Below are positions 1 through 64,000 of a stretch of DNA of 64,000 bases, in pieces. The notes beneath the pieces were generated by a model. It searched no databases. It saw only the letters and a program-made list of their open reading frames with translations, and was not told the DNA's origin. Within the stretch, counting starts at the first letter, position 1, and every line of letters starts with the position of its first letter. The translations under genes were made by a program, and so were the position numbers. Origin of the DNA: Acidobacteriota bacterium (GTDB lineage: Bacteria > Acidobacteriota > Thermoanaerobaculia > Multivoradales > UBA5704); the NCBI GenBank assembly GCA_040005235.1, contig JBDTZG010000010.1:58292-122291 (forward strand), in the 5' to 3' direction.

Positions 1-2
1 TC

Positions 3-272
3 GATGCGAAGCTCACTGCCCCACTAGCCGCCTTTCGCAGATGGGCAGGCGAAAAGCCGTTGGAGCGCTTGGCCGATTTGGCCCTACTCTGTGCGCGTGA
101 CGGGATGCTAGTAGACGGTTGCGCAAAGCGACCGGAGCGGCACGTTTCGCTCTCCACGATCCGTCGGGATCTTCTCCGACTCGAAAAATCACTTACTCCA
201 GAACAAGAAGCGGAAATCGAATCCTGCTATCACGAGCTGCGAGGCAGAAGGTTGCTATTATCTTCGGTATGA
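3..272 (+). CDS. 3' end of a gene starting before the window; ends in a DeoR-like HTH recognition-helix motif
   Basis: Frame is open from position 3 to TGA at 270-272; contains VSLSTIRRDLLRLE (DeoR-type VSxxTIRRDLxxLE). Confidence 0.55.
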   Translation, partial: DAKLTAPLAAFRRWAGEKPLERLADLALLCARDGMLVDGCAKRPERHVSLSTIRRDLLRLEKSLTPEQEAEIESCYHELRGRRLLLSSV

Positions 273-690
273 ATAGACTAACCGATACACATGCAAGCAG
301 CAGAACCCTTGGACGATTTCGTCATCACCTTCGCACCCGACGCAACGCCCGAAGAGGAAGAGCGCTTCCTCACCGAACTTGCGCATGCAATTATAGCGGT
401 CGCAAAGCACCTCGTTGATCAAGAAGATCTCGTAGCGGCTGAACAAGCAGGAGAAACTTCTGATTCAGAACACACCCTGTGACCACCCGAAGGGGGTGAT
501 GTGTGCCACAGTGGTACTAAGTCCTGTCTTGTGCGCGTGATGGGGTGTTAGTAGACGGTTGCACAAAGCAACCGGAGCGGCACATTTCCCTCTCTACCAT
601 GCGTCGCGATCTAATTCGGCTTGAAAAGTCGCTCGATCCAGAACTAGCTGCCGATATCGAGTCCTGCTATCACGAACTGCGCGGCAGAGG
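89..690 (+). repeat. Diverged ~160 bp direct repeat (copies at ~89-250 and ~529-690)
   Basis: TGTGCGCGTGA(C/T)GGG(A/G)TG(C/T)TAGTAGACGGTTGC...TCCTGCTATCACGA(G/A)CTGCG.GGCAGA occurs twice, offset 440 bp, with no indels. Confidence 0.9.
291..482 (+). CDS. Small acidic hypothetical protein (63 aa)
   Basis: ATG-started ORF with a plausible helical, acidic sequence, lying between the two repeat copies. Confidence 0.5.
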   Translation: MQAAEPLDDFVITFAPDATPEEEERFLTELAHAIIAVAKHLVDQEDLVAAEQAGETSDSEHTL

Positions 691-706
691 CACATTTGCG
701 ACCTAA
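545..706 (+). CDS. Small paralogous HTH-motif fragment/ORF (second repeat copy)
   Basis: GTG 545 to TAA 704-706: LVDGCTKQPERHISLSTMRRDLIRLEKSLDPELAADIESCYHELRGRGTFAT, colinear with the C-terminus of ORF 3..272. Confidence 0.4.
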   Translation: MLVDGCTKQPERHISLSTMRRDLIRLEKSLDPELAADIESCYHELRGRGTFAT

Positions 707-712
707 CTACAA

Positions 713-1534
713 TTAACTTTGGCCTCTAGTCGAAATTCGCCTACACCACCCTGCTACATCTTCGGGCACCGCGAGAACGAGGCGGTGTCCATGCATCTGT
801 GCGAACTGAGAAGCCGAAGGTAAAAAGCGAGAGGTGGTTACAAAGAGTCCGCGGCTTGCTTGTTGGTGCTCGACCACTCCGTAGAGAGCAGCGACAGCTT
901 CGAGCTTAACAGGGTATTGCGGGTCGTATCGTTTCGCCTGCACCAAAGTGACAAGCTCGCCGATCGAATCCTTCTGGACGAGACGAATATCGACTCCGGC
1001 ATCCCCGCTGCCTGGACCGAGTTCCGTGTGAGACCCCTGATTCCGAAAGATAGCGTCGAGAAGATATTCAAACTTTCGCCACTCTAGTTGATGGAGTTCA
1101 TTAGGATGTAGCCCAAAATATTCAATTAGCTCATCATTTACCGTCTTAAAGTCTGGCGTTACGACATGGCATACATGCGCAAACCTGGAATTTGCATAAA
1201 GAAGCTCAAAATGCCTCAATTCATTAAGTTTCTCACGCGATCTCCGCAGCCTATCTTGCCGAAGACCGTTTGGATATTGCTGATAGGTTTCAATGTCGTC
1301 GATGGCGTGATAGTTAGCGAAATCCGTGCCATCATTGACAAAAACTGCCCGATATTCGGCGAGCTGCTCATCTATTCGCTCTTCTTCTCCTTTAGCTCTC
1401 CCTTCTTCTTCAACAATGCGAGCCATTTCGGATTGCAGAAATCTTTCAAATCCGTTGTGCGGTAAGACCGCGAGCAGTTGCTCTATCGTTATCGTCTCGT
1501 CCTCCAAGAACCTATGAAACAGTTCTAGATTCAT
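713..1534 (-). CDS. Mrr-like restriction endonuclease (Mrr_cat C-terminal domain)
   Basis: WRKFEYLL...GSGDAGVDI...VQAKRY...V.ALYG...GLFVTTSRF is the Mrr catalytic-domain signature (D...QxK). Confidence 0.85.
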   Translation of the reverse strand: MNLELFHRFLEDETITIEQLLAVLPHNGFERFLQSEMARIVEEEGRAKGEEERIDEQLAEYRAVFVNDGTDFANYHAIDDIETYQQYPNGLRQDRLRRSREKLNELRHFELLYANSRFAHVCHVVTPDFKTVNDELIEYFGLHPNELHQLEWRKFEYLLDAIFRNQGSHTELGPGSGDAGVDIRLVQKDSIGELVTLVQAKRYDPQYPVKLEAVAALYGVVEHQQASRGLFVTTSRFLPSASQFAQMHGHRLVLAVPEDVAGWCRRISTRGQS

Positions 1535-2064
1535 TAAGCGTTATCTCAAAACTGAGAATTGTTTTGATTGACCGCTGTCTTTGTAGAAGAGGTGTCCACC
1601 AAATGATCCACATTCTTCCTGTAGCGCACAGGGTAGTGTGTTCTCGTGTCTAGCCAGCGGCGTCTGATGAGCGGCAGAGAATACTGGAGAAAATATAGCG
1701 GCACATCGTACATGGCGCAAGTTCTTTCTACGCCCACTCATTACGACATGGCAAAGAATGCATCCAGCGATCAGCGGCAAATGAAGAGAGTCTCAACGTA
1801 GATCTAACGGCAAAATCTCCTGAAATGGCTGCCGGGGAGAACCGACGTTTACCCCGCCGGTCCTTGGCGCTCCACTTACGTTCCGCAATTTCGTCACATT
1901 TCGGGCTCTCAAAGGCCGCAAACAAGGCGTAACTCGGTCGGTTTGTTGCGACTATCAAGAACATCCGTCCACTGAGGGCATCCCGGCCGCACTGTAGAGC
2001 CACAGGCGGCCCCTCATCCTGGGAGTCAGGAAGCGAGCGGAAGCCGTCTCGAAAGGTGTTCGGG

Positions 2065-2337
2065 ATGGTCCGTCGAACTGTCGTCCTTGTTGCGTCCTTC
2101 CTTCTGGTGGCCTCAGCGGCGCTTGCAGCAGGCGCCTCCCGCGAGTCTCGATCTCTCTGGGAATCGTTTTCGACAAGATCTTTCCTGGAATCAGTCCGTG
2201 TCGCGCTCAGCGGTCTCCTTCACGATCCGATCGGTCTCTTTGCGAACAATGGCAGCGAGACCGATCCAAACGGCAAGCCTCTCGCGTCGCCGCCGGCAGG
2301 AGTTGGAAACGGCGGCACATCTCCTCAGGCCCAGTGA
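2065..2337 (+). CDS. Small secreted peptide with an ANNGxxxDPNGKP motif
   Basis: RBS-like AAAGGTG, then ATG 2065. Signal peptide MVRRTVVLVASFLLVASAALA. The motif is shared with 61437..61793. Confidence 0.75.
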   Translation: MVRRTVVLVASFLLVASAALAAGASRESRSLWESFSTRSFLESVRVALSGLLHDPIGLFANNGSETDPNGKPLASPPAGVGNGGTSPQAQ

Positions 2338-2352
2338 TTGATGTCTGTGCTC

Positions 2353-2387
2353 GGCGGAGGCCAAATTATCGGCCTCCGCCTCTTTTT
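2353..2387 (+). terminator. Rho-independent terminator after the peptide gene
   Basis: GGCGGAGGCC-AAATTATC-GGCCTCCGCC followed by TCTTTTT. Confidence 0.8.
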
Positions 2388-2459
2388 GTCCCGGATGACC
2401 CCTTGAAGCTCACCTCCAAGAGTAAGACACTACAGCTCTAGCGCGAAAGGACACAGGGG

Positions 2460-3824
2460 ATGAATGATCTGCATCTGAGTCGGGAGCTTCTTCGTGCCAT
2501 CGCGGCCGGCGACCTTCCCCCTCGCACACTTCTCGACATGGCCCTCCCACACCTGTTCGAGCTTTGCCCGCACTGTGCCTCGGAGTGGGATTCGTATCAG
2601 CGCGAGATGCGGACGCGCCCGGGAAGTTACGCGGGCGCCTTCGCGATTCTTCCAGCCCTCCTCGAACGGGAACTTCCCAAGGCACAGGCAGAGGAACACC
2701 AAGCCCGCAAGGATCTCCAAGTCCTCTTGGGCCTCCCCGAGGACCAGCGTATTTCGCGTGTTCGTCGCTCCTATCGACGCTTCCGGACACCGACTCTGGC
2801 CCAACTCCTTGTTATCGAATGCAGGAAGCGGTTGAGTTCCGTTCCCCGCGAGGCCTACCATTTAGCGGATCTCGCTCGCGAGGTCACAAACCAGGTTCCC
2901 GAGTCACCGATCGCCCGCGAGCTGCGGGCGCTTTCGTTTGGCGAGATGGCAAACGCCATCCGGGCCGTCGGTGATCTCCCACAAAGCGACCGCATCTTCG
3001 GCCAGGCTCGCTACTTCACCGTGGTTGGCGGGGTAACCGATCCAGAGATCCTGGCACGGCTCGACTCATTGGAAGGCTCACTGCGACTCGACCAGGGCCG
3101 CTACCGTGATGCCGAAGAGATCCTCGGCAGGGCGCGGCTTCACTACGAGCTCATAGGCGACCGTCCTGCGGTCGGGCGAGTGCTCATGCAGCTCGCGACG
3201 GTGTACCGCCGCAGTGGAGAGACTTCACGCGCAGTGCGGCTCGGGACAGAGGTCGTCGGATACTTCGACCCTGAGTCCGACCTTTGCCTCTATCTCGCCG
3301 CCCGGCGGAACCTCGCGGACTACCTTGGCGATTATGGGCGCGGGAGGGAGGCCCTCGCGATTCTCGACGAGGACGAGGTGCGGCATCGCTCCCTCGGAGA
3401 GCCCCTTCTCCAGATCCGCTACACCTGGATTCGCGGCAAGATCGCTATCGGTCAAGGAGAATTCGAGAGCGCGGCGCGCCTTCTTGCCGCGGCGCGCGAT
3501 GTCTTTCTTGGCTCCCAGAAGGAGTTTGACACCGTTTTGGTCTCACTTGATCTTGCCCAGGCCTATCTTGGTGCCGGACGCCTGGAGGAGACGAAGCGAA
3601 TCGCCTCGGAAATCGTGCCGCTCTTCGAGGCGAATGAGCTGCATCGCGAGGCATTGGCGGCCGTTCTCGTTTTTCGCGACGCCGCCGAGCGCGAGACGCT
3701 TACGGTCGATTTCCTGCGAGAGATGGGAACATTCCTCGAAGCCTCCCGGACAGATCATTCTCTGCGATTCGAGCCTGGCAAGCGTCTGAATCCACGGGGA
3801 CGGACACTTAGCAATGACGCCTGA
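2460..3824 (+). CDS. TPR-repeat protein with N-terminal zinc-finger (ZAS/zf-HC2-like H...HxxxxCxxC)
   Basis: N-terminus LHLS...HLFELCPHC followed by tandem TPR-like helical repeats (e.g. LEGSLRLDQGRYRDAEEILGRA). Confidence 0.8.
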   Translation: MNDLHLSRELLRAIAAGDLPPRTLLDMALPHLFELCPHCASEWDSYQREMRTRPGSYAGAFAILPALLERELPKAQAEEHQARKDLQVLLGLPEDQRISRVRRSYRRFRTPTLAQLLVIECRKRLSSVPREAYHLADLAREVTNQVPESPIARELRALSFGEMANAIRAVGDLPQSDRIFGQARYFTVVGGVTDPEILARLDSLEGSLRLDQGRYRDAEEILGRARLHYELIGDRPAVGRVLMQLATVYRRSGETSRAVRLGTEVVGYFDPESDLCLYLAARRNLADYLGDYGRGREALAILDEDEVRHRSLGEPLLQIRYTWIRGKIAIGQGEFESAARLLAAARDVFLGSQKEFDTVLVSLDLAQAYLGAGRLEETKRIASEIVPLFEANELHREALAAVLVFRDAAERETLTVDFLREMGTFLEASRTDHSLRFEPGKRLNPRGRTLSNDA

Positions 3825-3988
3825 GACCGATGGTTTTCGCACTATGCGCCGACGCCTCTTAACGCACAGCGAGACATGCACATATCTGAATTTGACGCGA
3901 TGCGCGTGAAGCGACAGACTTCTTGACGTTATGATGCTTTTGCCCATTTTCCAGTAATGCTTTTACTCAACACCAATAGGAGACATCA

Positions 3989-4723
3989 ATGCGCTACATT
4001 CTCGCTTTCTCAATACTCCTGATCGCCGCTTCCTCTCCACACGCGAGTGCCTTGGATATTAGAACGACACCATTGCCTTCTGTCACTGCTGCAACGGTCT
4101 CTACGCAGTTTGGCTACACCACAGCCCAAGCCAAAGGAATGTTGGACTTAACCCAGAAAGAACTCTGGTCTCTCGTACCACCGAATCCGACGGCATGGAC
4201 AACTTCCACTTACGCTCTGAGAACTCGAATGAATACGGCTCTTGGGACGCAGGGTTTCGACAGTCCACTTGCAAATGTAATCATCAATTCTTGCAAGGTT
4301 TATGCTCGCGATGCTCGTCACTGTGTCATATTTGCGTCGGCGGTCGCCTGTGCTGAAAGTAGCTGCGGTCAGACATATAGCACTTCTGCTTATGCAATTT
4401 TCGGCCTCAAAGATAGCAACAGCCAACCTATTAAATACTCGTCAAGGACGCATGCGGTCATTGATTGGGTGAAGAGGTATAATGTCAGCTGGTTCGTTGC
4501 TGACGAAGGTTATTTTTACGGATTCTGCAAAAAATACGGCTCGACCTTCCTTCCGCATTGCGACAACGTAGGCACAGACTATTATGCAAATTATTTTTAC
4601 TCGAACAAGAAGGGCCGGTATCCTGCGTCGAATTATTGCGGCTCTGAGAGCGGCTCCTCCACTCCTGGTTATTGTCCAAACGGATTCGCGAATTCCAAGG
4701 CGGCGTACTTGAAGGTCAAATGA
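3989..4723 (+). CDS. Secreted Cys-rich protein, possible GH73/glucosaminidase (lysozyme-like) domain
   Basis: AGGAGA RBS; signal peptide; AVACAESSCG...AIFGL...YSSRTHAVIDWV resembles the GH73 AxAxxESxxG...NxFG...(F/Y)xS pattern. Confidence 0.5.
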   Translation: MRYILAFSILLIAASSPHASALDIRTTPLPSVTAATVSTQFGYTTAQAKGMLDLTQKELWSLVPPNPTAWTTSTYALRTRMNTALGTQGFDSPLANVIINSCKVYARDARHCVIFASAVACAESSCGQTYSTSAYAIFGLKDSNSQPIKYSSRTHAVIDWVKRYNVSWFVADEGYFYGFCKKYGSTFLPHCDNVGTDYYANYFYSNKKGRYPASNYCGSESGSSTPGYCPNGFANSKAAYLKVK

Positions 4724-4964
4724 CCTCGATTTCCGATTCTAGAGTCCAGACGCAATCCGCGGATACCATGTGAACATGCTCTTCCACTCTCGAATGCCAC
4801 CGCTCCACATGTGGCCGGAGATCGCAGCAGACCGCCGTCATGGCAAGCAATGCACTCATGACGCGCTTCCTACGCGGCTATTCTGCGGGAACAGAGCTAT
4901 CTCAATTACGGAATTCGGGCCGCGGTGTGAGGAGCACCTCAGGCCGAGCTAGCAGCAAGCCGCC

Positions 4965-6119
4965 TCACAAAGCAATCCTGAGTTGGCTGGGTGAGGCTTC
5001 CAAGGTTCTTGAACCTCCCGGAGAAGGCTTCGCAGGAATGAAGGGGCGATCAATCCACTGTTTATAGGCAGCGATGTTACAGGTAAGGAGTGCGTCCACC
5101 AACCTGTTTGCTTCCGGGTCAACTCCTTCCCACTTAATCCGCCGCGACATCAACCGCGCCCTTTTCCTCTTGATAGAATTCATGAAGGGCCTCGAATCGC
5201 TTATCGTCCAATCGGTAAAGAGTCGAGAGATCTCTCCCCTGAATTGTGCAGCTCCAACAGCAACAAGGTGCAAAGGCCGCTTCAGAGCATCCTGAAGCCG
5301 TGCTAAGTGGTGCAGGGCATCGCGCCCTCGCGCCGGATTCGCGAGACCGGTCTGGAACTCTTTCGAGACCATCGTGATCTCTTCGTGAGTCTCCAAAAAT
5401 TCGAGCCAGTATTGCCAGTCTCGTAGAGTAACAGCCTGAAGATATGGAATGATTGGAATACCACGTGCACTCCATTCCCGAGCACAGACCAAGGAGCGCT
5501 TTCGGTTGTAGAGATGCTGGGGCCGAGGATGGCGTAACGAGAAGGAATAGTTTGGAACTATTGCTCCGCTAAAACCCATTTTCGCGAGTGAAGCAAAAAT
5601 CTCTTCGTTCCTGTCTCCCCAATAGCGCTCAATGACATCATCCAGACCAATACCTACCAACAACAGCTTTGCTGTTGGTCGCAGCTTGAACCGTTCTCGG
5701 ATTGCACTGCGAGACATCGCAATAGGAGTTGGTATGCCTCGGGGATGTTGAATCAAACCAGAGAGAGGTACGGCTGCCCAATCAGCGCGAAGAGACCTCG
5801 CGCGGCTTGATCCATGCTGGATTAGCGGGAGGTAGCGTGGAAGTGCTTCAGTTGGAACATTCAAAGGTCCAATATCGTCAAAATCAAAACCTCCAACCTC
5901 AATGAATGCGTCGTTCAAGACATCAGGCTTACCGAGGCAGATAAGATCACAATCAGCGGCACAGCCGTTGCATCGGCCCTCACACCATCCCCCACCAACT
6001 CGAGTATTCCCACCACAGAGATACAATAAGCCGCAGCCCTGACACCATAAGCTGACAGTGTCACCGTCCATGCGGTGAAGTTCGATGTTCTCGCTCAAGA
6101 CCTCTCGAGACCTTTTCAT
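4965..6119 (-). CDS. DUF4417-like protein with N-terminal Cys-rich (metal-binding) region
   Basis: N-terminal CxxC...C...CxxxCxxCxxxCxxxC cluster; core PNYSFSLRHPRPQHLYNRKRSL...GIPIIPYL resembles DUF4417. Confidence 0.6.
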   Translation of the reverse strand: MKRSREVLSENIELHRMDGDTVSLWCQGCGLLYLCGGNTRVGGGWCEGRCNGCAADCDLICLGKPDVLNDAFIEVGGFDFDDIGPLNVPTEALPRYLPLIQHGSSRARSLRADWAAVPLSGLIQHPRGIPTPIAMSRSAIRERFKLRPTAKLLLVGIGLDDVIERYWGDRNEEIFASLAKMGFSGAIVPNYSFSLRHPRPQHLYNRKRSLVCAREWSARGIPIIPYLQAVTLRDWQYWLEFLETHEEITMVSKEFQTGLANPARGRDALHHLARLQDALKRPLHLVAVGAAQFRGEISRLFTDWTISDSRPFMNSIKRKRARLMSRRIKWEGVDPEANRLVDALLTCNIAAYKQWIDRPFIPAKPSPGGSRTLEASPSQLRIAL

Positions 6120-6137
6120 TAATGATCAACCTTTCGC

Positions 6138-6503
6138 TTAATGCTTCTCGTATCGAGGATGGAATTTCAGTGCAACTATTCCTTCCTCTTGGAAAACCTC
6201 GGTTACTTCGGCCGATAGAGCTTTGCTCTGTCGCGCGCTCGCGGAAGCTTCACCGAATAGTTCGACCACCCGCGATTTTCCATACGACAACGTGAAACTG
6301 TCTTGCTCTCCTACTTGAGGAAAGTGCACGAGTCTTTGACCGGGCTTGACTGACTGGCCTGGCATGAGCAGACCAATCACGTCAGACGAAATACTCGGAG
6401 GTACGCCCGAAAAAAGGTCTGGTCCAGCGAGAAACCTCTGGAAGTCGCGATCGATGCAGCGACGGATCTGTCTGTGCTGACGCTCAAGAAACTCTTCACC
6501 CAT
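6138..6503 (-). CDS. Hypothetical protein, third gene of the operon
   Basis: GGAGGT RBS before ATG 6503; tightly packed between the STAS-wHTH and DUF4417-like genes. Confidence 0.7.
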   Translation of the reverse strand: MGEEFLERQHRQIRRCIDRDFQRFLAGPDLFSGVPPSISSDVIGLLMPGQSVKPGQRLVHFPQVGEQDSFTLSYGKSRVVELFGEASASARQSKALSAEVTEVFQEEGIVALKFHPRYEKH

Positions 6504-6505
6504 AG

Positions 6506-7114
6506 CTACCTCCATAAGGGGACGTAAACAAATTGACGTCCATACTTGTAGCGACTGAGAAGCCGCTGCTCATAGAGCAGAGCAAGCCGATTGCTCCACC
6601 CTGTCTGTTGAATTCGGGGATCTTGACGAAAAAGGTCGGTAGCAGTTGCCTGTTCTAGAGAAACAACCCGGTCGTACGTCTCGGTAGCGTCTCGGTCAAG
6701 CCCGAAAGGCCGAAACTTTTGCTGATCGGGTTCCCAGAAGAGGGTTCGATAACCGGTAGCCTTGAGGGCGAGCTCAATCTCGTCCCTTGACTCTGGGTTT
6801 ACGTCTGCGAGTACTGGAAAAAGCTCCTTCTCGCGCGCAACCCGAGAATTCCAGAGCCACTCAAACGCACCGAGGAAATAGGAGGAAGTGACGAGTTGCA
6901 CTCCTCCGAAGTCCAAAAGAATTGCAGCGTTCGAGGTTTCCCTACCGATCGCCTCATCCAGGGCGGGACGAGTGGCCTCACCCGCAAGTCGGCCGGCTAG
7001 GGTCGTACTCCCCCCTAGTGCCGCTACATCTACCCTGACCTGCGTCAGCATCACCATGAATCGTGACGATAGAAGAATCGGCAAGGACTTGTCAACCCCC
7101 CCCTTACGCTCCAT
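6506..7114 (-). CDS. STAS-like (DUF4325-type) domain fused to a C-terminal winged HTH (true start may be ~7057)
   Basis: ILLDFGGVQLVTSSYF is a STAS-like LDFxGV...S motif. C-terminal ATATDLF...WSNRLALLYEQRLL.R...GRQFVY looks like a wHTH. Confidence 0.65.
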   Translation of the reverse strand: MERKGGVDKSLPILLSSRFMVMLTQVRVDVAALGGSTTLAGRLAGEATRPALDEAIGRETSNAAILLDFGGVQLVTSSYFLGAFEWLWNSRVAREKELFPVLADVNPESRDEIELALKATGYRTLFWEPDQQKFRPFGLDRDATETYDRVVSLEQATATDLFRQDPRIQQTGWSNRLALLYEQRLLSRYKYGRQFVYVPLWR

Positions 7115-8018
7115 TGAATGGGCCTCCTAGTCGAACTCGAAAGCCATTGCTCCGAACTGGCAAGGCGCGAGCATGGATCGTTTGGTGGGTGGGGCTTACC
7201 CCCTCCCATGTCGCGACAGCCCCCCCTGAGCGGAAGCGAAGAACAGCCCGACGATCGACCAAGGACTTAAAGACGCGGGAGAACCCCATTCCCCGACCTG
7301 AAATTGGCAACCGAGACACACCGGGTTGGAGCGCCTGCTCCAGTGCTTCACCTTCAGTCCCAAGAGCCTTGTGGCGCGGGTTCTCTCTCAGGCTTGCGAG
7401 CACTCCCCTCCCAACATCTACAACACTGAGAGCCCACGTTCCTTGGCCAACCTCAAAACATGCAACAGGGCGCACAGGCGAAACTGCGTGCTCTGCCGCA
7501 TTCGACATCATCTCCTGAAGCGCCCCAGCAAGTGCACTCGCGAAACCTGACCCCACGCCTTGGCTGCGCAAGGCGGTGCGGAATTGCTCCTGAAACTGGG
7601 TCAGAATTCCACCTGGCTCCCAGTCCTTCGGTGATGTACCGAATTGTTTGATTCCTGGGCGAATAGGCCCTTGGGTATATGCCAAGCTTCGGGACTGATC
7701 TGGCTGGAGAAGCTCGCAGCCCGCAGCTAGTGCTCGCAAATTAGTGAGCGCAGGCCAACGCTCCAATTCCGGAAATGATGAAATAAGATCCTCTCCGCTA
7801 TCTCGCCATCTCGAGTAGCGAAGTGCGGAGAACTCCAACGCTGAAGAAAACCCCAAACCGACGAGATTTCCTCCCGTTGCAGTTCCCCTTTGTAGGGCAA
7901 TCTCAAACAGATCAATAGGATCGAAGGATTGAGACATTCTGGTCCGCTTTGGCTTTCGGTCCACTTCCCATTGAGCAGCTCCTTTCGGTGCCGAGAAAGG
8001 CAGGCGTAAGTCTATCAT
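7104..8018 (-). CDS. GHKL/HATPase_c ATP-binding protein (anti-sigma-kinase-like)
   Basis: N box EMMSNAAEHA, G1 VVDVGRGV, G2 GVSR...GRGMGF; no HisKA or sensor TM segment is evident. Confidence 0.8.
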   Translation of the reverse strand: MIDLRLPFSAPKGAAQWEVDRKPKRTRMSQSFDPIDLFEIALQRGTATGGNLVGLGFSSALEFSALRYSRWRDSGEDLISSFPELERWPALTNLRALAAGCELLQPDQSRSLAYTQGPIRPGIKQFGTSPKDWEPGGILTQFQEQFRTALRSQGVGSGFASALAGALQEMMSNAAEHAVSPVRPVACFEVGQGTWALSVVDVGRGVLASLRENPRHKALGTEGEALEQALQPGVSRLPISGRGMGFSRVFKSLVDRRAVLRFRSGGAVATWEGVSPTHQTIHARALPVRSNGFRVRLGGPFNGA

Positions 8019-8123
8019 GGAATCAGCAGTCTCGCGCGAAGAGTGCTAACAGATCTCACTGAACCGTAGGTCAAGCAATTGTCGGCAGGCAAAGAGCCCC
8101 AGGATCTCTCCTGGGGCTGGTCG

Positions 8124-8567
8124 CTACGCTTCCGCCTCCACGAACTCCCTCACCACCGTCAGCACGCGCCTGTTCGTAACCTCCTTTCCCGTCTCAAGAA
8201 GACTGATGGTGTCCTTCGGGACATCGAGCTGCCGAGCCAACTGATACTGCGTGAGCCCGAGGTTCCGGCGCTTCTCCCGCAGCCGCTCCGCGAATGTCAT
8301 AGCCCCCTGGAAGGGTTCGTACCCTAGAAACTCGATAATCCTCCCCAGGTACGAGGTCTTCGGCTCAGCTCTCCCGGTCTCCCAAGCGTTGACCGTGTTG
8401 GCCTCCACTCCAAAGATCTCGGCAACCTCAGCCTGAAGAAGCTTCAAGTCCAGCCGGCGCTTTCGGAGGTGGTCTCCAATGGACTGGAGTTCCTTCGGAT
8501 ACTCCGGCGGCAAGGGCTTGGGCACCGAGATCGTGAGGTGGCAAAAACCCAAAGCAGGTATCGCCAT
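8124..8567 (-). CDS. XRE-family regulator with two tandem HTH_3 domains
   Basis: IGDHLRKRRLDLKLLQAEVAEIFGVEANTVNAWETGRAEP and FAERLREKRRNLGLTQYQLARQLDVPKDTISLLETG. Confidence 0.9.
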   Translation of the reverse strand: MAIPALGFCHLTISVPKPLPPEYPKELQSIGDHLRKRRLDLKLLQAEVAEIFGVEANTVNAWETGRAEPKTSYLGRIIEFLGYEPFQGAMTFAERLREKRRNLGLTQYQLARQLDVPKDTISLLETGKEVTNRRVLTVVREFVEAEA

Positions 8568-10296
8568 CAGGGTGGGTCATCACGACGGCATCCAGCCGCC
8601 GCACCCCTTCGGCTAGCAGAGCGGGAAGCAGCACCCGGCCACCGAGATCGCCGTGGCGCCAACCGCCGCCGTCGACCAGAATCGCCCGCGCGCCGTCGCG
8701 CAACAGGATCGAATCCCCCTGGCCAACGTCGAACATCGCGAGCGTCGGCTCGGTTCCCGGGGGCCGGTGCGCGCCGATCGCGACCCCCCCCCCAAGCGCC
8801 AAGGCTCCGCCGAGAGCCAAGAGCACCCGTTGGGAGCGCGACAGGCGGCGATCCGGCGCCAACGCGAGCAACCCGACGCCCGCGGCGAGCAGAATCGCCG
8901 TGCCGAGCCCCGCGGCCACCGGAATCGAAGGCCGCCAGGGGCCGGGAATCCGCGCCGGCCAGCCGAGCGGCGCCGCGAGCGCGTCGAGCCACGGCAGAAC
9001 CTGCCTTGCGAATTCCGGCGCGACGCAGGCGAGGCCCAGCCAGACGAAGCAGGCAGCGAGCGCCACGGCGGCCCACGGAATCGCGATCAGGTTGAACGCA
9101 AACGAAGCCGGGGTCAGTAGGTGAAACGCCGGAAGCGCAAAAGGAAGGGTCGCCACCTCGGCTCCCGCGCTAGCCGCGAGACCCCGCCGCAGCCACGGGC
9201 TCCAAGAAAACGGCCGGCGGTTCCAAGCCCGCTCGAACCGGGGGGCGACCACCAACAAACCGACGGTTGCGGACATCGAGAGCTGGAACGACAGATCCAG
9301 CACGAGATCCGGCCGGCTCGCCACTCCGAGCAGCAGCGCCAGACCGAGGCCATTCTTCGCCGCCGGAGGGCGTTCGAAAGCAAGGGCCGCCACGGCCAAT
9401 AAGCCCATCACCGCGGCGCGCACCAGGGCCGGGAGCGGACCGGCAATCATCAAATACGCCGCGACGGCACCCGCCGCTAGCAGCAGCCGAACTCCTCGCG
9501 GCAGCCGGCTCCCGAACAAGCCGCCGAAAAGAAAGACGAGCGCCGCGGCCAAGCCGACGTGAACCCCGGACACTGAGAGAAGATGGAACAGCCCGGTCCA
9601 CCGCAGCCCCCGCTTCCAGGCCGGCGGAATGCGCGAGGCATCCCCTAGAACGAATGCACGGACGAGCGCCTTGCCCGCGCTTTCGGGCCCCGCCGCTCCG
9701 ATCCGCCGTTCGAGAGCCCGCCGCCATCGCGAGGAAAGCCGAGAGAGCGCCCCCGGCGGCCGTTCGATTTCGAGAAACACCCGGCTCTTGAGCGACATCC
9801 GCCAACCGCCCGGCTCGCTGGGACCTGCATTCGCAAACGGTGCCGAACGTCGGAGATACCCTTCGGCCCGCACCCGCGAACCGAACTCCGGCGGTTCCTC
9901 CTCTCCGGGAATCCGCAACCGGGCCGAAAACCGGACCGGCTCCGATCGACCCGCTTGGACGAACCGGTCGACCTCGAACGGCGCCTCCCAGCCGTCCTCG
10001 TCCGCCGTCCAATGGCCGGAGATCGTGCCAGAAAGGATCACCGGCCGATCGGAATCCAAGCCCAGTTCGGCGCGTCCAGGTAGGGAGTAGAAAAGAGTCG
10101 CCACCAGAGCCCCCGCGCCCACCGCAGCGACGAGGACCCCGAACCTCCGCCGCAGAGCGAATCCCGCGGCGATCAGGGCGACCAGAAGGGGAACGGCCGG
10201 GCGAAAGGAGAAGAGCGCAAACAGAGCCCCCGCAGCCAACGCGAGGGCCGGGGCAAACAGAGGAGCGGACGGGGAGGATCGATCGTTGGTTTTCAT
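8428..10296 (-). pseudogene. comEC: ComEC/Rec2 competence channel, interrupted within the MBL domain (host-derived sequence ends ~8565)
   Basis: Competence domain HLLSVSGVHVG, RAAVM, SFQLS. MBL start FDVGQGDSILL...VDGGG...MTHPDGD, after which the expected H-x-GG and the rest of the MBL domain are replaced by unrelated sequence. Confidence 0.85.
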
Positions 10297-10452
10297 GCCC
10301 CCTAAGACGCGTTCGGGGGCCTTTGATCTTGCAGTTTCGGGCGCCGAAGAAGAAATTGTTCCCCCGCGGGCGAGAATGGCGTAAGTACGGCGTATAATCT
10401 GCCTGCCTTATCGCTCAAACCTGTGATCTGGCCCGGCCGGCCGGGAGGTGAC

Positions 10453-12177
10453 ATGCTCTCGATGATGGTGACCAGCAGCCCGGCTGAGCGAAGCCAGAGA
10501 AAGAGCTTGGGGGCCTATTACTCTCCCCATTCGCTGGTGGAACCTATGGTCGCCTGGGCTCTCACACGGGCCGATCAATCGGTGCTCGACCCTTCGTGCG
10601 GCGACGGAATCTTCTTGGCCGCGGCAGGGCGTCGACTGCGTGAGCTGGGCGCCAACCCCCGGGAAATCTCCGCTCTCCTCCATGCCGTGGATTTGAACCC
10701 CGACGCGGCTCGGTTTACCCGAGAGCGTCTGACCGCTCTCGGCCTACCGCTCGCGAACGTCCGGGTGGCGAGCTTCTTCTCGCTACCGCCTCCCGGCGGC
10801 TTGACCGGCTCCTCCGAGGGCGTCGATCTGGTGATCGGCAACCCTCCCTACATCCGCTACCAGGATTTCTCGGGCCTCGCGAGGCAAGAGGCTCTCGCCC
10901 GCGCTTCCGACGCGGGAGTTCAGCTGAACCGGCTTGCCTCCTCCTGGGCACATTTCGTAGCCCATACGGTTGCGTTCCTACGTCCTGGAGGGCGGCTCGC
11001 TTTCATCCTTCCGGCGGAGCTGATCCACGCCTCCTACGCTGCGCCGCTGCGCGAATATTTGCGCCGCTCGTTCGCCGAGGTCTCCGTCGTCTCGTTCCGG
11101 CAGGCGGTCTTTCCCGAGGTGCAAGAGGAAGTCGTCCTGCTCCTCGCTTCCGGCAAGGACCGGGCGCCGGAGCGCCTTCGCTTGGCGGAGGTCGAGTCCC
11201 CGGCCGATTTGGCCGATCTAGCGGCCGTCTTGGAAGGAGCCGAGGAATTTCACCCGGGGGTGGAACCGGCCAAATGGGTTCCGGGCTATACCGATCACCC
11301 GGGTGCCGTTTCTCTCGATCTTCTGTCGGCGCGCGGTTTGCTCGCGCCGCTCAGCGATGTCGGCAAGGCGAACATCGGTTTCGTCAGTGGAGCGAACGAA
11401 TACTTCGTCCTCACTCCCGGCGAAGCCCGGCACTGGCGCCTCCCTGATTCCTCCTTGCAGCCTGCTTTGGTCCGCGCCCGTCAGATCCCCGGTCTGCGGA
11501 TCACGAAGGCCGATCTGTCGCTCGGCAACTCGCAAGGCGATCGCTGCCTGCTCTGGCTTCCCGGAGAGCATCTCACCGCCGCCGAGAAGAGATATATCCG
11601 GCATGGCGAAGAATTGGGCTACTCCGAGCGATACAAATGCCGGGTCCGCTCTCCCTGGTTTCGGGTTCCCGGCGTCGTCAGCCCCGACGCGTTTCTGACT
11701 TACATGAGCGATGTCGTCCCCCGGCTTTGCCTGAATCAAGCGAAGACCGTCGCCTCGAACACGCTGCTCACGATTCGTCTCCAGGGGGTTCCCGCGGCCC
11801 TGCGGAGAGCTTTCGTGGCGGCGTTCTACAACTCCGCGACCCTGATGTCCGCCGAACGCATCGGGCGAAGCTACGGCGGAGGCGTGCTGAAACTGGAGCC
11901 CCGCGAAGCCGACCGCCTTCTCGTCCCCTCCGTCGAACTGGTGGGCCGACACAAGGCTTCTCTAATCAAACTGTCCGATACGATGGACACCGTCCTGCGC
12001 AACGGCCGCGATGGACGCCTGGAAGAAGCGGTGGCCGCCGTGGACGCACTTCTCTTTTCAGGAGAGGAGCTTGCCCAATCCGACATGGCGGCTGCCCGCG
12101 CGGGCCTGCGAGAGAGGCGCCAAGCGCGCGCCCGGCCTTCGCGAACGGCAGACCCGCAGGCTTTCCTTTTCGCGTAG
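10453..12177 (+). CDS. Type II N6-adenine DNA methyltransferase (gamma class)
   Basis: GGAGGT RBS before ATG 10453; GAYYSP, LDPSCGDGIFL (motif I), GNPPY (motif IV), C-terminal GRSYGGGVLKLEP. Confidence 0.9.
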   Translation: MLSMMVTSSPAERSQRKSLGAYYSPHSLVEPMVAWALTRADQSVLDPSCGDGIFLAAAGRRLRELGANPREISALLHAVDLNPDAARFTRERLTALGLPLANVRVASFFSLPPPGGLTGSSEGVDLVIGNPPYIRYQDFSGLARQEALARASDAGVQLNRLASSWAHFVAHTVAFLRPGGRLAFILPAELIHASYAAPLREYLRRSFAEVSVVSFRQAVFPEVQEEVVLLLASGKDRAPERLRLAEVESPADLADLAAVLEGAEEFHPGVEPAKWVPGYTDHPGAVSLDLLSARGLLAPLSDVGKANIGFVSGANEYFVLTPGEARHWRLPDSSLQPALVRARQIPGLRITKADLSLGNSQGDRCLLWLPGEHLTAAEKRYIRHGEELGYSERYKCRVRSPWFRVPGVVSPDAFLTYMSDVVPRLCLNQAKTVASNTLLTIRLQGVPAALRRAFVAAFYNSATLMSAERIGRSYGGGVLKLEPREADRLLVPSVELVGRHKASLIKLSDTMDTVLRNGRDGRLEEAVAAVDALLFSGEELAQSDMAAARAGLRERRQARARPSRTADPQAFLFA

Positions 12178-12179
12178 CC

Positions 12180-12947
12180 ATGGCCAGGAAGACCAGTCCC
12201 CGCGTAGCGACGAGTCCGGGCTGCCGGTCGCTCCTGGAGATGTACCTAGGGGCGGTTGACGACCGGCCTTCCCGATGGACCGAGGTCGAGGCTTCATTCC
12301 TCACCGCCATGTGGAGCTTCGATCAAGCGTTCGCCGTTGGTTTGGCCAATCAAGGTGACAATCAGAACGGCAAAGGAGACTTCTTCAACGATTTGACCGC
12401 TCTCCTCTTGGAGAATTGCTCGGGCAAGGTGCTCCAAGGCCGAGGGGCGGTACCCGGACTGATCTTTCCGAAGCACAACCTCGACACCGCCTACCCGCAT
12501 AAGGGAACGGTCGAAATCTTGATCGAGACCAAGGCGGCGGGTGCGCCGAAGACCCTTCGGAACCCGCAACAAAAGAATCCCAAGGGCCGGCCAGGAAGCT
12601 CAGATCTCGACAAGAGGATCAAGGAAGCCGGTTTGAAGTCCATCGACCTCAAGGCTGAGTGGGCGCGTACCGCCGGCCAAGGCGGAGGTCCCACGAGCGA
12701 CCTGGTGAGCTGGCTCAAGAGGAGCAAGCCACTGTCGTTCCTATTCCTGGCGATCCGAGTGGTTGACGACAACGATCTCAAGCGAACGCTCTTTTTTGCC
12801 GACGCCGCCAACCAATTAATGGATGGCGTCGGCGTGGTGGCCTATCAACCTGCCGGCGAGGGCTATCGGGTCCGCCAGGTCCCCACTCATTTGGAGCTCG
12901 ATCGAGTCATGAGCCGAGTCTGCACGGCGCTGCGCGGCTTGCCGTGA
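12180..12947 (+). CDS. Putative type II restriction endonuclease (PD-(D/E)xK)
   Basis: ATG 2 nt after the MTase stop; HNLD...ILIETK catalytic-like motif; 255 aa. Confidence 0.65.
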   Translation: MARKTSPRVATSPGCRSLLEMYLGAVDDRPSRWTEVEASFLTAMWSFDQAFAVGLANQGDNQNGKGDFFNDLTALLLENCSGKVLQGRGAVPGLIFPKHNLDTAYPHKGTVEILIETKAAGAPKTLRNPQQKNPKGRPGSSDLDKRIKEAGLKSIDLKAEWARTAGQGGGPTSDLVSWLKRSKPLSFLFLAIRVVDDNDLKRTLFFADAANQLMDGVGVVAYQPAGEGYRVRQVPTHLELDRVMSRVCTALRGLP

Positions 12948-13077
12948 TCAGGTTCGCTCCATCTCTCACGCCTGCATCGCTCTAGCCGCAGCGCCCACTC
13001 GCCGCATTCCAAACTCTCGGCTTGAGGAGCCGCTCACTCGCGAGCTGGCACGGCAGATTGCCGAGAGGAAGAAAGAT

Positions 13078-13154
13078 TGGTCGGGACGCCGGGATTTGAA
13101 CCCGGGACCCCCTGAACCCCATTCAGGTACGCTACCAGACTGCGCTACGTCCCG
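13078..13154 (-). tRNA. tRNA-Pro(GGG)
   Basis: Reverse complement CGGGACGTAGCGCAGTCTGGTAGCG...CCTGA-AT-GGG-GT-TCAGG...GGTTCAAATCC...CCCGACCA. Confidence 0.95.
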
Positions 13155-13175
13155 ACCGGAACTGCGGGGAAACGA

Positions 13176-13775
13176 CTACGGGGAACTGCTTTCGAGGAGA
13201 GCCAGGATCTCACGGGCTTGACCGAGCGCTTGGCGTATCCCCGAACGGAGGGTTTGTATCCGCTCGGTGCCCTGGGTGTCAAGCGAAAGGACAGGGATCT
13301 CGGGCGGATCGGGCAGGAGCGGCAGGTCCAATTCTGGGTCGAAGGATAGATCCGCGAAGGACGCCGAGACGGCAGGCGCGGCGGTCGCCTTGGCGGCTCG
13401 CTTGGCCGGTCGGAGCGGGAGATCCGCAGCTGGGGCTTCCGCGATGCCCGCGACGGCCGGCTCGGCGGCTCCCGCGGTTTCGATCAGGCTGGGTGTGCCG
13501 TCTTCGTCAAGGGTGCCGTTTTCAAGCTCGGTTTCGAGGCGCTTCTTCGCTCCGGCGATGGTGTAGCCCTCGCCGTAGAGCAGCTCTTTGATCCGGCGGA
13601 TGATCGCCAGCTCTTTTTCGCTGTAGACGCGCTGGCCGGAGCGGCTCTTGGACGGCGAAAGGGCGGGAAACTCGGTCTCCCAATAGCGCAGCACGTAAGG
13701 CTGGATGTCGAGCGCCTTACAGGCCTCACCGATTTTGTAATAGAGGCGTTTCTGCACGCGGGCCTTGGGCGGCAT
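13176..13775 (-). CDS. MerR-family HTH regulator
   Basis: YYKIGEAC...YVLRYWETEFP.L.P.KSRSGQRVY; classic IHF-merR-tRNA-Pro arrangement. Confidence 0.9.
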   Translation of the reverse strand: MPPKARVQKRLYYKIGEACKALDIQPYVLRYWETEFPALSPSKSRSGQRVYSEKELAIIRRIKELLYGEGYTIAGAKKRLETELENGTLDEDGTPSLIETAGAAEPAVAGIAEAPAADLPLRPAKRAAKATAAPAVSASFADLSFDPELDLPLLPDPPEIPVLSLDTQGTERIQTLRSGIRQALGQAREILALLESSSP

Positions 13776-13778
13776 CGG

Positions 13779-14072
13779 TTACGACTCTTCGCCGGGTTCG
13801 GTGATTTCGTCCTTGAGCCGCCGGGCGGGCCGGAAGGCGAGCCCCTTGTGCGGACGAATGAAGATCTTCTCGCCTGAGGTCGGACTCACTCCCTGGCGCC
13901 CGGGGCGCTTGGTGATCTCGAACGTCCCGAAGTTCTTGATTCGAACGGGCCGGCCGTCGCCGAGCGTCGACTTGACGGTGGTGAAAATCGCGTCGATCAC
14001 CTCCGCCGCCTCGTCCTTGGTCAAACCCCCATGCCGCTGGTAGACCACATCCACCAGATCGGCCTTGGTCAT
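13779..14072 (-). CDS. Integration host factor/HU family DNA-binding protein
   Basis: MTKADLV...VRIKNFGTFE...RQGVSPTSGEKIFI...FRP. Confidence 0.92.
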   Translation of the reverse strand: MTKADLVDVVYQRHGGLTKDEAAEVIDAIFTTVKSTLGDGRPVRIKNFGTFEITKRPGRQGVSPTSGEKIFIRPHKGLAFRPARRLKDEITEPGEES

Positions 14073-14215
14073 GCCCAGACGGTCGTGTTTGTTCTTCGTC
14101 GCCACGGTTCGAAAAGTGTCCCCGGAATGTCGCCCAACAGTCAAAAAGATTCGAGCGGCAAGTATAGAAGCGGGCAGGGCGGGGAGCAAGCCGACGAGCA
14201 GAGGGAGGCGGCGGA

Positions 14216-15559
14216 TCAATCCTCCGCCTTTTCCGTCCGCTTGCGGATCACCAGCCGGATCGGCACGCCGGGCAGGCCCAGCTCTTCGCGCAGGCGGTTT
14301 TCGAGATAACGGCGGTAGGTGTTGGCCCGATGAAGCGTCCGGTTGGCGAACAGCATGAAGGTGGGCGGCGCGGTCGAGACCTGGGTCGCGTAGTAGAGCT
14401 TCCACATCCTTCCGTGGTCGGCCGGCGGGTGGAAGCGCTCGATCGCCTTCTCGAACAGCCGGTTCACCTCGCCGGTGCCGAGACGCAGGCTGTACGCTTC
14501 GATCGTCCGGTCGAGGGCGGGGAAGAGCTTCTCCACCCCGCGCCCCGAGAGCGCGGACACGTTCACCCGCTCCGGCCCGGCGAGCATCTCGTCGAGGCGC
14601 TCCCACGAGAGCTCCAGGCGCTTCCTCGACTCTTCGTCCAGCAGGTCCCACTTGTTGACCGCAATCACCGCCGCCTTGCCCAGCTCCCAAGCGAGGCCGG
14701 CGATGGCGAGGTCGCCGCTCGAAATGCCCTGCGCCGCGTCGACCACCAAGATCGCGATCTTGCAGCGCTCGATCTGGCGCCGCGCCATCATCACCGCCAG
14801 CTCTTCGGCCTCCCCCGTCACCTGGCTCCGGCGGCGCATGCCGGCGGTGTCGATCAGCAGGTAGGACTTGTCACCGCGGGTGAGCAGGGTGTCGACCGGA
14901 TCGCGGGTGGTGCCGGCGACGGGCGAGACGAGCGCCCGCTCGGAGCCCACGATCTTATTGAGCAGGGAGGACTTGCCGACGTTCGGCCGGCCGACGATGG
15001 CGATCGCCGGAGCGTCGGGCACGACGTGATCCGGGATCTCCGGCAAGGCATGGCCGATCGCCTCGCGCAGATCGGCTACGCCCAAGCCGTGCTCGGCCGA
15101 GAGCAGGATCTGGCGCTCGATGCCGAGCGAGTAGAACTCCGAGAAGCGGCGCTCGGCCTCTTTGGTGTCTCCTTTGTTGACCGCCAGGATCGCCGGCTTG
15201 CCGTAGCGCCGGAAGCGCTGCCAGACGGCCTCGTCCGCCGCGGTGAGCCCCTGCTTGCCGTCGACCACGAAGACCAGCAGGTCGCTTTCCTCGACCGCCA
15301 AAAAGACCTGCGCCGAAAGGCCGAGCGGATCGTCGCCGAGCATCAGACCGCCGGTGTCGACCAGCTGGATCTTCCGGTCGATCGGCTCCCCTTCGGGACC
15401 GAAGGTGCTCTCGACGTCGCATAGCGCAACGATCCGGTCGCGGGTGACGCCCGGCATGTCGTGAACGATCGAATGGCGTTTGCCGACCAGGCGGTTGAAC
15501 AGGGTGGACTTGCCGACGTTGGGCCGGCCGACGATCGCGACGGTGGGTGTGAGGGTCAT
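14216..15559 (-). CDS. der: Ribosome biogenesis GTPase Der (EngA)
   Basis: Two GTPase domains (GRPNVGKS twice, DTGG/DTAG, NKxD/NKWD) plus a KH-like C-terminus. Confidence 0.97.
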   Translation of the reverse strand: MTLTPTVAIVGRPNVGKSTLFNRLVGKRHSIVHDMPGVTRDRIVALCDVESTFGPEGEPIDRKIQLVDTGGLMLGDDPLGLSAQVFLAVEESDLLVFVVDGKQGLTAADEAVWQRFRRYGKPAILAVNKGDTKEAERRFSEFYSLGIERQILLSAEHGLGVADLREAIGHALPEIPDHVVPDAPAIAIVGRPNVGKSSLLNKIVGSERALVSPVAGTTRDPVDTLLTRGDKSYLLIDTAGMRRRSQVTGEAEELAVMMARRQIERCKIAILVVDAAQGISSGDLAIAGLAWELGKAAVIAVNKWDLLDEESRKRLELSWERLDEMLAGPERVNVSALSGRGVEKLFPALDRTIEAYSLRLGTGEVNRLFEKAIERFHPPADHGRMWKLYYATQVSTAPPTFMLFANRTLHRANTYRRYLENRLREELGLPGVPIRLVIRKRTEKAED

Positions 15560-15589
15560 GAGGTTTGGCTTTCTGGCGGGTCGCGAATT

Positions 15590-17953
15590 CTATCGGGTCG
15601 CCAACAGGCGCAGATCCAAGCCGCGATGGCGAAGGTCGACGCCGACCAGCTCGACCAACACCGGGTCGGCGAGCCGCAGCGATCGACCGGTGGTTTCGCC
15701 GATCAGGCGCAGGGTCGCCGCATCGTAGCGGAAGCGCTCGTCGCCCGGCTCGCCCAAGGTCTTGACCGGGATCAGACCATCGACATGGTAGCCATCCAGG
15801 ACCACGAACACGCCGAACTGCTGGATGCCGGAGATCCGGCCGGTGAACCGATCGCCGATCCGCGAGGCGAGAAAGCGCACCTTCCACCACTGGAGCAGCT
15901 CTCGCTCGGAGCGCTCGCCGCGCCGGTCGGCTTCGGTCGCGTGCTCGGCGATCGCGGCGTAGCGTTCGAGCGTCTCGGGATCGTCCGGCGCCGCGGCGAA
16001 TTCGCCGCGGAGGCGCGCCTTCAGGCTCCGATGGACCACCAGATCGGGGTAGCGCCGGATCGGCGAGGTGAAATGCGCGTAGCGGGGGGCAGCGAGCGCG
16101 GCGTGCCCCAGGTTCTGCGGGCCATAGCGGGCGCCGGGGAGAGCGCGCAGCACGAGCGCCGAGATGAACGGCTCGTCCGGCCGCCCGGCCGCGCGCCGCA
16201 ACACCGATTGCAGCTCCGCCGTGGGGAGAGCTGCGGCGGCAATTTTCGTCGCGGCATCCGCTTGGGCTTCAGGAGAGGAAGGATCGACTGCCGGATCGGT
16301 GAGAGCTCCCTCCGGCACCGCGAGCGGCAGTCCGAGCGCTTCGAGCGAAGAGGCCAGCTCGCGCAGGCGCTCGCCGGTCGGCCCGTCGTGGATGCGGTAG
16401 ATCGCCGGACGTCCCGCGGCGAGCAATTCCGAAGCAACCGCCTCGTTCGCCGCGATCATGAACTCCTCGACGATCCGGTGGCCGACGTGACGCTCCCCCG
16501 CCGCGATCCCCACCAGCGCACCGGCTGAATCGAGCTCGACGTCCCCTTCGGGAAGGTCGAAATCGAGCGAGCCCCGGGCCAGCCGGGCGGAAAGCAGCGC
16601 CTGCATCGCGGCGCGGGCGACTTTGAGCATTCTGAGCACCGGGCCGTAGTCCGCCTCGTCCCCGGCTGCCGGCTCTTCGAGCAGTCGGCGGACCTCCGTG
16701 TAGGTGAGCCTCCGGGCGCTTCGGATCGCGGTCTCGGCGAAGCGCGCGGCCACCGGTCGGCCGGAAGGATCGATATCGATCACCGCCGCCATCGACAGAC
16801 GCAGCTCGTGGGGGCTGAGCGAGCAGAGACCATTCGAAAGCGACTCGGGGAGCATCGGCACGACGCGGCCGGGGTAGTAGACGCTGGTCGAGCGGCGGAA
16901 CGCTTCGAGGTCGAGAGCGCTTCCTTCGGCCACGTAATGGCCGACGTCGGCGACATGGACCGCGATCCGGAAACCGCCGCCGGGAAGCGCCTCGGCGGTG
17001 ATCGCGTCGTCGAAATCCTGGGTGCTCGCTCCGTCGATCGTCACGATCGTTCGCGAGGTCCAATCTTCGCGCCCGGCGAGATCCTCGCTCCGCGGCGCGG
17101 CGGGCATCAGTGCCGCCTCGGCGAGCGCCTCGGCCGGGGCGACCGCCGGGATGCCGAAATGCGCGATCACCGCGCGAATCTCGGCTTGAGGATCGCCCTC
17201 CGCCCCGAGCACCTCGATCACCCGGGCGATCGTCTTCTTGGACGACGGCTCGCGCGACTCAGACGCTCCGCCGAAACGGTCGGGCCGCTCCGGCCGCTCG
17301 ATCTCGACCCGTACCCACGTGCCGTCCGGCAGCTCGTCGGCGCCGAGCACCGCGAAATCGGCCGGTTTCTGCGCATCGAACGGATCGATCCGGCGTTCGG
17401 TCGGCACGCAGTCCGGTACCGTGAGGAGCGCGCCTACCCGCTCGGTCGGGCCGTGGGCGAGCACGCGCAGCACCCGCGCCTCGGCCAGGCGCCCGGGGCG
17501 CGGCTCGCCGCGGGGAGGGATTTCCTCGTAGAGGACGACGTCGCCCGAGTCGGCGCGACGGAGCCGTTGGCGCGCCACCCAAAGGCGGCCTCGCGGACCG
17601 CCGGCCGCTCCCGGCACGGGCGGAGCCAGACGGCGGAGCATGGCGTCTCCGCGCTCCAGCCGATCGACCAAGCCGATCGGGGCGGGGGCGAAAGCGATCG
17701 CGTACCACCGCTCGTCGAGGCGGACAGCGCGGGCGTGGCGGGCGAGTTCGGAAAGGACGGCGCGCGGTTCGTTGGCCAGGTCGGCGGCGGCGATGCCCTC
17801 CGCCCCCGCGGCGGTCAGCCGTTCGAGCAGGCGGCGCACCTCGGCGCGCTCGGCGCCGGCACGAAGCGCCGAGGGCGCAGGGGAAACAGGGACCGGTGAC
17901 GACGACGGGGTGCGGGGATCTAGATTCGAGACAAGAGGGTCGATTTCGGTCAT
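15590..17953 (-). CDS. rnr: Ribonuclease R (RNB family)
   Basis: TIDGASTQDFDDA, VHVADV, HFTSPIRRYPDLVVHR, C-terminal S1 domain; the start position is uncertain. Confidence 0.9.
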   Translation of the reverse strand: MTEIDPLVSNLDPRTPSSSPVPVSPAPSALRAGAERAEVRRLLERLTAAGAEGIAAADLANEPRAVLSELARHARAVRLDERWYAIAFAPAPIGLVDRLERGDAMLRRLAPPVPGAAGGPRGRLWVARQRLRRADSGDVVLYEEIPPRGEPRPGRLAEARVLRVLAHGPTERVGALLTVPDCVPTERRIDPFDAQKPADFAVLGADELPDGTWVRVEIERPERPDRFGGASESREPSSKKTIARVIEVLGAEGDPQAEIRAVIAHFGIPAVAPAEALAEAALMPAAPRSEDLAGREDWTSRTIVTIDGASTQDFDDAITAEALPGGGFRIAVHVADVGHYVAEGSALDLEAFRRSTSVYYPGRVVPMLPESLSNGLCSLSPHELRLSMAAVIDIDPSGRPVAARFAETAIRSARRLTYTEVRRLLEEPAAGDEADYGPVLRMLKVARAAMQALLSARLARGSLDFDLPEGDVELDSAGALVGIAAGERHVGHRIVEEFMIAANEAVASELLAAGRPAIYRIHDGPTGERLRELASSLEALGLPLAVPEGALTDPAVDPSSPEAQADAATKIAAAALPTAELQSVLRRAAGRPDEPFISALVLRALPGARYGPQNLGHAALAAPRYAHFTSPIRRYPDLVVHRSLKARLRGEFAAAPDDPETLERYAAIAEHATEADRRGERSERELLQWWKVRFLASRIGDRFTGRISGIQQFGVFVVLDGYHVDGLIPVKTLGEPGDERFRYDAATLRLIGETTGRSLRLADPVLVELVGVDLRHRGLDLRLLATR

Positions 17954-18024
17954 AAGCTCAGGGCAGTGTACCGCGTTGCCGTCCGACAAGCTGACCCCGC
18001 CGGCTGGACGTTCGGCTCCCGAAT

Positions 18025-18322
18025 GTGCAGAGCTGGAAGAAATCTGTGCGTTCGCGGCCTGCATCACCGAGTTTCAGAGGTCTCGATGTGCGGCACATAG
18101 AAGGGCCTTGTGCGAACCGCTCTCCAGGAGCCGCTGTTCCGAGTGCTGGAAGCGGCCGAGCGACCCACGGCGCACAGATTTCGATGCGCGACGCACAATC
18201 TTGAGGACCGACAAGCGGTCCACGGCAGCGGAAATGGTCTCCGAGCTCTCCGATATCGAATTCGGGACTCAGCCGAGTGGTTTTCTGGTCCAACTTCGCA
18301 CAGATTTCTTCCAGCTCTGCAC
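18025..18322. repeat. Perfect 26-bp inverted repeat flanking 246 bp, within a GCACA-motif-rich intergenic tract
   Basis: GTGCAGAGCTGGAAGAAATCTGTGCG (18025-18050) and CGCACAGATTTCTTCCAGCTCTGCAC (18297-18322). Confidence 0.9.
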
Positions 18323-18694
18323 GCGCGAGAGTCACGAAACGGGTCTCGGCTTTCGCGTCCGCACAATCGGCGATGAAATCCGCACATCCGCGAGTCCGCA
18401 GAACGGTTTCGGCATTCCGGATTGGAGTTCCGCGTACCGCCGCCGCACAGACCTGAAGCGCGTCTGCACATCCGGCACTCCGCGGAGCGCTTTCGGCGGC
18501 TGCCGCATCTTTCTGCTGACCCAAAGCGCCAGGCTGGAGCCTGGCGAGCCCAGGAAGACGCCGTGATGCAGGACCCTGGGACCGCCGAGCACCAGCTCGG
18601 CTGCTTTTACACCCCTCGCCGCTTCGGTGCCGAGCTGGTGCTCGGCGGTCCCAGGAACTACATACGGCCGCGGCCTCCTCGCTCCGGACCGAGT

Positions 18695-18725
18695 TTGACA
18701 CTCCTCCCCCGCTTGCGACTACAAT
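18695..18725 (+). promoter_or_regulatory. Possible sigma70 promoter for tRNA-Leu
   Basis: TTGACA (18695-18700) and TACAAT (18720-18725); the 19-nt spacer is longer than optimal. Confidence 0.4.
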
Positions 18726-18736
18726 CCCCCCGTCAC

Positions 18737-18824
18737 GCGAAAGTGGCGGAATTTGGTAGACGCGCAAGATTCAGGATCTTGTGGTCGCAAGGCCGTGGGG
18801 GTTCGAGTCCCCCCTTTCGCACCA
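18737..18824 (+). tRNA. tRNA-Leu(CAG)
   Basis: GCGAAAGTGGCGGAATTTGGTAGACGCG-CAAGA-TT-CAG-GA-TCTTG, long variable arm, GGTTCGAGTCC...TTTCGCACCA. Confidence 0.95.
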
Positions 18825-18837
18825 TCCCCGTTCTCCC

Positions 18838-20667
18838 TCACAAAATCTTCCACACCCTAGCTTTTCCGTCGTCGTAGACGAGCTGGAATCGTTGCGCGAA
18901 GCTTGGATCGCGCGGCAACGGCGGCTCCGCAGCGACGATCGTCAGCAGGTGGGTGACACCCCTCGCACGAAGCCCTTCGGCCAGCAAATCGCCCGAGGTC
19001 AGGAGCTTGAGGATCTCTGAATAAGGCGTCCGGCCTCGCCAGTCGCCTTGATATCGGCCGGGTGCATAGTACGCGTGGTTCTCGGCGTAGAAGCCGTAGA
19101 CGGACGCCGCGGACCCTTCGGTCCGGGCCAGAAACCGCAGCGCCGGATAGGCGGGAAACCGGTCGGCGAGAAATACCTCGCGCGCCGCGGGCGAGGCCGG
19201 AAGCGGTCCCTGCCGATGCAGATGGTAGAGGCTCCAGAGCCACGCCGGAGCGAGCGCCAATAGGACCGCCGCAGGCAGCATCAACCGGTGCGGGCCGAGC
19301 CGGGGAGCGAGGCTCAAAGCCGCCGCGAGGCTGAGCAGCGGCACGATCGGCAGGAGATAGCGCGCGTCGATCGGCAGGAATAGAAATGCACCCAAGTAGG
19401 CGAGCGATGCGCCAAGCAAGAGGCGAATCCGGCGATTCCTCCAAAGGGCAAGGAGCGTCGCGGCGAGCGCGAGGATCAGAACCGGCGACCAGGGCGGCAT
19501 GCGCCCGAACTCCGGACGGCCAAAGGTCAGCGTCCACGGCAGCCGCAACATCTGGATGAGCTGCGAATGTCCGTTCCCCTCGGACCAGGGAGCCAGCTCG
19601 GCCGGCCCGCCCCAGACCGACTCGCCGAACAACCGCGCAAAGAGCGGAAAGAAGGGATTGCCGGTATAGACCGCGTTCCGGACATACCAGGACAGGGCGA
19701 AGAGCAGAACGCCCCCGAAGCTCCAAGCCAGACGGCGAAATCGCTCGAACTTGCCCTCCGCTCGGGCGAACAGTGCGACGGCGAGGACCGCGCCGACCGG
19801 AAACAGTCCGAAGTACTTCACCCCGGCGGCCGAGCCCGCGAAGATCCCCGCGAGGCCCCAGCGCCGCGGATCGTCCGGCGCCGCGTCAAAACGGTCGATC
19901 TGATCGAAGGCGGCGACCCCGAACAGCACCAGCACCGGCTCGCAATAGGCCGTACCCGAAAGGTAGGCGACGATCGGTCCGCCCAGGAACAGCGCCGCCG
20001 CAAGCTCGCCGACGCCCGAGGCCCTCCCCTCGCCCCCCTCGGCGGAGACTCGCTTCGCCCAGCCGAACAGAATCGCCGCGGTCGAGAGCGTCGCGATCAG
20101 CGAGAGGAGCTGCGCCGCGCGGTCGCCATCAAGGATCATCGCCTCGGCGAACAGCACCTCGCTCGCCTGGGGGAAGATCGGGAACCGCAGGTCGGCCAGA
20201 AACGGCAGGCCCCCGGTCGCGACGAAGGCCCTGGCGAACGGCAGGTGGTACATCGTGGTGTCGAACCCCGTCGGCGGATAGAGCGCAAGGGCCACGAGGG
20301 GGAGGAGGACGACGAGCAGGACGGCCCCACGAGGAGCCGAGAGCCGTAGGGGCGGAGCTTGCCTCCGCCCGGGGCCCTTTCGGCGAGGAGAAATCGCCAG
20401 AAGCCCAGCCGCCACCACCGCCACCCCTCCTACCAGCCCCCAGAACGTCAGCCAGCCGCAGATCCCGAGCCAAAATCCGAGCGCGGCGAGGAGCGCGAGC
20501 CCGAGCGCCACGTCCACCCCCGCTCGACCGATCCGCTCGTCTCCTCGCCTCTGCGTCCAGAGCGCCCGGCCGGCCGTCGAACCGAGCCACCAGGCCGCTC
20601 CTCCGAGTCCCGCAGCGGCGAGGAGCGGCCGGGCAAGATCGGCGAGGGCGGAAAAGAATTCGATCAT
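18838..20667 (-). CDS. Polytopic membrane glycosyltransferase, GT-C (ArnT/PMT-like)
   Basis: Many TM segments; PPTGFDTTMYHLP, GVKYFG, WYVRNAVYTGNPFFP. Confidence 0.75.
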   Translation of the reverse strand: MIEFFSALADLARPLLAAAGLGGAAWWLGSTAGRALWTQRRGDERIGRAGVDVALGLALLAALGFWLGICGWLTFWGLVGGVAVVAAGLLAISPRRKGPGRRQAPPLRLSAPRGAVLLVVLLPLVALALYPPTGFDTTMYHLPFARAFVATGGLPFLADLRFPIFPQASEVLFAEAMILDGDRAAQLLSLIATLSTAAILFGWAKRVSAEGGEGRASGVGELAAALFLGGPIVAYLSGTAYCEPVLVLFGVAAFDQIDRFDAAPDDPRRWGLAGIFAGSAAGVKYFGLFPVGAVLAVALFARAEGKFERFRRLAWSFGGVLLFALSWYVRNAVYTGNPFFPLFARLFGESVWGGPAELAPWSEGNGHSQLIQMLRLPWTLTFGRPEFGRMPPWSPVLILALAATLLALWRNRRIRLLLGASLAYLGAFLFLPIDARYLLPIVPLLSLAAALSLAPRLGPHRLMLPAAVLLALAPAWLWSLYHLHRQGPLPASPAAREVFLADRFPAYPALRFLARTEGSAASVYGFYAENHAYYAPGRYQGDWRGRTPYSEILKLLTSGDLLAEGLRARGVTHLLTIVAAEPPLPRDPSFAQRFQLVYDDGKARVWKIL

Positions 20668-20832
20668 CCGGGGGCCTTGGCGGGAGGTAAATCCTATGCT
20701 GTCTTCGCTCTCCGCGGGCGCCGCCCGGTTCCCGCCCCTGTTTCCGAGCGCCTACCCTATCTTGTGGTCCGCTGCAACCTACTCCCCTACGCCTTGTAGC
20801 TTTTCTCAGGCCTCTGGTAATCTTTCCGGCCC

Positions 20833-23800
20833 ATGCTGAAAGTCGAACGCCTCGAGATCTCCGGTTTCAAATCCTTCGTCGATCCAGTCGCGGTCGACTT
20901 TGCCGGCGGCGTCACTGCGATCGTCGGCCCAAACGGTTGCGGCAAGTCGAACCTCTCCGAGGCGATGACCTGGGTGCTCGGCGAGCAGAGCGCCAAATCG
21001 CTCCGCGGCGGCACGATGGAAGACGTCATCTTCAACGGCACCGACAGCCGAAAGCCGCTCGGTATGGCGGAAGCCACCCTCACCCTCCGCACCGACCCGA
21101 GCTTTCCGCATGCGAACGACGGCAAGCTGACGATTACCCGGCGCGTCTTCCGCGGCGGTGAGAGCCAATACAAGCTGAACGGCAAGACGGTGCGTTTAAA
21201 GGAGATCCGCGACCTGCTGATGGACACCGGCCTCGGCCTGCGCGCCTATTCGGTGATCGAGCAGGGGAAGATCGGGATGATCCTCTCCGGCAAGCCGCAA
21301 GAGCGCCGAAAACTGCTCGAAGAGGCGGCCGGCGTCACCCGCTACAAGGCGAGGAAGGCGATCGCCGAGGTTAAGCTCGAAGAGGCGACCGCGAACCTGC
21401 TGCGGCTCGACGACGTAATCTCCGAAGTCGAGCGCTCGGTGCGCACCTTGAAGCGCCAGGCCTCGGCGGCCAAGCGCTTCCAGGAAAAAGAGGTCGAGTA
21501 CCGCGAGCTTTTGGAGAAAGTTCTCCTGGAACGCTGGGCGGTGCTCGCCACCCGGCTGATCGAGCTGCAGACCCGTCTCGACATCGCGGTCTCCCGGGAG
21601 GCCGAGCTGGCCGCGGACCTTCACCGCGACGAGGCGGAAATCGCCGCCGGGCGCGAGCGGCTGGACGAGCTGGGCCGCGCGGTCGCCACGCGCCACCAGC
21701 GCCACGCCGAGCTGGGCACGCGGGTGGAGGGGCGCCAGCAGCTGATCAAGGGGAGCCGCGAAACCCTGCGCGAAATCGGCGAGCGAGGCGCTCAGGCGCA
21801 GGCTCTCGCGGAGCGGCGCCAGGCCGAGATCGGTGATCACGAAGAGGCGCTCGCCGCGCTTGAAAACCGCCGCGCCGAGCAGATCGCCGAGCGCGACGAC
21901 GCGGCCTCGGCGGTCGAGTCGGACGAGCGGCAGGTGGCATCCGCCGACCGCGAGCTGCAACTCGCCCACGCGCGGCTCGAATCGCTGCGCCGCGAGACGC
22001 TCGCCGCCGCGACCGAGATCAACGCCGTGCGCCAACGCGCCCAGCACGCCCAGATCGAGCTGGAAAAAGGCAACTACCGCCTGCACCACCTCGACCGCGA
22101 GATCGAGCAGCATGGCGCCGAGCTGGCCCAGGCGCGCGAGGGGCTGGAGCTGGCGCGCGAAAAAGTGCTGGCTTTAGAAGGCCGGCTCGGCGAGCGCGCC
22201 GCGGAATCCGAGCGGACGATCGCCGCTCTCGAAGCGCTGATGCGCCGCGAGGCCGAGGCGACCGACGGCCGACGGAAGCTCGAAGACCAGCTGTCCCAAA
22301 GCCGCAACCGGCAGCGCATTCTGGCCGAGCTGTCGCGCGCCGACGCCGAGCGGCGGCGAAACCTGGTTTCGGCGCTCGAAGCGGCCGGCCACTCCGAACC
22401 CCGCTTTCTGGCCGAGCAGGCCGATCCGCTGGAGGGTTGGGAGCGCGCGCTCGACTTCTACCTCGGCGAGCTGGCCGACGCCGTGTTGCTCGCTCCCGGC
22501 CACGATCCCCTGGCCCTCGCCGACGCGCTCGCCGGCCGGGCGGAGGCGGCGTTGATCGCGCCCATCGCTCCGAACACTACTCACCACCCGCACGCGCACG
22601 ATTTCGATCCCAGCGAAGTGCCGGCGGCGCTCGCCCGGATCACCGCCGACTCAGGCGTCCACCTTTCGGTCGGCGAGGCCCTCGGCTTCCCCGAGGATCT
22701 CGCCGCAGCGCTCCCGCCCGCGTTCCTGGTCAAAAGCCCCGAAGACGCGCGCCGCCTGGCCGCCACGCACTCCGGCGTCGCCTTCCTCTGCCGCGAAGGG
22801 CTGTGGATCGAAAACGGTACTCTGCGCGTCGAGGGCGAACGAGCGACCCCCGGCGTGCTCGAACGGGAGCGCGACCTCGCCGAATTGGGCCGGGCGATTC
22901 CCGACCTCGAAGCGCGCCTCGCCAGGGCCGTCTCCGAGTTGGAACGACTGCTCGCCGATCGCTCGCAGATGGCGAAGGATTCGAACCGGCTCCAGACCGA
23001 AGTCGGCCAGCTTCGTCAGGAGGTGGCCGTCGGCCGCGCCCGCGCCGAGGACTCCGCGCAGCGCGAGCGGCGCCTCGCGACCGAAGGCGAAAAGCTCGGC
23101 GCGGAGCGCACGACGATCGCCGCCGATCTGGACAAGGTAGGGGTCAAAGGTCGCGAGCTGGCGAGCGAACTCGGCCTCGCCGAAGAAAAGCAGACAGGCC
23201 TCGCCGAGCGCTTCGATCGCGCGCAAGCGGAGCTGGATGCCGCCAAGGGCGCCCGAGAAAGCCTGCGCGCCGAAAGCGCCGGCCGCCGCGGTCGTCTCGA
23301 CCTGCTCGAAGAGCGGCTCGATTCGCTGAACCGCGAGATCGCCCGCCTCTCCGGAGAGCTGGAAACCGGTCGCCGCCAGATTGCGGCCTGGACCGAGGAG
23401 AGCGACAGGTTGGGCGAGCGCCGCGCGCAGATCGAAGAAGAGGTGGCGCGCGCCGAGGTCGAGCTGCAGGCCGCGCTCGAAGAGCGCGTGGTGGTCGAGA
23501 GCCAGGTGCTCGCCGATCAGGCAACGCTCGACGATCACCGCCAGAGTCTCCGCGGGCTCGACGAGCGGATTCTGGTCTATCGCGAGCAGCGCGACACCGT
23601 GCGTTCCGAAGTCGAGGAGCTGCGCATCCAAAAGGTCGGGCTAGAGCACGACGTGCAGCACCTCGGCGAAACCCACCGCCAGGAGTTCGAGCGCGAGCTG
23701 CCCGATCCCGCCCCCGCGCCTTCCGGAGCACTCGCCGAGCTGGACGTCGAGCTGTCGCGCTGCAAGGCGACGCTCGATCGCTTAGGTCCGGTGAACGTGC

Positions 23801-24405
23801 TCGCGCTCCAAGAACACGACGAACAGGAGGAGCGGTTCACCTTCCTCACCGTCCAACGAGCCGACGTGGTCAAGTCGGTCGAGAGCCTGCGGCAGACGAT
23901 CAAAGAGATCAACCAGACCTCCGCCGAGCGCTTCCGCGAAACGTTCGTGGTGGTCAACCAGGCGTTCGGCGAGGTGTTCCAGCACCTGTTCCGCGGCGGC
24001 GAAGCCGAGATGCGCCTGCTCGACGAGGACGATCCGCTCGAAAGCGGCATCGAGATCGTCGCCCGCCCGCCGGGCAAACGGCTCCAGAACCTCATGCTGC
24101 TGTCCGGCGGCGAAAAGGCGCTCACCGCGATCGCCCTCCTGTTCGCGCTCTTCCGCTCGAAGCCCTCGCCGTTCTGCATCCTCGACGAAGTCGACGCGCC
24201 GCTCGACGACATCAACACCTCCCGTTTCGCCGACCTCCTGCACCAGATGTCGAAGCAGGACACCCAGTTCATCGTGATCACCCACAACAAACTCACGATG
24301 GAGATCGCCTCCAACCTCTACGGCGTCACGATGGAAGAAAAAGGCGTCTCGAAGCTGGTCTCGGTCCAGATCGAAGCGCTGCAACCGGAGCGGGCGGTCG
24401 CGTAA
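20833..24405 (+). CDS. smc: Chromosome segregation protein SMC
   Basis: GFKSF, GPNGCGKSN, long coiled coils, LSGGEK, LDEVDAPLD, VITHNK. Confidence 0.97.
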   Translation: MLKVERLEISGFKSFVDPVAVDFAGGVTAIVGPNGCGKSNLSEAMTWVLGEQSAKSLRGGTMEDVIFNGTDSRKPLGMAEATLTLRTDPSFPHANDGKLTITRRVFRGGESQYKLNGKTVRLKEIRDLLMDTGLGLRAYSVIEQGKIGMILSGKPQERRKLLEEAAGVTRYKARKAIAEVKLEEATANLLRLDDVISEVERSVRTLKRQASAAKRFQEKEVEYRELLEKVLLERWAVLATRLIELQTRLDIAVSREAELAADLHRDEAEIAAGRERLDELGRAVATRHQRHAELGTRVEGRQQLIKGSRETLREIGERGAQAQALAERRQAEIGDHEEALAALENRRAEQIAERDDAASAVESDERQVASADRELQLAHARLESLRRETLAAATEINAVRQRAQHAQIELEKGNYRLHHLDREIEQHGAELAQAREGLELAREKVLALEGRLGERAAESERTIAALEALMRREAEATDGRRKLEDQLSQSRNRQRILAELSRADAERRRNLVSALEAAGHSEPRFLAEQADPLEGWERALDFYLGELADAVLLAPGHDPLALADALAGRAEAALIAPIAPNTTHHPHAHDFDPSEVPAALARITADSGVHLSVGEALGFPEDLAAALPPAFLVKSPEDARRLAATHSGVAFLCREGLWIENGTLRVEGERATPGVLERERDLAELGRAIPDLEARLARAVSELERLLADRSQMAKDSNRLQTEVGQLRQEVAVGRARAEDSAQRERRLATEGEKLGAERTTIAADLDKVGVKGRELASELGLAEEKQTGLAERFDRAQAELDAAKGARESLRAESAGRRGRLDLLEERLDSLNREIARLSGELETGRRQIAAWTEESDRLGERRAQIEEEVARAEVELQAALEERVVVESQVLADQATLDDHRQSLRGLDERILVYREQRDTVRSEVEELRIQKVGLEHDVQHLGETHRQEFERELPDPAPAPSGALAELDVELSRCKATLDRLGPVNVLALQEHDEQEERFTFLTVQRADVVKSVESLRQTIKEINQTSAERFRETFVVVNQAFGEVFQHLFRGGEAEMRLLDEDDPLESGIEIVARPPGKRLQNLMLLSGGEKALTAIALLFALFRSKPSPFCILDEVDAPLDDINTSRFADLLHQMSKQDTQFIVITHNKLTMEIASNLYGVTMEEKGVSKLVSVQIEALQPERAVA

Positions 24406-24485
24406 AAAGGCGGCGAAAGGTCCTGAAGGGGCGCTACAATCATAATCGCGCTATGAAGACGGCGCGCCTAAACCGGAGGTGATTG

Positions 24486-24902
24486 ATGGATAGGAACCGG
24501 ACAATCCAGATTTCCTACTTCTTGCTGCGCGTAGTGTCGGGCTTTCTGCTCTTCCAATCCGGAGCTATGAAATGGTTCGGCCTATTCGGCGGAATGCCGA
24601 AAGGCTCTCCCCCGTTCGAGCTGGGGTCGCAGATGGGAGTCGGCGCAGTGATCGAAGTCGTCGGCGGGCTCTGCATCCTGCTCGGTCTCTTCACGCGCCC
24701 CGCAGCGTTCATCTGCTCCGGCATGATGGCGGTCGCCTATTGGCAGTTCCACGCGCCTAACGGCACTTGGCCCGCCCAGAACTTCGGCATGCCCGCCGTC
24801 CTGCTCTGTTTCATCTTCCTCTACATCGCAGCGGAGGGAGGCGGCCCCTGGAGTCTCGATGCGCAGATCTTCGGCAAGAGTCAGGCGTCCAGAAAAGCTT
24901 GA
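24486..24902 (+). CDS. DoxX family membrane protein
   Basis: LRVVSGFL...EVVGGLCILLGLFTRPAAF...GGGPWSLD. Confidence 0.9.
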   Translation: MDRNRTIQISYFLLRVVSGFLLFQSGAMKWFGLFGGMPKGSPPFELGSQMGVGAVIEVVGGLCILLGLFTRPAAFICSGMMAVAYWQFHAPNGTWPAQNFGMPAVLLCFIFLYIAAEGGGPWSLDAQIFGKSQASRKA

Positions 24903-24941
24903 GCTCGTTCATCACAGCTTGAACCTTACCCGGAGAGCCCC

Positions 24942-25469
24942 ATGCTCAAAATCATCGGCATCGTCATCGTCGTTCTGATCGCCCTCCTGCTCGTGATCGC
25001 CGCGACCAAGCCGGACACGTTCCACTTGGAGCGTGTTACGACCATCCAGGCGCCGGCCGAGAAGATCTTTCCCCTGATCAACGACTTCCACAACTGGACG
25101 GCCTGGTCGCCTTGGGAAAAGCTGGATCCGGCCTTGACCCGCACCTACAGCGGAGCCTCGGAAGGACCGGGCGCGAAGTACGCGTGGAAAGGCAACAGCC
25201 AGGTCGGCGAAGGAACGATGGAGATCACCGACGCCACCGCCCCGTCCCGGGTGGGCATCCAGCTCCACTTCATCAAACCGTTCGAAGCGACCAACCAAGT
25301 CGAATTCACCCTCGAAGGTCAGGGCGATTCGACGAAAGTGACATGGGCGATGGACGGCAAGAATCCGTTCCTCTCCAAGGTCATGCAGGTGTTCATGAGC
25401 ATGGACAAAATGGTCGGCAAGGACTTCGAGTCCGGGCTCGCGAACCTTAAAGCCGCCGCCGAGAAGTGA
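24942..25469 (+). CDS. SRPBCC/polyketide cyclase family protein
   Basis: ERVTTIQAPAEKIFPLINDFHNWTAWSPW...GKDFESGLANLK. Confidence 0.9.
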   Translation: MLKIIGIVIVVLIALLLVIAATKPDTFHLERVTTIQAPAEKIFPLINDFHNWTAWSPWEKLDPALTRTYSGASEGPGAKYAWKGNSQVGEGTMEITDATAPSRVGIQLHFIKPFEATNQVEFTLEGQGDSTKVTWAMDGKNPFLSKVMQVFMSMDKMVGKDFESGLANLKAAAEK

Positions 25470-25480
25470 CGCCGGAGAAT

Positions 25481-25513
25481 GAGGCTGCCGTGAGAAAGGC
25501 TCACGGCGGCCTC
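25481..25513 (+). terminator. Stem-loop after the SRPBCC gene
   Basis: GAGGCTGCCGTGAG-AAAGG-CTCACGGCGGCCTC; the U-tract is weak. Confidence 0.5.
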
Positions 25514-25539
25514 ACCAATCCTCTTTAAGCATTTCCCCC

Positions 25540-26271
25540 ATGTCCCGCAGCCCATTTCTCACCGCCCGCTGGGAGCGCCTCGTCCTGCTCAATTACGAGG
25601 TGGACCCGAGCCTCCTGCGGCCTCTCGTGCCAGCCGGCACCGAGCTCGATCACTGGGATAATCGCTGCCTGATGAGCCTGGTCGGGTTCCGCTTCCTGGA
25701 CACGCGGCTGCTCGGGATTCCCATTCCCGGCCACCGCGACTTCGATGAGGTGAACCTGCGCTTCTACGTCCGGCGAAGGGGCGACGACGGCATCTGGCGC
25801 CGCGCCGTCGTGTTCGTCCGCGAGCTGGTCCCTCGTTGGGCGATCGCGACCCTCGCCCGGTGGGTCTACAACGAGCCCTACCTTGCGGTGCCCATGACCC
25901 ACGACATCCGCGTGACGCCGGATGCGGGGGGCTCCGCCACCTACGGCTGGCGTTACCGTCTGGCCTCTTTCGCTCTCTCGGCAGAGGTGGAGGGACCGGC
26001 CCGACCGCTTGTCCCCAGCTCGGAGGCTGAGTTCATCACCGAGCACTACTGGGGTTACACCCGCCAACGCGACGGCGGCACGCTCGAATACCAGGTCGAA
26101 CATCCCCCTTGGAACGTCTGGACGGCCGCCCGAGCGACCTTCACCGGGCCGGGAGAGCTTCTCTACGGACCCGACTTCGGGCCGATTCTCGCCCGGCCTC
26201 CCGTTTCCGCGTTTCTCGCGGTGGGTTCGCCCATCGCGGTCCACCAGGGCGTACGGTTGGCGATTCCCTAA
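25540..26271 (+). CDS. DUF2071 (YqjF) family protein
   Basis: FLTARWERLVLLNYEVDP...FDEVNLRFYV...FITEHYWGY...VEHPPW. Confidence 0.9.
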   Translation: MSRSPFLTARWERLVLLNYEVDPSLLRPLVPAGTELDHWDNRCLMSLVGFRFLDTRLLGIPIPGHRDFDEVNLRFYVRRRGDDGIWRRAVVFVRELVPRWAIATLARWVYNEPYLAVPMTHDIRVTPDAGGSATYGWRYRLASFALSAEVEGPARPLVPSSEAEFITEHYWGYTRQRDGGTLEYQVEHPPWNVWTAARATFTGPGELLYGPDFGPILARPPVSAFLAVGSPIAVHQGVRLAIP

Positions 26272-26681
26272 CCGAACATCTTCACCGCCGCCGTAATGAA
26301 ACAGGCGGTGGCGATGGCGATGCCCGTGGTGGGGGTACGGAACCAGTAGCGCAGGCCCAGCGCGAGGTACCCAAGGCTGAAAAGAATCGCCAGGATCAGG
26401 AAACTCGGCGAGCTGCGCAGCAAGTCCATGTGGCGGAACCCGAGCAGCAGGTAGACGGCGGAGAGCAACATGCCGCCCAGGCTGTGGCTGCCGTTGAAGC
26501 CGATCCATGCGTTCCACATCGTGAGCCGGCGGGTGAGGACCGGGGAGGTTGCCTTCATCGCTTCGTTGACGCGCGGATCGAGGGCGTCGAACTTGTTGGT
26601 GAAAAAGGTGTAGGCCAGGTGCGCGGTAGCGAGGAAACCGAAGATCCCGGCGCCGAGAAGAATCAGTACCTGTTCGATCAT
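26268..26681 (-). CDS. Small 4-TM membrane protein (LIC_13387-like), last gene of the MNIO operon
   Basis: HLAYTF...MWNAWIGFNGSHSLG...YWF; overlaps the stop of the upstream gene. Confidence 0.75.
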   Translation of the reverse strand: MIEQVLILLGAGIFGFLATAHLAYTFFTNKFDALDPRVNEAMKATSPVLTRRLTMWNAWIGFNGSHSLGGMLLSAVYLLLGFRHMDLLRSSPSFLILAILFSLGYLALGLRYWFRTPTTGIAIATACFITAAVKMFG

Positions 26682-27589
26682 GTCCCCTCCGGCGGTGCGA
26701 CGCCGCGGAAGAATCCGGCGGCGGTCCAAGCGGCGAAAGAGCGCTCGATCTCGCGGGCGAGATCCGCACCGGGGGCGGCGACCTCGGAGGCTTTTTCCAG
26801 CGCTCCTCCCACGGTCCCCCCGGCGACGATGGCAGCGAGGAGGGCATGTTCGACCGGCGAGAGCGGATGTCGCCGCACGACGTAATCGCGACGGCAGAGC
26901 GCCAGATGCTCGACTCCGGGAACCGGGTACTCCAGCTCGTCGTCCTCTACCGCCTTGCGCGCGGCGGTGTAGAGGTCGTTGAGCGGAAAGCGGAAGGTAA
27001 GCAGCCGAAGCGAAGGAGAGGGAATCAGGCGCACGGAGGCGACGCCTTCCGCCCCGAGCGCTTGGAGAGCTTCGACCGAAAACGGCGGCTCTCCTTCGAG
27101 CCCCGGGCCGTCGAACACCCGGGCGATCGCGTGCTCGAAGCGGGCGAGATCGGCGAGCATCTCGGGCCAGGCGGGGGGATCGCCAGCGTCGGGGGCGCGA
27201 GTCTCTTCGAGGAACTGCGCGAACCGGTCGCCCAGGCGGTCGAGCGTGTAGCTGCGCGACGGATAGCGCTGAAGGTATTCGAACGCGATCGGCTCGAACA
27301 GCTCGGGCCCCAGGACGCGCCGCAGGATCGGAAAGCATTCGCCGAGGCATTCAAGCAGCCGCGCGTAATAGGCGTGTGCGTAGATCCCGACCCGCTCGCT
27401 GGCGGTCAAGTTGTGAGAGCGGCGGACGATCCGCTCCAACTCGTCGCGGCCGAGGCCGATCAGGCGTTGCGCTTCGTCCCCGGATAGGCCGCTCGCCACC
27501 CCGTCCGGGTGGCTGATCACCGCTTGAAACCAGTTTTGGACCACATCGAGAGCGGGTTCCTCAGGCGGCTCGGAATCTCCCCGGCTCAT
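26678..27589 (-). CDS. DUF2063 / HvfC-BufC-like MNIO partner protein
   Basis: ERVGIYAHAYYARLLECL...FP...YL..YPSRSYTL..LG..FAQFL...DLARFE; directly downstream of DUF692. Confidence 0.85.
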   Translation of the reverse strand: MSRGDSEPPEEPALDVVQNWFQAVISHPDGVASGLSGDEAQRLIGLGRDELERIVRRSHNLTASERVGIYAHAYYARLLECLGECFPILRRVLGPELFEPIAFEYLQRYPSRSYTLDRLGDRFAQFLEETRAPDAGDPPAWPEMLADLARFEHAIARVFDGPGLEGEPPFSVEALQALGAEGVASVRLIPSPSLRLLTFRFPLNDLYTAARKAVEDDELEYPVPGVEHLALCRRDYVVRRHPLSPVEHALLAAIVAGGTVGGALEKASEVAAPGADLAREIERSFAAWTAAGFFRGVAPPEGT

Positions 27590-27596
27590 ACGCGGC

Positions 27597-28592
27597 TCAT
27601 GCGACATCCGGCCGGATGTGATGGAGGGGGTGCGGCGCGGGCTCCTCGCCGAGCGGTGCCGCGAACGGCGCATCCCGCCAAGGCTCCCGAGCGCGATCGG
27701 TAGGTCTCGCGGCTCTTTCGGTTTCGGCGGTTTGGGGAGTTTCGGCGTTTTCCGCGAGAGGCTCGGTGAACCGTTTCGCTTTCAGCACCTCGGCGTGGAC
27801 CACGTCGAACGGCGGAATGTGCGCGTCCCATTCGAGCAGGGTCGAAGCGCCGCCGGTCAGCTGGTGGGCCAGCCGGTAGAGATCCCAGACCGCGTCGATC
27901 ACCGGGTGGTCGTGGGTGTCGATCAGATGGGTGCCGTAGTCGCTGTGGCCGGCGAGATGGAACTGGACGATGCGCTCGTGCGGCAGCGAGCGGACGAACT
28001 CCTCCGGCTCCAGGTCGTGGTTGAAGCTCGACACGTAGACGTTGTTGACGTCGAGCAGCAGGCCGCAATCGGCCTCTTCGGCCATCCGGCCGATGAACTC
28101 CCACTCCTCCATCGTCGAGTGGGCGAATGTCACGTACGAGCTGGGATTTTCCAGCACCAGCGGCCGTTCGAGGATGTCCTGGACGATCTTGATCCGCTCG
28201 ACGACATGACGGAGCGTCGCCTCGGTGAATGGCACCGGTAGAAGGTCGTGGGTGTTCTTGCCCAGCACTCCAGTCCAGCAAAGGTGGTCGGAGACCCAGG
28301 CCGCCTTCACTTCGGCGGCCAGGGATTTCAACTTCTTGAGGTAAAGGCGATCGAGCGGATCGGTCGAACCGATCGAGAGAGAAACCCCGTGGAGCACCAC
28401 CGGGTAGCGCTCGGCGATCTGGCGCAGCACGTGCCGCGGGCGCCCTTGGGAATCGACGTAGTTCTCGCTGATCACCTCGAACCAATCGACCGCCGGCTGC
28501 TCGGCGAGGATGTGCTCGAAGTGAACCGAGCGGAGGCCGACGCCGGCCCCCAGGTTCGGATTCCCAAGACGCGGGGCGATCCGAGAGCTCAT
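27597..28592 (-). CDS. DUF692 multinuclear non-heme iron oxidative enzyme (MNIO, BufB/HvfB-like)
   Basis: GVGLRSVH, WFEVISEN, HGVSLSIG, SDHLCW, LENPSSY, LLDVNNVYV, HLAGH, IDTH, LLEWD. Confidence 0.95.
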   Translation of the reverse strand: MSSRIAPRLGNPNLGAGVGLRSVHFEHILAEQPAVDWFEVISENYVDSQGRPRHVLRQIAERYPVVLHGVSLSIGSTDPLDRLYLKKLKSLAAEVKAAWVSDHLCWTGVLGKNTHDLLPVPFTEATLRHVVERIKIVQDILERPLVLENPSSYVTFAHSTMEEWEFIGRMAEEADCGLLLDVNNVYVSSFNHDLEPEEFVRSLPHERIVQFHLAGHSDYGTHLIDTHDHPVIDAVWDLYRLAHQLTGGASTLLEWDAHIPPFDVVHAEVLKAKRFTEPLAENAETPQTAETERAARPTDRAREPWRDAPFAAPLGEEPAPHPLHHIRPDVA

Positions 28593-28635
28593 CGGCCGCG
28601 GCCCGCCCGCTTGGTCTTTACCGCGCGGAAAATCT

Positions 28636-29061
28636 TCAGCCCTCCGCGCCGCAGCTCTTCGGCGCCGGGCCGAACTTCTTGCCCGCCTTGGTCATCGCGG
28701 CTTCGTAACCCGTCCGCGCCTTTTTCCACGCATCGCCATGGACCGGCACCGCGCAGCTCCCTTTGCCTTTGCAGGAGTTCGTGCCGTCGGGACCCTGGCC
28801 CGTGCAGTCGTTCGACCCCGAGCAGCCGTGCGCCTCGACGTTTGAGCAGGTGCCCAGTCCCGCGCAGTCGTTCTTGGCATCGGCCCCCAGCCCTTTGCAG
28901 GTGTTCAGGCCGCAGCAGACATGCTTGTCGCCGAGATGAAACTCGGCCTTTTCCTCGGCCGCAAATGCCGACTTGGCGGCAAACGAACCGGCGAGAATGC
29001 CGCCAAAGGCTGCAAGGGTGAGTTTGCCGAAATCGCGTCGATTGAGGTTGCTCTGGTCCAT
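28636..29061 (-). CDS. Tat-exported Cys-rich RiPP precursor (bufferin/BufA2-like)
   Basis: NRRDFGK twin-arginine signal; two repeats of HxCxGxNxCxGxG...NxCxGxGxC; 10 Cys; first gene of the DUF692 operon. Confidence 0.85.
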   Translation of the reverse strand: MDQSNLNRRDFGKLTLAAFGGILAGSFAAKSAFAAEEKAEFHLGDKHVCCGLNTCKGLGADAKNDCAGLGTCSNVEAHGCSGSNDCTGQGPDGTNSCKGKGSCAVPVHGDAWKKARTGYEAAMTKAGKKFGPAPKSCGAEG

Positions 29062-29154
29062 GGAGGTCTCCTTTTTCTTCTGAAGATCGGATTGTAAGCC
29101 CCGTACTACCTACGGTGGAGAAGATTACCGCGGATTCCCGGCCGCGTGCTTGCC

Positions 29155-30087
29155 TCAGGTCGCGGCGAGCAACTCGCGATCGATCCGGTCCAGGACTTTC
29201 AAATCGACACCGGGATCGAACTTCCGGGCGAAATGGTAGTTGCCCGCGGCGAGCATGGGGACGTCCGCCTCGGTCAGGACGCGCGGCGACCCCTTGTGCG
29301 CCTTCGAGTAGTCGATGTAGCGCCGGTCGTCGTTCGTCAGATCGAAGCGGCCACTGTTGAGCAGAACGGTCTGGACCAGCGACTCTTCCGGCGTGATCGT
29401 CCCCTGGTAGAACCGAACCAGATCCGGATGGGTGGCCAGGTATTCACGGAGGTAAAGGACGGCGCTACGTCGCAGCGAGAACCAGGCCCAACCGCCGTGC
29501 AGGCGAAACTGGTCATTGAACGGCGTCGCCAAAACCCGGCGGCCGACATAGGCGCCATAATCCAGATAGAAGTGGATCGGCAGGATGCGGGTCGCGAATC
29601 GCACCGCATGGAGGGCCTTCACGGTCCAGGCGGGCAACCGACGATAGCGGTAGTGGTAGCGATTCCGCGCCTTACGCCACGACCAGGGATTGGCGGCGGA
29701 ATGAACGTCCCACGAACGGATGAAACCGTCACTGGTTGCGGCGGCAAGCTCCGCCTCCATTTTCGGGGTCGAAAGGGTTGGATAGTCCTGGCCGGTGAGC
29801 GTCACCAACCAGTCGTAGGCGATCCCTTCCCGCTCCAGCCAGTCGATCATGTCCAACAGCGGCTGCACCTGGCAGGAGTAGTGCGCCCGAATCTGCGGCC
29901 CGGTCGCCGGGAACAGGTGGGTGCGCGGCAGATCCGCGAAAGGCGCCCAATCGAGGGGACCGGCGGCGAAGTTGTGCTGCACGACCACCCGCGCCGTGTC
30001 GCTGCCGCGATGGAGCGTCCTGACCAGGCGGAGAATCTGTTCGGGGTCGCGATGGGTCTGGATGAAGAAGCAGAGATTGGCGCTCAG
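29155..30087 (-). CDS. Core-2/I-branching beta-1,6-GlcNAc transferase family (GT14-like); probable CTG start
   Basis: CFFIQTHRDPEQILRLV..L, YDWLVTLTGQDYP, GGWAWFSL, PEESLVQT, RYIDY, FARKFD; GGAGG RBS 6 nt before CTG 30087. Confidence 0.8.
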   Translation of the reverse strand: MSANLCFFIQTHRDPEQILRLVRTLHRGSDTARVVVQHNFAAGPLDWAPFADLPRTHLFPATGPQIRAHYSCQVQPLLDMIDWLEREGIAYDWLVTLTGQDYPTLSTPKMEAELAAATSDGFIRSWDVHSAANPWSWRKARNRYHYRYRRLPAWTVKALHAVRFATRILPIHFYLDYGAYVGRRVLATPFNDQFRLHGGWAWFSLRRSAVLYLREYLATHPDLVRFYQGTITPEESLVQTVLLNSGRFDLTNDDRRYIDYSKAHKGSPRVLTEADVPMLAAGNYHFARKFDPGVDLKVLDRIDRELLAAT

Positions 30088-30180
30088 GGACCGCCTCCAA
30101 ATCGAAAGAAATAGAGATCAAGGGAAGTTCAGAGAGAACCTACGCGGACTCGCTCTCCGCGTCAATCGTCTGTGTACTCG

Positions 30181-31710
<1,530 letters not shown>

Positions 31711-31719
31711 TGACCGTTC

Positions 31720-32244
31720 TTAAGCGCGCGAGTCGGCCAATGCATTCCGGATCTGTCGAGATTCCACGGGCTTGGCGCCCGATCGAAGCCAGTCGAGGAC
31801 GCTTTCCTCGGGTCGATCAGGGTTCGCCCAAACGATGCGACCGAGGTCCGGGAGATCGGCGCAGGCCTGGCAGAATAGACCTCGCGCCACTTGATCACGC
31901 GAAAGAATCGTCTCGTCGGTGGCGGCGGCGGCTCGGATCAGGTGGAGGTCTTTTTCGAGGGCCGCTCTTTGTGTGGGCCGCAACTTGATCATCTCAAGGC
32001 GATGCTCCCAGGGTAAACCAGCCGTTTCGGCGATCGCCACGACGCGCTTCCGACCGTGCATTCGGACCCGCCATCCGCGGGAATAAGAAGTTTGGTGCCG
32101 ATCCCATTCTTCGGCGAGCTTGGGGTCGAAGACCACTGAATGCTCCGTCTCAAATTCGATCACGTGCAGCGCGTCTCGAGCGATCTGCGGCGCCGGACCG
32201 GCGAGCGAAGCATCAACGACGAGCCGTCTTGGCTTTCCGGCCAC
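31720..32244 (-). CDS. PIN-like domain protein coupled to the ATPase
   Basis: LVVDAS...EEW...KDLHLIRAA...ILSRD acidic PIN pattern; overlaps the ATPase stop. Confidence 0.55.
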   Translation of the reverse strand: MAGKPRRLVVDASLAGPAPQIARDALHVIEFETEHSVVFDPKLAEEWDRHQTSYSRGWRVRMHGRKRVVAIAETAGLPWEHRLEMIKLRPTQRAALEKDLHLIRAAAATDETILSRDQVARGLFCQACADLPDLGRIVWANPDRPEESVLDWLRSGAKPVESRQIRNALADSRA

Positions 32245-33556
32245 GCGGAGCGTCCCTGAACATGTGGCCTTCGGCAGCCGTCAGGTATCGGTTTTCGCCT
32301 TCAGCGCGAACACGGCCGAAATCCTCGGGCCAAGGGCCGTAAGCACCCGCTTCGTCAAGGTCGGCCGACGTCACTGTAGTGGTCCCGTCTTCTCCTCGCT
32401 CAAACCAATGGAGTTTCACGAGATCGGGTGGCATCGCCCCCTCGGAGACCAGTGTCTGGACGGCGAGAAGGAGAATGTCGCTATGGGTTTCGGCGACGAC
32501 CTTCACGCCGCGTTTCGCGGCGTCGCAGAGAATCTCCGCCATCGCCTGCTGCGCGGCCGGATGCAGGTGGATCTCGGGCTGCTCAAGATAGACCAGCTGG
32601 CCCGGTGCTGCGGCCAGAAGGGCCACGAGAACCGGTAGGGTCTGGGACACACCGATTCCGACGTCCGCGATGTTGACGAGATCCTTCGCTCCCCCACGCT
32701 TCAGCTTGGGCAGCCGGCCGACGCGTAGCTCAATGCTCGTTGCATCGATCCGGCGCGCTTCGACTTTCCAGGTCAATCCGAGCTTTCCCATTTGGCCGGA
32801 GAGCGTCTTGAGGCGGATATCGCTCCGCTCTTGCCAGTTCAGGACGACGCTTGCGGTATAGACAGGGAAAGGACCGACGAACCGCGGGCCGGTCGCCGTC
32901 ACGGGATAGGCCCGCTCGGGATTTCCTCGAAGGCCGGGGATATGAATCGCCGAACCCAAAGCTCGAACGAAATTCCTAGCCGAAGGCACTGCCCCCCATG
33001 GGAATGTGTTCCATTCGCCATCGATAAACTTCGCTTGGACTTCCAAGAAACTTCTCGCTTGGCCTACCTTGAGGGGCACACCGAAAGTTGTTCTTTCCGA
33101 CCGACCTGTCGCAGAGATCAAGCGCCGTTTCAGCTCGGTGTGGTCGAGGCCAGGAACCAGTTCGATCTCACCTTTCGGCGTCGAGTAGACCGCGCGTGCG
33201 GGGTCCAACCCTTTATGAGAATTCTGTCGAAACTCTTCGAGGAACCAATCCTGGCCCAGCTCGGCTCCGATTTTGAAGACATCCGCCCGCTTCCTTCCAG
33301 TGACTGCCAGCAACTGCGAGGCATCGGTGAACCGCACGTGAGAATCGCTCAAGAGCAACGCTCCCGGATCATAGGTCGCTTCCAACGTCTGCTTGAGCAG
33401 CAGCAGCGGCTGCATCACCGACGACTTGCCCGAGCTATTCGCCCCGGCAAGCAAGGTCAGCGGCGCAATCTCGACGCGGGTTTCCCGCGCGATCGACTTG
33501 AAGCCCGCGACGGTGATCGCGGTAATCTCGGGGACGGAGTCCTTCTCTTTCGCCAT
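32213..33556 (-). CDS. ABC-type/AAA_15-AAA_21 ATPase (DUF3696-like C-terminus)
   Basis: VAGFKSI, GANSSGKSS (Walker A), DVGIGVSQTLP, LEQPEIHLHP, VAETHSD, WPEDF. Confidence 0.9.
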   Translation of the reverse strand: MAKEKDSVPEITAITVAGFKSIARETRVEIAPLTLLAGANSSGKSSVMQPLLLLKQTLEATYDPGALLLSDSHVRFTDASQLLAVTGRKRADVFKIGAELGQDWFLEEFRQNSHKGLDPARAVYSTPKGEIELVPGLDHTELKRRLISATGRSERTTFGVPLKVGQARSFLEVQAKFIDGEWNTFPWGAVPSARNFVRALGSAIHIPGLRGNPERAYPVTATGPRFVGPFPVYTASVVLNWQERSDIRLKTLSGQMGKLGLTWKVEARRIDATSIELRVGRLPKLKRGGAKDLVNIADVGIGVSQTLPVLVALLAAAPGQLVYLEQPEIHLHPAAQQAMAEILCDAAKRGVKVVAETHSDILLLAVQTLVSEGAMPPDLVKLHWFERGEDGTTTVTSADLDEAGAYGPWPEDFGRVRAEGENRYLTAAEGHMFRDAPRGRKAKTARR

Positions 33557-33603
33557 GGTGGGGGTAAGTCTACTCTCGCGGAAGCGGCCTCTGGATGTGC
33601 ACT

Positions 33604-33924
33604 CTACTTCCCGCCCTTCCCCTGCCCGACCAGGAACCCCACCAGCCCCGAGGCGATCGCACTGACGATGCCGGCCGCCCACTTCTTGTCGTCAGAGGTG
33701 CCGTTGACGAATGCCATCAGACAGCAGGCGAAGATCGCGCCGGTCAAGAGAAGCGCGAACACCACGAGCAGGAGCCGAATCTGGCGAGCGAGCCTGGAGT
33801 CCGCTACGAGATTCGCGCGACGGGCGGCGGCATCTTCGACGGTTTCGCCTCCGGTGACGGCGAGCTCATAGCGTTGTCCGGCTTCTGCGAGCCGACCGAT
33901 GTCGACCTGACCCTCGTGGCTCAC
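33604..33924 (-). CDS. Small 2-TM membrane protein
   Basis: GTG start 33924; two hydrophobic helices separated by SDDKKWA. Confidence 0.65.
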   Translation of the reverse strand: MSHEGQVDIGRLAEAGQRYELAVTGGETVEDAAARRANLVADSRLARQIRLLLVVFALLLTGAIFACCLMAFVNGTSDDKKWAAGIVSAIASGLVGFLVGQGKGGK

Positions 33925-33940
33925 GTGGTTGGGGCTCGGC

Positions 33941-34153
33941 TCAAATCCCGACGATTTCGGTAACCATCTGGCGATTCTGGTCAAACAGTCCGATCCGCTG
34001 CTTCTGTTCCTTGGCTTCCGTCGCCACGTCAAAGAGCGCTATCGCCTTGCGCAGAATCTCGCTCTTCGTCGAGTGGGATTGGCTGGCGAGCTGCTCCAGC
34101 CGATCGTTCAGCTCTGGAGAGACGGTCAAACTCAGGCGCACGGGCTCGGACAT
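33941..34153 (-). CDS. CopG/ribbon-helix-helix DNA-binding protein
   Basis: VRLSLTVSPELNDRLEQLA...TKSEILRKAIAL; GAGGAG RBS. Confidence 0.85.
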   Translation of the reverse strand: MSEPVRLSLTVSPELNDRLEQLASQSHSTKSEILRKAIALFDVATEAKEQKQRIGLFDQNRQMVTEIVGI

Positions 34154-34232
34154 TGGGGTTCTCCTCGGTCTGGCGTTCACGTCCGGTGAGCGCTAACAGC
34201 GTAGATTCTACGCTTATTTCGCGCAGTAGTCT

Positions 34233-34814
34233 TCACTCGCCCCGAGCGATGCTCAGCCCCAGCCGCTCCAGCAGATTCTCCAGAATCCGCGCCGTGAGAC
34301 CCCAGACTTGATGCCGGCCGACGTGGTAGATGAGGAGATTCCTCTTCGCTCCGTCGATCTTCACCTCGCGCTCTTCGACCAGATCGGGATCGGCAAAAGC
34401 GGAGAGCGGGAGGGCGAAGACTTCGGCGATCTCCGACTCGTTCGGTTTGGCTTCGAACGGATAGGGGACGGCCCCGACGCAGGGGACGACCCCGAAACCC
34501 ACCGGAGAACCGGTCTCGTCGAGCTCGCCGAGACGGAAGACGCGGCTGGGTTCGAGGCCCACCTCTTCGTGGGTTTCGCGCAGCGCCGCCGCCCAGGCGT
34601 CTTCGCCGATCTCCCGGCCGCCGCCGGGGAAGGCGATCTGGCCGCGGTGGGTGGGCAGGTCGTCGGTCCGCTTGGTGAGCACGGTCCAAAGCTCCCCGGC
34701 ATCGACGAACAGGGGAACCAGGACCGCCGCCGGCCGGGCCTCGCTCGGCGGCAGGCGCCGGGGGGGCGGCGAGGAGAGACGGGCGCGGACTTCGAGGAGC
34801 CAACTGTCAGCCAT
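34233..34814 (-). CDS. Nudix hydrolase, CoA pyrophosphatase (NudL-like)
   Basis: LTKR...HRGQIAFPGG...ALRETHEEVGL, VWGLTARIL. Confidence 0.92.
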   Translation of the reverse strand: MADSWLLEVRARLSSPPPRRLPPSEARPAAVLVPLFVDAGELWTVLTKRTDDLPTHRGQIAFPGGGREIGEDAWAAALRETHEEVGLEPSRVFRLGELDETGSPVGFGVVPCVGAVPYPFEAKPNESEIAEVFALPLSAFADPDLVEEREVKIDGAKRNLLIYHVGRHQVWGLTARILENLLERLGLSIARGE

Positions 34815-34951
34815 GGTGCGCTTTTTACCAGAAAAGGCGCCGCCGCCCGAGACGTCTGAGCGAGAGGTTTGTCTCCTGCCCGCCCCTCCTCTGCACTACA
34901 GTGGGGAAGAACTTCCAACCGAATGGCATCAGCTCCCCTGGAGACCCGCCC

Positions 34952-35305
34952 ATGAACGACCTCGTCCAACGCCTGACCGTCGAGCAGCCGATCATCGCCA
35001 GCATGCGCCCGGAAAATACCGTGGAGCTGTTCAAGGCCGCCATCGATCGCGGCTACGTCCACTGCAAATTCACCGAAACTCGCGGCGGCACCGAGCTGGG
35101 CATCCGCCTCGATCCGTCCGAAACCGACCTGTCGGACGCCAACTATGAGGCGAAATCCGGCACCGTGAAGCTCGCCGGCAATTTGATCCTCGACTACGTG
35201 AAAGTCCGGTTCCGCGGCAAGATCGACCTGGCCACCCTCGCGGGGACCGGCAATCTGGAAATCTTGGGCGAGGTCGCTCCGGGCAGCACGGAAACTGCGG
35301 CGTAA
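34952..35305 (+). CDS. Conserved hypothetical protein (beta-rich domain often annotated as 'MbtH domain protein')
   Basis: MNDLVQRL...IDRGYVHCKFTETRGGTELG...G.L.LDYVKVR...IDLATLAGTG; GGAG RBS. Confidence 0.7.
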   Translation: MNDLVQRLTVEQPIIASMRPENTVELFKAAIDRGYVHCKFTETRGGTELGIRLDPSETDLSDANYEAKSGTVKLAGNLILDYVKVRFRGKIDLATLAGTGNLEILGEVAPGSTETAA

Positions 35306-35386
35306 AGGAGTCGGCTCCGGAGGACCGGGGGGCGCCCGCGCTCCCCTCTTGCCACCGTGGAAGAATCGCATAGACTCCCCCCCACG

Positions 35387-35836
35387 ATGCGGACAATTCG
35401 GACTCCCGCTTTGGCCTTCTGCGCCGTTGCGGCTCTGCTGGTCGGCTGTGCGGAAGAAACTCCCACGGCCCCCGCAACGGCCACGGTGCAGTTCTCGTAC
35501 GTTGCGGCGCCCGCCGTTTCGGCGCCGCGCGATTACCCTTACGGATGTATCCGGGGGGTGATTCGAACCCACGTTTCTGTCAGCTGGAAAGAGCCGCGGA
35601 TCTACATGGAGCCGCATTCCGACTCGCGGTTCGAGACGCAAGTAGCGGGAGCTCCGATCGGCCGTGAGTTGTCCGTCGCCGTCTCGGACCCGAACGCCTG
35701 TTTCCGCAATGCGGAGGGACGGGCCACGTCCGGTGTCTCGGCCAACGGCGTCCGCCTGACCCGCTGGGTGACGTCCGGAACCGAGGGGCCGCGTTTCCTG
35801 TTCCGGGTCGCTGCCGACGGCACCGTCATTCCGTAG
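35387..35836 (+). CDS. Hypothetical lipoprotein
   Basis: Lipobox LLVGC after a basic/hydrophobic leader. Confidence 0.7.
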   Translation: MRTIRTPALAFCAVAALLVGCAEETPTAPATATVQFSYVAAPAVSAPRDYPYGCIRGVIRTHVSVSWKEPRIYMEPHSDSRFETQVAGAPIGRELSVAVSDPNACFRNAEGRATSGVSANGVRLTRWVTSGTEGPRFLFRVAADGTVIP

Positions 35837-35935
35837 AGGCAAGAGTGTCGGCCAAGTCGTGCGAGGACGGAGCGAAACTGTCTGAGCCCGCAGGGCGAGT
35901 TTTGAGCTCCGCCCGCAGCGCGACTTGGCCGACGC

Positions 35936-36463
35936 TCAGGCCCCTCCGACGAAGGTCCCGAGCGCGCGGTCCTTCTTGACGCCGGGAAAGCGCAGCGCCC
36001 GGCCGTGGGCGACGCACCAGATCCCGGCCGGGAGCACCCCGGTGGCAAAGATCGCCTCGGTCAGGTTTTGCAGCGCATCCGACTGCTTCATCTCGAACGG
36101 CCGCATCGCCCCGGTCAAAACGATCGGCACCTTCGTGTTGGGGATCTCCTGATAGAGCCGCTCGCCGGTCTCCTCCAGAGTATCGGTACCGTGGAGAATG
36201 ACCACTCCGGTCGGACCGCGGCCGGGGGCTTCCACGCCCAAGCTCCGGACCATCGCCGCGATCTGCGCCCGATCCTCCTCGACCAGGTCGAGGCTATCCT
36301 TGGACATCAGGTCGAGGACCTGAATGCTCGTCTCTTCGAAGCGCAGCTCCTCCAGCATGCGCTGGACGATCGAACGTCGGTTGACCAGCTCGCCGGAGCG
36401 CTCATCGTAGGTCTTCTCGATCGTCCCGCCCGTGGTGACCAGCGCGATTCGCCGCGCGCTCAT
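35936..36463 (-). CDS. Asparaginase N-terminal-domain protein (short type)
   Basis: TTGGTIEKTY, HGTDTL, VLTGAMRP. Confidence 0.9.
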   Translation of the reverse strand: MSARRIALVTTGGTIEKTYDERSGELVNRRSIVQRMLEELRFEETSIQVLDLMSKDSLDLVEEDRAQIAAMVRSLGVEAPGRGPTGVVILHGTDTLEETGERLYQEIPNTKVPIVLTGAMRPFEMKQSDALQNLTEAIFATGVLPAGIWCVAHGRALRFPGVKKDRALGTFVGGA

Positions 36464-36642
36464 TCGAAGCTCTCGTTCATCTAGGCTCTCCAGAGGCGGC
36501 ATCGTATCCAGCCGGAAGCCCCGACGGAAGAGCGAGCGGCCGGACTGCAACCTTCAATGCTCGGGAACGTATACTTTTGCCGGCGTAAGCCTTGTCCAGT
36601 GCCCGGACGCGGGCGGCGACATCAAAACCCTCGAGGAGCCTC

Positions 36643-38727
36643 ATGCCCAATTCACCCACCCGTTTCCCCCTCGCGACCGCCCTGCTCGCCGCCACCGCCC
36701 TCGCGAGCCTGCCCGTGCTCGCTGCGACCGCGCCGAAAGCCGCGGCACCGGCCAAGCAGGGATACGACGCGGTCGCCGCCGAAATCCGCGCGACCATCGA
36801 TCCCAAGGCCGACCCCTGTCAGAGTTTCTACCAGTATGCCTGCGGCGGCTGGCTCGCGAAGACCACCCTGCCGGCCGACGAGTCACAGTTCGGCCGCGGC
36901 TTCTCGCAGCTCGCCGACACCAATCGCGAGGTGCTCCACGGCGTGCTCGAAGAGCTGGCGAAGAAGCCCGGGACCGATCCGGACGACAAGAAGCTCGGTG
37001 CCTTCTACTTGTCATGCATGGACGACGCGGCGATCGAAAAGGCGGGGGCCGCCCCGCTCGCGCCGCTGTTCGCCGAGATCGCCAAGGCGACCGACCTCGA
37101 CAGCGCCATGACCGTCGCGGCCATGTTGCAAAGAGAAGGGATCGAAGCGCTGCTGTCGACCGCCGTCGAAGGTGATTTCAAAGACCCTGACCTGTCGATC
37201 GCCTATCTGACTCAGGGGGGCTTGGGCCTGCCCGACCGCGACTATTACTTGAAGGACGACGCGGACAGCAAGGCGCTGCTGGCCGACTACCAGGGCCACG
37301 TCGCAAAAATGCTAGCTCTCGCCGGCGAATCCGCGGCGGACTCCACGCGCCACGCGGCGGCCATCGTGGCTTTCGAGACCGAGCTGGCCAAGGTTTCGCT
37401 GCCGCGCGCCGAGATGCGCGACCCGAACAAGATCTACCACCGGGTCGATCCCGCGGCGCTTTCCGCCATGTCTTCCGGCCTTTCGTGGGCGCCGTTCTTT
37501 TCCGGTCTCGGCCAGCCGAATTTGACCCTGATCAGCGCAGCGCCCGAGGGGTTCTTCAAGGGCCTCGCCGAAACGCTCAAGAAGACCGATCTCGACACCG
37601 TGCGCGCCGATTTCCGCTGGCTCGCTGTACATTCGCGGGCCGACCAGTTGAGCAAGGCGTTCGTGGATGAGGACTTCGCGTTCTTCGACAAGCGGTTGCA
37701 GGGCCAGCAGGAACTTCAGGTGCGCTGGAAGCGCTGCGTCGAGGCGACCGACGGCGCCCTCGGGTTCGCGCTCGGCCGGGCGTTCGTCGCCCGCCAGTTC
37801 GCCGGCGAGAGCAAGAAGGTCGCGGTCGAGATGATCCAGGACATCGAGCACTCCTTCGAAGCCGGCCTCCCCGATCTCGCCTGGATGGACGACACCACCC
37901 GGGCCCGGGCGAAGGAAAAGACCGCCGTCCTGGTCAACAAGGTCGGCTATCCGGACAAGTGGCGCGACTATTCGGCGCTCTCCGTCGCTTCCGACGCCGG
38001 TTACTTCGCCAATTCCCGCGCGGCCACCCGCTTCGAGGTCGACCGGCTGTTGGCCAAGATCGGCCAGAAGGTCGATCGCACCGAATGGGGCATGACCCCG
38101 CCGACGGTCAACGCCTATTACAACCCGCTGCGCAACGAGATGGTCTTCCCCGCCGGTGTGCTCCAGCCGCCGTTCTTCAGCAAGGATCACCCGGCGGCGA
38201 TGAACTACGGCGGCATCGGCATGGCGATGGGCCACGAGCTGACCCACGGCTTCGACGACCAGGGGCGCCAGTTCGACGGCTCGGGCCGGCTGCGTGAATG
38301 GTGGGACCCGGCGGTGGTCGGCCGGTTCCAGGAGCGGACGAGCTGCGTCGAGAATCTCTACTCCGGCTTCGAGGTCCAGCCCGGCGTGAAGGTCAACGGC
38401 AAGCTGACCCTGGGAGAGAACATCGCCGACTTCGGCGGCATCAAGGCGTCGTTCCATGGTCTACATTCCTGGGCCGAGCGCAACGGCAACCCCGGCCCGC
38501 TGATCCAGGGCTTCACCAACGATCAGCTGTTCTTCCTCGGCTTCGCCCAGAGCTGGTGCTCGCTGCGCCGCCCCGAGTTCTCGAAGCTGCTGGCGACGGT
38601 CGATCCGCACTCGCCGCCGAACTTCCGGGTCGACGGCCCGCTGTCGAACTTCCCCGCCTTCGCCGAGACCTTCCACTGCGCCGCGGGCACCCCGATGAAC
38701 CGGGTGCAACGCTGCGAGGTCTGGTAG
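36643..38727 (+). CDS. M13 family (neprilysin/PepO) zinc metallopeptidase, secreted
   Basis: DPCQSFYQYACGGW, VNAYY, HELTH, GENIAD, HSP, C-terminal CEVW. Confidence 0.95.
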   Translation: MPNSPTRFPLATALLAATALASLPVLAATAPKAAAPAKQGYDAVAAEIRATIDPKADPCQSFYQYACGGWLAKTTLPADESQFGRGFSQLADTNREVLHGVLEELAKKPGTDPDDKKLGAFYLSCMDDAAIEKAGAAPLAPLFAEIAKATDLDSAMTVAAMLQREGIEALLSTAVEGDFKDPDLSIAYLTQGGLGLPDRDYYLKDDADSKALLADYQGHVAKMLALAGESAADSTRHAAAIVAFETELAKVSLPRAEMRDPNKIYHRVDPAALSAMSSGLSWAPFFSGLGQPNLTLISAAPEGFFKGLAETLKKTDLDTVRADFRWLAVHSRADQLSKAFVDEDFAFFDKRLQGQQELQVRWKRCVEATDGALGFALGRAFVARQFAGESKKVAVEMIQDIEHSFEAGLPDLAWMDDTTRARAKEKTAVLVNKVGYPDKWRDYSALSVASDAGYFANSRAATRFEVDRLLAKIGQKVDRTEWGMTPPTVNAYYNPLRNEMVFPAGVLQPPFFSKDHPAAMNYGGIGMAMGHELTHGFDDQGRQFDGSGRLREWWDPAVVGRFQERTSCVENLYSGFEVQPGVKVNGKLTLGENIADFGGIKASFHGLHSWAERNGNPGPLIQGFTNDQLFFLGFAQSWCSLRRPEFSKLLATVDPHSPPNFRVDGPLSNFPAFAETFHCAAGTPMNRVQRCEVW

Positions 38728-38747
38728 CGGAAGCTCGATTTCCACTG

Positions 38748-38779
38748 CGGGAGCGGGAGGCGATCGCCTCTCGCTCCCG
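38748..38779 (+). terminator. GC-rich stem-loop after the M13 gene
   Basis: CGGGAGCGGGAGGCG-AT-CGCCTCTCGCTCCCG; no U-tract. Confidence 0.4.
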
Positions 38780-38819
38780 GTCTCTGGAACGAAAGGCTCC
38801 GGACGACTAGAATGCCCGG

Positions 38820-39929
38820 ATGATTCGACGCCCTCTTCTCCTCCTCTTCCTTCCCGTAGCGCTCGCCGGTCAGATCGCCTGCTCGCGCGGCGCGGAGACC
38901 CCCGGCGCCGCCCCGGCCGCGGGCAACGCTCCGGCCGCCGGGAATCCCGCTTCGACCGACCCCTCCAAATCCGCGACGGCCACCCCCGGAACGACCGCTC
39001 CGGGCGAGGCGGCGAAGCCGCAACCACGGGTCGATCCCACCAAGTTCCCGGATGTCGTGGCTCGCGTCGGCAGCGATACGATCACCCGGTCGGACCTTTT
39101 GAACGCCTCCCAACAGTTGGTTGCCCAGAGCGTGCAGGGGGGATCGCCGCCCCCCGCGCCGACGCTGCCGTTCTTCAAAGAGGTGCTCGACAATCTGGTC
39201 GTGCGCCAGCTGCTCTACATCGACGCCAGGGCTCAGAAGCTGACCGCGAGCGACGCCGATGTGAACCGCCGGATCGCCGAGATCAGAAAGCACTTTCCCG
39301 ACGCCAAGAAGTTCTCCGAGGCGCTCGCCACCCAAGGCATTACCGAAAAGGCTCTCGCGGACAACGCGCGGACCATCCTCTCGGTCGATCGGTACGTCGC
39401 CGAAAAGTTCGCCTCGACCGTGCAGGTCTCCGAGGCCGACGTGCGAAACTTCTATGACACCCACCCGGACGAGATGAAGGTCGCGGAGCGGCGCCGGGTG
39501 CGGCACATTCTGATCCGCCCTGAAGGACAGGACCAAGCGGCCAAGGACAAGGCGAAGAAACTCACCGAGGATCTCCTCGCGCGGATCAAGAAGGGCGAGG
39601 ATTTCGCCACCGTCGCGGGCCAGTATTCGACCGATCCCGGCTCCAAAGGCAACGGCGGCGAGCTGCCGCCTTTCGCCAAGGGCGAGATGGTGCCGCCGTT
39701 CGAGCAGGCGGCCTGGGCGCTCGGCAAAGGGCAGCTTTCCGGCGTGGTCGAAAGCCCGTTCGGCTTTCACATCATCCAGATGATCGACGTCGTGCCGTCG
39801 AGCACGGTGCCGTACGAGCAGGTGAAGGGACGCATCGAGCAGTTTCTGCGCCAGCGCGACATCAAGGTCGCCGTGCACAAGCAAGCTGAAGAGCTGCGGG
39901 CGAAGACCAAAATCGAAGTGATGATCTAG
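38820..39929 (+). CDS. Parvulin-type peptidyl-prolyl isomerase lipoprotein (SurA/PrsA-like)
   Basis: Lipobox-like QIAC; VRHILI, FATVAGQYSTDPGS..NGGEL, MVPPFE, SPFGFHII. Confidence 0.92.
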   Translation: MIRRPLLLLFLPVALAGQIACSRGAETPGAAPAAGNAPAAGNPASTDPSKSATATPGTTAPGEAAKPQPRVDPTKFPDVVARVGSDTITRSDLLNASQQLVAQSVQGGSPPPAPTLPFFKEVLDNLVVRQLLYIDARAQKLTASDADVNRRIAEIRKHFPDAKKFSEALATQGITEKALADNARTILSVDRYVAEKFASTVQVSEADVRNFYDTHPDEMKVAERRRVRHILIRPEGQDQAAKDKAKKLTEDLLARIKKGEDFATVAGQYSTDPGSKGNGGELPPFAKGEMVPPFEQAAWALGKGQLSGVVESPFGFHIIQMIDVVPSSTVPYEQVKGRIEQFLRQRDIKVAVHKQAEELRAKTKIEVMI

Positions 39930-39950
39930 GAAAACTTGAGGGATTTCGCG

Positions 39951-40559
39951 ATGGATCGGCAACAGGCCTGGCAGTTGATCGTCGAAAACGTCCAGGCCGC
40001 CGGCCTGCGCCGCCACATGCTGGCGGTCGAAGCGGCGGTCAGGGGCTATGCGGAGCGCCTCGGCGAGGACCCTGAAATCTGGGGCCTCGCCGGCCTGCTC
40101 CACGACTGGGACTGGGAGATCCACCCGACGCTCGAAGGGCATCCGAAGGACGGCGCGCCGATCCTTCGCGAGCGGGGATGCGACGAAAACGTCGTGCGCG
40201 CGATCCTGTCGCACAACACCGAAGGCACCGGCGTCGAGCGCGAACGGCCGCTCGATTTCGCGTTGCTCGCCTCTGACGAGATCACCGGGCTGATCCTCGC
40301 CTCGGCGCTCGTCCGGCCGAGCAAAGACGTGCGCGAGGTCGAGGTCAAGTCGATCAAGAAGCGGTGGAAGGAGAAGACCTTCGCCGCCGGGGTCGATCGC
40401 GATCACGTCGAGGCCGTGACCGCCGACTTTTCCCGCGTCTGCTTCGAGGGCCAGCTCGACCTCTGGACCCACGTCGGCAACGTCCTGGAGTCGATGAAAG
40501 GCGTGGCCGCCGAGCTGGAGCTGGACGGGCGGCTGGCGAACCCGGCGCCTGCGGGTTAA
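39951..40559 (+). CDS. HD (HDIG) domain hydrolase
   Basis: RHMLAVE, GLLHDWD, ILSH, DEITG, KKRWKEKTFAAGVDR. Confidence 0.88.
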   Translation: MDRQQAWQLIVENVQAAGLRRHMLAVEAAVRGYAERLGEDPEIWGLAGLLHDWDWEIHPTLEGHPKDGAPILRERGCDENVVRAILSHNTEGTGVERERPLDFALLASDEITGLILASALVRPSKDVREVEVKSIKKRWKEKTFAAGVDRDHVEAVTADFSRVCFEGQLDLWTHVGNVLESMKGVAAELELDGRLANPAPAG

Positions 40560-41653
40560 GGGCAGGGAAACGCCAGCCGGTCGCGCAGGCCGAACGGGGC
40601 CGCGCCGGGAGGTTTGCGGTAGCGCTTCTCGGTGCCGGCTATCTCGTCGCGGACCGTGATCTCCGCCTCCAGATCGCTCGTCACCGCTCCATAGACCCAC
40701 ATCTTGCCGTTGGCTGTGCAGCCGTCCTGGACCTTCACCAGCACCGCCCAGTTGTCGGGCAAGATCAGCGAGAACAGGCTGGACGTCGCTGAAGTCGGCC
40801 CTGCGAGCAGCCCCGGGCCGGACTCGCCGTTCCCTTTCTTCCAGGTCGTCTCGACCGAATAGCGGCCGTTCCTCAGGCAGGCGCGGCTAGTCGACGGGAC
40901 GCAGGCGGGCGGCGGTGGCGGCGGAGGCGGCTCATCCGGATAGCGCTCGCCGACCAGGAAGCGGAAACCGTCGGGCAGCGTCGTGTCCGGCCAAGTCGAA
41001 TGGCCGAACCCTTCGCGGATCTCCTCTTCCCAGGGGATGGCTAGCGCCTGCCATTGCGCCTTGAGCGCGGCGTAGGAGCCCCCCGTATAGTTGGGATCGG
41101 TGGTGCCGTAATACATCCGGATCGGCGCCTTCCAGAGCGGATCGGCGACCGAGGCGACGACGCGGCTCGGGCTCGAGAGGGAAAACACCGCGGAAAAGCC
41201 GAGCACCTTGGTGTAGGCGAGCAGGATCGCGTAGGCGCCGCCGGCCGAATGCCCGGCGACCGCGATCCGGTGAGGGTCGAGCTGGATCTCCTCCCCCACC
41301 AGGCGGAGCGACTCGGCGACCGTCTGGTCATCCACCGCCGATTCCCAGCCGATGTTGCGCTCGGACTTGGGCAGGATCACAACCGCCCGAGCCGCTTCGG
41401 CCGCCGGGATGATGAACGGCTTGTAGCCTTCCGGCTGACCGCCTGCGCCGTGGAAGAAGAGGATCGCCGGAGCCGGATGATCGCGATCGAAGCTCGCCGG
41501 CAGGTAGCGCCAGAGGTACGAACCGGTCGCGGGGATCGTAAACTTCCGCCAGCCGGGGCTGCTCGCGGTGATCGCGGCTTCGCCGCTCCGTGCGGAGAAC
41601 AAAAGCACGAACAGAGCCAGCAGTGCGGCGGGACGGATACGGAGTGAGCTCAT
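40556..41653 (-). CDS. Secreted esterase (PHB-depolymerase/alpha-beta hydrolase) with a C-terminal Cys-containing domain
   Basis: Signal peptide, FFHGAGG, GHSAGG, GTTD, GFGH; Pro linker then CVPSTSRACLRNGRYSVE...KVQDGC..NG.MWV. Confidence 0.85.
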   Translation of the reverse strand: MSSLRIRPAALLALFVLLFSARSGEAAITASSPGWRKFTIPATGSYLWRYLPASFDRDHPAPAILFFHGAGGQPEGYKPFIIPAAEAARAVVILPKSERNIGWESAVDDQTVAESLRLVGEEIQLDPHRIAVAGHSAGGAYAILLAYTKVLGFSAVFSLSSPSRVVASVADPLWKAPIRMYYGTTDPNYTGGSYAALKAQWQALAIPWEEEIREGFGHSTWPDTTLPDGFRFLVGERYPDEPPPPPPPPACVPSTSRACLRNGRYSVETTWKKGNGESGPGLLAGPTSATSSLFSLILPDNWAVLVKVQDGCTANGKMWVYGAVTSDLEAEITVRDEIAGTEKRYRKPPGAAPFGLRDRLAFPCP

Positions 41654-41770
41654 TGAGGAATTGTACTCCCGGCCTTGTGTTACCTTCTCTTACCGGCCGC
41701 CAAGGCCCTTGCCGGTTCTTGATTAGCGGCACCCGTAGGCGCCCGATAACTCTTCTGGTGACTTCAACCG

Positions 41771-42337
41771 ATGAATCCCCCTGAATATGCCACCCTGAGC
41801 CGCGACGTGCGCGGCGTCCGCATCCCGGAAGGGATGCCCTCGATTCTCACCGCCGGCCAGCGGGTGCGGATCACCCAGTCGCTAGGCGGCTCCTACACCG
41901 TGGTCACCGACCGCGGCGAGATGATCCGCCTCGAAGACCGCGACGCCGACTCGATCGGCCGTGAGGTGCTCGGCCTCTCCGCCGCCGCCGAGACCGGAAC
42001 GCTCGAAGAGCGGGTCTGGGCGCAGCTTAAAACCTGCTTCGACCCGGAGATTCCGGTGAACGTCGTCGATCTCGGCTTGATTTACAGCTGCGACCTGACG
42101 GCGGCGGAAAGCACCGACGCCGTCTTCCCGGAAACACCCCCAGCGACCGACGTGCGGGTTCTAATGACGCTCACCGCCCCCGGGTGCGGCATGGGACCGG
42201 TGCTCGCCGACGACGTGAAGAAGAAGATCGAGGCGTTGCCAGGCGTCGGATCGGTCGGTGTCGAAGTGGTCTGGGATCCCCCTTGGAACCAAGGCATGAT
42301 GACCGAGGCGGCTCGCCTGCAGCTCGGGATGTTCTGA
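41771..42337 (+). CDS. sufT: Fe-S cluster assembly protein SufT (DUF59)
   Basis: ITQSLGGSYTV, CFDPEIPVNVVDLGLIY, MTLTAPGCGMG, VWDPPW, EAARLQLG. Confidence 0.93.
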   Translation: MNPPEYATLSRDVRGVRIPEGMPSILTAGQRVRITQSLGGSYTVVTDRGEMIRLEDRDADSIGREVLGLSAAAETGTLEERVWAQLKTCFDPEIPVNVVDLGLIYSCDLTAAESTDAVFPETPPATDVRVLMTLTAPGCGMGPVLADDVKKKIEALPGVGSVGVEVVWDPPWNQGMMTEAARLQLGMF

Positions 42338-42339
42338 CG

Positions 42340-44058
42340 ATGGCGGAAAACAGCTCGATCTCTTCCATCCCGACCTCGACGCGCGACCGTCTCGACTATC
42401 TGCTCGACCACCAGCCGCACTGCGACCTCTATCTTTCGCAGATCGCGGCCCCCCGCGGCAAGACGGTCCTGGTGGCCGGCTCCGGCGCGGGAACCGAAAT
42501 GCTCTGGTGCCTTCGCCACGGCGCGCGGGAGGTCGTGGGCATCGATCTTCTCCCCCAGGATCCGGAGGCGTTGCGCCTGGCGGTCGAGCAACTCGGCCTC
42601 CCCTCGGCAGCCAGGTGGGAAATCCGGCAGCTCGGGGTGGAAGACGCTCCTTCCCTCGGCCGCACGTTCGACCTCGTGCTGTCGAACAACGTCGTCGAGC
42701 ACGTGGACGACATTGACGCCACGCTCCGCGCCTGCGCCGCGATGATCGCGCCGACCACCGGGCGGATCGCGATCTTCACCGATCCGCTCTACTACTCCTC
42801 GACCGGCTCGCACCGCCCGCATCCCCCCTGGCAGCACCTGATCGATACCGATCTGCTCGCCCCGCAGGAGGAGATCCCGCTTAACCGGATGCTTCTGGCG
42901 GATTTCCTCTCTGCGGCGCGCGGGGCCGATCTAGCGATCCTCCATCTCTCGCTGATTCCCGACCGCGCCTTGGCCGAGCTGCCCGGCCGGCTGGACGCGT
43001 TGCGCGCCGCTCCCGGCGCCGAGACCATCGCGGCCTCCGATCTGGCGCTCGAAGGGATCGCGGTCGAGTTGGCCCGGATCGCGCCGAGCGGCTCGGAAAA
43101 CAGCGTGCCGATCGGTTCCGTCCACGCCACCCGCGAATACCTAGCGCAGCTCCATGCGGGCCGCATCTCTCTGGTCTCGGTCCTGGGAGACAACGACACG
43201 CCGCTCGCCGTGGCCCCGCCGCTTCGGGTCGATCCCGACGGCGAGCCGCTGGCGCTCCGCTTCGAGCTGCCGCCGATCGCCGGAGCGCGTTCGCTCCGCT
43301 GGGCACCGCTCCACAGCCGCTTCGTCCGGATCTGGCTGACCGAAGTGGAGTGGGACGACGCCGAGGGCAAAGCCCACCGCATCGAGCCGGCCGCCCTGCG
43401 AACCAATGGCTCGATCGGTCCCGACGGATCGATCCGCTTCGCGACCCTGTCGCCGTGGATCTCGTTCGACCTGGCCCCCGGCGCGCGGCCCGCCCGCCTG
43501 CGCCTCGCCGGTGCCTGGAAAGTCGCCGCCCAGGAGGCGGCGCTCGCCGAGCTGGAAGCCCGGCTCGACGCCCGGCTCGGTCGGATCTCGCGGCTGTACC
43601 TCGACACCGGCCGCGGCTTCTCCGAGCAGGAAGCGGTCGCCGAGCGGATCGATCCTTCCGCCGCCCGGATTGCCCTGCGGTTTCAGTTGCCCGCGCCGGT
43701 CGCGGCGAAACGGCTGCGTTGGGACCCGACCGAGGGGCAGTTCGCGATCGTCCGCATCGAGACCGTCTTTGCCGAGCGCACCTCGGGCGCCAGAGTGCCG
43801 CTCAATGCGGCCTCGGCCGAGACCAACGGCACGCGGCTCCCCGACGGGGCGATCGCCTTCGACACCCTCGATCCCTGGATGATCTTTCCCGCCTCCGGCG
43901 AAGTCGCCGCGTTCGAGGTGCGGGGCAGCTGGCAGGTGCCCGATACGGGATCCCGCATCGACGAGATCCGCACGGAGCTGGCCGCCCTCCGCCAATCGCG
44001 GAGCTACCGCATCGGCCGTACGCTCACCGCGCCGCTGCGCTGGTTCCGACGAGGCTAG
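42340..44058 (+). CDS. Class I SAM methyltransferase with duplicated accessory domain and amphipathic C-terminus (surface-glycan associated)
   Basis: VLVAGSGAG, FDLVLSNNVVEHV; two LRF.LP...LRW.P...TNG...DG.I.F.TL.PW repeats; SRSYRIGRTLTAPLRW tail. Confidence 0.75.
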   Translation: MAENSSISSIPTSTRDRLDYLLDHQPHCDLYLSQIAAPRGKTVLVAGSGAGTEMLWCLRHGAREVVGIDLLPQDPEALRLAVEQLGLPSAARWEIRQLGVEDAPSLGRTFDLVLSNNVVEHVDDIDATLRACAAMIAPTTGRIAIFTDPLYYSSTGSHRPHPPWQHLIDTDLLAPQEEIPLNRMLLADFLSAARGADLAILHLSLIPDRALAELPGRLDALRAAPGAETIAASDLALEGIAVELARIAPSGSENSVPIGSVHATREYLAQLHAGRISLVSVLGDNDTPLAVAPPLRVDPDGEPLALRFELPPIAGARSLRWAPLHSRFVRIWLTEVEWDDAEGKAHRIEPAALRTNGSIGPDGSIRFATLSPWISFDLAPGARPARLRLAGAWKVAAQEAALAELEARLDARLGRISRLYLDTGRGFSEQEAVAERIDPSAARIALRFQLPAPVAAKRLRWDPTEGQFAIVRIETVFAERTSGARVPLNAASAETNGTRLPDGAIAFDTLDPWMIFPASGEVAAFEVRGSWQVPDTGSRIDEIRTELAALRQSRSYRIGRTLTAPLRWFRRG

Positions 44059-44060
44059 GC

Positions 44061-45533
44061 ATGCCATCGTCAACGTGCCCTTCGAACCCTTCGCCCCCTT
44101 CGAACCCTCCAAACGCCACGACTCGGCGCGAATTCCTGCGCGGCTCGCTCGCGGGGCTGGTGGCGCTTCCCGCCTTCTACCAAACCGCAGATCTGTTCGC
44201 CGCCTCGCCTCCCACGCCTGCCGCGGACGTTCATTACTTTTTGCGCGACGAGGCCGGGTATGCCGAACACCGCCAGATCTTCAACCGGCGAATCGTGGCG
44301 GCCCCGAAAGTAGTCGCCGTTTGCCTCAACGAGAAGGGAGTTCAGGCTGCTGTCGCCTATGCGCGGAAGGCCAACTTCCCCATCGCCGTCAAGAGCGGCG
44401 GCCACTGCTTCGAAGGGTTCTCGACCAACGACGGCGGGCTTATGGTCGATCTGTCGGGGATGAACGTCCCGAAGTACGATTCTTCGACCCACCGCCTGAC
44501 GATCCAACCGGGCGCGAATCTCGGTGCGGTCTACGACTTCCTCGCCCCTCGCGGACGGCTGATCCCGGCCGGCTCTTGCGCCGGAGTGGGCGTCGCGGGT
44601 TTGACGCTCGGCGGCGGCTACGGCTTCTGGAGCCGCCAGTACGGCCTCACCTGCGACAGCTTGAAGCGTGTTCGCCTGGTCGACGGCAAGGGCATCCTCC
44701 ACGATTCGAACGACGAACCCGAGCTGCTCTGGGCCTGCCGAGGCGGCGGCAACGGCAGTTTCGGCATCGTCACCCAATTCGAATTCGACACCCACCCCGC
44801 GCCCGCTCATTTCATCTCCTACCGCTTCAAATACAAGAACCTCACGCCCGCCGCCGCGACCCAACTTGGCAAACGCTGGTTCGGTTTGATGGCGACGCTG
44901 CCCAACAGCGCCTATTCCTCCTGGGTACTGAATGGCAAGCACCTCACCATTCTGCTCACCGACACCCATCTCGATCCCCCGCCAACCCTAAAGTCGATCC
45001 TCAGCGAGCTGAAAACCGGAACCACCGAAGCGGCGCCGCCGCGTAAGGACACGTTCGCCCTCGGGATCAAACGCTATAAAGGCGGCACCGCGCCGATCTA
45101 CTTCAAGAACGTCTCCGCCGGCTACTACCGCGGCTTCGCCGATCTGGAAAAGATCCTCCCGACGATCTGCGAGAAGGTGGGGTCGTCGAAAGTCACCACG
45201 CTGCTCCAGATCAACACCCTCGGCGGAGCGATCGACAACCCGGCGCTCGAAAGCACGGCCGCCTATCCTCATAGAAACTTCGGCTTCCTCGGCGAATTCC
45301 AGACCTACTACGATCGGCCCGCCCAAGAGAACGGCGCGGTCGCCGTCGTCCGCGACATCCAAGCTCTGCTGGCCCAAAACGGCATCAAGGCGCATTACGC
45401 CAACTATCCCGACATTGATCTACCGAACTGGCAAACGGCCTACTACGGCGGCAACTACCCTCGCCTGCAAAAGCTAAAGCGGGAGCTGGATCCGGACGAT
45501 CAGATTCGCCACCCGCAGAGCGTGCGGGCGTAG
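44061..45533 (+). CDS. Tat-exported FAD-linked oxidase (berberine-bridge-enzyme family)
   Basis: TRREFL; KSGGHCFEG; GLTLGGGYG; RGGGNGSFGIVT; YANYPD...YYGGNYPRLQKLKRELDP. Confidence 0.9.
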   Translation: MPSSTCPSNPSPPSNPPNATTRREFLRGSLAGLVALPAFYQTADLFAASPPTPAADVHYFLRDEAGYAEHRQIFNRRIVAAPKVVAVCLNEKGVQAAVAYARKANFPIAVKSGGHCFEGFSTNDGGLMVDLSGMNVPKYDSSTHRLTIQPGANLGAVYDFLAPRGRLIPAGSCAGVGVAGLTLGGGYGFWSRQYGLTCDSLKRVRLVDGKGILHDSNDEPELLWACRGGGNGSFGIVTQFEFDTHPAPAHFISYRFKYKNLTPAAATQLGKRWFGLMATLPNSAYSSWVLNGKHLTILLTDTHLDPPPTLKSILSELKTGTTEAAPPRKDTFALGIKRYKGGTAPIYFKNVSAGYYRGFADLEKILPTICEKVGSSKVTTLLQINTLGGAIDNPALESTAAYPHRNFGFLGEFQTYYDRPAQENGAVAVVRDIQALLAQNGIKAHYANYPDIDLPNWQTAYYGGNYPRLQKLKRELDPDDQIRHPQSVRA

Positions 45534-45565
45534 GGGCTTCGCTGAGACAAGTCCCGAATCCCTTC

Positions 45566-46267
45566 ATGAACGATCAGCCGCCCCTCCCCCCAGGACAGCG
45601 AGAAACCGAGAGCTTCCCGCGTTTCGGCTTGACCCCGTTCGCGCGGCGTTTTCCGACCGAGACGGGGCGGATCGCGATTCCAATCGTCGGCGATATCCGC
45701 CAGCCAATAACCGTCGAAACAGAGTTGGACCGCCTCCCCCGAGTAGAGCAACCATCGGACTTTCATTGCGTGACCACCTGGACCCATCGGGCGCTCCGGT
45801 GGAGCGGCTTTCGCTTCTCGGACTTCTACCACCAGATCTTGGTGCCGCTCGCCGAGCCTCACCCGGAGGTGAAGTTCGTGGTGCTCTATGGCCAGGACGG
45901 CTACCGTTCGATCCTGCCTCTCGAAGACATGCTCGCGCCGGACGTGCTGCTCGCGGATCGCCTGGACGATCGACAGCTCTCGATCGCCCACGGCGCACCG
46001 CTGCGCCTGGTGGCTCCCGCCCACTACGGCTACAAGAGCGTCAAGCACGTCCACCGCATCGGGATCCTGCGAAGCGCCGCCGACTTTCGCCCGATCCGTC
46101 TCCGTTTCCTGGTGCATCCGCGAGCGCGGGTCGCCCAGGAGGAGCGTGGCCAGTGGTTTCCAGGCTGGTTCCTGCGCTATCTCTATCGCCCGCTCATACG
46201 GCCGACGGCTTCGCTCTTTGAGCGCGCCTTACGGCGCCACCTGACGTCAACCGGCCGCGAGGAATAA
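45566..46267 (+). CDS. Molybdopterin-dependent oxidoreductase (sulfite oxidase/MsrP-like catalytic domain)
   Basis: LPPGQ, DFHCVTTW, HGAPLRLVAPAHYGYKSVK. Confidence 0.88.
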   Translation: MNDQPPLPPGQRETESFPRFGLTPFARRFPTETGRIAIPIVGDIRQPITVETELDRLPRVEQPSDFHCVTTWTHRALRWSGFRFSDFYHQILVPLAEPHPEVKFVVLYGQDGYRSILPLEDMLAPDVLLADRLDDRQLSIAHGAPLRLVAPAHYGYKSVKHVHRIGILRSAADFRPIRLRFLVHPRARVAQEERGQWFPGWFLRYLYRPLIRPTASLFERALRRHLTSTGREE

Positions 46268-46469
46268 CTGTAGGCACTGGAAGCTACGGGGAAGCCGAGG
46301 AGATGTTCGGCGAAATCGACGTAGAGGAATGGGACCAGTGCCAATGCAGCCAAATCCGCCGGCGCACGGTTAGAGTTGGACCAATCTGGAGTGAGCCGAT
46401 GAATGAGCGGACTAAAGCAGCAACGGTCGCGAATCGATGGCACGGCGAGTCCTATTCAAAGGTCGAATC

Positions 46470-47863
46470 ATGACCCCCGCCCAGATCGCTAAATGGGCCC
46501 TCGGCGGCGAGTCCTAGACGCTGGAACTCAAACGCACCACCGGTGAGCGTCGCGAGGGGACGCGAACGCTTTGCGCGATGCTGAATCACCGCGGCGGCCG
46601 GGTGCTCTTCGGAGTCGAGCCCGATGGCCGGGTCGTCGACCAACAGGTGAGCGATCACACTCTCGAAGAGGTCGCACAGGAGTTGCGCCTGATCGACCCG
46701 CCGACGTTTCCGAGCATCGAACGCGTACCGCTCGGAAACGGGCGCGAAGTGCTGGTCGTGAGTGTCTCCACAGGACAAGGTCGACCCTACAGCTATCGGG
46801 GGCAGGCGTATCGCCGGGTGGGCAATACCAGCCAGGCCTTGTCGCGTGACGAGTACAACCGCATGCTACTGGAGCGCCTGCACGGCGAGCACCGCTGGGA
46901 GAACGAACCAGCTACCGGCTGGAAGGCGGCGGATCTTAACGCCGTCGAGATTGGGCGGACGCTCGAAGAGGCGATCCGCCGCGGCCGCATTGAGGATCCG
47001 GGAACGCGGGAGCCGGAAGAGATCCTGCGCGGCTTAGGCCTGATAAAGCAGGGAGTGCTGCTACGGGCGGCTCTAGTCCTGTTCGGACGCTCGGAGCACC
47101 TAACTGCTGAGTTGCCGCAGTGCCTGCTGCGCGTCGCGCGCTTCGCCGGCACCGACAAAACGGAGTTTCGCGACAATCGACAGTTCCGCGGCAACGCGTT
47201 CGAGCTACTGCTCGCCGCGGAGCGCTTCCTCCTTGAACACGTGCCGGTCGCGGGTCGCGTCGTTCCGGGACGCATGGAACGCGTGGACGAGCCGCTTTAT
47301 CCGCCGGTTGCCTTACGCGAAGCGCTGGCCAATGCCTTCTGTCACCGCGATTACGCCCTCGGCGGCGGCTCGGTCGGCGTGGCGGTCTATGACGATCGAC
47401 TTGAGATCACCTCCTCGGGCAACCTGCACTTCGGGCTAACGCCCGAGGCTCTGTTCGGTCCGCATGAATCACTGCCCTGGAATCCCCTGATCGCCGGCGT
47501 CTTCTACCGACGCGGCATCATTGAGGCCTGGGGCGCGGGACGCTCAAGATGGCGGAACTGGCAGTCTCGGCCGGATTGCCGCGACCGGAGATCGAGGACG
47601 CGGGAGGATGCGTGACTGTGCGGTTCCGGCCAACGGGCTATGTGCCGCCGGAGAGGGTTGCGAAAAACCTGACCGAGCGGCAACGAAAAATTCTCGCGCG
47701 CGCCAGCTCGCGGGGCCTTGCGTTGCGGGAGATTCGGGCGGGCCTAGGGGAAGCGCAAGCCGAATGGGAAGTCAAAGACGACCTGGCTCTGCTCAAGCAA
47801 TTGGAGCTGGTCCAACCGCACGGGTATGGTCGCGGTGCCTCTTGGAGCCTTGCAAATCAATGA
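46470..47863 (+). pseudogene. AlbA_2 (Schlafen-like)-HATPase_c_4-wHTH protein with an internal stop and a frameshift
   Basis: MTPAQIAKWALGGES*TLELKRTTG (TAG 46515-46517); ALREALANAFCHRDY; a 1-nt deletion in the G-run at ~47530 breaks W-G-R-G-T-L-K-M. Confidence 0.85.
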
Positions 47864-47885
47864 CTTGCAGCATTCCAGGGGGCGG

Positions 47886-47938
47886 ACTCCAATTCTTACT
47901 CCAATTCCACTCCAATTCACTCCAATTCACTCCAATTC
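47886..47938 (+). repeat. Five near-tandem copies of ACTCCAATTC
   Basis: Copies start at 47886, 47898, 47909, 47919 and 47929. Confidence 0.95.
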
Positions 47939-47987
47939 CTGACTATCTCCTGCTCTTCCAGCTGCTCATTCTTGGCCTCCCACCACT

Positions 47988-49667
47988 CTACGCCGCGAGC
48001 CGCACCTTCTCCGCCGTCACGACCAGCGAGCCGATCCGCGCGCTGCCGCGGAACGGGACGACGGCGAGGGTGAACCATTTGCCTTTGCCGGCGACGGCCC
48101 CGGGGCCTAAGGGCAGGCGGTTGCCGGGCCAGCCGGAGAGGACGTAGATCAGGCGGGTGGTTCGCGCGGGGACCCAGAGTTGCGACAGCTCTTCGTGGAA
48201 CGGCTCGTGACCGCGGGCGACGAAGGCGAGATCCTGCTCGGGCACCGCGTGGACCACCAGGTACTCCGGCAGGTACCACTGGAGGTGACGCTGCCATGGA
48301 TAGAGGAACCCGTCGGCGCCCGCCGCACCGGTTCCGGACAGCTCGACGGTGACCAACACGGTCGTTCCGGACGGATAGCGGTGCAGAGTGTCGAGCGTCC
48401 GGTCGAGCTCGTCTTCGTATTCGCGGATCGCGGCGGCGCGGAACTCGTGCTTCGCGACCGCGAAGAGGCGCGGCTCGTCCGGCGAGCGATCGGTGCCGAA
48501 CAGGAAGATCCCGACGCCTAGGGCGATGGCGATCGCCGAAGCGAGAAGCGGGCGCCAGGAGAACGTCTCGCGAGGCGTCTGCGCTCCGACCGCCGGCCCA
48601 CTTTCGAACAGCGGCGCAGCGGCGAGCGCGAGCGCGGTGAGGAAGGCCGGCAGGTAGACCAGCGTATAACCCGCCTTGGTGACGTGGAACAGCGCAAAGA
48701 ACGCGAGCGGCGGCAGCGCCCAGAACGCGAGCGGCACGGCGTTCGTTCGAAGCGCCGCGAGCGGTTCGCGCCAGCGCCGCGGCGCCAATCCTATGGCCAC
48801 CGCGATCAGGGCGATCAGCGCGGACGCGCCGGGCAGAATCCCTTGGAGCGTCCATTTGGTCAGCACTTCGAGGTTGTGTTCGAGCGCCCCCCAGCCGGCG
48901 CCGTAGAGGATCGAGGTCGCCGGCAGCAGGGTGCGAAAATGCTCGGCGCCGATCCTCTTGTACTCGGCGTATCCTCCCGCCTCTAGGCAGAGCGGCACGA
49001 ACCAGGCGAGCACCAGGACGAGCCCCAACGCCGCGCCGAGCGCGATCCGCGGCACCGGTAGCCGACCGGCGCGCCAAGCCCGCCAGACGCCGTAGAGGAA
49101 CAGCGGCGCGAGCAGCACCATGGTCGATTGGCGTAGGCCTCCCACCAAAGCGAAAAGGGCGACCGCGCCGTAAAACGCCGCCCGGCCCTCCCCCATGCGC
49201 AGCACGGCGGCGGCGATCACCACGGCGAGCCCCCCTTCGACGGCGTAGAGCAGCGGCAGCTCGCCGTAGAACCAGAGCAGCGGGTTGGTCGCAAAGAGAG
49301 CGGCGGCGAAAATGCCAACCCAGAGCTTGCCGCCGGAAAGCCGTGTCGCGAGGAGGAGCATCGCCGCCGCCCCCACCCCCCCGGACAAGATCGCGAGTCC
49401 GACCATCCCGGCAAGCGGCTCGATGCCAGCAAGGCGTAGCAGCTTCAACAGACCAATGTAGAGCGGATAGCCGGGCGGATGCGGATGATGCGCCGCAAGG
49501 TCGTAGCGCTCGACGCCGAGCGCGAACTGAATCGAGTCGTGATCCCACATTCGCCGGGCGGCGAACGGAATCCGGATCAAGACGGCGACGACCCCCGCGA
49601 CAAGCGCGGCGAGGCGAAGGCGCCAGGCGGGAGCAATCGAAGGAAGGCGCAAGGCTTCGGCGTCCAC
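47988..49667 (-). CDS. Polytopic membrane protein, GT-C/DUF2723-like glycosyltransferase
   Basis: WDHDSIQFALG...HHPHPPGYPLY; many TM helices; GTG start overlapping the upstream stop. Confidence 0.75.
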   Translation of the reverse strand: MDAEALRLPSIAPAWRLRLAALVAGVVAVLIRIPFAARRMWDHDSIQFALGVERYDLAAHHPHPPGYPLYIGLLKLLRLAGIEPLAGMVGLAILSGGVGAAAMLLLATRLSGGKLWVGIFAAALFATNPLLWFYGELPLLYAVEGGLAVVIAAAVLRMGEGRAAFYGAVALFALVGGLRQSTMVLLAPLFLYGVWRAWRAGRLPVPRIALGAALGLVLVLAWFVPLCLEAGGYAEYKRIGAEHFRTLLPATSILYGAGWGALEHNLEVLTKWTLQGILPGASALIALIAVAIGLAPRRWREPLAALRTNAVPLAFWALPPLAFFALFHVTKAGYTLVYLPAFLTALALAAAPLFESGPAVGAQTPRETFSWRPLLASAIAIALGVGIFLFGTDRSPDEPRLFAVAKHEFRAAAIREYEDELDRTLDTLHRYPSGTTVLVTVELSGTGAAGADGFLYPWQRHLQWYLPEYLVVHAVPEQDLAFVARGHEPFHEELSQLWVPARTTRLIYVLSGWPGNRLPLGPGAVAGKGKWFTLAVVPFRGSARIGSLVVTAEKVRLAA

Positions 49668-50878
49668 TACGCCGCGAACAGCAGACGCAGCAGCTCGCCG
49701 CCGACCTCGGGGGCGAGCCCTCCTCCCAGCTGTACGCGGCCGAGCAGAAATGCCGGCGGCTGGTGGCCGTTCATCACCGCTTCGAGGTCGGTCGCGGCGA
49801 TCCGCACCTCGACTCCTTCGCCCGGACCGGCGGTGACCGGCGGCGGCTGTTGCGAAAGATCGACCGTCCAGGTCCCGCCGTTCGGCCCGTCGATCGCGAA
49901 CACCCAGGCGCGAGCGAGCCGCTCCGGCACCGGGCCGATCCCTTCGAGCGTCATCGGCAGGACCTCGTCGAACAGGGTCGCCGCGGTGAAATGCCCATCG
50001 TCGGCTTTTTCCAAGCCGGTGACGAAGCCGTCCTCGCGGAATTCGACCCGCGGGTAGCCGAGCTGTTCGAGGCGCAGGTTCATCCGTTCGCGATACGCCA
50101 AAGGAGTCGGCTGGATGGCGTGCCAGGGCAGTTTCGATCCGGCACCGATGCTCTCGTCCGAGATCTTGGTCGACATGTAGGCGCGCCAATCCCCTCCGTT
50201 CGGCCGTTGGCGATGCTCGGTGACGAACACCTTGTCGATCAGCGAGGGGTCGAATTCGACGCCGAGAAAGCCGAACAGCGCCGAGAGCGTGGTCTCAGGG
50301 TCGCGCACCAGGTCCTCGTAGCGCAATCGGTGCGCCCGCGCGCCCATCTCGCGCTCGAAGCGCAGCATCTCGGTCGTCCGCTCCTCCCAGGCGTCGATGA
50401 ACCCCAACGTGTGGTTCGGGTAGTGCTTCCGCAGGATGGCGTCGAGCATTGGCATCGGCTGGGTGTACGCCGTGAAGCGGATGCACGACGAGACGAAATC
50501 GAGGCAGTGGCGATGAAGCATCAGGAAGCGCGCTTCGGGGAACGCCCCGGCGAGCAGGTCGGCGAAGTCGACGTTCGACGGCGTCTTGTCGCACCAGAAC
50601 CGCTTGCCCTTGCGCTCGGCGAAGTCGGCCATCATGCCGTCGATCACCCGCCGAATGTCGGGCAGGATGGGGTCGTCCGGGCTCGGCTTCAAACTTTGAT
50701 AGGTGCGGTCGGTCTTTTCGTGCAGGCCGGCGAACGTCGTATAGAGCGAGGAGGTCAAACGCCCGAGCGACAGCTCGTCCGGGCAGCTGATGTCGGGATG
50801 GGTGTCGAGGATCAGACGCAGCAGCGTCGAACCCGACCGGGGAAGCGAGATGACGAAGATTCCAGGGTGGTTCGACAT
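49667..50878 (-). CDS. Sulfotransferase with C-terminal SCP2 (sterol carrier-like) domain
   Basis: SLPRSGSTLLRLILDTHP, WCDKTPSN, RYEDLVRDPE; C-terminal FAIDGPNGGTWTVDL...LEAVMNG...GRVQLGG. Confidence 0.85.
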   Translation of the reverse strand: MSNHPGIFVISLPRSGSTLLRLILDTHPDISCPDELSLGRLTSSLYTTFAGLHEKTDRTYQSLKPSPDDPILPDIRRVIDGMMADFAERKGKRFWCDKTPSNVDFADLLAGAFPEARFLMLHRHCLDFVSSCIRFTAYTQPMPMLDAILRKHYPNHTLGFIDAWEERTTEMLRFEREMGARAHRLRYEDLVRDPETTLSALFGFLGVEFDPSLIDKVFVTEHRQRPNGGDWRAYMSTKISDESIGAGSKLPWHAIQPTPLAYRERMNLRLEQLGYPRVEFREDGFVTGLEKADDGHFTAATLFDEVLPMTLEGIGPVPERLARAWVFAIDGPNGGTWTVDLSQQPPPVTAGPGEGVEVRIAATDLEAVMNGHQPPAFLLGRVQLGGGLAPEVGGELLRLLFAA

Positions 50879-50883
50879 GACCG

Positions 50884-51657
50884 TTACTTTACCTTGGCTC
50901 CGGGTGCCGCTAGTTGCCGCCGGGGAGCCGCCGGGTGCTCAAGGGCGCGCTTGGCCAGGGGTAATGCCGCTTTCGCCCACCGCTCATACTGCCGGCCCGA
51001 CGGATGAAGGCCGTCGCCGACCAGCTCCCCCGCCGCCTTGCCCGCCGTGCGGGTCTCAGCCGTGACATCCAAAAACGCCGCGCCCGTTTTTTCGGTCTCG
51101 GCTTTCGCGGTCGCGTTGAACGCGTCGATCTCCCGGGCGATCTGCCCCGGCACGGAACGCTCCGACGAGGCGCCGAACGTCGTCACCCCCCAATCGGGAA
51201 TCGACAGCACGACCACCCGCTCGGGGCGGTTGCCGGCAAAGCCGATCGCCGCTTCTAGGAGCCGCCGGAATTCCGGGCGATACGCTTCTACGGTGCGTCC
51301 GCGGTATTGATCGTTGACGCCGATCAAGAGCGTCACCAGGTCATGCGGCCCCCGCGGCTTCGCCTCCAAGATCGCCGCCGACAGCTCGTCGGTCGTCCAG
51401 CCGGTGCGAGCGATGATCTCGGGCGTTCTCGCGAGCGGCAGGCCGTCGGCCGCGAGCAGCGCTGCCAGTTGGTGCGGCCAACGCTCGGCCGGCTCCACCC
51501 CTTCGCCGATCGTGTAGGAATCGCCGAGCGCCAGGTATCGCAGAGTCGTACCTCCGGAGGGTTTGGCCTTAGAGCCCGCCGCGGGCGCGGCGTTTAGGGT
51601 CAGCGTTCCGCCGAGGAGGCCGACGGCCAGCAGGGCGAGCGGGTAGCGGCGTTTCAT
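50884..51657 (-). CDS. SGNH/GDSL hydrolase
   Basis: LGDSYT, TGWTT, IGVNDQYRG, DGLHPS. Confidence 0.93.
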   Translation of the reverse strand: MKRRYPLALLAVGLLGGTLTLNAAPAAGSKAKPSGGTTLRYLALGDSYTIGEGVEPAERWPHQLAALLAADGLPLARTPEIIARTGWTTDELSAAILEAKPRGPHDLVTLLIGVNDQYRGRTVEAYRPEFRRLLEAAIGFAGNRPERVVVLSIPDWGVTTFGASSERSVPGQIAREIDAFNATAKAETEKTGAAFLDVTAETRTAGKAAGELVGDGLHPSGRQYERWAKAALPLAKRALEHPAAPRRQLAAPGAKVK

Positions 51658-53369
51658 GTCTTCTTAGCCGTAGTCGACGCGGTCGACGGATCGGGCATCC
51701 GGTCGGTCGAGAAATCGGCGCTGGGTTGAAACGTCGGCGGCCGGCGCGCTTTCGTCCCCTGTTCGAACGCATAGGCCAGGCGGATCAGCTTCGCCTCGCT
51801 CCAGGCCGGACCGGAGAACGAGATGCCCACGGGCAGACCGAACGCGAATCCCGCCGGCACCGTGATGCTCGGGGTGGCGGCAACCGCGGCGATCGACGAG
51901 GTGCCGCTCGTATAGGCGTCGCCGTTCACCCAGTCGATCAGCCAGGCAAACCCGTTGGTCAGGGTGACGATCGCATCCAGCCGATCCGCGGCGAGCGTCG
52001 CCTCCAACCCTTTCGTCCGCGCGCCGTCGACGCAGGTCTGCCGCGCCTTTTGGTAGGCGTCGTCGGTGAGCGGCCCTTTGGCCTCCGCCGCGGTGAAGAT
52101 CTCCTGGCCGAACCATGGGCTCTCGCGATCCCGATGCGCCTCGTTCCAGGCGATCAGATCGGCGAGATTCTTCATCGGCCCACCGCGCTCTGCCAGGTAC
52201 TTCGCCATCCCGTCCTTGAACTCGTAGAGCAACACGTCGTATTCGGCGTCTTCGATCTCCTTGCTCCAGGCGAGATCGACCGGGTCGATCACCGTGGCGC
52301 CGAGCTTTTGGATCGCGGCCACCGCGCCGTCGAAGACCGCGTCGGCCGCCGGGTTCTTGCCGAAGCCTTGGCTGCGGACGACGCCGATCCGCGCGCCGGA
52401 GAGCGCCAGCGGATCGAGCCCGTGGGCATAATCGGTGATCCCTTCCGCGGCGGCGGTCGCCGGATCGCGCGGATCTTTTCCCGCCAGAGCGGTAAGTAGG
52501 ATCGCGGCGTCAGTCACCGTGCGGCACATCGGCCCCGCGGTGTCCTGGCTCGCGGCGATCGGAATCACCCCCGCGCGGCTGACCAGACCGACGGTCGGTT
52601 TGATCCCCACCAGCCCCTGCACGGACGCGGGCGAAATCACCGAACCGTCGGTCTCCGTGCCGACGCCCACCGCGGCAAAGCTCGCGGCGATCGCGGCTCC
52701 GGTGCCCGAGCTGGACCCCGAGGGCGAGCGGTCGAGCGCGTAGGGGTTCCGCGTCTGGCCGCCGCGGCCGCTCCAGCCGGAGGTCGAGCGGGTCGAGCGA
52801 AAGTTCGCCCACTCCGAAAGGTTGGTCTTGCCCAGGATCACCGCCCCGGCGGCGCGCAGCCGCTCGACCAAAAAGGAGTCGCGCGGCGGGCGCGGTGATT
52901 GGAGGGGGTCCAGCGCGAGCGAGCCGGCGGTCGTCTTCATCCGGTCCGCCGTATCGATGTTGTCCTTGATCAACACCGGAATCCCGTGGAGCGGCCCGCG
53001 CGGGCCTTTCTCTTTTCGCTCCATGTCGAGAGCGTCGGCGAGTCCGAGCGCATCCGGATTGACCTCGATCACCGCGTTGACCGTTGGCCCCGAACGGTCG
53101 AGCCGCTCGATCCGGTCGAGATAGGCGGCGGCGATCGAATGGGCGGTCTCGCTCCCCTGTTCCATGCGATGTTGCAGGTCGGCGATCGTCGCCTCTTCGA
53201 ACTTGAATGGCGTCGTTGCGACCGCGGTTCCCGGAGTCGCGGCTCCGGGCGCCGCATCCGCTCGGCCGGGCGGCACGAGAGCCGTGGCCGCGAGACCGGC
53301 GGCCAGGCCCCCGAGCAGCTGACGACGGGACAACGCACGCTCGGAGGTCGAACGCTTCGACTTGGGCAT
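51654..53369 (-). CDS. Tat-exported amidase (amidase signature family)
   Basis: SRRQLL; LHGIPVLIKDNI; GKTNLSEWANFRS; SGSSSG; GTETDGS. Confidence 0.95.
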   Translation of the reverse strand: MPKSKRSTSERALSRRQLLGGLAAGLAATALVPPGRADAAPGAATPGTAVATTPFKFEEATIADLQHRMEQGSETAHSIAAAYLDRIERLDRSGPTVNAVIEVNPDALGLADALDMERKEKGPRGPLHGIPVLIKDNIDTADRMKTTAGSLALDPLQSPRPPRDSFLVERLRAAGAVILGKTNLSEWANFRSTRSTSGWSGRGGQTRNPYALDRSPSGSSSGTGAAIAASFAAVGVGTETDGSVISPASVQGLVGIKPTVGLVSRAGVIPIAASQDTAGPMCRTVTDAAILLTALAGKDPRDPATAAAEGITDYAHGLDPLALSGARIGVVRSQGFGKNPAADAVFDGAVAAIQKLGATVIDPVDLAWSKEIEDAEYDVLLYEFKDGMAKYLAERGGPMKNLADLIAWNEAHRDRESPWFGQEIFTAAEAKGPLTDDAYQKARQTCVDGARTKGLEATLAADRLDAIVTLTNGFAWLIDWVNGDAYTSGTSSIAAVAATPSITVPAGFAFGLPVGISFSGPAWSEAKLIRLAYAFEQGTKARRPPTFQPSADFSTDRMPDPSTASTTAKKT

Positions 53370-53481
53370 GGCGGCTCCTCGGGAGAGAGAAAAACTGCGA
53401 CGACTCTAACCGAGTGCCCCCTCGGCAGGAAGCGAAATCGTCGGGAAACCGGTACCATTTCCGCCCGGGAGGTGACTGCTC

Positions 53482-54189
53482 TTGAGATTCGAACCGCTTC
53501 GCTCCACCGCCGTCTTCGCCGTCCTTCTTTCCCTCTTCCTCGCTCCCGACGCCCGCGCCGTCGACCGCCGGCCGACGAAATTCAACGCTGCCGACGGAAC
53601 CGAGATCCCGGCGACCTTCTTCGATAGCCGTGCGAGCGGACCGGCCGCCCTGTTTCTGCAAGATTGCGACGGAGACGCGCCCGAATTGGACAATCTGGCC
53701 GGCAAGATCACCGCCGCCGGACCGCGCGCCCTGCTTTGGTACTACCGCCCCGGCGGCAACCCCAACGAAGCGCTCGAAAAAGCCGCCGCGGACGCCAACT
53801 CCGCCTGGCAGATGCTGATCGGCCAGAATCGCGTCGGATCGGACCGGATTGGCATCGTCGCGATCGGATGCGGCGCGAGAATTGCAATTCCGTTTGCCAG
53901 GAAGACCGGCAAGGTCAAACTGATGGCTCTGATCTCCCCCGACCTCCAAGGCGTCACCGACGAGCAACTCGCCGCGATGGCCGACATTCCCTTGCTGATC
54001 TTCGCCAACGATGGCGAGGCGGACGCCAAGAAGCTATTCGCCGCGACCCACCACGACAAAAGCCAGCTCAAGATCTATCGCCGCCCGTCCAAGGGGATGG
54101 GACTCTATAAGGCCGACGGAACCTTGAAGGGCGGTATCGACGACTATTTTGAATTCGTCTACGGCGGCTGGGCGCACCCCGAGTACTGA
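53482..54189 (+). CDS. Secreted alpha/beta-hydrolase-fold protein, paralog 1 (catalytic Ser/His apparently absent)
   Basis: TTG start with GGAGGT RBS; signal peptide; F.AADGT.I.ATF, RIGIVAIGCGA, LISP. Confidence 0.7.
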   Translation: MRFEPLRSTAVFAVLLSLFLAPDARAVDRRPTKFNAADGTEIPATFFDSRASGPAALFLQDCDGDAPELDNLAGKITAAGPRALLWYYRPGGNPNEALEKAAADANSAWQMLIGQNRVGSDRIGIVAIGCGARIAIPFARKTGKVKLMALISPDLQGVTDEQLAAMADIPLLIFANDGEADAKKLFAATHHDKSQLKIYRRPSKGMGLYKADGTLKGGIDDYFEFVYGGWAHPEY

Positions 54190-54296
54190 ATAGGAGATGC
54201 CGATCCGGCACCTCCTCTCTCTCGGGACGACCGGGCGCCGGCCGACCTCAAGCCATTACGACGAGAGAAACCCTCACCCGCCAGGAGGCACCGTAC

Positions 54297-55001
54297 TTGC
54301 GATACGAATTATCCCGAAAGGCTCTCGCCCTGCTAGTTCTTCTGCCGTTCCTCTTCGCCCCGGAGGCCCGCGCCGACATTCGCCGCCCTGTGCAATTCAA
54401 AAGCGCCGACGGCACGAACCTCTCCGGGACGTTTTACGACAGCCGAGCGGTCGGACCGGGTGCCATGTTCCTCCTGGATTGCGAAGGAGAGGCGCCCGAG
54501 CTGGTCAATTTGGCCGGTAAGATCACGGCCGCGGGACCGCGCGTCCTGCTGTGGAATTATCGCCGCGACGGCAACCCCAAGGCCTCGATCGAAAAGGCAA
54601 CGGCGGACGCCAACGCCGCCTGGCAGCTGTTGGCCCACCAGGCGCGGGTCGGCTCGGACGTGGTCGGTCTCGTTGCGATCGGCTGCGGCGCGCGAATCGC
54701 GATTCCGTTCGCCAAAACCGGCAAGGTGAAGGTCATGGTGCTGATCTCGCCGGATCTCGAAGGGGTCACCGACGAGCAGATCGCCGCGACCGCCAACCTG
54801 CCGCTCCAAATCTACGCCAACGGCGACGAGGCGGGCGCCCAGCGCCTGTTCGCGGCGAACCACAACGATAAGACCCAGCTCAAACTGTATCGGCGCACGG
54901 AGAAGGCGATGAGCCTCTACCGGGCCGATCGATGGCTCCGGGACGGCATCGACACCTATTTCCAGAACGTTTACGGAGCTTTTTCGGCTGACGACTTCTG
55001 A
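54297..55001 (+). CDS. Secreted alpha/beta-hydrolase-fold protein, paralog 2 (catalytic Ser/His apparently absent)
   Basis: Colinear with paralog 1 (LAGKITAAGPR, VAIGCGARIAIPFA, LISPDL.GVTDEQ); AGGAGG RBS. Confidence 0.7.
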   Translation: MRYELSRKALALLVLLPFLFAPEARADIRRPVQFKSADGTNLSGTFYDSRAVGPGAMFLLDCEGEAPELVNLAGKITAAGPRVLLWNYRRDGNPKASIEKATADANAAWQLLAHQARVGSDVVGLVAIGCGARIAIPFAKTGKVKVMVLISPDLEGVTDEQIAATANLPLQIYANGDEAGAQRLFAANHNDKTQLKLYRRTEKAMSLYRADRWLRDGIDTYFQNVYGAFSADDF

Positions 55002-55026
55002 GGCTCGGCCGCCCCTCCGGCCCCCG

Positions 55027-55959
55027 ATGCCGTTCGTGCTCGGCGTCGGCCGCTCCGGCACGACGATGCTCCGGCTGATGCTCGATGCCCACAGCCAGCT
55101 CGCCATCCCGCAGGAAACCGGGTTCGCCGAAGAGATCGAGCGCCGCCTGTCGGCCGGAACGCCGCTCGCCGAGGCCGCCCTCGGCGCCATCTCGGATTGC
55201 GACAACTCTTCCAGCTTCGGTCTGTCGACGGACGACCTCGCCGGCGCCTTCGCCGACCTGCCGCCCGGGGATCGAGACGGCGCGGGAACGGGCCTCGCAC
55301 TGCGCGCCTTTTATTCGCTCTACGCTCGGTCCCAGGGCAAGACCCGAGCCGGAGACAAGACGCCGATCCATACGGGCCATATCGTGCGGCTTCATCGCCA
55401 CCTGCCGGAGGCGCGCTTCGTCCACCTGATTCGCGACGGCCGCGACGTCGCCACCTCGATTCGCGATCTCTGGTTTGCCCCCAGCCGCGACCTTGCGGCT
55501 CTCGCCCGCTGGTGGCGGGAAACGATCGCCGTGGCGAGAAACCAGGCGCGGGATCTGCCGCCGGGCACTTACCTGGAAGTCCGCTACGAAGAGCTGATCT
55601 TGAATCCCGAGTCCGAGCTTCTCCGGATCTGCGCCTTCCTCGACCTGCCGTTCGAGCCACAGATGCTCGCCTTCCACACCCGAGCCCAAGGCCGCCTCGC
55701 CGAGATGCAGGCGGTACGCCGGCCGGACGGTCGTCTGGTCATCACCGCCGAGGAACGCCATCGCCAGCACCGCCTGACCCACGAACCCCCTCGGCCCGAA
55801 AGGATCGGCCGCTTTCGGAACGTCCTTTCGCGAAGCGAAATCTCGGCGTTCGAGGCCGAGGCCGGAGCGTTGCTTCGAGCGCTCGGCTATCCCCTCGCCG
55901 CGCGACCCTGGGAACGCCTCTGGGCGCGGGCGCGCCGTGCGATGATCTCTCCCTCATGA
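55027..55959 (+). CDS. Sulfotransferase family protein
   Basis: GVGRSGTTMLRLMLDAH, GDKTP, IRDGRDVATS, RYEELI. Confidence 0.9.
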   Translation: MPFVLGVGRSGTTMLRLMLDAHSQLAIPQETGFAEEIERRLSAGTPLAEAALGAISDCDNSSSFGLSTDDLAGAFADLPPGDRDGAGTGLALRAFYSLYARSQGKTRAGDKTPIHTGHIVRLHRHLPEARFVHLIRDGRDVATSIRDLWFAPSRDLAALARWWRETIAVARNQARDLPPGTYLEVRYEELILNPESELLRICAFLDLPFEPQMLAFHTRAQGRLAEMQAVRRPDGRLVITAEERHRQHRLTHEPPRPERIGRFRNVLSRSEISAFEAEAGALLRALGYPLAARPWERLWARARRAMISPS

Positions 55960-58679
55960 CCCTCCTTGAAACGATCCGGACACGCTGGGTTCAAGCTCGC
56001 CCGCGAATCGCATTCGCCCTGCTCATCGCCTTTGCCGCGTCGGCCGCGTCGGCCGCGTCGGCCGAGTCGGGCGGCGAAGCCCAGACTCAAGCCGAGTTGG
56101 TCGCCGACCTTGGACCGCCGCCGGGCCGTCCCGGTTTCTTGGCTCCGCGCTCGCCGATTCGGATCGGCAACCGGATCTTGTTCTTTGCTTCGGACGAGGT
56201 TGCGAGCACCGAGCTTTGGGCGACGGACGGGACGACCGCCGGGACGCTGCGGGTGCGCGACGTGCGGCCCGGCATCGACCCGGGCTCCTTCGGCTACGCC
56301 TTCGGCATGGTTGCTGCCCGGGACCGGGGCTTCTTCCAGACCGCCGATCCGCTGGCCGGGCTCAGGCTTTGGGTCACCGACGGAACGCGCCCAGGGACGA
56401 CGGCGATTTTCTCCGCCGGCTCCTCCGACATCGGCGGGCCCGGCGTTCCGGCGGTGCAGACGGCGGCGATCGGCCGGGATCTCTTCTTCCTGCGCACCAT
56501 CGCCGAAAGCCGGCTGGAAGTCTGGCGCTCCGACGGCACGGAGAACGGCGCGCGGCGTCTGGCGGAGCTGCCAACCACCGCGCCCGGGGTACCGGCCGTC
56601 GTCGTGCAGGCGGCGGGCCGCGTGTACTTCACGTTCCAAGGCATCAACCGGCGGGAGCTCTGGACCAGCGATGGCACGGAACAAGGAACGCTCCCGCTCG
56701 CCGTGTTCGCCAGCTATCCGATGCCCGGCTTTGGGCTCCCGGCTCCGGTCGCGGTCGGAAGCCGACTCTATTTCGTCGATCACGACCCGGACCATGGCTA
56801 CGAGCTCTGGACATCGGATGGCACGATCCCGGGCACGCGGCTCGTACGCGACTTCACCCCCGGCCGCCAGAGCTCATCGTTCTCTTTTCTCGCCGCGGTC
56901 CGCAACGCGGCGTTTTTCGCGATCGGCAGCCGAGAAGGCGCAGCGATCTGGCGAAGCGATGGCACCGAAGCGGGAACCGTGTCGCTCGCGGAGCGCACCG
57001 GCAACGGCATTGAGCCGGTCGCGCCGCTCGGGGGGCAGCTCCTGTTCGCGCAGGACGGCGCCCTCTGGCGCACGCAAGGCGAACACCCTCCTCTGCGGCT
57101 CGCCGAGAGCCTCTTCCCTTGTGGCGGTGCCGCCACGGCGGGAAACCGGGTTTATTTCGCCGCTCGCGACAGCGGCCACGGCTGCGAGCTGTGGCGGACC
57201 GACGGCACCCCCGAAGGAACGGCCCTGGCATTTGACGCCGTACCGGGGGAAAACTCCTCGGAGCCGGAGCCGCACGCCCTCGGCGGCCGCATTCTCCTCT
57301 TCTCCCGCACGCTGGAAGAGATCCGGGTGGTCGAAGGGGATCGGGTTCGGACGCTTCGTCGTCCCCACACCGAGTTTCGGTCCGGCGCACCCGCGTTTCT
57401 GACTCCCCTGGGCACGGGGCTCGCTTTCGGCGCGAACGGCACCGTCCGGCGAGCGCTCTGGCGAACCGACGGCTCGGCGGAAGGAACGGTGAGCATCGAG
57501 TCGGGACCCGGCTGGTTTTTCGATCCGGCCCTTCCCAGCGACTTGACCGCCCTCGGTACCCGGCTCGCCTTCCGCACGCCCGCCGGGATTGAGGTCTGGG
57601 ACGGATTGGAGCACCCGGGAGCCGTTCCGGTCCTGGTGGCGGCGGATGGCTTGGGCCTCGGTTACTCCCTGGACCGGCGGACGCTCTTCCGCCGGGGCAA
57701 CCGGGCCTATTGGCTTGCACTCTCCCCGGGAGCTCAATTTCCGGCGGTCCCCACGATCGACTTGTGGAGCACCGACGGCACGCTCGTGGGGTCCGGTCTC
57801 GTCAAGAGTCTTTTCCCTGCGCCATTTTACGAACCCGGGGGGATCTATGTACTGCCGGATTTCTTCGCCGTGGCAAACGATACCGCCCTCTCCTTTTTCT
57901 TCTACTCCGGGGGCAGCGAGATCTGGACCACCGACGGCACGGCGGAGGGGACGCGCGAGATCTTCGACTTGAGCGCGGCGGACGACGAAGCGGCTCCGAG
58001 GCTCTTCGACGCGGCCGTGCCGTTCGCCGAAGGGCTCCTGTTCATCACCTGGGGACCCCAATCCGGCATTCAGATCTGGCGCACCGACGTCACGCCTCAA
58101 GGCGCTCACGTCATCGAGCAGGCCAGCGTGACCTCGATACCGCAGCGTCTGACCCGCAGCGGAAACCTCGCCTATTTCACCGCCGAGGACGATTCCGGGA
58201 CCGAGCTTTGGGCAACCGATGGAACGCCCTCCGGCGCGCGTAAGGTACTGGACCTCGCACCCGGCCCCATCAGCTCATTTCCGCAGGAGCTGACGCCCGT
58301 AGGCGACCGGCTGTTCTTCACCGCCGACGACGGAATCCACGGCCGCGAGATCTGGTCGAGCGACGGCACGGCCGAGGGGACCTCGATCGTCACCGATGTC
58401 GCACCAGGGCGCGCGACGTCCTTTCCTCAACATCTCGCGGCGATCGGCGGCGGCGACGTTCCCATCCGGCTCGCCTTCGCCGCCGACGACGGCCTTCACG
58501 GACTCGAACCCTGGACCGCCTCGGCAGACGGCACCGCGTCGGCACTCTTCGCCGACGTAGCCCCAGGCGACGCGTCGTCCAGCCCGGCCGAATTCACCTC
58601 GGTCGGTAATCGGTTGTATTTCGCGGCCGGAATTCGAAGAACCGGCCGCGAGCTGTGGAAGGCGACGATCCCGCCCTGA
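55956..58679 (+). CDS. ELWxxDGT-repeat (beta-propeller) surface protein
   Basis: More than 10 ELW(A/T/R)(T/S)DGT repeats; N-terminal signal; ATGA overlap with the sulfotransferase. Confidence 0.92.
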   Translation: MTLLETIRTRWVQARPRIAFALLIAFAASAASAASAESGGEAQTQAELVADLGPPPGRPGFLAPRSPIRIGNRILFFASDEVASTELWATDGTTAGTLRVRDVRPGIDPGSFGYAFGMVAARDRGFFQTADPLAGLRLWVTDGTRPGTTAIFSAGSSDIGGPGVPAVQTAAIGRDLFFLRTIAESRLEVWRSDGTENGARRLAELPTTAPGVPAVVVQAAGRVYFTFQGINRRELWTSDGTEQGTLPLAVFASYPMPGFGLPAPVAVGSRLYFVDHDPDHGYELWTSDGTIPGTRLVRDFTPGRQSSSFSFLAAVRNAAFFAIGSREGAAIWRSDGTEAGTVSLAERTGNGIEPVAPLGGQLLFAQDGALWRTQGEHPPLRLAESLFPCGGAATAGNRVYFAARDSGHGCELWRTDGTPEGTALAFDAVPGENSSEPEPHALGGRILLFSRTLEEIRVVEGDRVRTLRRPHTEFRSGAPAFLTPLGTGLAFGANGTVRRALWRTDGSAEGTVSIESGPGWFFDPALPSDLTALGTRLAFRTPAGIEVWDGLEHPGAVPVLVAADGLGLGYSLDRRTLFRRGNRAYWLALSPGAQFPAVPTIDLWSTDGTLVGSGLVKSLFPAPFYEPGGIYVLPDFFAVANDTALSFFFYSGGSEIWTTDGTAEGTREIFDLSAADDEAAPRLFDAAVPFAEGLLFITWGPQSGIQIWRTDVTPQGAHVIEQASVTSIPQRLTRSGNLAYFTAEDDSGTELWATDGTPSGARKVLDLAPGPISSFPQELTPVGDRLFFTADDGIHGREIWSSDGTAEGTSIVTDVAPGRATSFPQHLAAIGGGDVPIRLAFAADDGLHGLEPWTASADGTASALFADVAPGDASSSPAEFTSVGNRLYFAAGIRRTGRELWKATIPP

Positions 58680-58768
58680 CTCGCTCGCGGCCCGGGCCAA
58701 GCCGATCCGGGCGAGCGCGGACCATCGCCAGGTTTCGGAGCAGCGAGGCGACCCGCTGACACCACCGC

Positions 58769-59431
58769 TCAAACGGGGAAGCGCTTCGCGAGCCAGGCCT
58801 CGACCTCTTCGGGGTGGAATCCGAACGGCCCGGTCTTTCCCTTATAGACGATCACCCGCTTCGCATCGATGACATAGATCCGCTCCGGCCATCCGGCATA
58901 GACGGCATCCCCGGTGTTCTCGATTTCGTCGACCAGAAGCGGAACCGGAAAATGAAAACGGCGGATGAAATCGTTCGCGATCGCCACCCGCTGCGCCGTG
59001 CTCTTCGGCTGGGGATAGCAGACCCCTTCCTTCTCATTGCTCTCCATCTGCCACTCGTCCGTCGGGTGCGCTTCGCGAATATAGACCGCGACGAACGTCG
59101 CCTTGTCTCCATACTGCCGGTACATCTTCACCAGGCGCTCGACCGAGCGCCGGAACGGCGGTCAGGTGTAGCTGCCGAAAATGACCACCAGCGGCCGGTC
59201 GCCCATCCGCTCGCTCAAATGGACCCGCGTCTTGCCGTCGAGCGCCAACAGTGAAACGTCCGGCGCCCGATCCCCCACTGTAAGCGTCCCTTCTTTCCTC
59301 GTGTCGTAACGCAGCATTCCCCAAACGTTGCTAGGGCCGATGGTGACCAGCGCCCAAGTGACGACGCCCGTTACGACAACCCCCAACCCGATCGCGGTCC
59401 AGCGGATGGCTCTCTTGATCGATGGCTTCAT
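58769..59431 (-). CDS. Iodothyronine-deiodinase-like (thioredoxin-fold) selenoprotein; UGA at 59162-59164 read as Sec
   Basis: Two ORF-track fragments join in frame as PLVVIFGSYT-UGA-PPFRRS...VYIREAHPTDEW...YAGWPERIYVI; AAGGAG RBS before ATG 59431. Confidence 0.88.
59134..59151 (-). promoter_or_regulatory. Putative bacterial SECIS hairpin
   Basis: 10 nt after UGA: GGCGCUC-GGUC-GAGCGCC, a perfect 7-bp stem with a G-initiated apical loop. Confidence 0.65.
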
Positions 59432-59627
59432 GGCGTCACTCCTTTTCCTTGAGGCGGAGTTTGCCACGACCTACCCCTCAAGGTGAGTTTCTGGAGCCGC
59501 AGGGGGGGTTCCGCCTACGGCGGTCCCCGACGTCGAGAGCGGCGGTCGAAGAGCATAGTGTTGGCGACCCCAGAGGACGCCGCCCGTCGCTCAGGCCGGT
59601 GCTGCCGATCGTGCCCTGAGCTCCTTC

Positions 59628-60728
59628 TTAGGACTCCTCTTCTCCCGGGCGCTTTCGACGAATTCGCCGGCCGTCGAGCGATTCGTTGGGGGCTTGCGTC
59701 GTCCCCGCGATCTCTCCGGCTTCGAAAAGTAAGCGCGCCTCAACATCGCGCAACGCCAGGTCCGGGCCTGAGTCCGCCTGCCAGCCGAAGGTCTCGCGGA
59801 TGCCGGCGACGGAGCCGAGCGCCGCTTCCGGCCCTTCAAGGAGCAGCCAGCTCTCTGCCGCGCCGCTCGCCGCGCGCACCGCCAATCCGGTCGTCAGCTC
59901 CACCGGGCCGAAGCGAAGAGCGCCGAGAAATTCGTCGAGCGCCCGGCCGGGCTCCGCCCCTTCCAGGCACAGCTCTCCCAGCTCGACGCGTATTCGTGCC
60001 TCCGCGTCCGACTGACTGATCTCCTCGTAGAGATCTGCCGCTCGACCGAGGAGGGCGATCGCCTCGTCCCGCCGTTTCTGACCTTGCCGCAGCCGACCAA
60101 GCGTCCGGCAGAAGTCCGCCGCATCCAATACATCCCCGGTGTGCTCGACCCACTCGGGGGCAAACAACAGCGCGGCTTCGGCGCCGGCGAAATCGCCCAT
60201 TTCGCGGAGTGTCTCGCCGAGCGAGATGTAAGCCGCGGCACGCAGCGAGGCGCGTCGTCCTCGGGAGTCGCGGCCTTCGGGAACGAGGTCGAGAATCGCG
60301 CTCGCGAGCTGGATGAGATCCCGGCGCTCTGCCGGGTCGTAGGGCGACCGAGCGAGGAGCAACTCGGCGAGAGCGAGCTGATGAAACCGGGGCTCGGCGT
60401 AGAGGCGCTCGATCCGCTCCACTTTCGATGTCGGGAGGAGAAGCTCGCCGAGCAGTAGATCCGCCGCGATTCGATCGCGAGTGAAGGTTTGCCTTGCGCC
60501 GCCCACGGTGCGCTCGAGGCGATCGAAAAGTCCGGGGTAGTTTTCGCCCGCGCTCGGCGGTGGCTCTTCGGCCTTCAGATCGCGCACCTCGTTCGGAGCG
60601 ACTCCAACCCTGACTGCCGCCCACAGGGAGCATTTCGAACAGCGCAGAAGGTGGCTCAGCAGGGCCACATCCTGAAGCGAGAGGTCACTGAGGAAGGCGT
60701 GCAGGCGGTCGGTGGACGGATGGATCAA
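59628..60728 (-). CDS. TPR-repeat protein with N-terminal ZAS/zf-HC2-like motif
   Basis: IHPS...HLLRCSKC; TPR-like LGETLREMGDFAGAEAAL and LGRLRQGQKRRDEAIALL; start overlaps the XRE stop. Confidence 0.75.
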   Translation of the reverse strand: MIHPSTDRLHAFLSDLSLQDVALLSHLLRCSKCSLWAAVRVGVAPNEVRDLKAEEPPPSAGENYPGLFDRLERTVGGARQTFTRDRIAADLLLGELLLPTSKVERIERLYAEPRFHQLALAELLLARSPYDPAERRDLIQLASAILDLVPEGRDSRGRRASLRAAAYISLGETLREMGDFAGAEAALLFAPEWVEHTGDVLDAADFCRTLGRLRQGQKRRDEAIALLGRAADLYEEISQSDAEARIRVELGELCLEGAEPGRALDEFLGALRFGPVELTTGLAVRAASGAAESWLLLEGPEAALGSVAGIRETFGWQADSGPDLALRDVEARLLFEAGEIAGTTQAPNESLDGRRIRRKRPGEEES

Positions 60729-61111
60729 CGGGGTCCCTCCCGACGGATTTGAAGGCCGACCGCGAGCGCATCGAGAAATCCGGAGAACACCCGAAACTCT
60801 TCCTCGGTCATGACCTGCCGGATCGGTTGTAGAGGAGAGGGCACCGGCGTCTCTCGCTCGGCCGTCGTGCCCATCAACAGGTCATCGAGCGTCGTACCGA
60901 ACGCCTCGGCCAGCCGGAGCGCCTCCTGGAGAGTCGGGGGCACATGACCGTTCTCGATCCGCGAAATGCGCATCGGGCTCGTCCGTACCCGCTGGGCGAG
61001 CAGGCTCTGGGTCCAACGTCGATCCCTCCGCCGTTGCGCCAAGAGAGAACCGACATGGGCGGCGAAGGGAAGAGGCTGCAATGCGGAGATCCAAAGTTGC
61101 TTGCTGGTCAT
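60725..61111 (-). CDS. XRE-family HTH regulator
   Basis: VGSLLAQRRRDRRWTQSLLAQRVRTSPMRISRIENG...LRLAEAFGTTLDDLL. Confidence 0.88.
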   Translation of the reverse strand: MTSKQLWISALQPLPFAAHVGSLLAQRRRDRRWTQSLLAQRVRTSPMRISRIENGHVPPTLQEALRLAEAFGTTLDDLLMGTTAERETPVPSPLQPIRQVMTEEEFRVFSGFLDALAVGLQIRREGPR

Positions 61112-61226
61112 CAATCACCAGATTCTTCAGATAATCTGTCGATCGTCAAGACTTTTTCTCAATCTTGCACAGATCCGCTAGAAGTTACAGCTCCGCGATA
61201 TCTCCTTTCGGCAAGTCTTTGCGGAT

Positions 61227-61245
61227 CTTCAAGAGTCTCTTGAAG
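61227..61245. promoter_or_regulatory. Perfect palindrome, candidate operator in the divergent XRE/peptide intergenic region
   Basis: CTTCAAGAG-T-CTCTTGAAG. Confidence 0.5.
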
Positions 61246-61436
61246 TTTCGGATTCGGGCGACTAGTTTCCCGCCCAAGAGCCGACATTTCGGCGGGATCG
61301 CGGACGGCCGACTATTCCAAACGCGATAGTCGACTCTCCGGATCGCGCAAGTCTCGTCCAAACTAGGCGCAGGCCTTCGCGGGTCCCTCGACCAGTTCCG
61401 GCCGGCGGCCGAACCCGCGGGCGTTGGAGATCCCCC

Positions 61437-61793
61437 ATGTCGCGTCGAACGACCATTTCGCTCGTCGTCGTCCTCCTCTTCCTCGCGTCCGTCGCTCCTT
61501 CTGCTTACGCCGCTCCGTCCGGCACCCTGGCCGGCGGGGCGGATCTCTTCGCCCGCGCCTGGAGTTTCCTGGAGCGGCTCTGGCCGCAGGGCGTCGACGC
61601 GGCAGAGCCCGAGAGTCGCGCCGGCGTTCGCGCGATCTGGGCCAACAACGGCGCCTGCATCGATCCGGACGGCCGGCCGGCCGGGGCAGGGTGTGCTGCC
61701 CAGGTCCTCTGGTCCGACGGCGGGGGCTGCATCGATCCCAACGGAAAACCCGCCGCGTCCGCCTGCGCCAATCTGCTCGCACCGAATCGTTGA
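61437..61793 (+). CDS. Small secreted peptide with two (W)xxxGxCIDP(D/N)G(R/K)P repeats
   Basis: GGAG RBS; signal peptide MSRRTTISLVVVLLFLASVAPSAYA; WANNGACIDPDGRP and WSDGGGCIDPNGKP. Confidence 0.8.
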   Translation: MSRRTTISLVVVLLFLASVAPSAYAAPSGTLAGGADLFARAWSFLERLWPQGVDAAEPESRAGVRAIWANNGACIDPDGRPAGAGCAAQVLWSDGGGCIDPNGKPAASACANLLAPNR

Positions 61794-61803
61794 AGGCCGA
61801 GGG

Positions 61804-61847
61804 CGCTGCGGGGCAAGGCAGGTTGTCCCGCAGCGGTTCTTCTTTTC
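61804..61847 (+). terminator. Rho-independent terminator after the peptide gene
   Basis: CGCTGCGGGGCAA-GGCAGG-TTGTCCCGCAGCG followed by GTTCTTCTTTTC. Confidence 0.7.
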
Positions 61848-61941
61848 TCCCTTCGGGTCCCCCCTTGCGCGTTCGGTTGCTTGTGAGAGAATCCGGTTGC
61901 ACTTCTACGTACCATCGGTTTCCCCAGGGAGGGCTTGCGGC

Positions 61942-63282
61942 GTGAACGACCATGTGAGCGACGAGCAGGTCCGCCGGCTGACGCTCGGCGAGCTCGATGG
62001 GCTCGAACGGGCCGAGTGGCGAAACCTGGTCCATCACTTCCTCGCCGGCTGTGCGATCTGCAGCGAACGCGCAGAACCCTTGCTACAGGCGATTCTTCAG
62101 CCGGATATCGTGGCGGAAAGCGCTCCCGATCCGGAGATCGATGCTGAGCTGGACAGCGCGTACGACGCGGCGATCGGCCGGGCGCTCGATCGGTTTCGCG
62201 CCCGAGCCAAGCGCCAGTTTCCTTTCGGCGTGCCGCAGAGCGAGATTCCGCTGGACCTCACTGGAACTGGCCGGGTCGAATGGTTGCTCGCCCAGAGCTT
62301 CGCCGCCCGCTACAAGAACCCGAAGGAGATGTGGCGCTTCGCCACCTTCGCCCACCTCGCCGCCCGCTCGCTCGACGAGAGCCAGGCGACGCCCGAACTG
62401 GCGGCCGACCTTCAAGCCCGAACGTGCGCCGAGCTGGCCAACGCCTGCCGGGTCAACGACGATTTCACCGGTGCGGAGAAAGCGTTCGAGGAAGCTCGCA
62501 GGCATTTCGACCGGGGATCGCACGACCCATCGCTCGAAGCGCGGCTCCTCGAGCTTCGCGCCACCTACCTGAACGATCGGAGCTTATTCCCGCAAGCTTG
62601 CGACCTCCTGTTCCGCGTCGAGCAGATTCAGCGCGAGATCGGCGACCCTCACCTCGCCGCGCGTGCCGTGGTGCTCCGAGGGATCTACACGCTCTACGAC
62701 GAAAATCCCAAGGCGGCACGGGAGCTGCTCGCGCGCGGGCTCCGTGGCCTTGACCCGGAGCGAGATCCGGAGCTTTACCATTCCACCCGCCAGAGCTACA
62801 TCTGGGCCCTCGTCGACTGCGGAGAGGCGCTGCGGGCGGCCAACGAACTCTTGTCGAGTGGACTGCGCGAGGCGCTGGCCGACTCTCCGCTCAACCTCGC
62901 CAAGCTGCGCTGGCTCGAGGGCCATATCTATGCAGGCCTCCGACGACGGGAGCTTGCCGAAGGCGCGTTTCAAGCGGCCCGCGAGGCGTTTCACCAACAC
63001 GGGCAGGCCTACAACGCGAGCCTGGTCGGCCTCGATCTCGCGGCGGTCTGGCTCGAACAGGGACGCACCCGCGACGTGATGGACCTGGCCGACGAGATCT
63101 CAGCGATCTTCGCCCAGCTCGGCGTGTCTCGGGAGGTCGAGCTGGCCATCCGGTACGTCTATGTCGCCTGCGAAATGAACCTGGCGACCGCCGGCAAGAT
63201 CCGCTACGTCAAACGCTTTCTCGAACGGGCCGAGCGCGATCCCTACCTTGCGTTCGTCTATCCGGAGCAGGCGGGCCGCTAG
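61942..63282 (+). CDS. TPR-repeat protein with N-terminal ZAS/zf-HC2-like motif (paralog of 2460..3824)
   Basis: GGAGG RBS then GTG 61942; NDHVS...HHFLAGCAIC; shares ELANA.R, LRW..G.I..G and LV.LDLA..(W/Y)L..GR with 2460..3824. Confidence 0.82.
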   Translation: MNDHVSDEQVRRLTLGELDGLERAEWRNLVHHFLAGCAICSERAEPLLQAILQPDIVAESAPDPEIDAELDSAYDAAIGRALDRFRARAKRQFPFGVPQSEIPLDLTGTGRVEWLLAQSFAARYKNPKEMWRFATFAHLAARSLDESQATPELAADLQARTCAELANACRVNDDFTGAEKAFEEARRHFDRGSHDPSLEARLLELRATYLNDRSLFPQACDLLFRVEQIQREIGDPHLAARAVVLRGIYTLYDENPKAARELLARGLRGLDPERDPELYHSTRQSYIWALVDCGEALRAANELLSSGLREALADSPLNLAKLRWLEGHIYAGLRRRELAEGAFQAAREAFHQHGQAYNASLVGLDLAAVWLEQGRTRDVMDLADEISAIFAQLGVSREVELAIRYVYVACEMNLATAGKIRYVKRFLERAERDPYLAFVYPEQAGR

Positions 63283-63304
63283 AGCTCCTACGAGCTCGCT
63301 CTTG

Positions 63305-63703
63305 TCAGCGCGGAGGCAGTGCCAGCTCCTGCAGCAGACGGTACAGCGACTCACGCACCTGCTCGTCGATCGGCGCGTCGGAGGATCGCCGCTCTCGGAG
63401 AATGCGGCGACGCACCTCTTCGATCTGCTCGATGGTGAACCGCGCGCCGGGATCGTTGCGCCGCTGCTCGGCCAGCCGGAAGAATTCCGAAGCCGGAAAA
63501 TCGAGCACGGCCGACAGCACCATGATGTGCCGCACTTTCAACTCGACAGCGCCGTGCAGCAACTTGCTCAGATAGCCGGCCGCGAGCCCCATCTCCCGTT
63601 CCAGTTGTTGGCGGGTCCGCTTGGTCAGCGAGATCACCGCGATGATCGCCTCTCGTACCTCGTCGACACCGTGGTCGAATTCGTCGGTTGATTCACTCGC
63701 CAT
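63305..63703 (-). CDS. XRE-like HTH protein
   Basis: RTRQQLEREMGLAAGYLSKLLHGAVELKVRHIMVLSAVLDFPASEFF; ATG 63703 (the longer ORF-track start runs into the tRNAs). Confidence 0.78.
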   Translation of the reverse strand: MASESTDEFDHGVDEVREAIIAVISLTKRTRQQLEREMGLAAGYLSKLLHGAVELKVRHIMVLSAVLDFPASEFFRLAEQRRNDPGARFTIEQIEEVRRRILRERRSSDAPIDEQVRESLYRLLQELALPPR

Positions 63704-63789
63704 AGGGCATAGTTTAGCGCAATTCCGGCGAAACTCTGAAGGAAGAGCGCTGCGATCGCCGAACTTGATGATGATCGAAGAGGAATATT

Positions 63790-63864
63790 TGGAGGCGACG
63801 ACCGGATTCGAACCGGTGGATAAGGGTTTTGCAGACCCTCGCCTTACCACTTGGCTACGTCGCC
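63790..63864 (-). tRNA. tRNA-Cys(GCA)
   Basis: Reverse complement GGCGACGTAGCCAAGTGGTAAGGCG-AGGGT-CT-GCA-AA-ACCCT...GGTTCGAATCCGGTCGTCGCCTCCA. Confidence 0.95.
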
Positions 63865-63927
63865 TTGGGATCAGGCAGACCGCGTTGCACGGCCTTTGAA
63901 TCCAAAAGGGGCCAACAAGAGGAGATT

Positions 63928-64000
63928 TGGAGCGGGAAACGGGACTTGAACCCGCGACCCCAACCTTGGCAAGGTTGTGCTCTACCACTGAGCTATTCCC
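63928..64000 (-). tRNA. tRNA-Gly(GCC), 5' end cut by the window edge
   Basis: Reverse complement GGGAATAGCTCAGTGGTAGAGCA-CAACC-TT-GCC-AA-GGTTG...GGTTCAAGTCCCGTTTCCCGCTCCA. Confidence 0.95.

Follow-up and report, generated by a model that had tools for sequence, protein, structure and literature searches.

A four-gene cassette that combines a CapK/CapS-like candidate phospho-switch with a cysteine-rich DUF4417-like protein

Gene layout and surroundings of the cassette

The window, the whole 64,000-nucleotide stretch of Acidobacteriota bacterium DNA that was analysed, carries on its minus strand, at 4965-8018, four packed co-directional genes encoding a kinase, a STAS-wHTH protein, a small protein and a Cys-rich DUF4417-like protein (ORF list and translations). 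The longest ORFs, all on the minus strand, span 7104-8018 (304 aa), 6506-7114 (202 aa), 6138-6515 (125 aa) and 4965-6119 (384 aa). The starts of the first three genes were reset by comparison with homologues, and with these corrected starts the gaps are 46 nt between the kinase and STAS-wHTH genes, 2 nt between the STAS-wHTH and small genes, and 18 nt between the small and DUF4417-like genes. The features of the cassette are the following:

7104..7937, minus strand: P0001, predicted Ser kinase; the longest ORF extends to 8018, and the likely start is M28, which gives 277 aa
P0001 domains (304-aa ORF numbering, AF2 model): all-helical N-domain, residues 34-97; SpoIIAB-like GHKL domain, residues 138-300
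7066..7095, minus strand: TTGACA-18-TATCGT, a sigma-70-like promoter sequence within the 46 nt that separate the kinase stop codon (7104-7106) from the STAS-wHTH start
7049..7068, no strand assigned: CGTCA-N10-TGATG, a putative operator that departs from CGTCA-N10-TGACG at one position and overlaps both the STAS-wHTH ATG and the -10 element
6506..7057, minus strand: P0002, STAS-wHTH protein, a CapS-like putative repressor; the longest ORF extends to 7114, and the likely start is M20, which gives 183 aa
6138..6503, minus strand: P0003, small protein of 121 aa starting at M5 of the 125-aa ORF; predicted partner of P0004
4965..6119, minus strand: P0004, with an N-terminal eight-Cys domain (C26-C61) and a TGT/DpdA-like (beta/alpha) barrel; the presumed effector

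The tight co-directional packing, the 121-aa length of the small protein and the AT-richer character of the segment had been proposed in the initial annotation. They agree with the ORF list, with the M5 start and with the base composition, the G+C content being 0.46-0.65 across 1-8500 vs. 0.61-0.73 across 8501-20000.

In the window the cassette neighbours a type IV Mrr-like restriction enzyme (at 3.4 kb) and a type II restriction-modification pair (at 2.4 kb). At other loci its flanks vary, and include CBASS-like genes, integrases, recombinases, a type ISP enzyme and a KwaB-like gene; plasmid copies adjoin conjugation genes. A Pfam search finds no PIN domain in the cassette, and PADLOC 2.0.0 lists neither genes 2-4 nor the four-gene composition with a DUF4417 cargo. 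An identification of P0001 as DISARM DrmA was rejected, since only 114 of 1750 profile positions match, on the GHKL part, and no other DISARM gene was found.

The DUF4417-like protein and its predicted small partner

In the N-terminal domain of P0004, at least 90% of the aligned rows share C26, C29, C35, C46, C50, C53 and C57, and C61 is invariant, which makes eight conserved cysteines rather than the nine or so initially counted. The DUF4417-like assignment is supported at the family level: P0004 alone scores E 0.036 against Pfam DUF4417 (PF14386; 14 bits vs. a cut-off of 28.9), and 12 of 22 relatives match at E up to 1, the best at 1.1e-6. RefSeq names the plasmid relatives DUF4417, and clusters of the ESM Atlas are named likewise.

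The AF2 model of P0004 (pLDDT 84.7, pTM 0.84) retrieves bacterial TGT, human QTRT1 and DpdA (7ui4) from the PDB with Foldseek (E 5e-4 to 2.4e-3, query TM 0.35-0.48). TGT or QTRT1 chains fill the first eight places (E 5e-4 to 9.5e-4, query TM 0.42-0.46), and DpdA ranks 19th. Structure matches in BFVD are phage “queuine tRNA-ribosyltransferases,” and the structural neighbours in the ESM Atlas are DUF4417 and TGT-family clusters, one of the latter at TM 0.50/0.74. The resemblance to TGT is modest (query TM 0.35-0.48, about 12% identity). Topping two structure libraries, and recurring with an independent Atlas model, it supports, at the level of the model and with modest scores, a TGT/DpdA-fold barrel in P0004, in line with an early guess at a TIM-barrel, base-exchange-like enzyme. 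At the sequence level, Pfam TGT (PF01702) has no match at E up to 1 among the 22 family members, and the P0004 profile has 0 matches at E up to 10 among PDB sequences. Residues D160, E164 and D234 are invariant in both DUF4417 contexts, and D308-S309 within the P0004 clade.

P0003 starts with an Arg-rich helix opening MGE[DE]F, and the rest is a poorly conserved, probably β-rich domain. Across its family identity is 17-29%, and M1 and G2 are the sole invariant residues. It has no match in Pfam, NCBIfam or PADLOC, and the ESM Atlas offers no lead above 0.85. Modelled with P0004, it reaches a complex score of 0.61 (best of three controls, 0.02), a mark that 58 of 80 solved complexes attained, against 2 of 110 mismatched pairs; because our own alignments were used, these counts hold only roughly. 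At least 83% of contacts agree between model runs, with a partner pLDDT of at least 67. The modelled interface comprises P0004 residues 28-34 and 62-81, in the Cys-rich N-domain and not the barrel, and it is the β-domain of P0003, not its N-terminus, that makes the contact. The model supports a predicted binding of P0003 to the Cys-rich domain of P0004.

The wider DUF4417 family is common in phages and plasmids. The profile is matched by 1400 representative clusters at E up to 1e-3, and P0004 itself has no match in 50,697 phage records. The four papers found to mention DUF4417 assign it no function and contain no description of a four-gene set with this cargo; likewise, the literature searched holds no published description of the P0003/P0004 cargo.

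As an effector, the P0003/P0004 complex may excise or exchange a base, most likely in DNA, and this would serve to restrict an invader or to halt the infected cell; the fold stands at the level of the model, and the chemistry and target are extrapolated from it. The same enzyme could instead serve a DNA-modification or anti-restriction module of mobile elements, in which P0004 and P0003 install or exchange a base in the DNA of the element or of its host for protection, not for attack on invaders, and the switch is turned on at DNA entry or damage. The company kept by the cassette and by its relatives speaks for such a role: copies lie on plasmids by conjugation genes and beside integrases and recombinases, Streptomyces and Mycolicibacterium plasmids carry DUF4417 relatives paired with ParB beside replication-relaxation genes, phages carry relatives fused to ParB, on C. 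perfringens plasmids relatives are flanked by Dcm and an amidoligase, and the fold neighbour DpdA is reportedly a DNA preQ0 insertase. However, neither preQ0 genes nor those of any other base precursor occur among 116 neighbour ORFs of 12 loci; the ParB, QueC, QueD, QueE and FolE families are absent from the same ORFs and from the window; and no cognate restriction component is conserved beside the cassette in that set. Tight default repression by a damage-type switch would also suit a costly effector better than a housekeeping mark. Protective modification is considered unlikely, and an inducible effector is the preferred reading of the cargo.

The predicted kinase and the putative STAS-wHTH repressor

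The AF2 model of P0001 (pLDDT 86.7) contains helices only in residues 34-97; a single strand then leads into the GHKL domain, which Foldseek matches to SpoIIAB (1tid_C and 1thn_A; target TM 0.73-0.74, probability 1.00). The N, G1 and G2 boxes recognized from the start are invariant in 30 aligned kinases (E169, the catalytic Asn N173, D201, G203, G205, G243 and G245). Pfam HATPase_c_2 matches P0001 at E 1.2e-5, its 25.7 bits lying just below the cut-off of 27.4, and also matches 9 of 11 kinase family members. An hhalign comparison of the kinase family with the STAS family finds no STAS domain in the N-terminal region (probability 0.08%).

P0002 by itself has no Pfam match, and the STAS-like family DUF4325 matches 8 of its 15 family members (best E 2.7e-5). 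The string LDFGGVQLVTSS corresponds to residues 67-78 (202-aa ORF numbering), and the candidate phospho-acceptor, S78 in STAS helix 2, is conserved in at least 90% of the 15 rows; in the wHTH, T171, W173, N175, R176 and L177 are invariant in these rows. The 15-member profile matches the Vibrio cholerae CapS chains 9z72/9z73 (E 3.6e-5), with positions 4-176 aligned onto 9z72_A 6-170, i.e. over the full length, and Escherichia VapS 9z7o (E 0.0047). In the alignment the family Ser faces the serine at position 66 of the VapS chain, or S48 once an 18-residue tag is subtracted, an offset derived from the chain length (134) and the residue numbers of the paper; in the V. cholerae CapS S58A crystal sequence it faces an Ala. 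S78 is accordingly a predicted phospho-acceptor on alignment grounds. The architecture first proposed, a STAS-like domain with a Ser at the acceptor position fused to a wHTH of DNA-binding type, fits the full-length CapS alignment.

The sigma-70-like promoter is the sole promoter-like site in 4700-8700, a number no higher than shuffled sequences yield (mean 1.2). A TTGAC overlaps or trails the kinase stop codon at the matching place in most loci. Transcription from this site would yield a leaderless or near-leaderless transcript of genes 2-4; between the STAS-wHTH gene and the cargo, in a gap of 2 nt, there is no promoter. The putative operator is not significant in the window by count alone (2 matches vs. 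2.33 expected). At the homologous junction, the exact CGTCA-N10-TGACG occurs in five loci (L001, L002, L004, L006 and L014), with one further exact match elsewhere across all 16 loci, and palindromes of the CTCAC/GTGAG type occupy the same junction in five others (L007, L009, L012, L018 and L023); in L011, L015, L017 and L019 they are of other kinds or ill-defined. The palindrome at the STAS-wHTH start is thus a putative operator, conserved in place across many loci.

A GHKL kinase with a STAS-wHTH repressor is known as CapK/CapS, a pair that steers neighbouring immune operons (Chambers et al., EMBO J 2026, PMC13373217), and P0002 matches CapS and VapS. The pair is therefore read as kinase-controlled transcriptional repression and not as sigma-style partner switching, the RsbW/RsbV and SpoIIAB/AA framing of the initial annotation. 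By homology to CapS and from the conserved operator, a P0002 dimer bound in resting cells over the -10 element and its own start codon would hold transcription of P0002, P0003 and P0004 low. An infection or DNA-damage signal may then switch on P0001 through its helical sensor domain, leading to phosphorylation of Ser78; ssDNA as that signal would be an analogy with CapK, whose sensor domain is absent from P0001. By the same analogy, phosphorylated P0002 would leave the DNA and derepress the operon, so that P0004 might accumulate with P0003 on its Cys-rich N-domain.

Two other arrangements of the same parts have to be weighed. In a toxin-antitoxin system, the toxin would be P0004, kept inactive through the binding of P0003 or of the STAS protein, and the kinase would free it without transcription. 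VapK/VapS/VapC uses the same kinase-STAS pair in this manner, with VapS binding a PIN toxin directly (PMC13373217), the VapS sequence matches the P0002 profile, P0003 evolves fast in an antitoxin-like way (17-29% identity), and the complex model supports P0003-P0004 binding. By contrast, P0002 has a full wHTH with invariant residues and a conserved putative operator, where VapS, as described there, has a short C-terminal helix, and the modelled P0003 interface lies off the barrel, which makes this arrangement distinctly improbable. Classical partner switching, in which the kinase sequesters some protein such as P0004 or a sigma factor encoded elsewhere until the unphosphorylated STAS protein relieves it, as in SpoIIAB/SpoIIAA, can point to the SpoIIAB-like kinase fold and to weak matches of the P0002 profile to the anti-sigma antagonists 3t6o (E 0.039) and 1sbo (E 1.3). 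It is nevertheless very improbable, as the cassette contains no sigma factor gene and none is conserved in its vicinity, the STAS protein has a DNA-binding domain and a putative operator at its own gene, and its closest characterised relative, CapS, is a repressor.

Conservation of the gene set and comparison with known systems

Linkage was assessed in 16 genome loci with the P0004 family, a locus being assessable where there was enough upstream DNA. All 14 assessable loci have the STAS-wHTH gene and, at the matching position, the small gene; for the kinase gene the count is 12 of 12. Judged by record titles, the hosts include Myxococcota, Patescibacteria, Gammaproteobacteria, Binatia, Acidobacteriota and Armatimonadota. 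All four genes are also found on plasmids of Planctomyces, Aminobacter, Sinorhizobium and Rhizobium, with the kinase downstream in two of the four and on the opposite strand in one; the linkage therefore survives rearrangement. By locus, the kinase gene lies downstream in L018 and L023 and is inverted in L010 and L019, and the window keeps the kinase-STAS order. That unrelated genes came together by chance in a variable island, as changing surroundings might suggest, was the refutation that the initial annotation itself had offered. This reading is refuted: the four genes stay together at all 12 of the 12 genome loci that could be assessed in full and on four plasmids, in several phyla and with three different gene orders.

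On balance, the cassette is probably a self-contained, horizontally mobile four-gene module in which a CapK/CapS-type phospho-switch is wired to a two-subunit TGT-fold effector, and as such is a candidate inducible defence or DNA-modification module. A bolder proposal, put forward tentatively and with some doubt, is that the Cys-rich long DUF4417 proteins form a new branch of nucleic-acid transglycosylases or glycosylases acting as inducible immune effectors with a small Arg-rich subunit, that the whole DUF4417 family, including its ParB-linked phage and plasmid forms, are DpdA-like DNA base-exchange enzymes, and that the helical N-domain of the kinase is a new infection sensor unlike the ssDNA-sensing STAS of CapK.

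The initial annotation knew of no characterised system of this composition. This does not hold for the kinase and STAS-wHTH pair, which is that of CapK/CapS; the four-gene set with DUF4417 cargo, for its part, did not turn up in term searches of the text and supplements of PMC13373217, and PADLOC 2.0.0 lacks it. The regulator is thus of a known kind in a new variant, coupled to an uncharacterised effector. The likeness to CapK/CapS covers a GHKL Ser kinase gene followed by the gene of a repressor of about 185 aa that joins a STAS domain with a conserved Ser to a wHTH, a palindromic operator placed at the repressor's promoter within the short gap behind the kinase gene, the N10 spacer of one CapS operator (a “wide palindrome”), cargo placed downstream, and frequent proximity to restriction-modification genes. 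However, CapK is an HTH-STAS-GHKL protein that senses ssDNA between its STAS and GHKL domains, whereas the N-domain of P0001 is all-helical, with neither HTH nor STAS; CapKS has a second promoter before its cargo, whereas the cassette has a 2-nt gap; all 443 capK genes are followed by capS, whereas the cassette kinase is downstream or inverted in some loci; and the half-site is CGTCA or CTCAC in place of TTAA. DUF4417 is not among the listed CapKS cargoes (CBASS, Bub, DUF4747, Thoeris IV, Bil, MBL and YegP). The hosts named in the examined part of Dataset EV2 are chiefly Gammaproteobacteria with some Betaproteobacteria, and term searches of the supplements found neither Polyangium nor Enhygromyxa. 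If the present reading is true, it would extend the switch beyond these hosts to at least eight phyla, and would mean that it can operate with another sensor domain and with cargo wired in directly.

With VapK/VapS/VapC the cassette shares a kinase and a STAS protein with a conserved phospho-acceptor, S78 aligning with VapS S48, but P0002 ends in a wHTH and not in a short helix, the PIN domain is absent, and VapK retains a STAS domain. SpoIIAB/SpoIIAA and RsbW/RsbV share the kinase fold and a STAS substrate in which a Ser opens helix 2; they differ in that the cassette has no sigma factor and P0002 is itself a predicted DNA-binding repressor.

TGT and DpdA are the best fold matches of P0004. 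ParB-type proteins occur as partners of DUF4417 relatives or fused to them, an association that parallels that of DpdA with DpdB, which is ParB-like. TGT carries a C-terminal Zn site, and Dpd is said to have an immune role. By contrast with these enzymes, P0004 has an N-terminal eight-Cys domain, about 12% identity and no Pfam TGT match, and its cassette has no ParB or preQ0 genes (116 neighbour ORFs of 12 loci). In type IV CBASS, according to a preprint (bioRxiv 10.1101/2025.04.06.647259), the TGT-family enzyme Cap10 acts on a partner protein whose N-terminal Gly2 is key. The combination of a TGT-fold enzyme with a partner, and the invariant M1 and G2 of P0003, recall this system; however, the cassette has neither a QueC-like Cap9 nor a CD-NTase, and P0003 is modelled with its β-domain, not its N-terminus, on the Cys-rich domain and not in the barrel. 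Dpd and Cap10 are two immune roles already reported for TGT-fold enzymes. If true, the effector proposed here would give a first functional handle on DUF4417 and a third such role, with a metal-binding domain, which matters to the fields of defence systems and nucleic-acid modification alike.

Genes and setting of the cassette

The cassette comprises four minus-strand genes at 4965-8018, in which a kinase (P0001) and a STAS-wHTH protein (P0002) form the switch, and a DUF4417-like protein (P0004), together with a small protein (P0003), forms the presumed effector. The mechanism proposed here, a switch of the CapK/CapS type driving an effector with a TGT fold, is considered somewhat on the probable side, with greater confidence in the switch and less in the chemistry. 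No description of the four-gene system was found in the literature on DUF4417, DUF4325, CapK/CapS/GHKL or DpdA/TGT-like/anti-phage proteins, and PADLOC 2.0.0 includes no model for genes 2-4 (P0002, P0003 and P0004).

Genes of the cassette (residue numbers refer to the longest ORFs)
7104-8018 (-), P0001 kinase ORF; start moved to M28 by homologue alignment, giving 7104-7937, 277 aa
6506-7114 (-), P0002 STAS-wHTH ORF; start moved to M20 by homologue alignment, giving 6506-7057, 183 aa
6138-6515 (-), P0003 small-protein ORF; start moved to M5 by homologue alignment, giving 6138-6503, 121 aa
4965-6119 (-), P0004 DUF4417-like ORF; coordinates from the ORF listing

After start correction the gaps from P0001 to P0004 are 46, 2 and 18 nt, and the P0003 length obtained from the M5 start is the one given in the initial annotation. 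By Pfam, the domain assignments are weak on single sequences but clear across families. P0001 alone matches Pfam HATPase_c_2 slightly under the cut-off (E 1.2e-5), P0004 alone matches DUF4417 at E 0.036, and single-sequence P0002 and P0003 have no Pfam match. Across families, HATPase_c_2 is matched by 9/11 kinase-family members, the STAS-like family DUF4325 by 8/15 STAS-family proteins, and DUF4417 by 12/22 P0004 relatives. All 30 aligned kinases share invariant GHKL boxes (N, G1 and G2), and the conserved cysteines of the P0004 N-terminus number eight, between residues 26 and 61, rather than the roughly nine counted initially. The cassette proteins have no useful match in NCBIfam, and a single-sequence search of P0001 against PDB sequences returned none. 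Membership of DISARM was rejected because the PADLOC DrmA match of P0001 is local and confined to the GHKL region.

The conservation of the set was followed with the P0004 alignment in one genome per species, which gave 16 loci; the scan reaches close relatives only, because two peptide patterns were used. The STAS-wHTH gene is present in 14/14 loci with sufficient upstream DNA, the small gene in 14/14 assessable loci and the kinase gene in 12/12 (tblastn and ORF alignment). The kinase count omits L005 and L008, whose DNA begins too near the STAS gene, and all counts omit L013 and L016, whose DNA begins within the DUF4417 gene. The kinase is inverted in L010. Full cassettes are also carried by a Planctomyces plasmid (gene order unchanged), by Aminobacter and Rhizobium phaseoli plasmids (kinase last) and by a Sinorhizobium plasmid (kinase match on the opposite strand); a fifth plasmid, from Rhizobium sp. 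CB3090, has the same pattern among its annotated genes, as judged by annotation only. The idea of a chance juxtaposition, with no co-occurrence elsewhere, therefore fails, because the cassette recurs across genome loci and these four plasmids.

The surroundings vary between loci and include CBASS-like SAVED and E1/E2 genes, integrases, a serine recombinase with TrbL, a type ISP enzyme and DUF6119. CBASS-like genes (SAVED-domain protein, ThiF/E2-type proteins) adjoin the cassette in two unrelated loci (L002 1477-4887; L007 9428-13685). On plasmids, the cassette is followed by DUF499 and DUF1156 genes in L018 and by a KwaB-like gene and a PIN gene in L019. A DprA-like gene, adjacent to phosphoribosyltransferase-family genes, lies directly upstream of the cassette in L007 (1824-6240) and L019 (397-2622), so that the DprA-like neighbour recurs in a Paceibacterota MAG (L007) and the Sinorhizobium plasmid (L019).

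Neighbouring features in the window
713-1534 (-), Mrr-type type IV restriction endonuclease, 3.4 kb from the cassette (Pfam Mrr_cat 2e-25; PADLOC mREase_IV 9.3e-15)
2460-3824 (+), TPR protein, between the Mrr gene and the cassette
3989-4723 (+), 244-aa protein following the TPR gene, with no Pfam or PADLOC family
8095-8118, perfect inverted repeat (10-bp arms, 4-nt loop), close behind the XRE gene stop and on the upstream side of the kinase gene
8124-8567 (-), double-HTH XRE-type gene, overlapping the 3' end of the ComEC/Rec2 ORF by 140 nt
8428-10296 (-), ComEC/Rec2 ORF, 622 aa, matching only positions 2-55 of the 196-position Lactamase_B profile
10423-12177 (+), Eco57I-like type II methyltransferase, adjoining the next ORF
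11637-12947 (+), ORF with a type II restriction-enzyme match (PADLOC E 5.5e-8)

The G+C content is 0.46-0.65 in 1-8500 versus 0.61-0.73 in 8501-20000, and the ComEC/Rec2 ORF ends at this drop. Insertion of the low-GC segment into comEC may have truncated this gene. The inverted repeat may either terminate XRE transcription or act as a binding site. The neighbouring Der GTPase shares 70-74% identity with proteins named as Thermoanaerobaculia MAGs; an uncultured Acidobacteriota-like bacterium is the probable host. The ORF at 11637-12947 probably starts later, because it overlaps the methyltransferase ORF by 541 nt.

The predicted switch and its putative operator

According to Chambers et al. (EMBO J 2026, PMC13373217), CapK, an HTH-STAS-GHKL kinase activated by ssDNA, adds a phosphate to a conserved Ser of its partner CapS, which represses as a STAS-wHTH dimer; the modified CapS comes off its palindromic operators, and the immune operon downstream is derepressed. 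VapKSC uses the same kinase-STAS pair for protein-level control of a PIN toxin (PMC13373217). The first two cassette genes are predicted to form a CapK/CapS-like switch, in which P0002 is a divergent CapS relative. A profile of 15 STAS-wHTH proteins searched against PDB sequences matches 9z72/9z73, deposited as "MarR family transcriptional regulator", over the full length (E 3.6e-5), and 9z7o, "Escherichia VapS", at E 0.0047. The former are two entries with ten chains, which fits the two crystal forms of five protomers each given for V. cholerae CapS S58A (PMC13373217). S78, the family-conserved Ser and candidate phospho-acceptor of P0002, pairs in the HMMER alignments with an Ala of the 9z72/9z73 chain and with the Ser at VapS chain position 66; the latter is equated with S48 through an 18-residue offset, derived from the chain length (134) and the residue numbers in the paper. 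The initial statement that no characterised system has this composition thus holds for the four-gene set, for which no literature description was found, and not for its first two genes.

The only sigma-70-like site found in 4700-8700 is TTGACA-18-TATCGT (7095-7066), within the 46-nt kinase-STAS gap. CGTCA-N10-TGATG (7068-7049) overlaps the predicted -10 element and the STAS-gene ATG; alone it is not significant, with 2 window matches against 2.33 expected. At the homologous junction, exact CGTCA-N10-TGACG occurs in L001, L002, L004, L006 and L014, with just one other match across all 16 loci. CCTCAC...GTGAGG palindromes occupy the equivalent position in L007, L009 and L012, L003 has a variant palindrome, and L008 has ATTCA-6-TGAAT. 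Plasmids with the kinase downstream keep a palindrome directly upstream of the STAS gene (L018, CTCACGT-5-ACGTGAG; L023, CCTATCTCAC-9-GTGAGATAGG), and the palindrome is equivocal in L010, L011, L015, L017 and L019. In most loci TTGAC overlaps or comes after the kinase stop codon. This predicted layout of promoter and palindrome is that of an autoregulated, near-leaderless repressor gene with a putative operator. Genes 3 and 4 have no space for a promoter of their own and are therefore expected to be co-transcribed with the repressor gene.

The presumed effector half

The effector half is predicted, from structural models, to be an uncharacterised enzyme with a TGT fold. The AF2 model of P0004 is confident outside the first 60 residues (pLDDT 84.7, pTM 0.84). 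Bacterial TGT and human QTRT1 make up the first eight of its PDB matches (query TM 0.42-0.46, E 5e-4 to 9.5e-4). DpdA 7ui4 comes in at rank 19, and generic TIM barrels reach a TM of about 0.30. These leading matches favour the earlier guess of a TIM-barrel, base-exchange-like protein. In BFVD the model has 13 matches at E 1e-3, the named ones being phage "queuine tRNA-ribosyltransferases"; the ESM Atlas's own model of P0004 has two clusters as neighbours, one of DUF4417 (TM 0.44/0.56; 43% with ParB_N, 65% viral) and one archaeal and of the TGT family (TM 0.50/0.74). No sequence-level link between the family and TGT was found by Pfam on relatives or by profile against PDB sequences: the family profile gave 0 PDB matches, and P0004 as a single sequence gave nothing below E 0.45. 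A tblastn search of 50,697 phage records with P0004 returned no match.

The family had seemed rare in a word-index search (27 matches), a view overturned by an exhaustive profile search, which gave 1400 representatives at E 1e-3 or better, 451 of them at 1e-30 or better. For most of the best 150 of the 1400, the match begins inside the Cys-rich region and runs on from there; several of the 150 are fragments truncated at the N-terminus. In Streptomyces and Mycolicibacterium plasmids a distant DUF4417 gene immediately follows a ParB-N gene, and phage DUF4417 proteins are described as fused to ParB. The settings of DUF4417 suggest DNA as the substrate. Residues G156, D160, E164, W167, N190, S192, P198, R199, R208, G220, D234, T257, L272, L275, G289 and F301 are invariant across these settings.

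Clostridium accounts for 42/85 plasmid records with a match; in a C. perfringens plasmid (L024 2231-5960) the DUF4417 gene has a Dcm cytosine methyltransferase gene on one side and an amidoligase-family gene on the other. The pairs of ParB-N and Cys-rich DUF4417 genes in L020 (2054-5921), L021 (3445-5900) and L022 (3703-5909) adjoin replication-relaxation and ATP/GTP-binding genes.

P0003 has no family in Pfam, PADLOC or NCBIfam, and ESM Atlas gave no lead (best score 0.85). Only M1 and G2 are invariant in its family, whose N-terminus is an Arg-rich helix. Complex modelling supports a predicted binding of P0003 to P0004, with a score of 0.61 against 0.02 for the best of 3 controls; this mark is reached by 58/80 solved complexes and 2/110 mismatched pairs, counts that apply only roughly to the custom alignments behind this model. 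At least 83% of contacts are shared between the runs, and the partner pLDDT is at least 67. The predicted interface comprises residues 28-34 and 62-81 of P0004, which are the Cys-rich domain and the following helix, and residues 57-64, 71-78, 94-97 and 115-117 of P0003.

Comparison with known systems

The plasmid pairs of ParB-N and DUF4417 genes (L020-L022) recall DpdB/DpdA and represent a second context for the DUF4417 family. The invariant N-terminal Gly of P0003 was considered as a residue that might enter the P0004 pocket, as in Cap10-CdnD; the P0003 N-terminus is not among the contacts named in the P0003-P0004 model, a result that neither favours nor eliminates the idea.

The kinase departs from CapK in its N-terminal region. 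In the AF2 model of P0001 (pLDDT 86.7), residues 34-97 form helices only, followed by one strand and then the GHKL domain. The best match by target coverage is SpoIIAB (Foldseek, TM 0.73-0.74, probability 1.00). A STAS domain in the kinase N-terminus was sought with hhalign, which found none. P0001 is thus taken to lack both the HTH and the STAS domain of CapK, given the helical N-domain model, the lack of any Foldseek match to this domain and the hhalign result. In CapK, the groove between STAS and GHKL is proposed to bind ssDNA; P0001, being without the STAS domain, is also without this groove. PMC13373217 states that capS follows capK in all 443 cases, whereas the gene order of the cassette is variable. 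A term search of the supplements of that paper did not return DUF4417, Polyangium or Enhygromyxa; the Dataset EV2 rows seen list mainly Gammaproteobacteria and some Betaproteobacteria as hosts, and some cargo as "Unknown". P0001 lacks one defining feature of CapK, and the P0001/P0002 half is predicted to work like CapK/CapS.

Follow-up and report, generated by a model that had tools for sequence, protein, structure and literature searches.

We determined that positions 59628-63703 of the stretch of Acidobacteriota bacterium DNA analyzed here (64,000 nt of contig JBDTZG010000010.1; hereafter the window, to which all coordinates refer) hold one elaborated copy of a lineage-specific, putatively regulatory peptide/TPR module that occurs in about 30 copies in the host genome. 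The host genome, which like all genomes in this analysis is metagenome-assembled, encodes 32 paralogs of a predicted exported repeat peptide and 44 paralogs of a TPR protein, and the two are paired far more often than chance would allow. Whether this module is, as our preferred reading has it, a convergent, RRNPP-like system, in which a pro-peptide would be read by a cytoplasmic receptor with an HTH or anti-sigma-type output, we regard as evenly balanced. The locus reads ZAS-TPR_A, XRE1, the divergent peptide gene pep2, a terminator-like hairpin, ZAS-TPR_B and the convergent XRE2, with the following features:

59628..60728, minus strand: TPR_A, 366 aa, predicted cytoplasmic (Pfam TPR_12, E 8e-8)
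60725..61111, minus strand: XRE1, 128 aa, XRE-family HTH protein (Pfam HTH_3, 5e-13; HTH_31, 3e-12)
61114..61149, minus strand: promoter-like site TTGACG-16-AAGAAT, ending 11 nt 5' of the XRE1 ATG
61119-61138: inverted repeat CAGATT-N8-AATCTG, overlapping the promoter-like site of XRE1
61300..61436, plus strand: pep2 upstream region and 5' leader, ending GGAGA-N7-ATG
61437..61793, plus strand: pep2, 118 aa, predicted exported pro-peptide
61804..61835, plus strand: hairpin between pep2 and TPR_B (13-bp stem, T-rich tail, dG -28.7)
61942 (GTG)..63282, plus strand: TPR_B, 446 aa, predicted cytoplasmic
63305..63703, minus strand: XRE2, 132 aa, weak XRE-like HTH, convergent with TPR_B
63790..63864, minus strand: tRNA-Cys

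All of the elements that an earlier note had claimed for this region are present, at or near the positions it gave. Two XRE genes do flank the peptide/TPR pair, and one is translationally coupled to a third zinc-TPR gene: the XRE1 TGA stop and the TPR_A TTG start overlap by 4 nt in GTTGA. The HTH of XRE2 is weak (HTH_3, E 0.013, under Pfam's cut-off), and XRE2 paralogs are found again at five other ZAS-type loci. No sigma gene is found at this locus. The tRNA-Cys gene said to adjoin the module is indeed there, but its position is incidental, since three orthologous loci lack it. Orthologs were found for TPR_A in L028-L030 (E 1e-99 to 1e-115), for XRE1 (1e-45 to 1e-51) and for XRE2 in L029 and L030 (1e-68).

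The sequences between the genes carry putative control elements. If the promoter-like site upstream of XRE1 is used, the XRE1 transcript would have a short leader or none, and the inverted repeat that overlaps this site, kept in four genomes with one spacer base differing, is a candidate operator. The pep2 leader exceeds 90% identity across four genomes, a conservation greater than that of pep2 itself, and has no match in Rfam. As claimed, pep2 is followed by a hairpin resembling an intrinsic terminator, and then by the paralogous zinc-TPR gene.

The N-terminus of pep2 (n-region MSRRT, a hydrophobic core of 14 residues, AYA|AP) reads as a signal peptide that is expected to be cut after AYA. 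It is followed by a Trp segment (LFARAWSFLERLW), a variable linker and two cores (WANNGACIDPDGRP and WSDGGGCIDPNGKP), both of the form W-x-[ND]-x-G-x-C-I-D-P-[ND]-G-[RK]-P-A-x3-C. The same layout had been noted at the first module in the window, and we confirmed it there, including the hairpin and the TPR gene downstream:

2065..2337, plus strand: pep1, 90 aa, paralogous predicted exported peptide with a single Cys-free core, FANNGSETDPNGKP
2353..2380, plus strand: terminator-like hairpin after pep1
2460..3824, plus strand: TPR_C, 454 aa, ZAS-TPR paralog (H5, HLFELCPHC)

The three-core consensus proposed earlier, [FW]-x-[ND]-[NG]-G-x3-D-P-[ND]-G-[KR]-P, holds. The pep2 frame is under purifying selection (dN/dS 0.22-0.33 against three orthologs), and a family profile retrieves pep2. 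Across nine orthologs the Cys residues and IDP.G are invariant, as are the cores while the linker varies, and the orthologs differ by whole repeats (two versus three). In an Atlas model the peptide is disordered (pLDDT 0.52), and in 85 of 143 peptide representatives the C-terminus lies no more than four residues past the last core. Identity at the variable core positions is 0.55 within one peptide versus 0.24 between peptides (permutation p = 2e-4), which fits the idea of the earlier note that these residues confer specificity. The predicted disorder, the variable linker beside invariant cores, the change in repeat number, the likeness of the cores and their nearness to the C-terminus all point to a pro-peptide. 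These exported repeat peptides fall under no Pfam or NCBIfam family, and a literature search found no description of them. The same core units recur many times in four long proteins (639-783 aa).

The TPR proteins have in common a sensor domain of 355 residues, which lies behind an XRE HTH in 18 paralogs and behind a zinc anti-sigma-like domain with H,H,C,C ligands in 22. Alignment of the ZAS-TPR and HTH-TPR profiles over 354 columns (hhalign, probability 100%, E 1e-52) indicates that the two forms use one shared sensor domain. In TPR_B, the N-domain is predicted to form three helices with zinc ligands H4, H32, C37 and C40, followed by a linker helix, while residues 108-432 are modeled as an all-helical TPR superhelix (AF2 pLDDT 88.6); TPR_A, shorter and divergent within the family, has the zinc motif H..HxxxCxxC (H3, HLLRCSKC) ahead of its sensor. 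The earlier zinc-finger call is borne out in part: within the family H32, C37 and C40 never vary and H4 hardly does, and PDB profiles of RslA, DdvA and ChrR match at E 0.0028 to 0.1, but the Pfam zinc-finger anti-sigma model zf-HC2 has no match at E <= 0.1. The ligand set, these weak matches to solved domains and the ECF sigma genes that overlap or directly precede a few ZAS-TPR genes suggest that the N-domain is anti-sigma-like.

Pairing of peptide and TPR, as the earlier note expected, extends well beyond this locus. In the host genome, 28 of 32 peptide genes have a TPR paralog no more than 400 bp away, whereas 2000 random placements gave 0.6 such pairs on average and never more than 5; three peptides have no TPR nearby. 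Conversely, 34 of 44 TPR paralogs have an adjoining peptide; ten have none within 400 bp, and in the eight of these that were checked no signal-peptide ORF was found within 900 bp. Two architectures prevail. Fourteen loci combine, relative to the peptide, a divergent XRE or HTH-TPR gene with a convergent HTH-TPR gene. Fifteen loci, of the type to which the locus at 59628-63703 belongs, have the peptide next to a ZAS-TPR gene, and in 14 of these the peptide gene precedes it in the same orientation. The order of the five genes is preserved in three further Thermoanaerobaculia MAGs, and a mirrored version occurs in another genus (L037). All 24 same-family genomes searched carry the peptides (1-39 hits each), and all 20 peptide loci from five genomes of four other genera have an adjacent TPR. 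In three other, sister families, a small ORF with a signal peptide and a Trp segment accompanies 11-12 of 18 ZAS-TPR loci; these versions lie upstream of the ZAS-TPR and end in only one DP[ND]G core, which is often the extreme C-terminus.

The co-phylogeny that the earlier note proposed to test is confined to one of the two types. Within the host genome, peptide and TPR of HTH-type modules duplicate as units (nearest-neighbor agreement 11/14, Mantel p = 0.014), whereas in ZAS-type loci peptide and TPR distances are uncorrelated (r = -0.03; nearest-neighbor agreement 0/13).

If the module does signal, pep2 would be expressed from its own strongly conserved promoter and leader, most transcripts stopping at the hairpin and some reading through into TPR_B. 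The signal peptide would carry pep2 over the inner membrane, most likely via Sec, and proteolysis would free one or more cores of roughly 10-20 residues around G-x-C-I-D-P-x-G-[RK]-P, here probably disulfide-closed. Once sufficiently concentrated, a core could re-enter the cytoplasm, where it would bind within the superhelix of the matching TPR sensor; one Opp-type importer is encoded in the genome (an Opp-like binding protein and permeases). In the fused paralogs, binding would alter the contact of the XRE HTH with DNA. In TPR_A, TPR_B and TPR_C, the anti-sigma-like N-domain would instead hold or release a separately encoded DNA-binding partner: an ECF sigma factor in a few loci, and here most likely XRE1, coupled to TPR_A, and XRE2, convergent with TPR_B. 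XRE1 would work on the shared XRE1/pep2 intergenic region, and thus close an autoregulatory loop. Our analysis establishes the genes and their conservation, the purifying selection, the pairing across genera and families, the exchange of HTH for zinc domain, the TPR fold, the terminator and the operator-like repeat; how the peptide would be exported, processed, taken up again and bound, which proteins partner the ZAS domains and what is controlled are inferences. Several observations weigh against signaling. The genome encodes Omp85, which indicates an outer membrane that a 10-20-residue peptide would have to pass twice, and no dedicated exporter, importer or protease recurs among the neighbors of the 32 loci. 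The uncorrelated distances in ZAS-type loci, the TPR paralogs and peptides that lack a partner nearby, the lack of a sigma gene at this locus and the convergent orientation of the HTH-type loci count against it as well.

Like RRNPP receptors, 18 of the paralogs fuse a TPR sensor to an XRE HTH. However, the RRNPP(A) systems compared (Rap-Phr, NprR-NprX, PlcR-PapR, Rgg-SHP, PrgX, AimR-AimP) all belong to Bacillota, whereas the host here is a diderm acidobacterium. The cores here also have a greater length and center on a conserved G-x-x-hydrophobic-D-P-x-G turn, and many contain a Cys pair; the signal peptide is followed by a conserved Trp segment; in half of the receptors a zinc anti-sigma-like domain replaces the HTH; and two regulators per locus are common, with the HTH-type loci convergent with the peptide, an orientation unusual among RRNPP systems. 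Rap and NprR are among the best structural matches of the predicted sensor fold, but they tie with unrelated long TPR proteins such as LGN, APC/C subunits and APPBP2, so the fold favors peptide binding only in general terms; the eukaryotic LGN/Pins-type eight-repeat domains (14-15% identity, with no evolutionary or functional link) show only that the sensor contains a long, regular TPR superhelix. Among the 60 matches listed for each sensor profile there are generic TPR proteins only and no RRNPP receptor, and RapF reaches E 0.018 at best; we found no specific sequence similarity to RRNPP(A) systems among the matches listed. In the portions of the literature consulted, RRNPPA systems are described as featuring multi-copy pro-peptides and expanded cognate pairs (PMC9765709, PMC11343458) and are ascribed to Bacillota and the mobile elements of these bacteria (PMC12700828, PMC10075063).

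Other readings of the same loci have to be weighed. The peptide might be a regulated secreted effector (antimicrobial or bacteriocin-like, adhesive or matrix-forming, metal- or calcium-binding), with TPR and XRE proteins as local regulators sensing another cue, which we consider somewhat unlikely. Regulators and their targets are often encoded divergently, and operator-like repeats lie between XRE1 and pep2; compact, turn-rich motifs (DPNG) such as the Cys-loop cores are typical of stable extracellular peptides, toxins also form diversified paralog arsenals, and the modules have no linked importer. The long multi-unit proteins would, moreover, be compatible with a structural or bulk role. However, to assign every one of some 30 small effector peptides one or two regulators of its own would be a heavy overhead, neither an immunity gene nor a dedicated exporter or maturation enzyme is recurrent at the loci, and the sensor domain co-duplicates with the peptide. 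The simplest order-wide form, a pro-peptide that is variable except for one short core at its very C-terminus, resembles a signal more than an effector. It is improbable, in our estimation, that the TPR protein binds the unexported precursor, for example at the Trp segment, and reports export load rather than extracellular accumulation. Class II type III secretion chaperones do bind their own substrates, the TPR fold is common to chaperone and adaptor TPRs, NCBIfam gives weak SctY-chaperone matches, and the Trp segment, the most conserved part over all paralogs, would fit a common docking site; such sensing needs neither outer-membrane crossing nor importer. Yet a segment conserved in all paralogs cannot supply the pair specificity suggested by co-duplication and peptide-specific core residues, Sec substrates are normally unfolded and rapidly exported, and we know of no precedent for Sec-exported peptides.

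The ZAS-TPRs could also be ordinary soluble redox or stress anti-sigma factors (RsrA, ChrR-like) with the peptide merely in the sigma regulon. They resemble the ZAS class I proteins ChrR, RslA and RsrA in their three-helix N-domain and H...H-x3/4-C-x2-C ligands, and they match RslA, DdvA and ChrR weakly but consistently; in the C103 cluster the start of the ZAS-TPR gene lies within the end of an ECF sigma gene, and in L054 and L057 a sigma gene lies directly upstream. We consider the anti-sigma reading highly unlikely: only about 3 of 22 ZAS-TPRs in the host genome adjoin a sigma gene, XRE genes standing here in its place, and the constant neighbor is the peptide; in 18 paralogs the same sensor carries an HTH, and the peptide partner is of the same kind. 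Unlike those anti-sigma factors, moreover, the proteins are soluble, continue into a 320-residue TPR superhelix, are unmatched by zf-HC2 at E <= 0.1, and in TPR_B and TPR_C have H-x4-C rather than H-x3-C. The suggestion of the earlier note that the cores are RiPP-like, under which enzymes would modify the repeats and the TPR protein would serve biosynthesis as a recognition or scaffold protein, seems barely credible to us. A conserved leader-like segment in a multi-core peptide would suit it, as would a match of TPR_A to the RiPP-associated TPR protein HaaT of NCBIfam (E 7e-4), but this match is far under its cut-off (17.8 bits versus 1125), a classical signal peptide precedes the leader, the partners bear DNA-binding or anti-sigma-like domains, and no modifying enzyme, protease or transporter family is conserved among the recurrent neighbors.

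Returning to signaling, the functional tie between peptide, TPR and XRE that the earlier note drew by analogy to RRNPP systems is partly supported and is made considerably stronger by the HTH-fused sensors, the pairing, the likeness of cores within a peptide and the fold matches, although the profiles show no specific RRNPP link. If true, this would be peptide signaling, resembling a type so far known only from Gram-positive bacteria, in a soil acidobacterium.

The window forms part of contig C104 of a 6.2-Mb metagenome-assembled genome (66% G+C, 140 contigs), and its proteins have close relatives labelled Thermoanaerobaculia (Acidobacteriota). Four Omp85-family matches in the genome indicate that the organism has an outer membrane. 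The genomes compared throughout are likewise metagenome assemblies. The module at 59628-63703 and the second one at the start of the window comprise the following features:

59628-60728, minus strand: TPR_A, 366 aa (Pfam TPR_12, E 8e-8; motif HLLRCSKC)
60725-61111, minus strand: XRE1 (HTH_3, E 5e-13); its TGA stop overlaps the TTG start of TPR_A
61437-61793, plus strand: pep2, 118 aa, divergent from XRE1
61804-61835: hairpin with a 13-bp stem and a T-rich tail
61942-63282, plus strand: TPR_B, 446 aa
63305-63703, minus strand: XRE2, convergent with TPR_B (weak HTH_3 match, E 0.013)
2065-2337: pep1, module at the window start
2353-2380: hairpin after pep1, module at the window start
2460-3824: TPR_C, module at the window start

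XRE1 carries a Cro/C1-type helix-turn-helix (HTH) domain (HTH_3, 49.2 bits against a cut-off of 23), while XRE2 reaches only 16 bits against the same cut-off. As the earlier note had observed, the two modules share a layout, pep1, hairpin and TPR_C mirroring the order of pep2, hairpin and TPR_B. The five-gene module is syntenic in three other metagenome assemblies, in one of which XRE2 was not found, and is mirrored in a locus from another genus (L037). The module had also been placed at a tRNA-Cys gene; tRNA-Cys and tRNA-Gly genes do lie beyond XRE2, but the link is not a meaningful one, because a tRNA is absent from all three orthologous loci. We therefore consider the adjacency incidental and reject tRNA-linked mobility of the module.

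Beside the module, two adjoining ORFs at 58769-59467 (minus strand), both matching Pfam T4_deiodinase, make up one 232-codon frame broken by an in-frame TGA within FGSYT-[TGA]-PPF; as this TGA falls at the selenocysteine position of deiodinase-like proteins, the gene is a candidate selenoprotein. Upstream of the module, a large ORF (55197-58679, plus strand) contains many ELW.xDGT-type repeats, and a Pfam search with its segment 55959-58679 returned no match at E <= 0.01.

Conservation indicates that pep2 is a real peptide gene: nine orthologs with 45–79% identity retain the signal peptide, the Trp segment, all four cysteines and the I-D-P-x-G of each core, varying in the linker and in repeat number (two or three), and dN/dS is 0.22–0.33 against three orthologs. 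An n-region, a hydrophobic core and an AxA site mark both pep2 and pep1 as predicted exported pro-peptides, each adjoining a TPR gene; in pep2 the n-region is short and basic and the core very hydrophobic. Although an RR pair occurs in the n-regions of 16 of the 32 peptide paralogs in the genome, only one of 146 peptide representatives has a fuller Tat motif, so that Sec appears to be the likelier export route; Tat as the main route was rejected on this count and because the hydrophobic cores are very hydrophobic. An Atlas model of pep2 is essentially disordered (pLDDT 0.52, pTM 0.19).

All peptides follow a common plan, in which a signal peptide and an amphipathic Trp segment (W-x2-L-x2-L-W) precede one to four cores, and the core consensus in all peptide paralogs is G-x-x-hydrophobic-D-P-x-G. 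Two core subtypes can be distinguished, one with a Cys pair closing each core (G-C-x-x-D-P-x-G-x-C), the other with an [RK]-P end and mostly without Cys; pep2 is intermediate, with a wider Cys spacing. At the variable positions, cores resemble each other more within a peptide than between peptides (identity 0.55 versus 0.24; permutation p = 2e-4).

Searched against 1.84 billion cluster representatives (50% identity), a profile of the peptides matched 1455 at E <= 1e-3, of which 294 reached E <= 1e-10. Of the best 150 matches, 146 are small; an N-terminal hydrophobic region is present in 134 and a Cys-loop core in 133, with three or four cores in most of them. In 85 of 143, no more than four residues follow the last core. 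Pfam and NCBIfam contain no family for the peptides, except that DUF6799 (Pfam) covers the last two cores of one Cys-loop representative, P0014 (31.1 bits; cut-off 26.8). Four further representatives (P0011, P0022, P0024, P0059) are proteins of 639–783 aa with a signal peptide, an N-terminal domain of ~190 residues, 7–12 matched stretches of a G-x-x-[ILMV]-D-P-x-G-[RK] unit, with many more visible by eye and often directly adjoining one another, and VDEWDxEVVKR repeats at the C-terminus. None of the four has a Pfam match, and by sequence they resemble polyprotein variants of the peptides' core motif.

The genome encodes 32 peptide paralogs (detected with a profile of the paralogs) and 44 TPR paralogs (phmmer). 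Counting the pairs, as the earlier note had proposed, bore out the association: a TPR paralog is no more than 150 bp away for 26 of the 32 peptide genes and no more than 400 bp away for 28, compared with 0.6 on average and 5 at most in 2000 random placements, and 34 of the 44 TPR paralogs have a neighbouring peptide. In 20 peptide regions from five genomes of four other genera, a TPR paralog directly adjoins the peptide in every case, and most of these regions have two flanking TPR paralogs.

An N-terminal XRE HTH was found by Pfam in 18 of 34 further TPR paralogs scanned (HTH-TPR). In 22 TPR paralogs, an H-x(2-4)-C-x2-C motif takes the place of the HTH, as in the zinc anti-sigma-like form (ZAS-TPR), and four are of neither clear type. 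Profiles of the two forms align over 354 columns (probability 100%, E 1e-52), showing that the same sensor domain of ~355 residues is combined with interchangeable N-terminal domains.

Two locus architectures can be distinguished. Of the type I loci (n = 14), 13 have an XRE-HTH gene (a short one or a complete HTH-TPR) running divergently from the peptide gene, and the TPR paralog convergent with the peptide gene is an HTH-TPR in 13 and of unclear N-terminal type in one. At type II loci (n = 15, including both window modules), the peptide gene stands beside a ZAS-TPR gene, upstream and on the same strand in 14 and downstream in one; a divergent XRE gene lies upstream at four of these loci and an XRE2-like gene nearby at six. 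No TPR lies near the remaining three peptides. Seven of the 15 type II loci have a terminator-like hairpin after the peptide gene; at the 14 type I loci there is none. Type I loci of this genome also carry, in divergent orientation to the HTH-TPR, two further conserved genes for small cytoplasmic proteins (e.g., L022:1964-2437(-), L022:2811-3278(-) and L020:2936-3334(-)). One, present on 10 contigs, encodes a weakly TPR-like protein of ~130–155 aa; the other, on 5–6 contigs, a ~150-aa protein that contains the motif RWRELAPFREAVL and matches no Pfam family. These proteins may be regulated output or further components.

Over 27 pairs, peptide and sensor distances are correlated (Mantel r = 0.44, p = 5e-4). 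The co-phylogeny that the earlier note proposed to examine is present among type I pairs (r = 0.36, p = 0.014; nearest-neighbour agreement 11/14) but not among type II pairs (r = -0.03; nearest-neighbour agreement 0/13). Since co-duplication of neighbouring genes alone gives such a correlation, it demonstrates inheritance of the modules as units rather than contact between their products.

TPR_A, TPR_B and TPR_C match TPR_12 and related Pfam models, and their sequences contain no signal peptide or membrane segment. An AF2 model of TPR_B (61 homologs; mean pLDDT 88.6, pTM 0.74) has three helices at the N-terminus (7-52); beyond a linker that is poorly defined and includes one long helix lies a regular all-helical solenoid (108-432). 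A type I protein from contig C76, also modelled with AF2 (pLDDT 83.3), combines this solenoid with an HTH domain of five helices and a long helix. The TPR_B model was searched against 48,161 representative PDB chains.

Structure-search scores of the TPR_B model against solved proteins.
LGN: 24.1 (rmsd 3.6, 296 aligned)
Pins: 23.2
RapI: 20.3 (rmsd 4.1, 301 aligned)
NprR-NprX: 20.1
RapH: 18.5
Phage phi105 Rap with peptide: 18.4
pLS20 Rap: 18.3
DdvA: 15.6
MalT domain III: 14.8
AimR: 14.7
PlcR-PapR: 14.0

A Foldseek search agreed, giving LGN at E 1.8e-6, with RapJ-CSF at rank 13 and NprR at rank 34. The HTH-TPR model scored highest against LGN (21.5), followed by APPBP2 (21.1), RapI (19.2), NprR (19.0) and AimR (14.2), with APC/C subunits tied among these; PlcR scored 15.0 over residues 6-417. 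As modelled, the sensor is a long TPR superhelix, a type of fold that binds extended peptides, with Rap and NprR among its nearest solved relatives. However, these matches tie with unrelated long TPR proteins, and the 60 matches listed for the sensor profile against PDB sequences are generic TPR proteins only, so that membership in the RRNPPA family is not established; the likeness is one of architecture and logic. As in RRNPP(A) systems, TPR_A, TPR_B and TPR_C appear to be TPR-type superhelices, cytoplasmic by sequence, and a small gene for a predicted exported pro-peptide adjoins the receptor gene (28 of 32 loci). In contrast to the N-terminal HTH or Rap-type helical domain of RRNPP(A) receptors, the three window proteins carry a zinc anti-sigma-like domain.

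This N-domain, found where 18 other paralogs of the genome have an HTH, contains candidate zinc ligands in TPR_A (H3 and HLLRCSKC), TPR_B (H4, H32, C37, C40) and TPR_C (H5 and HLFELCPHC). Among 61 TPR_B homologs, H32, C37 and C40 never vary, and at least 90% have H4. The four-ligand pattern of TPR_B is that of ChrR. Positions 2-58 of the TPR_B-family profile gave weak matches to RslA (3hug_B, E 0.0028), DdvA (E 0.05) and ChrR (E 0.1), and Pfam zf-HC2 gave no match to the window TPR proteins at E <= 0.1. The domain looks like an anti-sigma domain. It has the ligand set of class I ZAS anti-sigma factors (H-x3-C-x2-C plus a fourth, upstream ligand), although the spacing in TPR_B and TPR_C is H-x4-C-x2-C.

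The ECF sigma gene that is co-transcribed with such factors is absent from this locus, and no Sigma70_r2 match was found anywhere on the window's contig, whereas sigma genes accompany ZAS-TPR genes elsewhere. In a cluster on contig C103, two ZAS-TPR genes each follow an ECF sigma gene, one with a 4-nt overlap; on contig C124, a TPR_A-like gene lies 5' of a sigma-like gene; and at two loci from other families (L054, L057), a sigma gene is directly upstream of the ZAS-TPR gene. The C103 cluster (L002, G000:C103:9383-19799) reads, at 2414-7459, ECF sigma, ZAS-TPR (the 4-nt overlap), ECF sigma, a repeat peptide with three GIQIDGNG cores, ECF sigma and ZAS-TPR, and L054, with the order peptide, sigma, ZAS-TPR, sigma, sigma, has a related arrangement. 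In the module at 59628-63703, XRE1 occupies the position held by sigma elsewhere, with the same overlapping stop and start, and on this basis we infer that the zinc domain here may hold an XRE partner.

The XRE1-pep2 intergenic region is 78% identical across four genomes. Its last ~130 nt before the ATG, the pep2 leader (61300-61436), exceed 90% identity in these genomes and are thus more conserved than the peptides themselves (43–79%). RNAalifold pairs GTCTC in the leader with the GGAGA ribosome-binding site and detected no informative covariation, and Rfam matched the two tRNAs and nothing else. On the minus strand, a promoter-like TTGACG-16-AAGAAT ends 11 nt before the XRE1 ATG and overlaps an inverted repeat (CAGATT-N8-AATCTG) whose arms are identical in the four genomes. 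At type I loci, the ~100 nt separating the start of the divergent XRE gene from that of the peptide gene (e.g., L020 around 5370-5500 and L004 around 5020-5147) contain a strong AAGGAGAC ribosome-binding site and, in each paralog, a different 14–16-bp palindrome of the form ACCC....GGGT, which suggests paralog-specific operators. A search for a two-block promoter motif shared upstream of the peptide genes gave nothing clearly above shuffled controls. Read as putative regulatory elements, these intergenic features fit locally acting, module-specific repressors or activators.

Peptide hits were obtained in all 24 genomes of the same GTDB family (1–39 each; 10–39 in the seven among them that share the genus of this genome), and in three of 16 genomes from other families of the order (one each). 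An even sample of the phylum gave no hit in 200 other genomes with only 28 candidates per genome scored, which points to a narrow distribution of the peptide in the phylum but does not prove its absence. The sensor domain is more widespread than the peptide profile, occurring in all 24 family genomes (from 16 to at least 49 hits per genome) and in 13 of 16 genomes from other families. Among 18 ZAS-TPR loci of three other families, 11 have a small ORF beside the ZAS-TPR gene, mostly upstream on the same strand, in which a signal peptide is followed by a Trp segment and then by a linker of variable, acidic or Gly-rich sequence, and one lone DP[ND]G core stands at or near the very C-terminus; one further locus has a variant core. 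From these loci, the single-core, ZAS-linked form appears to be the older and wider one.

As the constant partners are a pro-peptide predicted to be exported and disordered, with conserved short cores, and a cytoplasmic sensor-regulator, the peptide can be read as the sensor's ligand in an RRNPP-like system, a reading to which we give about an even chance. Should the peptide be released, re-imported and bound as in RRNPP systems, the genome has one permissive Opp-type set, an SBP_bac_5 binding protein with two permeases, which lies 4 kb from one module and is unlinked to the others. The main rival explanation, that the peptides are secreted effectors under local control, seems unlikely to us yet weightier than the rest; even if it holds, the peptides constitute a large unannotated genome component, with 1455 clusters at 50% identity and no matching Pfam or NCBIfam model. 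A secretion-coupled mechanism in which the precursor is sensed strikes us as improbable. That the ZAS-TPRs are plain anti-sigma factors is, we think, rather more improbable still, and RiPP biosynthesis, which the earlier note had raised as an alternative, we regard as the least credible: comparing all ORFs within 5 kb of the 32 loci against one another revealed no recurrent modifying enzyme, protease or transporter, the recurrent neighbours being only regulator-like and small unknown families (the divergent XRE, the XRE2-like gene of six type II loci and the two small proteins of type I loci).

The RRNPP-like reading has parallels in RRNPPA systems, where, according to two papers, multi-copy pro-peptides occur and tandemly duplicated ones are processed by extracellular proteases (PMC9765709; PMC11343458). 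RRNPPA systems are described from Bacillota and the mobile elements of these bacteria, and no outgroup is known (PMC10075063; PMC12700828); published accounts present signalling by peptides via intracellular TPR receptors as a trait of Gram-positive Bacillota and their mobile elements (PMC10075063; PMC12700828; PMC9765709). Literature searches, supplements aside, on RRNPP in Gram-negatives, in other phyla or in Acidobacteria, on Thermoanaerobaculia TPR peptides, on anti-sigma TPR proteins and on RRNPPA origin gave no description of such a system. In its full form, which we put forward tentatively and hold somewhat less probable than its negation, the proposal is that a family-level clade of Thermoanaerobaculia operates tens of private signalling channels per cell, in which Sec-exported pro-peptides would be cut to turn-forming DPxG cores, often disulfide-cyclised, and sensed in the cytoplasm by the TPR proteins as a dedicated receptor family; the output domain would have been swapped between an XRE HTH and a zinc anti-sigma-type domain that sequesters sigma or XRE partners, and the whole would be the first RRNPP-type system in a diderm phylum, with an origin independent of the Bacillota systems.

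If this is true, such receptor logic evolved, or survived, behind an outer membrane, which raises the question of how the peptides cross it, and a peptide-controlled output of the anti-sigma (or anti-repressor) type would be added to the RRNPP-type receptor repertoire. A system in Acidobacteriota that has expanded to 10–39 copies per genome in this genus would provide the outgroup or convergent comparator for RRNPPA evolution that a 2025 structural phylogeny paper names as missing, and would open a way for soil microbiologists to study how cells communicate in a phylum that is poorly cultured.
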